A DNA stretch of 64,000 bases from Fimbriosthenelais zetlandica (Eukaryota): contig OZ365118.1 in assembly GCA_977030845.1 (NCBI GenBank), positions 21,514,001-21,578,000 on the forward strand. Reading direction: 5' to 3'. Position 1 is the first letter of the stretch, and each line of letters opens with the position of its first letter. Under the pieces are notes generated by a model, which was not told the origin of the DNA, did not search any database, and was given only the letters and a program-made list of their open reading frames with translations. The position numbers and the translations under genes are program-made. Below are positions 1-64,000 of the stretch, one piece after another.

Positions 1-51
1 GTCAGTTCACGAGCAGTAAGATGCATGTGTAAAATTACTCATCATCAGCTT
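1..51 (-). ncRNA. Box C/D snoRNA candidate, family D, copy truncated by window edge
   Basis: Near-identical to 398-448; C box ATGATGA at 45-39 on the minus strand. Confidence 0.55.
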
Positions 52-202
52 ACATACACACTATAAGCACACCCGCTAAACTAGGCAAAGCTCCGTTACA
101 ATAAGTTTTTTGGATGGAAATAAATAGAAATATACAAAGGTATATATGTATGTAGAGTACTTGTCTATATTAATATTAAGTTTACTTTTCACCAATAAAT
201 GT

Positions 203-275
203 GAGCAAACTTCAGCCCTATCATTGTGATTCATCGCAGCGCATCCAAAGGCATTTTATCATCATTAGTCTGCTC
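203..275 (-). ncRNA. Box C/D snoRNA (family E) with 28S guide CACAATGATAGG
   Basis: 9-bp terminal stem GAGCAGACT/AGTTTGCTC, C box ATGATGA (265-259), D box CTGA (215-212). The 12-nt element before D is complementary to conserved LSU rRNA CCUAUCAUUGUG. Confidence 0.8.
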
Positions 276-377
276 AAAATGATCTACATCTCAGCCGAAT
301 ATCATGTGAGAAAGTTAAATATAACAAAGTGAAGGGAGGTGGGTGAAGTGAGTCTGATAACAGTATAAATGGTGTAT

Positions 378-448
378 AAGCTTCAGTGTCAAGGTTTGTC
401 AGTTCACGAGCAGTAAGATGCATGTGTAAAATTACTCATCATTAGCTT
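378..448 (-). ncRNA. Box C/D snoRNA candidate, family D
   Basis: Stem AAGCT/AGCTT, C box ATGATGA (442-436), internal CTGA (402-399), terminal D box CTGA (386-383). Duplicated at the window start. Confidence 0.65.
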
Positions 449-632
449 ACATACACACTATAATACAACAGCTACACTAGCACAAGGCTACACTCTTATA
501 TTCACAAACTTCATAAAACGGGGAAAAATTGATAAAAATTACTAAGAGTAATCCTGGTAAACACTTAATGAACCCTTAACATAATATACAGAAGAAATAT
601 TTAATAAAATTAAGATTTTTTAACGCATTTTA

Positions 633-717
633 CCCGAGCCTCAGACTGACGTGACATTAGAATCATGAAAATACATGAAGTACTTTCATAATGCGTAATT
701 TTCCTCATAAGCAGGGG
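633..717 (-). ncRNA. Box C/D snoRNA, snR72-like (family C, copy 1)
   Basis: C-like box ATGAGGA. The 3' end CACGTCAGT-CTGA matches the 3' end of yeast snR72 as I recall it, and CACGTCAG is complementary to LSU CUGACGUG. Confidence 0.6.
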
Positions 718-902
718 CATAGACGCAATGGGTGGGTGCTTTAAATAGCTCAAAATCTCCACACAGGGGATGCAGGGCTAAGACAAAACTAAGAGACTCA
801 GAAGATGGCATGAGCCACAAAAAAGTTACACTGGCTTAATTCTATCTAATTCTACCAATTTAAAGATACTCTAAATTCTGAATGATCAGACAGTTAAGTT
901 AA

Positions 903-966
903 ATGCCTCAGGCCTATCGATCGGATTCATTGAATAACTCCAGTACATATATTTGATCATAGGCAT
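903..966 (-). ncRNA. Box C/D snoRNA family B, copy 1 (C box degenerate: ATGATCA)
   Basis: Stem ATGCC/GGCAT, D box CTGA, guide GATCGATAGGC. Carries a 3-nt deletion at the C box relative to 1284-1350. Confidence 0.5.
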
Positions 967-1030
967 TAAGAAAAAGCATTTTCAAGTTTTATATTCTCAA
1001 AGAGCAGACCTGAGACATTCATGTATTTTA

Positions 1031-1115
1031 CCCGAGCCTCAGACTGACGTGACATTAGAATCATGAAAATACATGAAGTACTTTCATAATGCGTAATCTT
1101 CCTCATAAGCTGGGG
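1031..1115 (-). ncRNA. Box C/D snoRNA, snR72-like (family C, copy 2)
   Basis: Near-identical to 633-717; part of a ~330-400 bp tandem duplication that also carries family B. Confidence 0.6.
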
Positions 1116-1283
1116 CATAGACGCAATGGCTGGATACTTAAAATAGCTCAAAATCTCAAGGGTAACACACAAAACCAACATTCAGAAGATAACATGACAA
1201 AAGACCAAAGTTACACCGGCTTAATTCTATCTAATTCTAACAATTTAAAGATTCTCTAAATTATGAAAGAGCAGTTAAGGTAA

Positions 1284-1350
1284 ATGCCTCAGGCCTATCG
1301 ATCGGATTCATTGAATAACTCCAGTACATATATTTGATCATCACAGGCAT
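1284..1350 (-). ncRNA. Box C/D snoRNA family B, copy 2, with 28S guide GATCGATAGGC
   Basis: ATGCCT-GTGATGA...GATCGATAGGC-CTGA-GGCAT: terminal stem, perfect C and D boxes, and an 11-nt complement to LSU GCCUAUCGAUC (fungal/invertebrate-type sequence as recalled). Confidence 0.75.
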
Positions 1351-1492
1351 AAAGAAACTGCACTAGTTCTTGTACAAGTATCTAGTTTACATGTAGGCAA
1401 GTTTATGTTTATGTAGGAAAGTGACATTTTACACCCTATCGTAATGGGAAAATACTTAATATTTTAAAATTATTTTAAAGAGAAATTTAAGT

Positions 1493-1566
1493 GAGTCTCA
1501 TAGATCTTGGTGATAGGTAGTCATCAGACATTAAGTCGGAAGTAGCAAGGTTTTCATCATCGACTC
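1493..1566 (-). ncRNA. SNORD24: U24/snR24-like box C/D snoRNA, copy 1
   Basis: C box ATGATGA; TTGCTACTT-CCGA (D'); C' CTGATGA; TATCACCAAGATCT-ATGA (D); stem GAGTC/GACTC. Both guides match the recalled U24/snR24 elements complementary to 28S AGAUCUUGGUGGUAGUAGCAA. Confidence 0.85.
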
Positions 1567-1675
1567 GTGGGGGAATATCGAACAAATTTAGGTAAAGAAG
1601 AAAGCCACAAATCTCTAATGAAAAATTAAAGGAGATATTCGTTTTCTACATGGGTTCTAGTATTTTAATTCTGTT

Positions 1676-1761
1676 CTAAATTTGTCTCATAGATCTTGGT
1701 GATAGGTAGTCATCAGACATTAAGTCGGAAGTAGCAAGGTTTTCATCATCGACAAATTTAG
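1676..1761 (-). ncRNA. SNORD24: U24/snR24-like box C/D snoRNA, copy 2
   Basis: Same core as copy 1, with an 11-bp terminal stem CTAAATTTGTC/GACAAATTTAG. Confidence 0.85.
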
Positions 1762-1921
1762 AGCTTTCTCTTTTGTGTCAAAAAAGCCCTTTTTATTTTT
1801 AAAACTATCCTAAGATTTTACAATATTAACCAATCTGACAAAAACAATTACAAAACTTAAGTTGTCCCTGGTGTATCTCTTGAAACTATTTTCATGAGAG
1901 GCTACAAGCTATAGACCATCA

Positions 1922-4633
<2,712 letters not shown>

Positions 4634-4648
4634 GTTTACGGCTTGGGT

Positions 4649-4667
4649 AAAAGAGGAACCGGAAGTG
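4649..4667 (-). promoter_or_regulatory. RPS3 5'TOP/TCT-type start (TTCCTCTTTT) with adjacent ETS motif CCGGAAGTG; shared bidirectional promoter with CTSO
   Basis: Minus strand reads CACTTCCGG-TTCCTCTTTT about 15 nt upstream of the RPS3 ATG. A pyrimidine-tract start is typical of ribosomal protein genes. Confidence 0.7.
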
Positions 4668-4697
4668 AGCGAGCGGTGGATTGTGGGTAGAGGAAGC

Positions 4698-7057
4698 ATG
4701 CAGACCAAAACATACCAGTGCTTACTTGTCATCTCAGTTTTTTCATGTTTTTACGGTTTTAAAACACCGTCAACCCATGAAACTGCATCAGGATGGAGAA
4801 ATGGCCATTTTGCACCCACGGAGAGGTCATCTGTTCTCCTGAGTGAGAGATTTAAAGTGTTTCATGAACATTTTAAGAGGCCATACCGCAATGGAAGTAG
4901 GGAGTACCAACGGAGATACGAGGCCTTTCAGGTGGGTGTGTCTGTCAATGAGAAGTGTTCTATAAGTTAATTAAACCGGGATCGCTAAACTATTCTAGTC
5001 CTGATGTTTAATAACATTCAAAGGAAAGGTTTAACGCCCCTAAAGTCTGCTAGTGGACCTTGATAAGTTCCCTGCATGATGCTTAGTGGGCCTACTATCT
5101 TATTCCTTTGTTAGAAATGATGCAATTTCATTGATTGATTTTGTTGAATTAATTTCTTGTTTTACAGGTAAATCTCAAGCGCAGTGATGTGTTAAATAAA
5201 CTACGCAGACATATTTCCAGTGCACAATATGGCATCACCAAATTCTCTGATATGACACATGAAGAGTTCAAAGGTTTGTATTGAAAATATTTAGGGCCTA
5301 TATAGTAAGCCTATCTTGAAAACTTGGCCTAAATTTTGTCATGACTCATAAAACAGGCAGTGACACAAACTTGGTGATCACAAGGTGTACACTTGGATAT
5401 CACTTCCATATCACAACCATTCTGATAATAAATATTTTCTTTCAGCAAAATACCTATCAGGATTGTCTGGGAGGAATGGGACTCATCTGCTCAAACAAAT
5501 GAAAGACTCCAGTCACAATGGACCAAACCTGCTGGCTGCTCATAAACTGTTCACCAACAGTGCCTTAAAGAAAATGTCACAGTCCAAAAGCATTCCGTCA
5601 AGTATGGATTGGTGAGTGAAATGTCTGATATCATACATGGGAGTATAGATAATCTATGCCGGATTAATCTCAAATAATTTGAGTTAAAGATTTTCTCTAA
5701 ATTTTACAGGAGAAACTATGGTAAGGTGACCGATATCAGGGATCAGAAATCATGTGGAGCATGCTGGTAAGTCCCTCCACCTTCTTCTAAATGATTATAT
5801 TCCCCCCAAAAATATTTATTTCATTATCAGTCCGGATAATTATTCTGCCTAAATTTGCTGTAGTTTCTTGATTCTTCATTTCTGTCTTTAAAATATTATA
5901 AGTTGAAAAGAACATTGTTCCTTGTCAGGGCATTTAGTGTGGTAGAAGCCATAGAGTCGATGGCAGCCATTACATCTGGTAAGCTGGTACCACTGAGTGT
6001 ACAGGAGGTGATAGACTGCTCTAACACGTACGATCACTCCTTGTGGGGGTGTAAAGGTGGAGACACGGGCAGAGCACTGGACTGGCTCAAACAGGTGCTA
6101 TATCTAACCTACCAACACTCAATTAAAGTACTCAAGTACTCAATTAAAAGAAACATTTCAATTTTCTTTTCCTGCAATTTGCCTGTGTTCAGGCTACTGC
6201 TCAGACAGTTTTTGTTAAATTTTAAGGGCCTTATCACCATGGTCTTGAGATATAAGTAATTTTAACATTTTTCTAATTAACAGACAAAGACACGGCTGGT
6301 TCCCTCATCAGACTACCCCCTGACAGACAAATCTCAGAACTGTAACCTGGACGATCCTACAGCCCACGGGGTGGCTGTTACCAGCTACAACAGCTCCAAG
6401 TATGCATCGATTTTAAAAATAACATTCTTTAGATTTAATTGTAAAACCCCTAGTTTAATAAGAGTGTAACTTGATGTTTCAGTCTAGTCGCCCATGAGGA
6501 CCTGATTCAGCAGTACGTCAGTAAAGTGGGACCTGTGTCAGTGTCAGTGGACGCCACCTCGTGGCATAACTATCTGGGTGGTATTATACAGTACCACTGT
6601 GGTGAGAACCCTAACAACCACGCCGTCCTCATAGTGGGCTACGATAAAACTGGTAAATAAATTATATAATATACAGCTTAATATGATCCACACAGATCCA
6701 AACATTCATATAGCACAGAGCCACATCGATTACAAGACATTGATTTCATCCCACAATTACCTGATTTTTAATTTTCTTTTTTTTGTAGGAGATATTCCTT
6801 ACTATATTGTGAAGAATTCGTGGGGGAATGATTTTGGTGATGACGGGTACATGTACATTGCCATGGGTGGCAATGTCTGTGGTGAGCAAACACACTATTC
6901 TCAGTTATACCTATGTTGTAAATCAATGTACATAAAAGGAGTTAATTTTGGGACGATTAATGAAAGAAATCTCGAGTGAAATATTTGAATAATTGATATG
7001 TAAATGACTGTTGTAGGTATAGCTGACGAGGTGTCTACCGTGGCTGTGGATGTGTGA
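4698..7057 (+). CDS. CTSO: Cathepsin O-like papain-family cysteine protease, ~382 aa
   Basis: Exons 4698-4931, 5168-5273, 5446-5611, 5710-5766, 5929-6094, 6284-6399, 6483-6652, 6789-6881, 7017-7057 (1149 nt, in frame). Signal-like N-terminus, ERFNIN-like propeptide and GITKFSD; catalytic QKSCGACW, NNHAV and KNSWG; the motif SWHNYLGGIIQYHC is typical of cathepsin O. Confidence 0.9.
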
Positions 7058-7424
7058 TCATGACTAATACTGATGATACCAACAATGCCTTTAACATTCC
7101 ATGGCTGCTGATCAAGCCTCATCCTATGAATAGAAACCTATTTCAACATTGAAGAAAAGTTGAAATATTTCAGCTCAAGGACTTAATTTCCTTCCACCCA
7201 TTGTGGCCTAATTGCCTGTGAAGTGTTGCAATCATCTGTGATTTGGTTCAGTAGTCATGAGCTGGTCTCTAGACTTACCAACCACATTATTATAGCTATA
7301 TAATATAATTACTTTTCTATCCTGAGATATACATGTACACACATTTATATCAGATCTAAAACCATGATAAGACTAATCAAGGAATACAGCTGTTCATAAC
7401 CTGCAATTTTGTACTTTTGATAGA

Positions 7425-7430
7425 AATAAA
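7425..7430 (+). terminator. Putative CTSO polyadenylation signal AATAAA
   Basis: First canonical AATAAA after the CTSO stop at 7057. Confidence 0.5.
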
Positions 7431-7498
7431 TGCATTTTCTATGAACTTGGAGTCTCCTCTTTCTGAATTTACCACAATAACGTTTTCTAACCTGTAAC

Positions 7499-7504
7499 TT
7501 TATT
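7499..7504 (-). terminator. Putative BRCA2 polyadenylation signal AATAAA (minus strand)
   Basis: TTTATT on the + strand, ~420 nt past the BRCA2 stop. Confidence 0.4.
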
Positions 7505-7926
7505 AGATTTTAACGGATGTCTAACATGGAAGAGGCGCTGAAGCCAGCCAGCTAGCCATAACATAAACAGTAACATGTACTTACATGCCGGCGGATATTG
7601 ATCAATTCACACGGAATGACAGATCCAACACTTGAAAGTATATCTAAAATAAAAATGACTTGTTCCTCTCCATGAAATTAAAGATGAGGGTCCCTAAGTA
7701 CTATAATAACAGAATGGTACCCCAGTAAATAATAAATTTGCGTAGAGTTTAAAAAAATAAACTTGTCTTCTTAGAAAATCGTTCAATATTTCCTAGATAT
7801 TATGCAGATTAATGGAATTCTCTTTCTCAAGTAATCATTCAAATCAAAGCTCAGATTGTCCATGTCTCCTGAGTAAATAAAACAGAATGAAACCTCTATC
7901 ACAATCTCTCGTACTTTGGGATTATA

Positions 7927-10900
7927 CTATGTCTTAGCGATCCTTGTGGATCTCTTTCTTTGCGGCTTGTCCTCCCCATCACTATCACTCAGTCGTCTCT
8001 TTTCACTCTGTTCACTCTGAGTATTATCAGTCAATGTTTTGAGATCATTATTCTCAGTTTCAGGATCGGCCTGTGAGGTACCATTACAAGTTTCTGTCTT
8101 TGAACATTTAAGATTATCCAGTGAAATATTAACAGAAGCTCCTTGTAAAGCATCACTGGTATTAGAGCTCTGGTCACAGCTCCCCTCACTCTTGTCCTCA
8201 GTTCTTGTATCTGAATCCTCGTTCTGCACCAAGTCCTGATCACAGAAGTTGAGTTTGCGTGTGAGTTTATCTGGTTTAGATGCCGGTTTTGGTGTGGAGA
8301 GTGTACTGTATTTCCTACCTCTACTCGTGCTAGCCTTCACCAAGTCTGGACTAGCTGAGCGGGCCATGGTGGGTAACTTAAAGGCCTTCCTCACTTTAGC
8401 GGGTATAGAGGAGTAGAGAGGAGTGACGGGCGTGTGATCTGACATCTGTGACACCTTGTAGGCTTTAAGTCGCTGTAGAGATCGCTTCCTGGCTAGTACG
8501 GGATCATCATCATCTCCATCATGGCCGGGTGTGAGGGGTGTGTGGGGGGTGGTAGGTACGTCAGTAGAGGTGAGGCTATGAGCTGATGGCGTGGCTAGTT
8601 CACCTCTAGTTGAGCTGCTCATGGAGGTCCGTGGAGTGACTCTCGTCTTGGTCTGTGATCGTGGGTACACCACAGATCTGGTGCTAACAATGACAGGTTT
8701 TGACATGGTGCGGGGAGTCTCCTGAAGCCTGGACACCATGCTAACCCGGGGTACCGACTGAAAAATAAATACAATATCTTAATGCAATGAATTCCTTTCA
8801 CATTTCAAGATTTATTCATTTACTCAAGTTGAAAACTGATGTTTTAAATGGAGATTTGTATCAGATATGTGTTATATTCGATATTCAGATTTTACAAGTT
8901 TATATTTCAAAGGAACAGTGAGTTCGATGGTAATAATTATAACAGAAAGCTATGACAGAAGATGACAATATACCTGCGGTGTGTGGAGGTTGTGGCTGGC
9001 GTTGTTCATCACTGAATGAAGTCGCTCTTTCATCTCTACCACAAATGATCGAGTGTTCTGAAAGAAAATTAAATAAATTCAGATTTAAAATCAGATAAAT
9101 CACCTATTTTTTAGCATTGTTGATGTAGATGATATGTCGTTAAATAGATGATGTGAACTCACCTTAACTTTGTTCTTTAACTGGTCTAGAGCTGTTCTGA
9201 TGTGAGCATCTTTAGGGTTGGTTGTGATGTGTGTGGTTTCTGTAATGGTCAGTGTGGGTATACGGCTCCGGCCAGCCATCTCTGACCGCCAGGACAAGCT
9301 GGACATGCTGACCACTGAACACTCCTTCAGTACCTCCTCTACTCCGTACATCTAGACACAAATATTTAACTTTAAAATTATAGAAAACTAAAAGAGAAAA
9401 TCAGTTAAACAGCATATATCTCAGAGATATTCAAATCAAGATATCAGGCTACCCAGGTTTGTGAATGTAGGTCTTACAAATTTAAAGAAATAGATGAGAA
9501 ATAATTCGCAAGAAAACTTCCAACTTACGGAGGTTCCACCCCAGGCCTTGACCGCCATCAATTCACCATTAACATCAGCTATGTACACTGTCTGCACTTG
9601 TCCCTCGTCTCCACTGTTAAAACAAAAACATTACTTCTTAAATTCCTCATCTCGGCAGAAATGTGAATCACTTATTTAGAGTATAAAATAGGAAATCGAT
9701 TCATACCTGGCTCTGTCATAGGTGGAGACTGGAGAGGCGAGCACGACTATTCCTACACAGTCCACCTCCCCATACACCGCCTGAAAACCTGCACCCACCT
9801 CCCTGTAGTCTGTCACCTGATAATAATAATAACAGATATAATTAACATCATACTTATTATTAAATTATACATGTATACATTGTTAGATCACAAAATATCC
9901 CTACATTTAGGGTGGAGGTAATGGTGCTAAGTTCCAGTCATTTGGCTTTTTTTGGCTTGGAGTTGTTGAAAACCTATGTACATAGAATAACCCCAGAATA
10001 AAATGAAACAAAAAAAAAAAAAATAATGAACATGACACAGATTAATGAAGCTAAGAGATACATGTTAAAGATTAAGCAGGTAGGTGACTAAGGTACATAC
10101 TTACCTCTCTAGGTTCATAGATCAGATCTAGGAGGTTATCATCTATAGGGACATTCTTATAGCGCGTCATCCGCTGACCTGATAACGCCGCTACCGTGTT
10201 TCCTTTCATTCGTCCCCTGAAAATAACAAATTGTTTTCATTAGCAAATAAGTCTTCATTCAACACCTGTCCGTTTGCAAAATCTTACGGAGATCTATCGT
10301 TTCTGAACTATGATAAGTGAAATAGAAGTTTACAATATCATTTAAGGACGGTATATATATTATAGAAAAGCCTATTTCTGTCTCTCTACGTACTTGGACT
10401 CTCCGGCAGAGAGATGGTAGATTAGGAATCGTTTGCCTTCACTCAGCATCTCCCTGATGTCATCAGAAGGTCGCCATATAGTCAGCACTGTGTCTAAAAT
10501 ATTAAAAAATACATTTCCATGGAAATGCTAAATCAGATACATTCCTTCATATTCGGTCAATATATCGAAAGCTAAAAGCTTTTTAATTCTAACTAAAATG
10601 AAATTTGTATATAAACTTACTTGATTTGGAATCTATATCCCTGTTGGAACAGCCGGCGACTCGCACTTTCAGTAAAGCAGTTACATTTCTTTTCGGGTTC
10701 TAACCAAAAAATATATATCAATATTAAAGATTATCTATTCCCTGCAAGGCATATCAAGTTGGGTGCTACAATTAATTACTTTTAAAGCCCTTAAATGTCA
10801 ATAAATTTGGAAGAGAATCCAGAACAAACCTTTTCTTCGAATTGCTCGAGGTGTGTAGTGAATGCAGACTGCATTTCAGTGTGGAGCAGCTCCTGTAGGC

Positions 10901-13900
10901 TGCGCTGATGGTCTGTGAGCAGCTCCATCTGGTGAGATGTGAGGAGTGACTCTACACTACCCTGGTCAGTGGCGGCCTCTAGTGCTTCATATATCTCCTC
11001 CCCTGTACTCCACTCACTCACCTCCTGTCTACTGTACTTCCTACCTCCCCGCCGACTCCTCAACGATCGACCACCTACAGCAAATAAAGCAAACATTTAT
11101 ATATAAACTTTATCAAAATTTATCAAAAATATATTAATGTTAGTCTATGTTAACAATACATCATACTGAAAACAAATAATAATGTATTATATATACTAAT
11201 TAATACATAAAGGAAAATAAATCTTTAAAGAAATAAAGGAATAAATAATGTATACTGACCTGTGCCGCACGCTCTCTTCTCAAACTCGGTCTGCACCTTG
11301 CTGTAGATGGTCTCTAACTGTCTCTGACGCGCGCTCTCAAACCTACCACTCACTCTCTCCTCAGCGCGCTCACTGCGGAACACTGTCCCTCCATCTGGTG
11401 TCCTCTCCATGTACTACAGACAGACAGATAGTTACATGTAGATAGATAGAGATAGAGACAGAAACGGATAGATAGATCCTAGATAGATAGGCCTACATAT
11501 AGATGGAATGATTGATTCATGTGAATGAAAAGACAGCACCGATAGATAAAGAATTAGGCCAATATTTATAATGGAATGAATGAATGAATGAATGAATGAA
11601 GTAATGAATGAATGAAGTAATGAATGAAGTAATGAATGAAGTAATGAATGAAGTAATGAATGAATGAATGAATGAATGAATGAAGTAATGAATGCATGAA
11701 TGAATGAAGTAATGAATGAATGAAGTAATGAAGTAATGACTGACCTGTAGCGGGTAGATCCGTGTAACGACCACGTCCACACAGCTGACCGTACCACCGT
11801 CAGAGTAGAGGGATGAGAGAGGTAGAGGAGGAGGCTGGGGGTGGGTGTGGTAACCTAACCTGGTGAACCATGAGGCGCGACGACAACAGTTACCACTCAC
11901 CTTTAACATGGTGTCNNNNNNNNNNNNNNNNNNNNNNNNNNNNNNNNNNNNNNNNNNNNNNNNNNNNNNNNNNNNNNNNNNNNNNNNNNNNNNNNNNNNN
12001 NNNNNNNNNNNNNNNNNNNNNNNNNNNNNNNNNNNNNNNNNNNNNNNNNNNNNNNNNNNNNNNNNNNATAATATAAGGTAGCTGTACATGTACCTGAACT
12101 GATTAACTGATTAACTGTCTACCTGTTAATGAACCATTACCTGTAGAGGAGGTGCAGCGTCCTGGGATCCGGTCAGCTCAGCGCTGTAAACCATGACTTT
12201 ATCACCGACTCTCAGCCGGCCTTGACTGACCAGGCGGGTCAGAGCGGGGTCCAGTACGGCCTTAATGGGGTACCAGCCGTCCGTTAACTCTACTACTGCC
12301 TGTAATGTCAAATATTAAATACCAATAATCATAACTATGTTAAAGTCAGGGCAATTAGTCATTTAGTATATTTATTCTCAAGCTGAAATTTAGAAATGAA
12401 ACAATGAGAAATAGAGTAGATACATACAGCAAGATGGATGGGGTTTTGACCATCTCCAGCACCTGAGTTGTCTTTGGGTGTTTGTGGGACTCTGATAGCT
12501 GAGTTGTCTTTGGGTGTTTGTGGGACTCTGATAGCTGAGTTGTCTTTGGGTGTTTGTGGGACTCTGATAGCTGAGTTGTCTTTGGGTGTTTGTGGGACTC
12601 TGATAGCTGAGTTGTCTTTGTTTGTTTGTGGGACTCTGATAGCTGAGTTGTCTTTGGGTGTTTGTGGGACTCTGATGGAGTTAGTGTGAGGGAGACTGAC
12701 TACAGCAGACACACACAGAACCAGTACTTTAGCTGGCGTGTCATCCCGCTCAAAAATCTTCTTGATTGCGCTCCTTATAAAAAAAAAAAAGAAAAGCAGT
12801 TCATCAGTTACATTTATAAGACTTTGACTTATCGAACTCACATTTCCTGACATTTTAGTATTTTTTTTACTATGTATGTCCTTGTACATGAGGGAATGTG
12901 CCACTGTCTAAACTAAATAGTAACTTAAACCATATGTTGAATAAATTAATCTTTCTTTGGAGACCACCACTTCTTGGTCAATCAGAAGCAAAATCCATCA
13001 TTCAACTACAATCAGAAACCGATAAGAGCTGTAAAATAAAAGATCAAAGCAGGCGACATAAATCAATATGACATGGCATATTTGTGTAGCAATATCGAGC
13101 CACTCCAATTAAAATGACGCGGGGAAGTAGAGACATAATAAAGTATGCGTTATGACTGAGAGAGCTCTGAATGATAAGGTAAGAAGGGAGTGATAGAGGC
13201 AGGGCCAGTGAGAGGGAGAGAGACCTCAGATAGAGACCAGGATCAGTGAGAGGTGGAGTGAGTGGAGATTATTGTCATGACCACAGTCCATGTTGATCAC
13301 AGTAAGTGTTTGTTAGTAACTCAGTCTGGCAGTTTGTCCTGTCACAAGTCTGGGTCTCCTAACAGTGGGAGGTCTGAGATAATGAGAGAACTGTAAAGAA
13401 AACTACATTAGTGGATTGATTAGTACTCTAAGGCAACTATCACTAGATCAACTCAAACACCATAACTAGCAGGTAAGATTTTTACCATCCAGTTCTTTTA
13501 AAAAAACTTTTTTTAAGAATCAGAACTAAGGCAATAACTTGTACTTAAATATTAAGTTTCGTTAAGCTTTATCCAATGAATCTTTTTTTTAGAAACAAAA
13601 TTACCTCTATGTATCTTAATATCTATATTTTGTTAATTACAACCAAGGCAACAAGGTACCTACATCTCAATATGTTTCATAACATCAATTAGAGAGATGG
13701 TTAATAGGACGGTTACATCATAGTAAATCTGATTGATTAGAGCCCCGATAATTCCTTCTAAATATACTAGATCTAGTAATCAGATTCAGAACAATAGTTT
13801 CTATATTCAGTTCCTGACTTGGCACACCAAGTAGGAGCATGGAGGACGAGGTAGGGGAGTGAAAGGGAATGGAGGGTAGGAAGGGTTGGAGGTAGAGGGG

Positions 13901-16900
13901 AGGATTAAGTTTCACATCTCATTACCAAGTTGATTAGGGTCACAAAGGTGAGCAATATGATCCTTTACTTGGTTTATTCTACATATTATAAACCAGGACA
14001 CGAGCTGGTGGTTTAACTCAGGGATACATGTACTCTAGTTCAGACTAATCTCTACTGACAGACAGCCAGTCTATCTTAAAACAGGTAAGAACATTAGTCA
14101 TTCCATCTCTAATTTAGGAGCTTTTCAGTATAAAATCTTCAAGCCCTTCCAGGTTTAAGTATAGGTATCTGGGATATCAAAACTATGCTGAATATGTCAA
14201 CAGAAACTCAGCTTATTCATGGGATAATCCCCCTGATTCAGTGCCTTTCCTCTATATTCCCTATATCAATATTTTAAAAGTCAGGCCAAGTCAGTCCTCC
14301 ATATACAACCCTGGAGCTATTAGGTACCACAATGGGTTGTATAAGCAAGAACAAACATTGTCATACAATCCTAAACACATTGTAAAGTCATAAATGATGT
14401 TCTTCAGGTCATTGCTGAATGGTTGGGTTGTAAAGTGAGGCCTGGGTTGGGCTGCTTTATTTCTATGTAAGACTAAGCTCTTCCAGTTTACCAATATTAA
14501 GTTAATTTCTTTCAGAGAACCATCACCATGCTGGGAGTACCCAGTACAGCAGACTCTGAGAAGTCAGTCAGTTTAGAACCAGGAGGAGCAGAGAGACAAG
14601 AGGATGAGGATAAAAGAGATGAGTTCAGGAGGAATCATGGTATTTTATGTCGCCTGTTCTGTGAGGGCAGCACGACCGCCATGAGGGAAGTGTTTAACAC
14701 CATCCACCCTCCCATCTCACTCCACAGCCGCCTCACCAAGGCCCAGATCACCAAATCACTGCGCCGACTACAGCAGCAAGGATCCCTCACCCCCGATCAG
14801 TGGCGCTACCTCTACCCGGGAGAGAAATCCACACCAGTGTCAACTAACTTTAACAACAGACTACTGCGGGTCCTTCTCCAGTATATATGCCATCTCTCAC
14901 CTCCCTACCCTAATGGTTGGGAGGGCATCCCTCTATCAACTGATACCAGTCTATCAGCTGATCTGGTCCGGCTAGACTACATCAGGAGGAGTCTGAATAA
15001 AATGAAGGGAGAGACCAACAGTAACGATCTAGACAGGTACTCTAACCTGCTCATTGAGGTGCTCACTCGTATAGGAGGACCTATAGCCAGGATCAAAGCT
15101 GATACCATCATGACGGAGGCCACAAGCCAGGAGGAGATGGACAGGTACAAGGAGGAAGTCAGTCAGTGGCAGAAATACCACGACAAGATGGTCAAGGCAG
15201 GTACAGACCCCATCAGTCCTCAGTCTGATGGTCACTTACTGGTCAAGGAGTTTACACTGCCTCAGATCACCACTACACATGCGGGGGGTGATGGACCAGG
15301 AGTCGACCAAGATGTGGAGGGTCAGAACAAGGCATCTAACAGAGCTGGGCGTTTATCACTGCCGGGGGCTGGAGCTCACCGCTCCCGATCTAACAGCAGG
15401 GCTGGATCCGGGCATAGAACTCCAGGTAAAGTTTACATTCAATAAGATTATACCAGAATTCTATGTCAGGTAGCAAACACATACCTTACTAGAGCTATTA
15501 TAGAGCTTTTATCAGCCTGAATCCCAGTATCAATATAGAATTTATAAGCAAGTTTAGCCACTTCACATCAAGTACTAAACCTCATTCCATCTTGTCTATG
15601 CAAAGGTCTTGGTTGTAGCCAAGATCCTTTATGGGATGACTCTTTGAACTGAGTAAGTTATGATTGTCTGCCACTCAGCCTCGTTTCATTATCTCTTTGA
15701 CTTGAAGTAGCCACCAACATGCTGCACCAGGACCGGGCCATCTTAGTGGAGCATCATAAGCTACTGACTGAGAACATCCGTAGTGACGTGGTGTTGTTAC
15801 GTCTGGTCATGGCTGGTTTACTCAGCCATGAGGAGAAGAACAGTATCAACCTGGCCACCCGTAACGTGGACCGTATGAAGGCCTTACTCAGACTACTGCC
15901 CACTAAACCCCGCCCAGCATTCACGGCCTTCTGTGAGGCCATCAAGTTTAAATACGTCTCTATATACGAGCAACTGATGAGGGCCAAGAGAACGGCCATG
16001 GAAAAACCAGGTACGGGGAAGATTTATATTACATTTCACAAAATTTAAAGGCAATCAATGCAAGAAGAAAGTATGGAGGTTGAAAATAGCAAGAAGAGAT
16101 TATGAAGTGATAGGATAAGGTTGACATTTTCATTTCAGATGATATTACTGAAGCTAATATGAATCTAAAATCAAACTACAAGACCAAGATGAGACCGGTA
16201 TCGTGGCATCCACGGGCCAACGTTAATGTCTGTCAGTTCTACACGCCACTCTACATCACCGATGGACAAGGGTCAGTATTAACTCTCAGTTTTCTTTCAG
16301 AGTTTAAAGCCTGTGTGATTAGATTGTAAAAAAGTTTGAAATTAGTTTGGAAAATATAACCTTTTCAAGATAAAAATACAGGTTTTCAGTAATATAAGTA
16401 ACCTATTTTCAGGAATGAATACAGCCCCAGTACTGTATTTGAGAGCAGACGGAGGGCTGTTCCAGGACGTGGGAGGAGGATGCTAATAGAGGGAGAGAGT
16501 GGGAGTGGTAAGAGCATTATCTGTCGCTACATCACCCGTGAGTGGGCTAATGGAGAAGGCCAGCTCTCAGACTACAGATTGGTGTACTACATCGATGTTA
16601 AACTCCTCAAAAACAGCCTGGGTGAGACCATGCTAGCCATCAACCACGGAGAGGCCTTCAATAAGACAGTCCGTGATATCTACCAGCTGATAGACGGCAA
16701 CCAGAGAGAGGTCATGTTCATACTGGACAGTCTGGAGGATCTCAGTCCAAAGGTGAGAGATGAGATCATGGACCTGATCCAGGGTAAGCTGTTCCCTGAC
16801 AGTAGTGTAATGGTGACTATAAACAGTATGTATGTGACGAGGGACCTGATGAGGTACTTTGACAGTAAGCTAGTGGTCATGGGCCTGTCACTGGTCAGCC

Positions 16901-19900
16901 TGGAGGACTTCGTCATGCGCTACGCTCGCTTGACCAAAACTCCAGAGGATCTGTACTTCACTCTGGTGGAGAAGATGATGGGGGAGGGAGGGATGGATTC
17001 AGATGTACAGATCCTAGCACAGAACCCGCAGCTGTGTATGTGTATGTGTCTGCTAGCAGAGACAGGCCAGTCATTGAGTATAGAGTCAATGACTCAACTA
17101 CTACAGGCCTTCCTCCTGGCCATTCAGAACAACTACTGTAGGAGGAACCGTCTAGAGATGGTGGATGGGGAACTACCTGAGGTGGTACAGAATCTGACCC
17201 AGGACATTGAGGAGATGGCGTGGAGATGTATGCACCAGAATGGAAGCTTCTTCACGTATGACCAATCTGACGAGGACGACTCTCAATCTAACAAGTACGC
17301 CTTTGGTTTTATAGAGAAGCGTTCCTCCTCCACTCTCCTCACACTCCGCCAGGAGTTCTTCAGTAACCGAGTCTTCCAGGACTTCATGGCAGCCCGGGTT
17401 CTGTGCCGGCTGGAGGTTGAAGACTTCATGGACCATGTCCAGGACCTGGTTCATGATAATTACTACTGTAACGTCACTAGATTCCTCTGTGGTCTCCTCA
17501 AAGACGACAAGAAAACCACGAGACTGTCAACCATCATGAAGGAGTTAGCTCAGGTGAATGTAACTCATTGGAGAGGCTACAGCTCTCACCACAACACACC
17601 AACATCCGTGGATGGTAGATTAGATACCAGCCTGGACACGGGGCTGATGGAAGGACGACTAGGAGACTTCAAACTCAGCCTCGAGTGTATCAATGAATGT
17701 CATGAACGTGACGATATGATTAACATTATATCACAATCCCTGCCTACAAGGATGTTTACCATGAACAAGAAAACCCTGAGCCACGGTGGGATACTAGGGC
17801 TGGCTAAATGTATGCTGATGGACGAGTGCCACATCAGTGAGCTGGAGTTCAGACTTGATCACTTCGCCCGGTATCACAGTAAAGCCCTGCTCATCCTGGC
17901 ACAGAGCATCAATGACAGCCAGTACATGACGAGCATGAAGCTACACTGGGTGGATGCTGACCTGCTGGCGGGCTTCCTGGCTCATGTCTTCACCTCACCA
18001 TGTCACATTACAACCATCACATGTAGGTGTGAGATAAAGACAGAGACAGAGAACCGAGTAGCAGCAGCAGTATGGTCTAACATGAGACAGGCTGGTGAGA
18101 ACATGTCCTCAGTACAGAGCTTCACCTTGACTAACTGTACTAATAAAGCCATGGTGTCCTGCGTGCTGCGCTCCCTCCCCATCACCATCCAACACCTCAC
18201 CCTGACGAGCTGCTCGCTCGACCTGGTCTCAGCTCAGGAGGTTGAGATGAGGCTGACTAAATCATCCCACCTACAGACGCTGGACCTTACTGGTATCAAC
18301 ATACATACAGTAGACTTCAACCATCTCAGCGCTGGACTCAAGATGAGTGAATCCATACAGGAGTTGAGCCTAGCTGAGGTCCAGCTGGGAGGCATGGCTA
18401 TAGATTCATTAGCCGAGGCTCTCAAGTTTAATCGCTCCCTTGTACACCTTGACTTGAGTCATAATATACTGGCAGACTCAGCGTGTAAGTCGCTAGCTTC
18501 AGCCTTACCTCACACTCATCATCTAAAGACATTGAAGTTACACGGAGCGTCCATGACTAGATCAGGGAAGGAGGGGCTGAGAGAGGGAGTGAGGAGGGAG
18601 GGGCTCAGAGAGGGAGTCAGGGAGGAGGTCACCCTACATGGGATGAACTCTATACAATGTAAGTCTCCATCCTTTACTTTGAGTAAGGAAAGCACCCTTA
18701 TACTAAACCAACTCTCACAGACAAAGAGCAAAGTACTCTCTGATGACTAACACTATCACAACGCACCAAGTCTAAAGTTTGTATTGTATAAATTAACTGT
18801 ATAAATACCAAGACTTTTGGTCACAAATATTGAGGATTATATTGAGTTATTGTGAACATAATATCATACATGACTGAAAAAGAAAGGCGAGGATTATTTA
18901 TAACCTGGATCAGTAAGGAGTCTCACCTCTGAGTGTTGTCCACCTCTCGGTCGTACCTGTACTTTAACTGTAGCATCACACGGTCCGGTGTAAGACTCCT
19001 GTAATCATATCACAGAAATAAATATCCTACCACATCCTTATATTCATTCTTATGTCTCGGTTAGCCTCTAATTATTGGTTAGGAAACAAATTAATTAATT
19101 GATTATTATTATGGCAGTAGTGGGTATTGTTAAGCCAGGGAAGATGTCTACGAACCTGCCACCGAATATTTGAGGGAAGGCGGTTTCCATGGCAGCCAGT
19201 TTCCACACGATCCATCGGTAATGGTTGTAGATCCATTCACGATTTGTCAGCTTAGGATCCACACCATCCATGTCGAGAAACGCACTGAAAATATCATTTA
19301 CAATTTTCATTCATAACTGATTTCAGATATTGAGTATTACATTTAAAGTGTAAAATATAGTTGGGAACGTATATATAAATGAATAGCTTACTTGCAGAAC
19401 TCCTCTTTGCCAGCTGTGCTTTTATCGCCCCATATTAACAGTGCACCATCACCCACCCTGACACTGTTAGACTCGTACGTTACTTTATCCTCGTAGAACT
19501 CCGCGGATGAGAAGCGGTAGTCTTCAGCATTAGCAGCACAGACGGTCAGAACGGAATCTCTCACTCCAAAACAGTAGATCTGAAAACAATAAACTTAATT
19601 AAACAAACATGAACAATTTCCAGGTAAATATTAATTCAATGTTTCACAGATTTTGTAATAATTATAATAATTAAGTTTGCTCACCTGCTGTTTGGTGTAG
19701 GATTGAGGAGTCAATCCACCTACTGCTAGTTTCAGCTGTACACCTCTCTCACCCTGTCTCTGTGAGAACCATCCTCCAGGCTGGGGTTTAACTCCCCCTC
19801 TCTCCCTCTTCATCTTGATCCTCTGAGCCTGACCCACCTTAGCTTTCATTCTAGCCTTACAAACCTCTTCAGCCACTTTCACTTTCGTTTTCTCCCTGAC

Positions 19901-22900
19901 TTTCACATTGTCTTCTTCCTTTATTTCCTCTTCAGGAAGGTTTGAAAGCTCATCACAGTTCTTGTCGAGATTTTCTAAGTCAGTTGTACTGAGGGCTTCC
20001 ACTATAGAGTCCTGTTCATGTCCCCAGTCTACCAACAGTTCCTCCTCCAATGATTTACCTATCACAGTTGACTCGTCCCCGCTCCCCTCTCCTCCCTCCC
20101 CGCTCCCCTCTCCTCCCTCCCCGCTCCCCTCTCCTCCCTCCCCGCTCCCCTCTCCTCCCTCCCCGCTCCCCTCTCCTCCCTCCCCGCTCCCCTCTCCCTT
20201 ACTTTTCTTCTGTACGGGGGTGATGAAGCCAGCCTCGGAAGCTGACCGTTTAGGGGTGGACTTTACTGGGGTTTTGAAGCCCCCTGTAGATATAGGAGTG
20301 GATGCTTTGAGTGGGGGTTTGAAGGAGGAGGCGGGGGTGTCAGTCTTGTAGGGTGTTATAAAGCTGGAGCTATCAGTGGACTGTTTGACGGGGGTTGACT
20401 GGTGGATGGGGTGTGAAAGCCTGACCTGGTCACCCGGGGTGGAGGGTTCAATCAGTCGATCATCAGTGACAGCATTGTGGTAATCCTTATAACTGGTAGG
20501 TCCCTGCCAGCTGGTGAAAATATAATACAAATACATCAATTACTAGTGAATGAAATCATTTTAAAAGCAATGATCATTTTAGTGGACTTAACATATTCAT
20601 TAATCTCAATTAAGCTCTTAGTATATATGGTAATAATTATGGATTCTGGACTACCCTAATGATTAAGTTGTACCCACCTATAAATGGGTTGATTGGAGCT
20701 CCTTTTCTGATTCTGTAAATCTTTGTCTGGAGCACTGATGAGTGGTTTAAGAGAGGTTGATCTCCTGGATACCAAACACCGGTCAGATAAAAACGCTGAA
20801 AAAAAGCAAATAAATGTTACGATTATTTATCTTGTGAATTCATTTGAACATTGCTATTTCTCTAGAATGTTGATAGAAAATCAGTGAAGCAGTCTATAAG
20901 TTAACAGAGATTGTTTTATTAGTATTGATATCAGATTATGGCTGAAGGATATGAAGGGACCCTACCTTCTGGAGTGGAGGTCACTGCTTTAAAGGCCGTC
21001 ACTTTACTAGGGAACCTGGCAGTTGAAGTATTGCTTGATAACTCAGGATTCTGCCGCTGTCCAGAATGTACAAACGAGGATTCCTCGCCAAAAGTGTCAT
21101 CACAGTCCGCCAGTAAAGCCTTAGAACTTTCACAGATTTCCTTCATCACCTCCTGATCCTCATCTAGTTGGTTTTCCTCAGTTCTGTCATCGCTCTGTCC
21201 CATGGTGAGTTCACTCTCTGTCAGGAATTGTTTGGCTTTTTTCATGGCATCCTCAGAGATGTTGACAGTCCTTCCACCAGCAGTGGAGAACCCGGTGAAT
21301 GTGAGAGATGGAGGTGCCACCTCACCCCTGTCATTATCAGCAGATCTCACCATACTCAGCGAATCTTTACAGACCTTTACTTGCTGCCCACCAGCAGTAG
21401 AGAATACATCCAGTTTGGTTTTGGATTCCTCTTTAGTTCTGGGATCTTTTTGGTTTGATTCATCATCAATTTCTGGATTAGATTCCAGCAGTTTTTTGGC
21501 CTTCATCAGAGCGGAGTTTGAAATGTTCACAGATTTTCCACCAGCTGTTGAGAAGCCCAGGCAGCTGTGGTCACTCTTCATTGAGGATTTCTCCGTGAAT
21601 GGGATGATGGCTGTCAGTTTATCTGAAGTACCACTCGTCATTTCTTGCATCAACCTCTCCTCATCTGATCTGAGATGTTTCTCATCTTCAGAGAAGAATT
21701 GCTTAACCTTTCTAAGGGCTGTTTCTGAGATGGAGACTTTCTTCCCACCCGCGGTCGCGAATCCTAAGAAAGTAGCAGGGGTAGCTTTATTGAGGTCCTT
21801 ATTTTCCACATCTTTAATTTCATTTTGTTGTTCGTTTACATCCACATCCTCATCACCTAGAGCAGAAAGCTTGCTTCTTGCTTCAGTCAACGATTTTTCC
21901 GACACTTTAACTGACTTTCCACTTGCAGTAGAGAAGCCTACAAAGGATGAAGCCTGGGGAGTCTCCTCCATGAAGCCATCTCTTTCCACTCCATAATCTG
22001 AAGGTGTTTCTTCCATTTTTGTAAGTAGAGACTGTGATTGTTTTAAGCCATTTTCTGAAATATCCACACGTTTACCAGAGGCGGTTGAGAAGCCTTGGAA
22101 ATGAGATGGTGGATTGTTCTTTTCTACAGATGGTTGTTCATCATTTTCAAGCAATATTTGGGCTTCATTTAAGGCACACTCTGATATTTTCACCTCTTTA
22201 CCAGAAGCAGGAGAGAAAGCAGGGAGCTCTACCCCCGGTACCTTAAAGTCAATGCAGTCATTTCCAACAAATGATTCTTCATTATTTTGCAGTAACAATT
22301 TGGCTTCGTTGATGGCCTTTTCAGATACATTCACACTTTTCCCAGAAGCAGTTGTAAATGCTGGACATTTAGACAAAGCTTCACCAGTGTCGGTTGTTCC
22401 AGTATCTCCTTCCACCGGTTCTTCTGTTACATCCTTTTCCAGTGAAAACTCAGATTTAGACTTAGTAATTGTTGAAACATTTGTCAATCCATCTGACAAA
22501 TCAGAATGAGTCATGGATGACATCTCTGCTATAGGGTATGGTTGTTTAAATTCACCACTAGTAGAACCTGACGTTTGCTTTACTTTAAGTTCAGGCACTA
22601 CACAGTCAGTAATCTCATCCTTTTCCAGAACTTTCTTTGAATTCTCGCCGGAGTAGAAACTAAAGCTGGTGTTTTCTTGTAGCGTGCCTGAGTTTGATGA
22701 TAAATACTGGCCTGAACTTCTGGTATGTTGGTCTACACGGTTCATTTTACTCTCTGGAACCTCGGGTACTTTCAAATTCTCCGACGTAGGAAGAGTTTCT
22801 TTCACAATCTTCGCTTCATTTGTTTTTTCAGTAGAGTTTTGACGAGCAGCAGCAGGGACTGTAAGTTGATTGATCCTCTGACCATCTTGTGGACTAATTC

Positions 22901-25900
22901 TCCTGTCCTCATCTTTATTTACATCACTCACTGCTGCTTCCTCTACAATGTCCTCTTCAGTGAATATATGTTTCACTTTCATTAAAGCCTCAGTTGACGT
23001 GGCTAAACTTTTACCAGAGGCTGTCTTGAATAGAACTGGTCCTGGTCCATTCACAGCCTCATCCCCGCCACCTAATGATACCCGCTGTGTTGTTATTAGA
23101 TCATCTGTTGTATTGTTACTTGTATGATTGGCGCTGAGTATGTTTAGGTGATCGTCAAATTGAGAATTATCCTCTAGAAGTAAAGCCTGAGCGGCGTCAG
23201 TAGCTTCAGTGATCTGAGTGTATGTGAGGTTATCTAGACTGTCATTGAAGGCCTCGTTATACTGATCAGTGACATTCATGTTAGAATCATTCTGATGTTC
23301 ATTCACACCAGTCTCTACTTCATCCTTGTCTACACTGGTCTTCACTTTATCTTCTATTAACTCTACTTTCTCTGGGTGTTTATTGAGTTTTTGATTTATA
23401 CAATTGTCTTCTTTGTTCAGTCCATCCTCTTTCTGTTGCAGTACATCCTGTTTCTCTATTGTATTAACATGTATAGCTGCCTTTATATCAGTTTTGACAA
23501 CCATCCGTGGACGTTTAAAGGGTCGGTAACCTTTAGGTAACTTGCTGTAATCTTTTTTTGGCTCGTTCTGTTTCAGAGATGCCATGTTTGTTGCTTTATC
23601 TGTATCTCTCTCAGCTATGACAGGTACACTAGGTTCTGTCTGAGAACATCCCTCAATGTTTTCCTCCTCAAACCATTTGCTGAATTTGGCCGCGGCACTG
23701 CTGTCTATTTTTAGCTGTTTGCCAGCGGCAGTACCAAACCCCGGAGGCTGTCTGTCTGTATTGTCATTGACAGGTTCCTCACCAAGATTAAACACAAGTG
23801 GAGGGTCAGTCGTGGACATACTCCCTCCTGGTTCGTCCTCAAACCATTTCTCAAACTTTGACAGGTTGGTCTCTGATATTTTTACATCTTTTCCACGTGC
23901 AGTTTTAAATCCAACAAAAGTAGGCGGGATGCCATCAGAATAGGCAGTGTTTCCTTTGTCATTCTTTGTATCACACTTCTCTTTTACCGTCACTTCAGTC
24001 TGATAATCATGATGGGTATCTTTGATCGTACTCCCAGTTTCGACCATTCCTTTATCACAATCTTTTCCTGATTTCTCCAGGGGAAGCTCTTCTTGGAACC
24101 AGCTTCCGTACTTGGTCCACTTTGACTCGTCAATTTTGAGATCATTACCTGCAGCTGTTTTAAAACTAACAAACTGAGGGACGGCAGATCCTTCTACAGC
24201 CCCACATGTGGACTCAGGTGGATCCTTGTCACATGTTGGGAGTAATTTATCACAATCATTATCAGTCTTTGCACCAGGTTTGTCCATTTCAGGGACTCTA
24301 GCATCCCCTAGTTCTGAGCCACATTCTGTCTTATTTTCCAGGTGCCGGTAATGGTTTGGGAATTTCATATTATTCCTGATATCACTGTTATTGTTCACGC
24401 ATGATTTGGCTGAAGGTTTAGACGACTGATGGACATTTAAATTCTTCAGACATGAGATTTTTGAGGGAGCACTTTCAGCAGATTTAGGTTGATCTTCATC
24501 GAACCAGGTTGAGTATTTCTTTACAGTAGCCTCGTCCAGGTTTAACTTCTTACCACTGGCGATCTGAAAGCCAACACACGTGGAAGCTTGGTGAACCTGA
24601 GACTCAAATGTTATTACTGGTATACCACCATCCTCCTCTACAATTCTGGGCACATGTTTTACTCCTTCATTCACACTTTCCATATTAGTTTGAGCTCCAT
24701 CATCTTTATAACTCGGTGTAACAACAGTTTCCTTAACCTTTTCTTTCTCAGAGGCCACGGTTAGAGAGAGAGTAAAGTCTGTGTCAAACTCTTGCTCTAT
24801 TCCGTCCATCATCCTGGCCGTCTCATCGCCATGTGCTTGTTTATCTTGAAGCCCAGTCTCCAGGTTGGATGTAGCCTTGTTTTCTATCTTATCATGTGAA
24901 CCATCTTTGTTGTTTTGAGCCTCCTTTCTCTCTCCCCGACCATCACTCGGCGGCTGAGCGCTGTAATTTGAGATCGCCTGGAAGTTGATGACTTTTTTAG
25001 CGGAGTCATTAGAGATTTGGTTGCGAGACGGATACTGGAATCGTCCGGGTTTTCTACGTAAGCCCACTGATCTCCCCTTCACAGTGCTCGTCTGGGCAAG
25101 TCTATGAGTACCAGACACTGGCGACATTCTGGGGCTCACTGTTCTAGATTTATTCTCACTAATACATGTGTTAGTTTTACTGTGTTTGGGGCTCACTCGT
25201 GACATAGGTGTTCTCTGAGAGGGGCTGTCTTTGGTACCAGTTTGATTAACAGTGGAAACACTCTCAGTAGCTGAGAAAATAGATTCCATAACTGAAGGGG
25301 AAATCTGGGAAAATACAACATCGTTATTTCCCTCTTGGCTGGCCATAGATTTACCAGGTGTTTTCTGCAAGGCGGGGCTTTTCCTCGGTGCCTCATCAGG
25401 CACAGTGGTTCGTTTTTGTACGTGACAATCACTATGGGTATTTTCCGCAGTTCTTTCTGCAGGCAGTTCAGTTCTTATTGTGGTTGTTTCCTCTACTACA
25501 TTAGTAGCCATGAGGGAGGTTTCAGACTTGGTCACAGCATCACAGATGGCGTAGAGGTGTGTGGGGGAGAGCTGGGTAAACTCCACGTCTGGACGCTCCT
25601 TCCTGTCTACACTCACATTCTGATCTTGTTCCATGCTCGACTTATCATTTCCATCTTCCTCACTTTTCACCTTTATTTGGTCCTCAGTAATTTTGTCACC
25701 ACTTGTCGCATTCATTTGGTCTACATTCACCTCTTCACCCCCACCTGATCCAGTCTCTATATTCCCCTCACATTCCTCCACACTTTCAGCCATGATGTGT
25801 TCCACCATTTTGGAGGCAGCACCTTGTGATGTTAGACTGTGTCGTAGCGAGGTCCGCTTCCTGGCTACTTGTTGTCTCAGGTATGATCGTGAGGGAGGAG

Positions 25901-27690
25901 TCCCCACAAGATCATGTAACACACTAGACGAACCATCCCGCTTCAATGATCCCCCTTCGTCCTGATTAGGAACTGAAACCTCGACTTTCCCGGATCCTTT
26001 GTTAGATCTTTGGACATCACTCAGTGGATCCTCGGAGTGGGGTGTCTTATTGTGTACATTATCTTGGTTATTGTGGATCCCGTCGAGGGAGTTTGGAGTA
26101 CTGTCTAAAGTAGAATCCAGCGCCACTATATCTGTATCACAGACGCTGGGTGAGAAGAGCTTACGAGCAGCACCCTGAAATATGATATTGATAACCTAGT
26201 TCAGACTCCGACATTTATAACTTCATCAACACTAATCCTAAAGTTCATCTATGAATAATATAAAAGGAAGATCTTTCTTGAGATTAATTTTAGAGACTAA
26301 CGAACCTTTAAGGGAATATCTTCTTGTTCCGCCGGGGAGGATTCAATCACTGATTTCTTGTCTGTAAATCCATCTAGTAGAATACAAATAAAACAAAATG
26401 ATCCAAACATAGAACAACTTTGATGTTAAGGAAACCATTAAGAAGTTACATACTAGGGAAATCTATGAGAATTCTGGAACTTTAAAGGGAACTGCGGCGG
26501 CATTGACAAGAAGAGTCTAGTTTAAGATGAAGATGATGAGAGTGTTCATCACCTTGTCCGCGGGGAGTGGTAGCTAGAGAGCTCGTCCAGGACTGACCAG
26601 TATGACTAGGATCCACACCCAGAGCTTCACGTAGACGGTTAACACTGGTCAGTCTGACCAATGACCCGGGCGTCTTGTGGACCAGACCTCTCAAAAAGCT
26701 GACCAATATAAAACCAACATTAATTGACTGTCACACGTTCAATCAGACATTCACAAACCTTTAATTACTCTACAGAAAAAACTGTCTTTTCAAAACATTT
26801 AGAATACAATTTTTCGTTTATCGTTTATCGCTGTTAGATATATAAAAGTTACTACTCACCTATCATCCTTGGTTGGCCACGGAGAGAAGAAAGGCGTTGA
26901 ATACTTGGGAGTTTGTATGAATGACTTGTGGACATGTTTTCCCTGTGTGTTGGCCTCTGGGCTGTCACTGATGGTAGATTGGGGAATATCTGGAGTGGAT
27001 GTCACCAACCCTCCCTCCTCAATATCCACCCTGGATTTGGGGGTTGAACTTCGAGCGTTAATGTCCAGGTCTTTCCATCTACAGTTGTCTTTCTCCTCAT
27101 GAGAGACCTTCACATTGTATATATCAGAGAGATCAGAGGTGCCTTTAGTCAGTGTATGACAGGTTATAGGTGAATGGTGGAGGGTATGTCTATATCCTGG
27201 ATGAGGAGTAAAGCCAGTGGGGCCAGGTGTAGAGGGAGAAGGTACTCTATCTACTACAGTGCTGGTGGGTACAGGAGTGACAACTACACCTACTGTACCA
27301 GTGGTGGTATCTTCACTATTACCAGCTACATCAGTAACAGTGATCCCCTTCTCTTCTTCATCCCTCTCAGTCGGACCTCTACATCGTACAGTGAGATCTT
27401 CGAACCAATTTTCGTTGATTTCGCCCAATTCTGAAATATTAAGCTTTTTGAAATTATCTATTTGAAATACATGTATATACAGTGATCCTACAGACAGGAA
27501 GCCTACATGCAGTAGGCCCTAACTGTGACATATAATATAATGGATAAACATTGATATTGATATTGATAAGTTCTTGGCTTAGCCTACCTTCCAATAAGCT
27601 TCCACTAATAGTCCATTCATCTTGCCAGTCTGCTGACTTACTGGAGCCTTTTGTCGTCTTTATAGTGTGTACCATCATTCCTGAAGCCAT
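7927..27690 (-). CDS. BRCA2: BRCA2 ortholog, ~3360 aa
   Basis: Exons 27690-27588, 27430-26860 ([17 protein letters not shown]2-binding-like), 26698-26553 ([19 protein letters not shown]), 26361-26306, 26174-20966 (13 BRC repeats), 20795-20678, 20510-19685, 19579-19392, 19284-19156 ([17 protein letters not shown]), 18998-18927, 12773-12428, 12299-12141 ([14 protein letters not shown]), gap-11745, 11413-11260, 11074-10830, 10699-10621, 10493-10394 (TIWRP), 10216-10105, 9816-9707, 9613-9529, 9351-9163, 9057-8974, 8757-7927. The start codon (27690 or 27678) is uncertain, and one acceptor lies in the N gap. Confidence 0.96.
11575..11740. repeat. (TGAA)n / (AATGAAGT)n intronic microsatellite
   Basis: Direct inspection; abuts the BRCA2 donor at 11744. 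Confidence 0.9.
11916..12067. other. Assembly gap (152 N) hiding a BRCA2 splice acceptor
   Basis: N run; BRCA2 coding sequence (DTMLKVSGN) resumes immediately on the left side. Confidence 0.98.
12463..12678 (-). repeat. Coding 36-bp tandem repeat x6 in BRCA2 OB1 ([12 protein letters not shown])
   Basis: Unit CTGAGTTGTCTTTGGGTGTTTGTGGGACTCTGATAG starts at 12463, 12499, 12535, 12571, 12607 and 12643. Confidence 0.95.
14528..18750 (+). CDS. NLR-family protein: DZIP3/hRUL138-like HEPN - CARD - NACHT - LRR, ~1222 aa, nested antisense in a BRCA2 intron
   Basis: Exons 14528-15425, 15711-16010, 16139-16271, 16413-18750 (3669 nt, in frame). HEPN-like motifs [22 protein letters not shown] and [11 protein letters not shown]; six-helix CARD-like exon; Walker A GESGSGKS, Walker [13 protein letters not shown]; LRRs [41 protein letters not shown]. 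Candidate non-coding upstream exons end at GTAAG donors near 13158, 13472 and 14084. Confidence 0.88.
20079..20196 (-). repeat. Coding 21-bp tandem repeat x~5.5 in BRCA2 (GEGSGEG)
   Basis: CCCGCTCCCCTCTCCTCCCTC units within exon 20510-19685. Confidence 0.9.
20966..26174 (-). CDS. BRCA2: BRCA2 giant exon (5.2 kb) carrying the BRC repeat array
   Basis: ORF 20931-26126 with 13 F-x-(T/I/P)-A-x-G motifs followed by BRC-type helices; analogous to vertebrate exon 11. Confidence 0.95.
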
Positions 27691-28020
27691 TAAAAGTCAA
27701 TTAAGCAGTTACAACTGAGCATTAACAACCATAACATCAGCTGATACACTCAACCAGCACCGCCCCAGCCCAACCCATCAGTCATCACAGACACAGACAC
27801 ATGGACAAGTACGGAGCTGACTCAAAAGTTGGAAAAACTTGACATACGCACCGAGTACTGGTATATTTCTGTAAGTAGCGTCACCCTAACTGTCCAGGGG
27901 CTGGTATTCCATGATAGGATTCACCTGTCGACCATTTATACATTATTTACAGACGTTTACACGTATTTCCATATCGAGTTTAGCGCTCAAATTCGTCCAT
28001 TGGCGTCCATCTTGGATTTT

Positions 28021-28103
28021 ACCGGAAGTAGCGGCCATGAACCGGAAGAGAGGTTCAGGCGTGGACGGCCAGGTGGCAGCAGTGAGGGCGCTGTTCCCGC
28101 GCC
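28021..28103. promoter_or_regulatory. BRCA2 GC-rich promoter: two ETS motifs (ACCGGAAG) and an E2F-like TTCCCGCGCC
   Basis: ACCGGAAGT at 28021-28029, ACCGGAAG at ~28042-28049 and TTCCCGCGCC at 28094-28103, in a CpG-rich patch upstream of the BRCA2 5' end. Confidence 0.5.
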
Positions 28104-29013
28104 ACTGCAAGCACACCCTATCTCTCCTATCTACTACCATTGAACTCATATAGTTCTATGATACTACACATTACGTCTATTAGCAGACATTATCCTCTCA
28201 AATGTCTATAATAAAACATGCGTTTAATGTGTTAGTTTTCATTTTGACTGAGCCTACCATGCCCATTAGTTGGCCTATAAGTATTAATCCTTATCATGAA
28301 AATATCAGGTATTTATAATTTGTTTCGATTGCCCTATTGTCTTGAACTCACTATCGGTACAAGAAGTTTGTAAATTTGATATGATAGGGTATATACAATA
28401 GGTTTATAAAGTTATATAGAGATAGGCTAGTCAGAGATGAGATAAACCTAGATATAGATAAATGGGTTATCACACCTCGTCACCTCTCTAACATGTACAA
28501 GTGGGCTATACTTCATGTGAAGTGATATGAACATGTATTTATTATCACCACATTCCTCACCTAGGCCTAATGTAGGCTAACTTAGTAAGATGTACATGAT
28601 TATTTGCACACTGCACCGAGCCCTTGCCATTTTTCCACTACCTTGTATGCCTACTATAATCATACATATCGGCACAAAGTCATTCACAAAATATATGATA
28701 TTTGATGAACATTATGAATTTGAAAAGTGATAGTCACATGATTCCATTGAAGCGTATAGCTACACAGTAGGTTCCCGCATCTCTCTCTGTGTGTCCGTCC
28801 CACCATGGCCCCTCCCCACCCCTCACATTCACATGAAGCTCATTGACTATAGGAGCATGGGACAGTATATAGTGGGCTATATGAGAGAAGTCTGGTAATA
28901 GCGGTGTAGAAGGTAGGACGTGCACTCACTGTCTCAGCTCACGTTCATTACTCAAGGTTAAATCAAGGTTAACTAACGTCTCCTGCTCTAAGACGAGGAT
29001 TCACGACACAAGG

Positions 29014-36259
<7,246 letters not shown>

Positions 36260-39200
36260 ATGTGAGTTATCAATGAGATAACTTAATGGTAGACATTCAT
36301 GGTATACATTAGGTCATGTACAGGGGGCCTGGGACTGACAGGACCACCTAATTCACGCGTTTCTGATTAGCGTTTCATAACCATGTGTGATCATATTAAT
36401 GGGTAACTATTTATGAAATGTAAGCCACTATTGGTGCGAGAAGTTGGTCATGTTATAGGATCACAGATTACCAGGAGGTGGGTGTGAATGTTTGGGGAAG
36501 TTCATACTTATATTAGTGAAATGCGATGCTAATATTTATTATACATTTAATCAGATATGACGTTTTATAAAACTCTGTATTCAAAGTTAATTAGAGCACT
36601 CAAACTAATGGTTGTAATTATAAAAACATTAACATATAACTTACTGAAATATTCAGGGAACCAAGGTACACTGCAGGTAGATTTAGAGAAGAGATTAACA
36701 GGGCTGGAGTCTGCTACATCTTACATACATATCCCCATCACATGAAAGATGAAATGGAAAGAAGCCATTCAGTTATGTTATATGTGAAAATATGTGAGTA
36801 ATAGTCCACATTTGAATGTAACAATGAAACAAAATGTTACAAGATGTTCCTGGGGATATGGACAGGCTCAACCAAGAGCGTGGAATTCTGGCTTTGGACA
36901 AGTCAATTAGTTATACATCTACTCGTATAAAATCATACAGTTGGCAAGGGACTTGCACAGTTCAAAAGTTCGTGAAATTTAGAAGAAATTGTGAATGATG
37001 TAGTGGTGAAAGTAAATGTGTATTATTGTAACGTTCAACTCATATACCTCCACACATTATGAAACTCTGATCTTAATTCTCAAGTACAGTGAGACCTGCA
37101 TGAGGTGAAGGCGAGATTAACAATAACGACAATTAACGACAAATGAGGCTAACGACAGTACAGTCGTCCCTCATACCTGACCACAATACCACCGGCTTCC
37201 ATTCAACTGATTCCTCAATGTGCATCATAAACATGTCACCATGAGAGCCTAGAATACACTACCGGTATCTCGTCCTTCCACAGCCCATCATATTTTTCAT
37301 TCACGTAATTGTCCAAATAAATATAGAATAATTACACAATGAGTATTTCACACGATTCAAAAAACAAAAAAATAGGCAATTTAACATGTATATTTTATTG
37401 CCGATTAAGCCTCAGAAGCTTTTTTTCTTTTTTTAAAATTGTTATTTGTATTTACAATCTTCGGCTACTTACTATACAAGACGTTATAGTTCCCTAACAG
37501 TTGATACCAGTTTATGTTCCACTGAGAAAAGGGATGAGGGAACTTCACCAATAGAGAAAAAAAACGGTTTCTGAATGATAAATGTGATTTCTGTTTTGTC
37601 ACAGCAGGCGTTGTCTCAAATTTCAACATACATCAATCCAGAAAAATGAGCAAATAAAAATGCATAATAATTATACCTGTATAGAAAAGCCTTTTTTCTT
37701 TGGAAGACGAACACATTTTAGTTCAAAACAAGTCTAATTTGCTTCTTTCATTCACCCTCCAAGCTTTCTAAATACTGTATAACCAATAGCCCCCATATAT
37801 GTGTTTTTTTTCAAAAACTATTTTAGGTAAAACAAATATACAAAGTTCGCCCGATTGAATCAAAGGTCCAGGTTTATAGAATCATATTTTTGACTGCAAG
37901 CAGAATATATTACCCACAAAACAATATAAAGATTCAGAGAATATTCTCCTTGTAAATAAATAAGAGTACACAGGGCACAAGCCATTCCCATTCAGTCTGT
38001 CCTCACCAATCTTCACAAAGCTAAATCATACAAGATGACGTTAACAAACTAATCTTAAATAGAACCAAAATCTAATACTTCCAGGTAGCCGCAGCTGACG
38101 GCTTTTTGCTACAATCAGAATAGGTTTTCAGCCATAATACACGTTTTTAAAACAGGTTTGGAAGTCATTTCAATACAGTATAGCTTTCATTATCTGCTGA
38201 AGGCTCAAAATCACATCGAAATCTAAAAGGTTCATGTGACTTTCTTGGCCTGGAAGAAAGGTGTTTGTTTGACAGACGGGGAAGCTTGTCTGCCTCAATC
38301 TATGGTTGCTGGTTCTGCAGCACCCAGCACTCGCCTGGAGTTTAGCACTCCCCCTTCAATACGACACTCAAAACTGGGCGTCACCAAGGGGGCACTGAGT
38401 GACACAGTCAGAAAGCTAGCCTGGCTCAAAGATCCTAGTCACACAAATAGCTATTTAGTGATGACATTTTCATGAATACGTAGCTGTTCAACTTCACAGT
38501 AGATGTTCTTAAAATGAAACTTGCCCAAATATTACTACAATAATTAGAAGTTTGAACATAGAGGGCAGCTTTCTCACCATGACACTGGTAATAAATTATG
38601 TATGGAAGCTTCTTCAACACAAATATTTCTACATGGCTCAAGGAACCTTTGTGTAATATACAGGAGTACTGAACGCTGTATTGTCAATCTTGGAGATTTC
38701 TGGTCAAACAAAGGGGATTCTGTCCTCACTACTGTGTCCTCTCTCTTCAGACGGAATGGGTTTAACAGCTTTTTTACATCATGGTCATTTATATATAAAA
38801 ACATGAGACGTTAGAGAAACGTAGAGGACACTTATGTACATACATGCGGTATGTAGGGTATGTACATGATGTACATGTACAGATGTACAGTAAGAATCAC
38901 CAACAATAGAACACGTTTAATACTCAAAAACATGCATTATTAGGTGATAGAACACCACCTCATAAAACGTCCCTATCACAGAGGTCAAAGCAGCGCCTCA
39001 ATAAGACTCGACATGATATGTATACCGTGTAGGTAAACCAAATAAACCGACACAATGGTCGCTTGGTGAATAAATAAGATCAAATAATACAACCAAGAGA
39101 ATGTGCTTTACATTGAGATGATTAATCTTGAAGAAAGGAAATAGACCAAATCAGTCTCAGAAATGAAATGTGTTCTTCAAACGACTGTATGTGTTGAATA

Positions 39201-39917
39201 TATCGAGGCAAGATCTTCACAAGTCAATATCAAAATTTGTGCAGCATATACGGGATTGCTATTGCAGTATATCCATACAAAAGTCAATATATTTTCTTTA
39301 AAATATGAAATTTTGAAAGGTATTTTGTCTTTTTATAAAGGGAGTATACCATCAGCGTAGAGTCTTACTTTGGGCGAGGCTGCTTTGGGTAAGATTGCAC
39401 AATCTGACACATAAAAATAAATCCCTTTCGACCATAGACCAAGTACAAGTATGTCTATAAGAGCGGTGTGTTAGCACTAGCTTTAACTTCCAACAATATC
39501 CTCACAGTCACTATGAGGAGGTGGCTTACACGTATACAAATGTCATTTGAAAATTCACAAAACTTTAACAGAAAATCCACCTATTATTGGCACGGCCATG
39601 GTGGTATGACCTCTCCCCTACACTCCCACCAGTTTCCATAGTTAGACTCATTTATTTACAATCTTAACAACATGAAAAAAAATTATATTTTATGCATATC
39701 TTAAACGTTCACAAAAAGTATGACTTATAAAAATAACTTGTCAAAGGGTGACAATGGTCGGCGCCATCTCCTGACTTAACTCTCAACACTTTATGTCCTT
39801 CAAGAGTTACAAACCTCGCCTGGTACTAGATCCACATCCCTGGGTACAATATAAATAAGATGGTTAGAGGGGGGCGAGGGGGGGGCGTATATATCACCAA
39901 GATTCAAGGTAAGTCAG

Positions 39918-39998
39918 AGAGGGAGAGGGAGAGGGAGAGGGAGAGGGAGAGGGAGAGGGAGAGGGAGAGGGAGAGGGAGAGGGAGAGGGAGAGGGAGA
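39918..39998. repeat. (GAGAGG)n hexamer repeat
   Basis: Direct inspection, ~13 units. Confidence 0.9.
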
Positions 39999-41220
39999 GC
40001 AGCTGATAGTCAATGTAAAACATGGAGGAGGGACCAGGGCGGAAGGTAGATCAATACACATGGACTAACTCCATGTATCCTTGATGAATGCTCATCAAAC
40101 TATGAGGGAAAACTAGGTTTGGCGAAGAAGAAAGACCAACAAAATCATGTGGCCATTTCCAATATTTCTTTCCATTTAGGACAAGTGGAATTAATAGAAA
40201 TGACAGCCTATTTCCAGTATAGGCCCTGGACGCCAGGCCCAGGTAGAGGGATAGGCGGGTAGAGGGGGGGGGGGGGGGGGGGGGAGGAGGGGGGGGGGGA
40301 GAATAAAGCCAGCAAGCGTCTAATCTACATCAGTCAGCACCAGGCTCCATCAATAAACACCATGTAAATATAGAAAACATTACTCCACCTTATAAAACAC
40401 CATAGTGTACTGTACATCAGTAGAACCGTCATTATATCCAGCTTTATATACCAACAATATATGGCGAGCATTAATTTAATTACAAATATGAAATATATCC
40501 ATCAGCACTATCTAGTACGGCTGTTATTGTACATACATCTCACTACTCTTAAATTCATGGAATTACTATACACGGGTATAGTTTATTCATTTAGTGGCCA
40601 CGTTCACCATGTACTAGACTGCCCACAAATAAAGACTGGGGTCTGGGGAGACATGAGGGCCCTGTGTGTAACCGACGTGATATATCATAGGTCTGATAGC
40701 AGTCATTAATTAGAAAATATTCCATTTTAGACTTAAAGATGTCAATTTAAAATTCCAATTTTCCAGCATTGCACGATCAGTATCTACAGATGACAAATAG
40801 TCATTTTAAAGTTATTTAAAGGATTTTAAACCGGTTAATAACAGGGTCCTGATATAGTCCCCGTGCCACAGCCACAGCCACAGTACGGTGCTGCCACCAC
40901 GCGAGCCACAGCTGAACCTGCCGCCATCCGTGAGGCGCTCTGAGCTCATACCAACACTCCTGACACCTGGTGAGCACATTCTACACCACCTCCACTTGGG
41001 GAACATCTTTAGTTTATCCAACTTTCTTTGGTTACATTTTGAACCCAATGAGTCACAATTATAATGTAGTATTCCAAGATCAAGTCAGATGTAATCAAAG
41101 TATCCTCCCCAGTCACCATCAGACGAGCATCTGAGTCAGATTAGACGTTCACAAGTTACTGTCCAGGTGAAAGTTCACAGTGGCGTGGGCTGGTATCGCA
41201 CGTTTAGAGGACATGTTGGG

Positions 41221-41445
41221 ATGGCAGGACATGTGGTAATCCATGGCAGGACATGTTGTAATCCATGGCAGGACATGTTGTAATCCATGGCAGGACATGT
41301 TGTAATCCATGGCAGGACATGTTGTAATCCATGGCAGGACATGTTGTAATCCATGGCAGGACATGTTGTAATCCATGGCAGGACATGTTGTAATCCATGG
41401 CAGGACATGTTGTAATCCATGGCAGGACATGTTGTAATCCATGGC
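41221..41445. repeat. 22-bp minisatellite x~10 (CCATGGCAGGACATGTTGTAAT)
   Basis: Direct inspection; explains the spurious 22-aa-period ORFs in 41149-41472. Confidence 0.95.
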
Positions 41446-41607
41446 GTTAAGAGTGAGTGTTATAACAGTCAATGCTGTAGGAGTAGGAGAGAGAGCAGTA
41501 CACAGAGCAGCTCACCCTCCCTATATACTGATGGCGGATTAAGATAATCCCTCACTTTAATCCATATACTCCTGTGTTTTAATTGTTCACTAACTTTAGT
41601 TTAGAGT

Positions 41608-44600
41608 TCAGTAACAGCCCTCCTTCCAGCTCTCATCTGCTCGCGCGTTACTCGATCTTCTCGGGGACGGGATGCCAGACCTAAAGATGGACACAAACAT
41701 TAAAATAGATTAAAAATATTATTAAAAACACAATAAAAAACAAATATATTAAAATATCAGTGATTAAACCTGGTCTGTCACACTTCAAATTATTCAAATC
41801 TCAAAAATATTTAAAATCAGGAAAGCTTCAATTCTTCCAGCAATCGCAATAGTTGAAGAAGGCAAGAAAGTTGTAAAATTCAAAATATTTAGCTATTAGG
41901 TCTTCCTTAGTAGTCATGAGAATTTTACAATTTAATTCTTTCCTTACAAGGAAAGCCTAATAAGGAGAGATGAGCCCATGCAATAACGATGCAATGATAA
42001 ACTGAACAAGTTGAAATGAAGCGTTTTGTTAGTAAACTGCATTCATATCCAAGACTCAGATATTCCTTATTTTACAGGAGAAATATATTTTAGCTAAATT
42101 CTGTGTTAAAGAAAATTATTCAGTTCACTTATATTATGTTAGGCTACCTTGTAAATAATATATATTTACATGATTCTTCTTGAGAATTTAAGTTAAAACA
42201 AAAGATATAATGCTCCTATTTGTTTGCAAATTGCTCTGCTCTTTAGCTTGGCTTGTTAGATCCTTAAGAACGGATCCAAATCTACATGTTTTCAATGAAT
42301 CCCTAGGCCTGCTCCAGGCATTTTAAGAACCTATCTGGCACCTTCAGTAGAAGATATACAGTGCCTTCTAGATGCATCAATCCCTCATACAGATTCTTCA
42401 TGCACTGTAGCTTCCTATGCAGAAAGTTCTCATACAAAGCGGGAATAAAATCTTGCCAGATTCTATTTTCAGAACAAATTCAAAGCAAAATTATGAAGAA
42501 AAAAATGCTTAAATTATTGACTGCAACACAATAGCAACACATTTAAAGATTTGTTTAAAAATCAAAAATTAAGGGCAGACAAACAAATTTCAGTCTTGCC
42601 CTGAGGAAAGTATATTTTATATTTTTGTGAATTATGAATATTTTGGAACTTAATTCTAATAGCTCCTGCCTTAAACTGTTGAAGGACTATGTGCCTGCTA
42701 GTGGATTGCATTAATTTACGGTAAGTTTTTACAATCTAACCCTTTATCTCCGGTAGTTTATGAACCTGTTGGGAAAACAAAGCAGTTCTTAATAATAATT
42801 ATTTGAGGGGCTTCAGCATTCCACGCCACAGAATAAAACAAAGCCCAACAAGACGGTACAATCAACAGAGGACAGACTCAATGAAAGCAACACACAAACC
42901 CAAATCAACAGCTCCAGAATCAACTCATGAGAAGCTCAGCTGTTAATCAAACTCGTCCATTTATAGCATCTAACCAACATGTAACCACTCAGTAATCACA
43001 GCTCAAACAGAGACACCGTCACGCAAGTAAATTATTGTGGATTCATTATTTTGTTGGGATTAATTAAATTAAATTAAATTAATTTAAATAAAAATTAAGC
43101 ATAATATTTAATGTATTAAGCAGACCCACTTATGTTACTAACATATATATTGTTATATGAGGATTATATATTGGTATATGACTTACTTTCTGGGTGTGGG
43201 GAGTTTGGAGGCTGAGCCTGGACGTGGGATACCACTGGACCGTGGAGTGGGGATACCGCTTCTACCAGGAGACATGGTCCTACCCGGGGAGAGGGTGCGG
43301 CCTGGGGAGGCCTGGCGGGCCCCGCTGCCGGGGTTCCGGGGCCGTCGGCCACTGGTAGGCTTCTGTAGGCTCCGGGGAGGGGATTCTCGGGGTTGTAGGC
43401 GGCTATCACTCGTGTACGTCTGTAAGGAACCTTGGTTCATCGTCCTGGCAAGGTTCGGTAGGCTCCGTCGATGTGTTTCTGAAACTGAAATGACAAATTA
43501 ATTCAATGAGATAGAGCTGATTTTATTAGAGCCATTATTAATATATAGATCTAATTATGCATTTAATAATCCAAAATGTAATACATACTCTATACAAGCA
43601 TATTTATTATTTAAGATTAATATTTGAGTTAAAAAATAAATTGTCTACAATTTAATTGATTTTTAAAAATTTTAAATTGTTTTTATAAAATTAAATTCAA
43701 ACAATTATTTAATTTGTTTTTCTTTTGGTAATACTTTTGAAACTTTCTTAAATTGTAATTAATTAAACTTGGATTTCCTAAATATGTTACCCAGCCGAAG
43801 GAATTTATTTTAAGTAAGGGGCTCTTCATAATAGTTATATTATAATTATAGCAAAGAGTGTAGGCTCTTTGGTTATAGCCTTTCATTAGAATTTACTGAA
43901 AAAAACTCAGGTATGTCTCGAAGTAGGAGACAATGCCATATGTGTTTGTAAAGACCACGAGGGCCTCTTCCGTCCTTGTCGAGGGGAGTGCTAACCTTCT
44001 CTCCTTTCTTACAACACGACTGATTAGAGTCCCCTCTCTCAATATATAACCTCCACACTGATCCCACCACCACACGTGGTGTCCACAAACAATGTCACCT
44101 CTCTCAGTCAAATTTAAATTTAATACAGAAAAATAACTATTAAAAATGTTTACCAACATGAAAAGGCACAATATGGTTTGGGTTTTGTGGGAAATAAGAT
44201 GCCATGTCGTTGCATCTATGTAGGATCCAAGTCAATCTTATTCAGATTTAGGGTTCCATGTTCCACCGCTAGTCGGCAGCACTAAACCCCCAATTCATAT
44301 ACTACATGGCTATTGCATTACATTATATGCATACATGTACCGACAAATGAAATTCCTATCTTAGCCACAAACCTGCTATAAGATTTATTAATTTTTAAAC
44401 AATACCTTGTGACTTTTGGTCCAGATACTGACTGCCATACGGGCTGCTGGGTGGACTACTCGTATTGGAATTAGAATGGGACGAGGCTGTGGAAGCTAAA
44501 CTGTCCTTAGACATACATTTAGCCTTGTATTCCTCAGCTGCAAGGAAAGCAAGGCATTATAACCTAAAATCATGGAAAGAAAATCTATTATATTTGATAA

Positions 44601-47600
44601 ATAAGTAACTACAATTGCATTTTGTAAATAGAAAATTGAGAAGAAGACTTAACAAACTTAGAAATTACAAATACTTATAATTTCATAAATAATAGAATAT
44701 CTACATTATCTAAATATAGAATATATTGAAATTGGATTTAATAAACAATATGCACTATTATTAAAATAGAAATTCCTTCAAAACAGACAAGGAAACAAAA
44801 GAGGGTACAGTCATTCTATTGCTCAGATTAAAGGTTAGGGAAAGTCTATACAAAGAGAAACATAGAACACAAAACTCGTGTTACATTGAGGAATATATTA
44901 ATATTAATAGATTTCTATTTCCCCTGTAAACTTAAAAATCTTAGAAAAGGTCACAAAATTCTAGATTAGACGTATACCTTTACCTATTACCCAGAATATG
45001 GATGTTGATTACAAAATTTTGAGATCTAATAAAAGGGACAAATATGGGCAATTTGAAGTGGAAATTTATATCAGATGTTCAAGAATTTGATAAAGTATCT
45101 TGGGACGAATGGAAGAGCAAAGATGAGACAGAAAAGAGAAGAGAGTAGAGGGGATAGAGAGAGGAAATAGGATGAAGAGAAAGGGAGAGAAATATAGGAG
45201 AGAGGGAGGAGAGATACAGAGAGATAAAGAAAAAGATAGAGTAGAGTATGAGAGGGGTGGGAGAAAGAGGGAAAGAAAGACAGCAGAGAAAGACAGAGAT
45301 AAATTGTAAAGACTTGTAGAGTAAGGAAGCATTGTGAAGAGGTGGGTTGTACATACGGCTGACATAGAACCTTGCGGGCCGGCTGTAATGGGAGGTAGGG
45401 GATGCGGCTGAGTGGTGGGTGGTGGTGGATGGTGGAGGGTGGGAGATCTCGTCGTGTGATAGCCACCCACCATGTAGACTGCTGCTGCTAGGGTCTGGTC
45501 GGTGGAGGGACCGCAATAACTTATAGGCTGGAAACCATAGAGACCACCCATATCACCAGTAGGGGTTAACACATTCACACCTCAAGCCCAGGTGTCATCC
45601 ACCATCAACCAATGCCTTAAGTTTTTATCATTTAAAATTATATTTTCATAATTTCTTGATTTTCTTTTCATTTTCACTTTTTTTCTAATTACTGGTATGT
45701 TCCAAACTTTTCCCAACTTCTTCCCTCAATATTACGTATTCTTTTCACTTTATAAGTTGAGACATTGAAGTCTTATGCTCTCCATGTCTCAGTGACATTT
45801 GTAGGCATTGGTTCATGACGTGAAATGATGAAAAACACACCACAAGGTCGTGAGAAAGTTAAACAGTATCAATGTACAAGAGTCAGAGTGATAATAAGGT
45901 ATAACTGTGTCTAGAGACAGGACAATGTTACTATAACAATGTTACATGTTACTATAACAATGTTACCATAACAATGTTACCATAACAATGGTACTATAAC
46001 AATGTTACCATAACAATGTTACCATAACAATGGTACTATAACAATGTTACTATAACAATGTTACTATAACAATGTTATTAAACGTTTTATTAACAGTCAT
46101 GTTATTCTACAGCGTCAACATGTAGAGTAAGCAGGTATTAAAATGTTTCTAGGAAAGGAAACTTGTAGTAAAGTATTGAGAACAACCAACAGAAATAATA
46201 AAGTCCAACAAGAAGTAGTTGTACAAGTATTAATGTGTAAAACGCAGACAAATGTTGGACGCATACAAGTTCCCAGTTAGCCACAAAGGGTTTTTAAAAT
46301 AAATATTATAGTTTAAATACACTTTGATTTATCGAATTGACAAAATATCGAAAATACATCAGAAGATCTCTGTAGGCAAGAAAACCTACATTTCTACTTC
46401 TACTTCAGTATCCCTTTCTTAGGTCGGTTCTTGGCAATTTTGTAGAGAATTTAAAGAATTTCTTGGGCTAAAAAGGAACCTATGAGGTGCAGAAACATGA
46501 ACTCTGTGAACATGAACTCTGTGAGTGTATGTTATAAATGTGGTCAATATAAACAGGGGCATGGAGCTTGACAAGGGGTGAATATACTAATCAATAGTTT
46601 GTTATAAATTATAATCAATACTTACATTTTCGCGGTGACATTAATGGTGAGGAAAAGCTCTGTCGTAAACCTGAACAAAGAGAGAAGGAGGAGGGGTGCG
46701 CGGTGTCAGTTACAGGTAGATGTGAACCCCAAACCTTATAGATACAAGGCAGGAGGGTGGTGACCACAGACCCTGCCAAATCACTCAACAATACCACTAC
46801 ATGTACCTCAAACGAGGATCTGATCAGGAAAATCAAGGCTTGTGATGTCACCTACCCAGTCAGATATTTATCATTTATATATAATTCTTGTTTTTAGATT
46901 AACTATTTGGATTCGGCAGAGTTGTGAAACATTTACCCTATAGATAGATTTAGCAAAGATTCAAAATCATAAATGAATGAAAACAAAACTTCTAATAAAG
47001 TGTAAAGCTTTTTGGTTATAAGATTTATGAGAAATATGGGTTGTGTCAAATGTAAATAGAAAGGTATTTTGTGATTTTACATATAAATGAAATAATTGTT
47101 CCCCAAACCTCAGTGATTTAGAGGTTCATATCAGTGAGATATCTCTTTTTGTATTTATTTTACTACTTACTTTCTTCTTGCATCCTGGCTACAACTTGTA
47201 AAGAATCGACGTCAGTAAATTTATGTTCTTGATATTCATCTGTGACGTCATTGGCCACGTCATTAACGATGTCATTGATGACGTCACTGTCGGCGTCTTC
47301 TGTCTGTGGGGAGTCGTCTAGATCAGGAGAGTCGTCATTGTACTGGGGAGGCGTGGAGTAGCGTGGTTTGTTCTTCTTGGGTCTGGTGAAAGTATTGGTG
47401 TTGACTGGAAGGGGCGAACCTAGAAGATGGGGAAAGGATAATGTATTATTAATACAATTAATATTAATGGCTTACTAACAATTTTAATGAATACATGTTT
47501 TACCTATCAATTCTTTCGTAGCAAAGTAAACATGTAAACCTCTTTTACTGAACCACTCAATTTTCAGAGTCAAAAATACTTCAGGTATCATGTACTGAAT

Positions 47601-50600
47601 AGGGAAGAATATTTCTAAGATGTATTTCTAATTCAAGAGAAAGACACATTGCTTACATCTGGTCCGGTTCTAATGTATTATACAGATCATACTTCTTATT
47701 CATTTGAAATGAACACTGTATTTGTAAGAAATGTTGATATAATGAGAATGAATCTGAGCATTGTAGAGACTCACAATCTAAGTCGTCTAAGAGATCTGGT
47801 TGTCTGCGGGGTGAATGTTTCCGTGGTCTAGTGAAGGTACCGGTGTTAATGTACGATGCTGTAACAAGGCAGTTAGAAACATAGCATTAATGTATTAATA
47901 TCATCTAATTAGGGTTTATTAGAGAGCTTATTAATACAGATAATATGCCACTGATTTTAATCTAAAAGTAATGTAAGGAAATTAAAATGATTAATTTAAA
48001 AGCGAACATATCAACATAACAATGAAATGAATTGTCGAACTAAGTTGAGGGCAAATATATAGCCATAATAAATAATGTAGTAGACACAAGGGCATTCATT
48101 TAAATCCCAATTAAATGAATCAAAAAACGTCAGGGGCAACTCTAAACTAAAAAGTACCTCCTAAGATTAATAGGCAGGGCTGAAGCCAGATTAATAGGGG
48201 TACAAGCCCTCCTAAATGACATAAGGGAACTAGGTATTTAACAGAATATATCAGACACTTTGACTTACTATTACAATCATCAATGATTTCTGGATCTCGC
48301 CTCTTCTCCAGGCCGTGTTTCTTAGGTCGAGTGAACGTCCCTGTGTTGATTCCTCTTGTGCCTGAAAAAGAAAACGATTTACTTCAAAAATGTCTTGTGG
48401 TAAAATCTTAATATAGTTAATAATATAGCTTAGAATATTCATGCACCTAAGGGAGGCATTTCTTTACCAAAATACAGAAGATAAGCAAGTGATATATACT
48501 AGAAACTTAAATGAAGAAGAAATGTCATACAATGACTTATAGTTTACTGATTGGAATGAAGCAGAAAAGCCACTTATCATAAGGAAATATTCATACAACT
48601 ATTCACAGAACTGCGTATAGAAAGAAAACTTTAAAATGAAATAATAGTGTATTGATATCTCCTTATTATCAGGAGATCTAATGGAAAATCTGGCAGAAAT
48701 ACGTGCAGGGAATTGGTGGCTTTAAAGCTCCAAAATTAAAAATTAAAACATTCAATATACTGATCTCATCTTCTATGAATTTACAAAAGTAACGGTCAAA
48801 AATAATAATTATAGTACATGCAAATGAAGGAATATATTCTAGAACTATTTGAATATAGTTCCTATTCACATGGTAACTTAGACTAACACCAATGACTTAG
48901 ACTTTAGTCATAGACTTAATAACTTACTGTGTAAGTAATGTTGTAACCGTTCTGTAGAGATAGAGATGCAAATAAAACCATTTTAGAAACCTATTAATGG
49001 GCTTAATATAAACCATTTCTGAGTAATTTATACACTAAAAGGATGGATGGTGTATGACGTCCAAAGTGTGCCAAGTTTAGATTTGAAAATAATTTATATT
49101 TAAAAGCATTTCACCAATTCCTAATTTAGTAATATTTCACCAATTATTAGTTTAAAATCAAACCTAAACCCAGTTAGCAACAGCATGAAGTTCACTTCAC
49201 ACACGTTTTTTCTTCAAATCAAAATGAAATAAACCTTTTTTTAAAAGATATTTGGGTGCCACCAGTGATCTGTGACCAAGCAGTGCCAACATAAAATGTG
49301 CAGAAAGCAGCACCTACACCTACAACCGCTCCCTTCACTCACCTGGGTACGAGTATATCACTTTGAAATTTTCTACAACACCACATAAATTAAAATAACT
49401 TTAATTATTTATTTTAAATTTGATCTCAAGACAATACAAATGATTCTGTCCTGCTGTGATGAAATATACCATGTATATGACTGGGAACCAACCACCTGTT
49501 GACCCATGATTCAGACCCCTCTACCTCATCAGTTACCTATCTGCTGATGCTGCATGTTTTGCATGTATTGTGGGTTTTGTTTGGGTTTTCCCAGATCAAC
49601 TCAGAGACAAAGCTCGTCAATGTGTGCGTGTGATCCATGGTCCCGGACATGTCATTAAATCAGACGGGGCAGCCTGCCAGCCAACAACGCTACACAATCA
49701 AATAAACGCCGTGACGTCATAGACTGAACCCTGGAGCAGCTCACCTCACTGGAGCAGCTCACCTCACTGGAGCAGCTCACCTCACTGGAGCAATGATTCA
49801 CGGGCTGAAGCCACCCTCCAACATGTAAGACATTATTAAGGCTTTACCCCCCAACCCCAGTCTTATACTCAATAATCAAGTCATGGGTACTTCATGTAGG
49901 ATGACCCATGACACCCATAATACCCATAGACACAGATTACCATGGTTACCAGAATCACCATGGACACACAGCAGATTACCATGGTAACCCGTGACATGTT
50001 GGTGGGTGGTATTGACTGGCTGTAAGTGGAGGTTAATTCCCGGGTCACACTGAGCTAATACACAGAGCAGCTCATGGAGCACAGACGGTGGAGTGTTCTA
50101 CTGGAACGTGCAAGGTCCCGGGTTCAATTCCCCAAGGATTCTCTACATTTGCTATTATACATCCAATGCTTAAAACTGGGAGAGCAATGGCCCTTCAAGA
50201 GGAGTATGTCATTGTCTCAAATTATTAAATGAAAGCCAAGGATGGACTGGACTGACAGAGCAATGACAGATGGACATTGACAGTGGGTGTGAAGAGTGAA
50301 GCAGATGTTCTACTGGCTGAGTGACACCAGGGCTTAACCTGCCAGGAGGGAGGAACTAAAGGTGATGAAGACAGAATGGGTGATCAACCTGCCACACCGA
50401 CTGAGCGGAGAGACGATGTGCGAATGTTCCCTCAAACCATGGCTGATGGCTTCACTGTGTCTTACCAGTGGCTTCACCCACCCATCCACCCCCTCCACAT
50501 ACAGATTGACTATAGTGCTAGCTTCAAGTCATCTCAGTTTACAATGCTTCTTGTTTAAAATCAGTAATAGTGAGCAGCCATGGAGGAGGGGAATATAACA

Positions 50601-53600
50601 TTCAGTATACAGATGAACAATGTAACATAAATTGGTCGCCATGCCTCCAGGGGGTTATTAAATAGTAGTCGTAAACAAATAGTAATATGAGATATGTCCC
50701 AGAATATTACAGTTTAAACATAAATGATCATAAAAAGTTCAACCTTAAATGGTCGTCAATCATGAAGTAGAGAAACTATCGTTTATATTGTTTAATATGT
50801 CAACTTTGGAAATGTACATGTATTGGTAATAATTTGTGTTTGGAGTATTCTAATGGAAGAAGTCAGCCTACTTATTTGGACAATATATTGATATTTTGCC
50901 TATTTAAACAAAATGCCAAAACCAACTGACCAAAGTTCCAGCAATCAAAATCAGTGTGACTTTAGATCATTGCACTTGTTGAACACTTTGCTGTTGACAG
51001 TAAAATAGCCAGCAGCGGAATAACGAGACCCACATGACTTCATTGAGGCCTGGCCTTGTTACAGGCCTTGTTACAGGCCTTGTTACAGGCCCGGTCAGTG
51101 GTGGAGTGAGTCACTGAGGTAGTGTTTTAGCCCCGGGATTGTTGGCTCCCACCCATGATGCCATGGAGGATCTGGGGTCGGAAACGATCATGTTCTTTGT
51201 CCCAAGGCATGGTTTGACACTGACTGTCTGTCAGTGTCATGTGTAGAGATCTCATTTAAAACTTCTAATATTTATCTTTCTATATATCAAACATTTCATG
51301 GATTGATACTAGATTTCTTAGAATATAATTTCATACATTACAAATATATATTTCTTGGAAGAAGCACAAAATCTGTGAATGGCTTTGTTTGCCAAGATGG
51401 AAGGAAGAGGAGGGAAGAGGAGGAGGGAAGAGGAGGAGGGAAGCCTATAGTAGTTTTCTGTATGAAGGGAAGGAGGGGATGTCAACCAGGGACTCAATTA
51501 CCTGGGAGGAGGGTGTCTTTTCACGAGCAGGGAGACTCTATTCACTGCCTCGCCTCTACTGTAGGCAGGGATACTCATATTTCAATATGACAAACACACC
51601 TTAAGTGCTCCGTACATTTTATATGACTACCTTTCCCGGCACGACAAACATACCTGGACTTAAATGGCGTATCAGTAGAAATATGTGTACATTGTAGACC
51701 ACTCTTCATCTACACATAATTATATTGTACTCTCCTGAAATGTGTATATGCCCTCATGAACATTAAACATTCCCATGTCATATTTTGTGAGTTTTCTTGG
51801 TATTATGACAGATAAATATATGGTATTAAAATGGATGTAAGTAAATGGAGGGGCAGGGGAAGGTCTGGGTGTAAAGCGGACTTGGTTCTATAGTAAACTA
51901 CAGGACACGTCTAGCCTCCATCATTGTTAACTTTCACATCCATGAGGCTGACCCACATTAAGTGCTTCTACACTCATCATTTTTTAACTTATTGTAGATG
52001 AATATTGTAGATGTTGTAAGATGAATTATAGCTCAGTAAGTATCACAATGAGCTTTAAGATGAATTACAGCTTACTAAAGCTCCCAGCTCGGCTGTATTG
52101 TTCATCACAGCTCAAGCATGAATTAAGTTTTTATTGGTGTGTATGTTAAGTGTGTATGATAATGAGGTGTAGCTGTATGATTGACAGGCTGTATCTACCT
52201 GTAGACACATACCATCATTTATACATATATTATATACACCCCTCACATCACCAGGTGGATTACACAATGTCCTGTACAGGAAAAACTCTTGTATGTTTGT
52301 AGCTAATTCAACAGTCAGTCAATGTATACCATAGAGGCTTGCTTTAAAATTTATAACCTATTCTATTTGAAAGGATTTCATTTGGGATTTATGAGAATAT
52401 ATTTGGAAATTAGTCAACAAAGATAATAGGTAACATTTTTTGATTTATGAGTACACATTTAACTTAATTCACTAGTGAATAAGGCCTCATAAGGAATATT
52501 TTCCTGGGAATTGATAAGACCTGTATGGTATAGAGACATTGCCTGGAGGTGTGACTGTATGTGACAGTAAGTTAGAGCGGGTGTCAGGGTGGATTAAGTA
52601 CAGTAGAACCTCACTCACCTAGACCAGAGACAGGTTGTCTGGGTGCTGTCACGCCCCCTATCGTCATGACGGGGGGTTGTGACGGGGAGTCGTCAGGTAG
52701 ATGACCTGACGCTGACGATGGTGACGTCACACTGCCTAACGTCCCTGAGCTCGAACTCCGTGATACTGAAATAACAGACGTAAATAGGCGTAAAGTAGGC
52801 GTGAAGTAGGCATTCATGTATTTAATATATTCATCAATAAGGTCTGGGGAAATAGCCATTTAGTTAATGTATTCTTCACTAGAGAAAACTATTATTCCTT
52901 TAAATATTATATTATTTTAATGGACATTTCTTTAAATTTTCTTCTCATAAATATTATGGCATTGCAATGCTCCATATAATGCTTATTTCATTTTAGAACA
53001 ATTGAAACATACCTGATATGTGACTAATAGAAATTCTTAAATAATGTCTTTCATTTCACTTCAATTATCATTTCATTTCAATATCATTTCATAATATCAG
53101 GTAATGTTGATCGTTATAGTTATAGAAGCAACGCCCAGTGTAATCTCTTCACGACCACTGTCCTATTATAGGCTGGGATCAACTTCAAATCTAGTCATTG
53201 AGCCTTTGAGTCAGTCGTGCCAGTACTATCATCTACTATCCTTGTGTCGCCATGTATCATATCATATCAACAAGGACAATGATTGATGTCTGGTGAGTTG
53301 GTGAGAATTGGGGATGACAGAGAGTGATATAGACTCATGAGGTTATATGGGGATGACAGATATAGACTCATGGGTTATTGCTATTTGAACCCATCACTGG
53401 GACAGATCATACAATAATGTAAATGCCCATAGAGATAGTAGAACATATGGTCGTCCACCCCTCTAATAGACATCTGTATACAATGTATTGTTAGGTTTTC
53501 AGACCATATGTTACATTACATAATATTAGAAAGCCATTAATTATGGTTCACACACATTGAGGATAATTTAGGTGGACACAAAATGGTTCCCAAATGTTAT

Positions 53601-56600
53601 GAGAACAGGAATTATTCTTTGAAATTATCCGCTTGGACTGAAAATCATCGGCCAATGAAGCAATGAAAGCTTGCAGTAATCTTGATTTGCACCACTAAAA
53701 GTCATGCATTCCAGATGATTGGCTTCGTGCCATTCTTTATATCAGCAATAAAATCAATGCTTTTATTAGGAAGGTTATGGAGCAGAGCATGGAGCAGAAT
53801 CATGGAGCATGGAGAGTGGGTGAGATTTGGTGATATTAATGTAGAATTGATATCACTGATTCTCAGACCTGGCAGTGCCACCCCATGCCTGCCGGATCAG
53901 AATCAGTCATTCCTCATCCGGGCATTTTTGGAGGCGGGATGGGAGGCGAAGCATTGCCATGCGGCGTAAATCAAAGAAAAAAGATGGCCTTAAACCAACA
54001 AATCAGGGCAAGCATTTCCTGCTTTACAAATGACTGCATGCACCGAAAGACAGGGGAATATTGGGCAAGAACGGGGGAGATGAGGAGGGAGAGGGAGCTG
54101 GAGTTTTATGGCAGTCATGAGTGCAGTTATGGATGCAGTCATGGATTTAGTCATGAATGCAGTCATGAACAGCTCAGTGATATTTTCAACTGTTGAAATT
54201 AGTAATTTAAATCCAGTCCTGTAACCAGACACTAGACAAGAATAACTGAGTGAACGTAATAAACTATTGATACTTACCCCTGGATACTTCATCTAATTTA
54301 AATACAAGTGATCGCCTAGCAGTTTCCACCTCTGGACTGGGATGCTCGAACTCTTCCCGTAGCCATTTATACGGACTAACGGAAGATTGAGATGAGCGGC
54401 GAGGCGACTCGTATAACCTGAAAACATCAAAATTAATAAATTAAATCAAAATTTACATCTTGTCTATAGATAATATGGTACAAAATACATCAAAATTAGA
54501 TCACAGGTAGTGGAGAAAGTATAATATTAGCCTATAGTTTTATTGCTCTATGTCACTCTTGTTGCAGCCCAGAAATTGTTTTTCTGTTCAGCAAGATAAA
54601 CCTGACAAAAGTGAGAAGAACGAGTGGAGAAAGACATGAAATAGCAGCAGAGAAATGGAGCATTCTTCTGGAGGGAGATGGAACTGAGGAGAGAGGAGGC
54701 AGACAGATAAACACTAACACAGTCTGGCAGGTATATAGGTGGTGGTGGGGGGGGGGGGGGGGGGGAGCAGGAGATAGTAGGATGGACCTATTTATAAACT
54801 TAGTACTCTAAGTCTGGACCCTCAACCTCCGTCAATCTATGTGGGCAGGTATGCAGTGTCTTACATTAGCGGTCGCCCGGTCGCCCGAGGCGAGTAAAAA
54901 TTTCTGCGGGCGACAAAGATGTTGACTGAGGTTGCCCGGGTGGGCGACTAAAAAATATAGGAGTTTTTTTTACTACGTAACTTGCTTTCAAACTTCATCT
55001 TTCCCATAGATAGGGTGGGTGGGTGAGAGATGCTCCCACTAGGAATGGTTTGCACCGATGGTGCTCGTTTGGAATTCAAAGTGTCCTCAATGTCCCTTTT
55101 TAGTTTTTTTTGTTCTAAAATTACAAATTACAAAATTTTGGGCGACCAACTGTTGAATCGGGCGACTAAGTTTTGCAACTTACTCGCCCGTATGGGCGAC
55201 CAAGTTTTCTGCTTAATGTCAAACACTGGGTATGGGGAATGTACCTGTGATGATGTCTAAGGGGTTCACTGATGGGTGTCTACCACTTGACAGGCCAAAA
55301 AGTACAGGTGTCAAGTACAGGTGTCAAGAGAGGAGTGACAAACTGTAGGGGTGTGCTCGTTACTACAGAGGAAAAAATGGACGCGTGTACACTGGTGATC
55401 CTACCTAATTCACCCTCTCTTTTCCAATTATTTTTTTAAATCTCATTCATTTGAAAATGAATCGTAGGTCCTAGGATGTGTAAAACTGGGAATATTTTTA
55501 ACTTTCCAAAGTGATGGGTGGTAAACTGAAAAAATTGGGAATTATATTGTAGATATCAATATGGAAATGTAGCTTCATGACCCTGAAAAATGATTCGCAG
55601 AATTTGGCAGAAGGGTTGAAGAGCAATTGGTCAGATATGCGTGACCAGGAGCTTGGAGCAGCTCTATACATCATATAACATATGTATAGCAATATATACT
55701 GATCGATGCCTGCATGCATCCAGACCTCAGCTGTGGCTAACCCTATATATGTAAGAATAAATCAAGTGAGAAAGGCAGAACGGGAGCACAGTGTAGAAGC
55801 CGGCTATAACTGATCAGACCTGCCCATAAAGCTGGACTACAGGCGGGCAATGGGTGTCAGCTCCCGTGCCCTGAATGGTCCATATATAATCTACTCAAAC
55901 TCAGGTGGAAGCTAAAGTCCAAGTGATAATATAAACAAATATCATAAAGATATATCTTGAAGAGATATATTTCCCAGTGTACCTAATTGGATAGGTTGTG
56001 TATGAGTTTAAATGATTAATTTGATCAGTTTAATTTTCTGTAAATAAAACCCATTCATGATTTTCCTCTCTCACCTACCCCTGGACAGACTATGGTATAG
56101 TATAGGTCCAGTGGGACTATCAGAGGTCTGATATATAGAGGTCTGTAGAGGGTAGTAGGCCTATAACAGGCCAGTAAGTACAAGCCCGGCTACTGGTAGA
56201 TTACATGCCTCCACCCTACCATCATACACCACACTTTTAATTATTTTTTACTTTGATAAATAACTGATCTGATCAATACTGGCAACCTGTAGCTACATGA
56301 CTTTATTTTACCACCAAAACTGCCTGAAGACATTCAAATAAACATATTATAATCTGCCTGAAGACACTCAAATAAACATACTATAATCTGCCTGAAGACA
56401 TTCAACTTAACATACTGTCATCCACTGATATTGTCACCTATCTGGCGGCATGAAGTATAAAGCAGAATTTGTATTTATTCTTACATAAGCCAATCCCGGT
56501 AATAAAAGGAAAGGATCCATGATACCTGCACCAGTAACCCAGGTAAATGGCCCTAATTACCGCTACAAAAGATGAGATCATTCCCCTACATAGATGTATA

Positions 56601-59600
56601 TAGATTATCCTGGATTATATCACCTCCAGGATAAGCATCTCAAATCTCATATCACAAATCTTAGCGTGGGACGATTTCAAAGGTTAAAATAAAATCAATT
56701 CTTTATGTCAGGATTGATTGTTTTTATTCGTGTGACTTTTCACTGATTGTTCTCCCGCCTGGGTTTGTTATTGACGTCCAGGATTTCTAGTGTTAAGTAC
56801 TAATTAGCGGCCACTGAACTAATCTTTAATCCAATAGGTAAAGCCGACCTAGATGGAGGAATGTAATGTTGTTAGGTTTGTATTGAATGCTGACCATGTG
56901 GATCCTAGCCAAGACATTACGGTGGCATATAGGGCAAGGGTATTTACCGTAAACTCTCCCATAGTTCCCACCGTTTAAAACACCCAATTATTTTATGATT
57001 AAATCAAATGGCATTGAAAATATATAAGGGAATATTCTATATTACATCTATAGACATAAATGAGTCATTTTGGGTTTCGTTTGGGCTCTACATGACACTT
57101 AATAAACACCAGGGTTGAGAGGTATACGGTAAGCCATGTTAGAGCTGGCACACATCCTATCCTACTTGGTTGCTTTCCAATAAGAACTTTTAACTCTTTA
57201 CTGCTGGGTGGAGATATAAAGTAAATATTAGTCATCAAGACTTTAAAACGAGTACAGCATGTACTATAACAGCTGACTTCATCAAGTGATGCACTGAGGC
57301 TAATCAATAAAGTTAAACGGTATTGATTGGAAGATGTAACATTGAAAATATTAATGTTTAAAATATAAATATACTATATTTTGCATGGTTTATATGTCTA
57401 TGGAATAACTTAAGCATTATGTATGTCTGGAGTTAGATGACAGTTCCTACACATATATTGATGATTGGTTTATAATGTAAAGGCTATGTCAATTGGTTTT
57501 CACTGGGTTAAATTTAAAGGGCATTCCTTGATTGAAGGAAACCCTTAAGTCCGTGTAAATGGTTTCTCAGTGACATAGTGAATACTAAACTTTCAACTTA
57601 AACTCAAGGGGAAAGAAAACACATCGAGGATGAATACATTATTCACAGGTGTTCACAAGTCATTATGGGAGTAGAGGGAGCCGTCATAGTCAGTATGACG
57701 TCCACTGAGATGACAATGTGAGAAGCTTCTCTATAATTCATGTATCTTATTACTGAGAAGACATCTCAACATTCAGCCCCACAAAAACCTGTAATACTCG
57801 ACTATAAGACATTATTCTATCTCAATCATCATCAACTCATGCTAGAGGCCAAGTACTGTAATACCCACGACACTAATACAAGGTCCATACAAGCAGCACT
57901 GGGTCACACTCAAATCAAACGTATACAAGATTCATATTTCTGGAAATGTGTTTGTGGGAAATAGAACATAGTTTTACTACTAATTTGTGCATTGGAACAT
58001 CATTGTATGCAGTCCAAATTCAGAATTAAATGTCAATAAAATGTATGTAAATCCTCAGTGGTGCTACATCATATTTGAATATCACACATATTTCCCACAG
58101 GACGAAGTATAAACCTTTGTCATAATCTTTCATATTAAATGTTCCTAATATTAGCAGTTTAAGGTCTTTTAGAGCCTGTTGTCTCAGTGTAGGTAAGGGG
58201 GGGGGGCAGAGCCAGGGAGGGGTAATCTATAACTGCCTTGTTCAGGTCCACCTACTCTATCTCTGTCCTGTCCCGGGGGAGGGGCAGTGACCCCCCCCCC
58301 ACCCCCGGGGAGAGAGAAGGAGGCGTGAGTCTGATGGATCACTCACTGCCTATTGGTCTCTTTAGGTTAAACCAGGACAGACTTGACCACAGGTCCACAG
58401 CTCCATTCTTTCCAATTTCATCAGGGACAAGTGTCCTCAAAAACATGTTTTTGTTAACCATTTATGGCCATTAGATTACCATAATGTTCCACAAGGACCA
58501 TGGCTCCATTTAATGCCATTTCACTGAGGACAGTATTTAATCATCTGCACAATAAAAGCCAATACAAATACAATATCAACCACATCTTAGGAGAAAATAC
58601 TTTCCATACTTTGATAATTTGTTTGGCTTTATTTATTTGAAATATATTTCCATGCCACCTGTACAAACCTAACCCAGGTTCATGGTCACTCAGACAAGTA
58701 AAGGGCCTGGTTTCCCTACAAGTATCACTTGTAGGTAGAAGCTACCTTCCCCCTAGAGACAACTATCTCTTCATTCTGTCTATCAGCGTTAACCTGCCCT
58801 GACCGGCCCGGGGGACATGGAATGTTTCACCCAGCCTATTATACAGCAGAAAATAAAAATATATGTGACCACCAGGGGAGAGTGGGATGGTCAGAACAGC
58901 CCAAGCTTCCAGTGCAAAAAAGTCATTTTGAATGTATTGTAAAACATGGCCTGGAGGCGCCTTGCCTCATGGGTTTTTTTTGTCATTTTGCTACCACTAA
59001 CTCACACTTCACCCGTGCTTGAACAAGATGTATGTAGTGGTAAATCAGTATAGGGCTGGGTGGGTGAGTGTGGGTGTGTGTGGGGTGGGGGTGTGGCGGG
59101 GTGTGAGTGTGGGGTGTGGCGGGGTGTGGGGGGAGGAGGCACACTTGTACTGGCATTGACTGAAAGCACAGCGGATGGAATCAAACAATGTGACAGGAAC
59201 AATCAATGGTGGGAGGAAACAATGGCCTGGTCTTCACGCCTGTCTCATATACTACTCTACCACCATTAGGGTACTAACAGTCATTCAGTCTTAACACTTG
59301 ATGTGCTGGTGTTTAACAATCAGGGTAAAGAACCATGAACCCAAACCCTCCATAGAACAGCGTGTTGAGTAGATTGAGTACATAAATAGTGTTAAATTAC
59401 TGTGAGATCACTGTCTACAGATGCCTCATATAATATGCACTACAGGGCTGGTCACATCATAAACACCTGCAGCTATTACAATAGATAGTCACATGGTTAT
59501 GTAAGATTATGTCACACTCCAGCCATGTATGCCACATGCCATGAAATAGTTCCTTTGTTTAATCACGATCTCCTAAATCCTGGCCTATACAGATGTGGAC

Positions 59601-62600
59601 AATTAGACATAATGAAGTTGATTCATTGAGGATTTAAGCAGCTTATAAATAACATTAACTGTATCCGCCTGTTGGGCCTGTGAGGACAGGCTTTTACTGC
59701 TTCAGTTCCCTCCCTCCCCCTCCACCTTCTCCCCTCCCCTCCCCTCCCCCTCCACATTCTCCCCTCCCCCTCCACCCTTCTCCCCATCTCTATGCAGGCG
59801 GAGGGAGGCAATCATGGCTCATAAAAACTGTGGGACAATGAATTTGTGCTGCCTTTGATTTGGAAAATGGAGCTGTAAGAGTTGGCAGGGTCGAGGCAGT
59901 GGAGATGGGGCCAGTATGGGTTGGCCTGAGGGTGGAGGCTGCCGAGCTCTGTACTGCTGACACTGGTCAGAACACCAACATAGTGTATAAGAAAACCTGT
60001 ATACATTCACAAGATAAAGTACTGGATCGTGGCCAGCTTTGTTACATCATGAACCAATTTGATAAATCATGAACCAATTTGATAAATCATGAACCATGAC
60101 CACGATGGTCATTACAAGTCCCTTATGTCCATGTAACATCAAGTATTGGTCAAGAAACTGACCAATTTTAGAGCAAAAGAGACTTAGAGTGCAGGGCAGT
60201 ATCCATTATAAATAGCCATGTGAAATAAATCCATCTGTCTCTGCCTCGCGTCATAATGGATGTACGACTGAGCAGCATTCAGTGAAATACTAAACCTTCC
60301 ATTATCAATACATGGAGTACTCCATCATGATATGGTCTTATATTACTGCTATAGCAGCCAGAGAAGGTGGTCAGTCATAACTACACTACAGAGATGGAAT
60401 GCTGCTGTCATGCCGCACCCAGGCCTCAACAATGGGTGAATATTATAATAGCAGGAGTGAAATCTGAAGGAAACAGGAATTGTTCCATATTTGTCAGATC
60501 TGTGTATGTATTGAAGACCATTTGTAGTAAAATTTAATCATTTATAAGCATGTATCACTATCTTGTCCACCTTCCCCCTGGGGGATTGCTCATCCAGTAG
60601 TTAGTAGCATGGTAACAGCTGATAGGTCCCTCCCTCCAGGGGATAATCCAATAAACCCAGAGATAATCCGATTAGTGGTTTATTCTGGACTACATGCTAA
60701 CAAGGGACAGGTTTAATGTGACCCGGGGGACGGGGGAGTGGGGTTAGGGGTTATTTAAGGTTGAGAGAGTATTGGTAGATAGCGTGTGTTAACTGATACC
60801 AGACGGGTCATGCCACCAAGATCGGTAGTGATGCCTGATACCTCCGCTTAAAAGACACTATTTTGAAATGATTTTGAAGAAATTCAAGACAATAATACAG
60901 TATTTCCCTAAGTAGCCACTACAAGGCTTTTGTATCAATAATAAATTTAATAAATTATTTTATATAAACCCAAAGGCAGGAATGATATTAATATATTTGA
61001 CAGGCGTTAAGTTGGTGAGTGGATAGAGCGGTGGTATAATATTTAATGCAGTATGTACACACACACCTTGTACACCAAGTAACATGCCATGAAATGCGAT
61101 GCAGCTGCATGTGTCTGCCTCCCAACAAATCCAACTAAAAATACCCCCTGACCCAGTGAGTGGCCGGTCAAAGTCCCTGCATGCATTTCCTGGTCTTGAT
61201 CCATGCTTTCCCTTCCTTCCCTGGGGGAAACTGAACCTCAAACGTAGTGAATTTGTACTGTATTTAATAACAGAAACCATATGGAAATAAGGGTTAGGAA
61301 ACTCTAATAAGAAAATGCTCACTAATTTGTGATGCCATTAAGACCTACACCTGTTTAATTAGCCGAGGTAATGATGGCTAATTAAATGCCGGTCATGGCT
61401 CGACCTGAGAAGGTCGGACTTGTACTCTACTGTTTCCACTTGGTTTGCTACATTGACAACTACTCACAGTGAGTATAAGCCAGGGCTTGTTTACAGTGAA
61501 CAGCTTTCTGGGTTAAGGCAACTCGACCGAGGGTAGTACTATGTGGGCTGAGCCCCTTCCCCCCCCCCCCCCTTACCCCTACCCCGCACCCCCGACACGC
61601 GAGGATTTCCTGGGGTATAAAACTCGTGGGAATAGCATTCACCTAGTGAGATGCTCAAGGAAATGGACACATCAGAAAAACAGCAAAATCCAGATTGAGC
61701 TGATGAAAAATGCTCCTTGATATTAATGTATACCATGGTTCCATATGAATTTGTTTTTTAAGACCTATTCCAGAAGGGTTTTGAAATACCTGGTATATAA
61801 AGTTCAGACTGCTACTACATGGGCCTTCCCTAATATGAATTATATAATATTATAACATTTCATTACATCACAAAAATAAATTGCCACCATCTGTATTTTG
61901 CTAGTTGTGTTAAGATCAAAGGTGGCGATAAACAAAGGTGTAACTAATATCTACATTGGCTCCAGAGAAACATTCCCAGAAGTGTTGTGTGGTAGAGACT
62001 TCTGGGGCAGAAGAAATAGGATACCCGTACTGAATCTACAGGGGGGAATGACTAGGGGGACTGTAGGACCATGTCCTGGTAGCCTGCTCTCTCGCTCTGT
62101 CGCTATTTCACAATCTGATCTCTGCCATAGACAGGGTGCGTTTTGTGAAGTTGTGTGAGAGGGCAGGATATGCTCTAGGTGTTGATTAAGCTACCAGTTC
62201 CACCTAATGAGCTTTTGACATAAACCTCTTAGATGGTGAACAGATAAAGCTGTGATAGGTGACACAACACAATTTAAGATTAATTGTAGAATTCTGAATA
62301 CAACAGGTTTAGTCAGGTCCATGGGATGTGAAAACAATTTTCTTGATGGAAGGATGACATGAATTGTGAACCAATTGTTTTTTATAAGCACAAAACCACA
62401 GCTGTAAACACATGGCAAAGGTTAGTATGTAGGAGGGATATATCTGTTAAGAGTTGAGATAAATCAATCATGTTGAAATGAAGTGGGCGAGGCATACAGT
62501 ACATTTATAGACCTATTACTCATATTTATATGTGACTTAATCTATCTAGCACCACTTAGCCTTTGACTGTGATCTGCATATAAAGACCCAGGCTAATTTA

Positions 62601-63017
62601 GGAGAAATTTAGATGAACAACTTTGTGATAATTTACCAAGTTGTGTTGGACCTTTAAATTCGATGAGTATGAAGTATGAACTACCCCCAATAACATGAGC
62701 TCAGGAACTTACCACGTTTCCTCGTCATCGTCAAGTACAACCGTATCCAAATCTACAAGATCTACTTCCTCGAGAGTCCCTTTTTTCAAGCTATCCTTGA
62801 TATAATCTGTGTCATTTGCACCAGTTCTGTTTTGTTTTGACAAGTTGACATCTCTGTCCTCAGTTCCTGGCTTGGCTATGACAGTGTTGGCATCACGATT
62901 TTGTTTGCTCCTCAAAATCTGGTTTTGACGTTCAAGCTTTTTAACTAAATCCTGTAACTTTCTCACTTCCACTTCTGGATCTATTCCGTTATCCAAATCG
63001 TCTACTGTAGTATCCAT
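41608..63017 (-). CDS. SLAIN2: SLAIN motif-containing protein (SLAIN1/2 co-ortholog), ~576 aa
   Basis: Exons 63017-62713 (EVRKLQDLVKKLERQNQILR...DDEETW), 54417-54278 (LYESP...PSPEVETARRSLVFKLD), 52765-52619, 48361-48269, 47858-47775, 47419-47171 (DVDSLQVVARMQEE), 46670-46626 (SLRQ), 45527-45357 (least certain), 44537-44406, 43478-43187 (RRSLPNL, SGIP/SKLP), 41680-41608 (DESWKEGCY*). Total 1731 nt in frame. Confidence 0.9.
45923..46080. repeat. 14-bp tandem repeat x~11 (GTTAC(T/C)ATAACAAT)
   Basis: Direct inspection; SLAIN intron. Confidence 0.9.
49731..49792. repeat. 18-bp tandem repeat x3.4 (CTGGAGCAGCTCACCTCA)
   Basis: Direct inspection. Confidence 0.85.
50066..50133 (+). mobile_element. 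Degenerate tRNA-derived (SINE-head-like) fragment
   Basis: B box GGTTCAATTCC preceded by AAGGTCCCG, with a weak A-box-like GCAGCTCATGG upstream. Confidence 0.35.
51052..51090. repeat. 12-bp tandem repeat x3 (GGCCTTGTTACA)
   Basis: Direct inspection. Confidence 0.8.
54854..55228. mobile_element. 375-bp non-autonomous hAT-like element
   Basis: Imperfect TIRs CAGTGTCTTACATTAGCGG / CAGTGTTTGACATTAAGCAG (reverse complement of the right end); about 9 subterminal GGGCGAC/GTCGCCC-type motifs at both ends; GGTATG duplicated on both flanks. Confidence 0.75.
56320..56416. repeat. 34-bp tandem repeat x~2.9 (CTGCCTGAAGACATTCAAATAAACATATTATAAT)
   Basis: Copies start at 56320, 56354 and 56388. Confidence 0.85.
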
Positions 63018-63110
63018 AATGAAGAAATAAGACGGCACAAACACAAAAATCTAATACACAAAAGGAACAAACTCCTCTCTGCCTGCAGTGTCCACCATTA
63101 CTGGTGTTCG

Positions 63111-63140
63111 TGCGCATGCGCAGCTTGACGTACTTCCGGT
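63111..63140. promoter_or_regulatory. SLAIN promoter: perfect NRF1 palindrome TGCGCATGCGCA and ETS motif ACTTCCGGT
   Basis: 63111-63122 and 63132-63140, about 95-125 nt upstream of the SLAIN ATG. Confidence 0.65.
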
Positions 63141-63679
63141 TAGTGTGAGGTGGCGCCACGAGGTGGCAGAAGTGTGAAGTACAATGCACGTGGCTGGGAT
63201 GTTCACAAAACCTCCTCCACTTCATTATTTTCTGGCGATTTCGAAGAGAAAAAGTCCTGTAGTGAATGAACTTTTCACGCAGAATGGAAGAGGCACCAAG
63301 TTGCGACATATTCTATAAGTATTAATCATCTGGAAGGCGCTTAACCTGGGAAAAACGCTTTGTTATGGTCAGTGTTTCTGGTTCTCATGCCACATTACCG
63401 CTTTGTTTACATTTTGAATTTATGCTGTTTTCCTCAAAAGTAAAGGCCCCGAGGCTCCATATCTGTATGGAAATCTGAGAAAACGTTATGGTTTACCCCT
63501 AGACAGCTTTTTTTGTGCTTTAAAGTTATATTTAACCCGAGAAAGGTCCAGAAATAAGGTCAACCTTGTGCGATGAACACCATGCATGTTTTTGACAATT
63601 TTGTTTTTTTAGGTCAATTTTCAACCTATCTACAAACGGTTTTCGACATTTAGAAATACTTTTACTAAAGTAATTAAAT

Positions 63680-63749
63680 ATGCAAATTAATGTGTCACGT
63701 GACCGCATATCATTAGCATAAATTATGTTAATGAGCATTGTCACGTGAC
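63680..63749. promoter_or_regulatory. Octamer ATGCAAAT plus two CLEAR/E-box palindromes GTCACGTGAC
   Basis: ATGCAAAT at 63680-63687; GTCACGTGAC at 63694-63703 and 63740-63749. Confidence 0.6.
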
Positions 63750-63959
63750 CCATGACGTAGCCGTCTTGACTTAACAAGCCAACATGGACGCCATGCTTGA
63801 CACAGGGAGAAGTGATTACTAAAACCATCATCAATGAGTGTTTATCCCGCTCCCAGAGAGCGTGCTTCCTGCACGCTGAACAACAAACAGTCCCAGAACT
63901 AACTCACGGCGTTTACAAGCTCTAGCAGGAGGAGAAGGTGGATTAAATTAGGATTTACC

Positions 63960-64000
63960 ATGGCGAGCTCTGCCGTTAATGCGACCTCTAGTAGCAATGG
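63960..64000 (+). CDS. Probable start of a divergent gene (MASSAVNATSSSN...), unidentified
   Basis: ATG in strong Kozak context (ACCATGG) downstream of promoter motifs; open to the window end. Too short to identify. Confidence 0.35.
   Translation, partial: MASSAVNATSSSN

What the first reader, a model, noticed from the sequence alone, without database searches (positions are those of the whole stretch)
12774..18926. Complete HEPN-CARD-NACHT-LRR immune receptor gene nested antisense inside a BRCA2 intron
Seen in sequence: a 4-coding-exon gene of ~1222 aa fills almost all of the 6.15-kb BRCA2 intron between ...DNTQR and SAIKK..., in the DNA-binding-domain region. Established: DZIP3-type HEPN domains occur at the N-terminus of invertebrate NLR-like proteins, and CARD-NACHT-LRR is the inflammasome-type layout. 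Inference: combining a nuclease-fold effector and a CARD in one NLR is unusual. As I recall the human gene, there is no intron at this exact position (human splits at KYR/YD), so the host intron may have arisen or expanded with the insertion. Nesting could couple innate-immune induction to BRCA2 elongation or splicing through transcriptional collision.
Basis: partly seen in the sequence, partly recalled or inferred. Interest (0 to 1): 0.8.

Follow-up and report, generated by a model that had tools for sequence, protein, structure and literature searches.

The report
Ancient immune-type gene nested inside BRCA2
An intact HEPN-CARD-NACHT-LRR receptor gene lies antisense in one BRCA2 intron of this probable annelid genome, and the same gene sits in the same intron in other annelids, a brachiopod and a ribbon worm, so the pairing is ancient, not a recent insertion.

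Summary
Four canonical + strand exons (14528-18750) encode a 1222-aa protein without stops. Pfam finds HEPN_DZIP3, CARD and NACHT, and a PDB profile search confirms RI-type LRRs. The gene lies wholly inside a 6153-nt intron of a - strand BRCA2, between the helical and OB1 regions.

The interpretation needs correcting:
- This is not a lineage-specific insertion. The gene is the single-copy orthologue of a Spiralia-wide group annotated in Lingula, Capitella, Owenia, Tubulanus, molluscs and Macrostomum.
- The gene occupies the same phase-2 BRCA2 intron, antisense, in three unnamed relatives and in Owenia, Lingula and Tubulanus.
- In the bivalve Ruditapes the same intron exists but is about 390 nt and empty. 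In Mizuhopecten and Lottia no BRCA2 exon lies within 10 kb of the orthologue. The intron therefore did not arise with the insert.
- The HEPN domain has the DZIP3 fold but lacks the catalytic His of the Rx4-6H motif, so it is probably not an active nuclease.
- HEPN_DZIP3 fusions with CARD, NACHT and LRR were already tabulated in 2013.

dN/dS of about 0.1 against the closest relative shows purifying selection. No RNA runs could be listed, so transcription and any coupling to BRCA2 remain untested. I found no paper reporting the conserved nesting; SYN-TIMP is the precedent for such pairs.

The parts
14528..15425 (+). NLR coding exon 1: start codon, DZIP3-type HEPN domain (aa 64-205) and a low-complexity linker
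   Evidence: Pfam HEPN_DZIP3 E=2.3e-22. The AF2 model has pLDDT 92.8 and matches DZIP3 residues 386-568 at TM 0.72. Donor GT at 15426.
14514..14515 (+). Probable splice acceptor 12 nt before the ATG, implying an unlocated 5'UTR exon upstream
   Evidence: A polypyrimidine tract plus AG precedes the ATG in both the window and species A (L009). This is inferred; there is no RNA evidence.
15711..16010 (+). NLR coding exon 2: CARD
   Evidence: Pfam CARD E=1.9e-9. It is the best conserved domain: 86% identity to species A with dN/dS 0.07. The closest solved CARD is RAIDD/CRADD at 8.4e-10.
16139..16271 (+). NLR coding exon 3: 44-aa linker before the NACHT domain
   Evidence: It is in frame with AG/GT borders and is conserved in L009, L010 and L011.
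16413..18750 (+). NLR coding exon 4: NACHT (Walker A GESGSGKS, Walker [10 protein letters not shown]), the NOD helical/winged-helix module, RI-type LRRs and the stop codon
   Evidence: Pfam NACHT E=5.1e-16. PDB profile hits to NLRC4, NLRP and RI. Motifs shown.
12774..18926 (-). BRCA2 host intron (phase 2, inside an Arg codon), 6153 nt
   Evidence: GT at 18926-18925 and AG at 12775-12774. Same position and phase in species B, Lingula, Owenia, Tubulanus and Ruditapes; the donor side also matches in species A and C.
18927..18998 (-). 72-nt BRCA2 exon ([24 protein letters not shown]), 176 nt from the NLR stop codon
   Evidence: Orthologous exons found in L009, L010, L011, L018, L019 and L021.
12428..12773 (-). 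BRCA2 exon starting [11 protein letters not shown] (start of OB1), containing a 6x tandem 12-aa repeat. The 3' end is inferred from frame continuity with the next exon.
   Evidence: Orthologous exons in L012, L018, L019 and L021.
19156..19284 (-). BRCA2 helical-domain exon
   Evidence: Pfam BRCA-2_helical E=5.8e-21; sequence.
12141..12299 (-). BRCA2 OB1 exon ([10 protein letters not shown]...)
   Evidence: Pfam BRCA-2_OB1 E=3.8e-18; sequence.

Best explanation
The + strand gene is this genome's single orthologue of an old, single-copy spiralian NLR. Its domain order is DZIP3-type HEPN (catalytically degenerate), CARD, NACHT/NOD, RI-type LRR. The genome is probably an annelid.

Its antisense position inside the BRCA2 intron that splits ...R|SA(I/V/L)KK is inherited. 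It dates at least to the common ancestor of annelids, brachiopods and nemerteans.

What is shown:
- The gene model is intact and under purifying selection.
- It is orthologous to annotated genes in several spiralian phyla.
- It sits in the identical host intron in seven further genomes.
- The same intron is empty in a bivalve.

What is inferred:
- The protein works as a CARD-signalling STAND switch. LRR-controlled NACHT oligomerisation would cluster the CARDs and recruit a CARD caspase or adaptor.
- The HEPN domain, conserved but lacking its His, would act as a non-catalytic dimerisation or regulatory module.
- The nesting has persisted mainly because a guest gene in an intron of an essential gene cannot be separated by ordinary rearrangement without breaking the host (structural lock-in). 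Selected coupling is not required.
For: Gene and domains.

Selection: against species A (L009), dS is saturated (pS 0.71) while dN is 0.25, giving dN/dS of about 0.11 overall and 0.07-0.16 in each domain where dS could be estimated.

Single copy: the best own-genome paralogue is 27% identical. The HEPN_DZIP3 model finds only this locus, against at least 101 NACHT hits.

Orthogroup:
- The profile search gives full-length single-stretch hits, named.
- Every full-length member scanned has HEPN_DZIP3, CARD and NACHT.
- The gene tree recovers a mollusc clade (100/100) and an annelid clade that holds the window (97/92).
- The members share an Asn in place of the winged-helix His.

Nesting:
- L009, L010/L012 and L011.
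- Lingula L018 and Owenia L019, by annotation and tblastn.
- Tubulanus L021, by tblastn.
- Identical intron position and phase in all of these.

Molluscs: there are no BRCA2 exons within 10 kb in Lottia or Mizuhopecten. The Ruditapes intron is about 390 nt and empty.

Dead HEPN: the register was fixed with coral and amphioxus proteins that carry RNxxxxH. The window reads IRRSLNKM.

Annelid origin: the mitochondrial gene order and genetic code (the ground pattern is from my own knowledge), and the tree.

Precedent for lock-in: the SYN-TIMP nested pair is conserved across Metazoa (PMC2825198).
Against: - There is no transcript evidence for the window's species. The TSS, poly(A) site and possible overlap with the BRCA2 exon 176 nt downstream are unknown.
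- No CARD partner was identified.
- The NACHT lacks an obvious sensor-1 Arg and the canonical winged-helix His, so its nucleotide cycle may be atypical.
- Passive lock-in cannot be told apart from selected coupling with these data. The guest did leave the intron, or never entered it, in molluscs.
- Species A does have an Rx4H-compatible His, so a residual activity cannot be formally excluded there.
Confidence: 0.7

Rival explanations
1. The nesting is kept by selection because the two genes are functionally coupled. Either shared chromatin or promoter control switches both on with replication or DNA damage, or antisense transcription through the intron modulates BRCA2 elongation or splicing. 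This would link genome surveillance to CARD-mediated caspase activation.
For: - The same intron and orientation occur in three phyla.
- The NLR 3' end always lies close to the 72-nt BRCA2 exon: 176 nt in the window, and 0.4-1.4 kb in the others.
- The NLR is better conserved than its host's BRC exon in the same species pair, 47% against 28% identity.
- The CARD profile is closest to RAIDD, the caspase-2 adaptor of the DNA-damage PIDDosome.
- In the scallop, where the gene is not in BRCA2, nibrin lies about 8 kb away.
Against: - There are no expression data at all.
- Molluscs keep the orthologue outside BRCA2, so the protein does not need the nest.
- The RAIDD lead rests on a modest score gap, 42 against about 32 bits.
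- Nested pairs such as SYN-TIMP persist without known coupling.
Confidence: 0.2
2. One reading: a lineage-specific insertion of an expanding immune gene into BRCA2, which created or expanded the intron.
For: Occupied introns are 6-17 kb, against about 390 nt for the empty bivalve one, so size does track occupancy. From my own recollection, the nearest human BRCA2 intron lies 10 codons upstream (KYR|YD); this was not checked here.
Against: - The intron has the same position and phase in a bivalve without the guest.
- The guest is present in annelids including Owenia, in a brachiopod and in a nemertean.
- There is no close paralogue in the genome, and this is the only HEPN_DZIP3 locus.
Confidence: 0.03
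3. The HEPN domain is a working RNase effector, released on NLR activation, as proposed for canonical DZIP3-type HEPN-NACHT proteins of oysters and corals.
For: - Strong Pfam and fold membership.
- The domain is under purifying selection, dN/dS 0.12.
- 194 of 202 pearl-oyster DZIP3 HEPN proteins keep Rx4-6H (PMC9646362).
Against: In the canonical register (coral YRNTVYGH, amphioxus FRNNNYGH) the window has IRRSLNKM. The His is absent in 11 of the 12 orthologues in that alignment, and the Arg is gone in molluscs and Owenia.
Confidence: 0.08
4. The ORF is a non-expressed relic or a gene-prediction artefact.
For: No RNA run was listed.
Against: - A 1222-aa frame is open across four canonical splice junctions.
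- dN/dS is about 0.1 with saturated dS.
- Intron positions are conserved.
- RefSeq models, some with isoforms, exist for orthologues.
Confidence: 0.02

Closest known systems
Annotated orthologues: Lingula anatina XP_013410021 ('NLRC3-like'; called LaNLRC in PMC11508797), Capitella teleta ELT89336/R7TE54, Owenia fusiformis CAH1778043, Tubulanus polymorphus XP_074650995, Mizuhopecten XP_021374728, Lottia XP_009051454, Haliotis XP_071116058, Macrostomum PAA48443
   Same: They share the HEPN_DZIP3-CARD-NACHT(-LRR) order and a length of about 1100-1290 aa. The one-domain-per-exon layout is the same, as are the degenerate HEPN motif and the winged-helix Asn. In Lingula, Owenia and Tubulanus the BRCA2 host intron is also the same.
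   Different: Identity to the window is only 22-30% in the NACHT-LRR exon and 34-41% in HEPN. The mollusc copies are not within 10 kb of BRCA2 exons. None has been characterised, and the one paper citing the Lingula protein mentions neither HEPN nor BRCA2.
Canonical DZIP3-HEPN-NACHT(-LRR) proteins of bivalves and anthozoans (PMC9646362, PMC8260672; for example Stylophora XP_022809028)
   Same: An N-terminal DZIP3-type HEPN is fused to NACHT and LRR.
   Different: Those proteins are large, fast-changing, lineage-specific expansions that keep RNxxxH and lack a CARD. This gene is single-copy, is conserved across phyla, has a CARD between HEPN and NACHT, and has lost the His.
Vertebrate NLRC4 and NOD1/2-type CARD-NACHT-LRR receptors
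   Same: CARD, then NACHT/NOD, then RI-type LRR. The NOD module aligns to NLRC4 over about 350 residues at E=1e-17.
   Different: This gene has an extra N-terminal HEPN domain, an Asn in place of the winged-helix His, and no evidence of orthology. Its CARD is closer to RAIDD and Apaf-1 than to the NLRC4 CARD.
SYN-TIMP host/guest gene pair
   Same: The guest gene lies antisense in one intron of the host, and the arrangement is kept across phyla for more than 500 My (PMC2825198).
   Different: The genes are different. The BRCA2-NLR pair has so far been seen only in Annelida, Brachiopoda and Nemertea, and is absent from the molluscs examined.

Membership tests
NLR (NACHT-LRR STAND NTPase) | NACHT domain above the Pfam gathering score, with Walker A GxxGxGK[ST] and Walker B hhhhD | tested here: met
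   PF05729 scores 59.4 bits against a cut-off of 26.7. GESGSGKS and MFILDSLED are present and conserved in the orthologues.
NLR (NACHT-LRR STAND NTPase) | C-terminal leucine-rich repeats of the ribonuclease-inhibitor type | tested here: met
   The Pfam LRR hits are sub-threshold. The orthologue profile, however, hits RI and the LRRs of NLRP3/5/14 at E=1e-19 to 1e-24 over profile positions about 567-765.
NLR (NACHT-LRR STAND NTPase) | Winged-helix signature FxHxxFQEF with the ADP-contacting His (motif recalled from knowledge of NLRC4, NLRP3 and NOD2) | tested here: not met
   The window reads FSNRVFQDF. The Asn is shared by annelid, brachiopod, nemertean and flatworm orthologues, while amphioxus HEPN-NACHT keeps the His. 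The motif frame is present but the His is replaced.
HEPN superfamily, DZIP3/hRUL138 family (PF18738) | Match to the family profile above the gathering score | tested here: met
   79.8 bits against a cut-off of 27, covering 140 of 144 profile positions.
HEPN superfamily, DZIP3/hRUL138 family (PF18738) | The all-alpha fold of the DZIP3 HEPN domain | tested here: met
   The AF2 model has pLDDT 92.8 and pTM 0.89. Foldseek against human and mouse DZIP3 residues 386-568 gives TM 0.72 and probability 1.00. No solved structure matched.
HEPN superfamily, DZIP3/hRUL138 family (PF18738) | Rx4-6H catalytic motif, usually RNxxxH | tested here: not met
   The register was fixed with coral and amphioxus members. 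The window has R153 but no His (IRRSLNKM). The His is missing in all named orthologues, and the Arg is also lost in molluscs and Owenia. The gene is a member by descent and probably inactive.
CARD (death-fold) | Match to PF00619 above the gathering score, and to solved CARDs | tested here: met
   37.9 bits against a cut-off of 23.9. The profile hits RAIDD at 8.4e-10, Apaf-1 at 1e-6, and CARD9 and BCL10.
CARD (death-fold) | Binds a CARD partner (caspase or adaptor) | not tested
   No partner was identified. CARD and caspase loci exist in the genome, but no adjacency was seen.
BRCA2 (host gene) | BRC repeats plus the helical and OB1 domains in order on one strand | tested here: met
   PF00634 E=4e-66, PF09169 5.8e-21 and PF09103 3.8e-18, all on the - strand.
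Deeply conserved nested (host/guest) gene pair | Orthologous guest in the orthologous intron, in the same orientation, in distant lineages | tested here: met
   Same intron position and phase, with the guest antisense, in the window, species B, Owenia, Lingula and Tubulanus. Species A and C match on the downstream side only. Orthology is shown.
Deeply conserved nested (host/guest) gene pair | Both genes transcribed, from opposite strands | not testable with these tools
   No sequencing run was listed for this DNA.

The most novel reading that the evidence does not exclude
BRCA2 and its guest NLR form a selected, Cambrian-age regulatory unit. The NLR, whose CARD is most like that of the caspase-2 adaptor RAIDD, would be switched with or against BRCA2 transcription. 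It would act as a PIDDosome-like death switch that reads replication stress or DNA damage, or infection that mimics them. This would make the pair a hard-wired link between homologous-recombination repair and CARD-caspase signalling in spiralians.
Probability: 0.1. Interest if true: 0.85.

Novelty: new member of a known kind. Interest (0 to 1): 0.6.

Why it matters
NLRs are usually fast-evolving, lineage-specific families. This one has stayed single-copy from flatworms to annelids. In at least three phyla it has stayed in one intron of an essential DNA-repair gene for roughly half a billion years.

That has three uses:
- It gives a clean orthologous NLR for functional work in spiralian models such as Owenia, Capitella, Platynereis and Lingula.
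- It is a natural case of a HEPN domain kept after losing its catalytic His.
- It offers a natural experiment, nested in annelids, brachiopods and nemerteans against un-nested in molluscs, on whether host/guest gene pairs are held by selection or by structural lock-in.

The conserved nesting was not found in the literature I could search. It is, however, visible in public annotations.

Tried and rejected
- RNA evidence. The look-up of sequencing runs listed no run for 14400-18900 or for exon 4, so read laying could not be used.
- Species C. The SAIKK-type exon was not found within 10 kb upstream of the NLR. That intron is over 23 kb and its far border was not reached.
- Mizuhopecten. The look-up of isoform X2 failed; isoform X1 worked.
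- Canonical HEPN comparators. A word-index search with the Lingula HEPN domain found nothing. Comparators were taken instead from the profile-search hits.
- Structure. The first AF2 run, with 4 sequences, was poor at pLDDT 56.8 and was replaced by a 16-sequence run. Foldseek against the PDB gave no significant match for the HEPN model.
- Nibrin. NIBRIN_BRCT_II was not detected in the own genome by the six-frame search, so the scallop NLR-nibrin adjacency could not be compared.
- CARD partner. No CARD hit lay next to a caspase hit, so no partner was proposed and no complex prediction was run.
- Rejected readings. A recent insertion, an intron created by the insertion, a member of a recent NLR expansion, and an active HEPN nuclease are all rejected; see the rival explanations.

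Full report
**1. What is in the sequence**

On the + strand, four exons with canonical AG/GT borders join into a 3669-nt frame of 1222 aa with one terminal stop. The exons are 14528-15425, 15711-16010, 16139-16271 and 16413-18750. Each main domain has its own exon.
- Exon 1: HEPN_DZIP3, E=2.3e-22.
- Exon 2: CARD, E=1.9e-9.
- Exon 4: NACHT, E=5.1e-16. It carries Walker A GESGSGKS and Walker [10 protein letters not shown].

The Pfam LRR hits are weak. A profile of the exon-4 orthologues, however, matches ribonuclease inhibitor and NLRP LRRs at E=1e-19 to 1e-24. It also matches the NLRC4 NOD module at 1e-17.

A polypyrimidine tract plus AG sits 12 nt before the ATG, and species A has the same feature. 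This suggests an untranslated first exon further upstream; that is an inference.

**2. The host gene**

The - strand carries BRCA2. Pfam finds BRC repeats (E=4e-66), the helical domain (5.8e-21) and OB1 (3.8e-18).
- The 72-nt exon 18998..18927 encodes [24 protein letters not shown], and its donor GT is at 18926.
- The acceptor AG is at 12775-12774, and the next exon starts [11 protein letters not shown].
- The intron is therefore 12774-18926, 6153 nt, in phase 2 inside an Arg codon.

The NLR coding span takes 69% of this intron. The 1.6 kb upstream of the NLR is unique in the genome. The NLR stop codon is only 176 nt from the BRCA2 exon.

**3. Where the window comes from**

The assembly is 447 Mb in 79 contigs. 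Contig 79 is a 15,667-bp mitochondrial genome.
- It uses the invertebrate code: ATA reads as Met and AAA as Lys at conserved COX1 positions.
- All genes lie on one strand.
- The order is cox1-N-cox2-D-atp8-Y-cox3-Q-nad6-cob-W-atp6-R-H-nad5-F-E-P-T-nad4L-nad4-C-G-M-rrnS-V-rrnL-L-A-L-nad1-I-K-nad3-S-nad2.

From my own knowledge, this is the annelid ground pattern apart from the place of trnG. The NLR gene tree agrees, placing the window in a clade with Capitella.

**4. The gene is real and constrained**

No sequencing run could be listed for this DNA, so there is no transcript evidence. The evidence is comparative.

The closest relative is species A (L009, a Logan contig). It has the same four exons with the same borders and phases. 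Between the two species:
- Synonymous sites are saturated (pS 0.71) while dN is 0.25, so dN/dS is about 0.11 overall.
- By region, dN/dS is 0.12 for HEPN, 0.07 for CARD, 0.16 for NACHT and 0.08 for the NOD helical region.
- Only exons align at the DNA level.

**5. It is not part of a recent expansion**

The best paralogue in the same genome is 27% identical. The HEPN_DZIP3 model finds this locus and no other. NACHT finds at least 101 loci and CARD at least 13.

**6. The orthogroup**

The word-index search found only three relatives, at 63, 43 and 47% identity.

A profile search of 1.8 billion representatives found a distinct top tier of single-stretch, full-length matches. Their names are:
- Lingula anatina XP_013410021
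- Capitella teleta ELT89336
- Owenia fusiformis CAH1778043
- Tubulanus polymorphus XP_074650995
- Haliotis spp.
- Mizuhopecten XP_021374728
- Lottia XP_009051454
- Liolophura
- Plakobranchus
- Macrostomum lignano

Every full-length member scanned has HEPN_DZIP3, then CARD, then NACHT.

A maximum-likelihood tree gives a mollusc clade with the chiton at its base (100/100). It also gives an annelid clade holding the window (97/92). Owenia, Lingula, Tubulanus and Macrostomum are unresolved at the base, as expected for a single-copy orthologue.

The group shares two derived features: a degenerate HEPN motif (section 8) and Asn in place of the winged-helix His (FSNRVFQDF against amphioxus FLHKTFQEY).

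The named hits outside Spiralia were of two kinds:
- coral HEPN-NACHT-LRR proteins without a CARD;
- an amphioxus model that contains HEPN-CARD-NACHT as its second half.

**7. The nesting is ancient**

In every locus fetched for the species below, the NLR is on one strand. The BRCA2 helical exon and the ...YDREVDxxxR exon lie just downstream on the other strand.

| Species | Locus | Host intron, nt | Evidence (calls) |
|---|---|---|---|
| Window (annelid) | window | 6153 | 6, 7, 76 |
| Species A | L009 | far border not reached | 11, 19 |
| Species B | L012 | about 16,900 | 20, 22, 76 |
| Species C | L011/L013 | over 23,000; far border not reached | 13, 21, 22 |
| Lingula (brachiopod) | L018 | about 7,800 | 53, 59, 76 |
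| Owenia (annelid) | L019 | about 11,000 | 54, 59, 76 |
| Tubulanus (nemertean) | L021 | about 7,700 | 57, 59, 76 |
| Ruditapes (bivalve) | L023 | about 390; empty | 64, 65, 76 |

- In Lingula and Owenia the public annotation itself shows the NLR inside the BRCA2 gene range. tblastn places the two flanking exons on either side.
- In Tubulanus BRCA2 is not in the gene list returned, but tblastn finds the same flanking exons around the NLR.
- In all of these, the donor splits the Arg codon as AG|G or AG|A, so position and phase are identical.

In contrast, Lottia and Mizuhopecten have no BRCA2 exon within 10 kb of their orthologue.

The bivalve Ruditapes has the same intron (QSQR|SSLKK, same phase). 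It is only about 390 nt long, and no NLR was detected anywhere in the 33.5-kb BRCA2 locus.

Three conclusions follow.
- The intron is older than, or independent of, the guest.
- The guest has been in it at least since the common ancestor of annelids (including Owenia), brachiopods and nemerteans. From general knowledge, that ancestor is Cambrian or older.
- Molluscs either lost the arrangement or branched off before it arose. I cannot decide between these.

In the window/species C pair, the guest's NACHT-LRR exon is 47% identical. The host's BRC exon is 28% identical over a third of its length.

**8. HEPN: the fold is kept, the active site is not**

With 16 sequences, AF2 gives a confident all-alpha model (pLDDT 92.8). 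It matches residues 386-568 of human and mouse DZIP3 at TM 0.72 and probability 1.00. No solved structure matches.

The catalytic register was fixed with canonical members among the search hits: coral YRNTVYGH and amphioxus FRNNNYGH. In that register:
- The window reads IRRSLNKM. The Arg is kept, the Asn is replaced, and the stretch carrying the His is shortened and lacks it.
- No named orthologue has the His.
- Molluscs and Owenia have also lost the Arg.
- Only species A has a His at an Rx4H distance.

The domain is nonetheless under purifying selection, and motifs such as [11 protein letters not shown] are nearly invariant. A non-catalytic role is therefore the likeliest, for example dimerisation, autoinhibition or ligand binding. 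This is an inference.

By contrast, 194 of 202 pearl-oyster DZIP3 HEPN proteins keep Rx4-6H (PMC9646362).

**9. How it probably works**

Shown: the domain order CARD-NACHT/NOD-LRR with intact Walker A and B motifs.

Inferred, by analogy with NLRC4 and Apaf-1:
- Release of the LRR lets the NACHT oligomerise.
- Oligomerisation clusters the CARDs.
- The clustered CARDs recruit a CARD caspase or adaptor.

The CARD is the most conserved part. Its profile is closest to RAIDD/CRADD (8.4e-10), ahead of MDA5, Apaf-1, CARD9 and BCL10. This is a lead, not a partner assignment.

A 2024 survey used the Lingula orthologue as 'LaNLRC' and predicted a direct CARD-CARD contact with a caspase-1-like enzyme. It did not note the HEPN domain or the BRCA2 context (PMC11508797).

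**10. Why it stays in BRCA2**

The simplest account is structural. A guest inside an intron of an essential gene can be separated only by duplication and loss, not by an ordinary breakpoint. The SYN-TIMP pair shows that such arrangements can last across Metazoa (PMC2825198).

Selected coupling is the main rival: shared control, or antisense interference with BRCA2 elongation or splicing of the adjacent 72-nt exon. The constant orientation and the closeness of the NLR 3' end to that exon are consistent with it. Nothing here tests it, and molluscs show that the protein can live elsewhere.

**11. Comparison with what is known, and novelty**

- HEPN_DZIP3 fusions to CARD, NACHT and LRR were tabulated in 2013 (PMC3710099).
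- HEPN-NACHT expansions are described in bivalves and anthozoans.
- Orthologues of this gene are already in RefSeq and UniProt.

The gene is therefore a new member of a known kind. I did not find the following reported:
- that this NLR is a single-copy, pan-spiralian orthogroup with a dead HEPN domain;
- that it has occupied the same BRCA2 intron in at least three phyla.

**12. Verdict**

Interest is moderate to high because of the depth of the conserved nesting and the natural nested-versus-free comparison it offers.

Noticed in passing
window 12470-12700 (-): The BRCA2 exon that starts OB1 contains six tandem copies of a 36-nt unit encoding [12 protein letters not shown]. One copy reads TNKDNSA. 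The repeat is inserted where other species have a short variable loop.
   Followed up: no
window 19631-20539 (-): A BRCA2-strand ORF here has a low-complexity run ([11 protein letters not shown] repeated about 6 times) and no Pfam hit. It is probably another BRCA2 exon with a tandem expansion.
   Followed up: no
window 11916-12067: A run of N lies inside the BRCA2 OB1 region.
   Followed up: no
L019 (Owenia) 3300-5550 (+) and 22543-23730 (-): The annotated Owenia BRCA2 gene range also contains a sulfotransferase gene and a 7TM receptor gene. BRCA2 introns there host several guests.
   Followed up: no
L021 (Tubulanus) 10001-18842: The annotated NLR transcript starts about 4.2 kb upstream of its coding start. 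That is beyond two BRCA2 exons (11813-11890 and 11234-11389), so the two genes are interleaved there, not strictly nested.
   Followed up: partly
L022 (Mizuhopecten) 54089-60299: In the scallop the un-nested orthologue is followed by a metallophosphatase gene and then, within about 8 kb, by nibrin (NBS1), another double-strand-break repair gene. Nibrin could not be located in the window's genome by the domain search.
   Followed up: partly
L011/L013 (species C): The orthologue has extra introns: the CARD is split in two and the NACHT is in about four pieces. Its host intron is over 23 kb and contains large + strand ORFs (1335 aa and 391 aa) with no Pfam hit, possibly a mobile element.
   Followed up: no
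P0031 (Haliotis orthologue), Walker A: The Haliotis protein reads GAPGIGQTT, so the Walker A Lys is replaced by Gln. All other orthologues examined keep GK[ST].
   Followed up: no
G000 contigs C29, C2, C3, C11 and C1: At least 101 NACHT hits were found, many in large single-exon ORFs (800-3000 aa) clustered at a few loci, for example C29:9.7-10.7 Mb and C2:0.75-0.81 Mb. This genome has a sizeable NLR expansion unrelated to the BRCA2-nested gene.
   Followed up: no
P0139 (Branchiostoma lanceolatum 'NLRC5', 2143 aa): The model reads HEPN-NACHT-HEPN-CARD-NACHT. It is probably two adjacent genes fused, and the second half has the same HEPN-CARD-NACHT order as the spiralian gene but with a canonical RNxxxxH motif.
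   Followed up: partly
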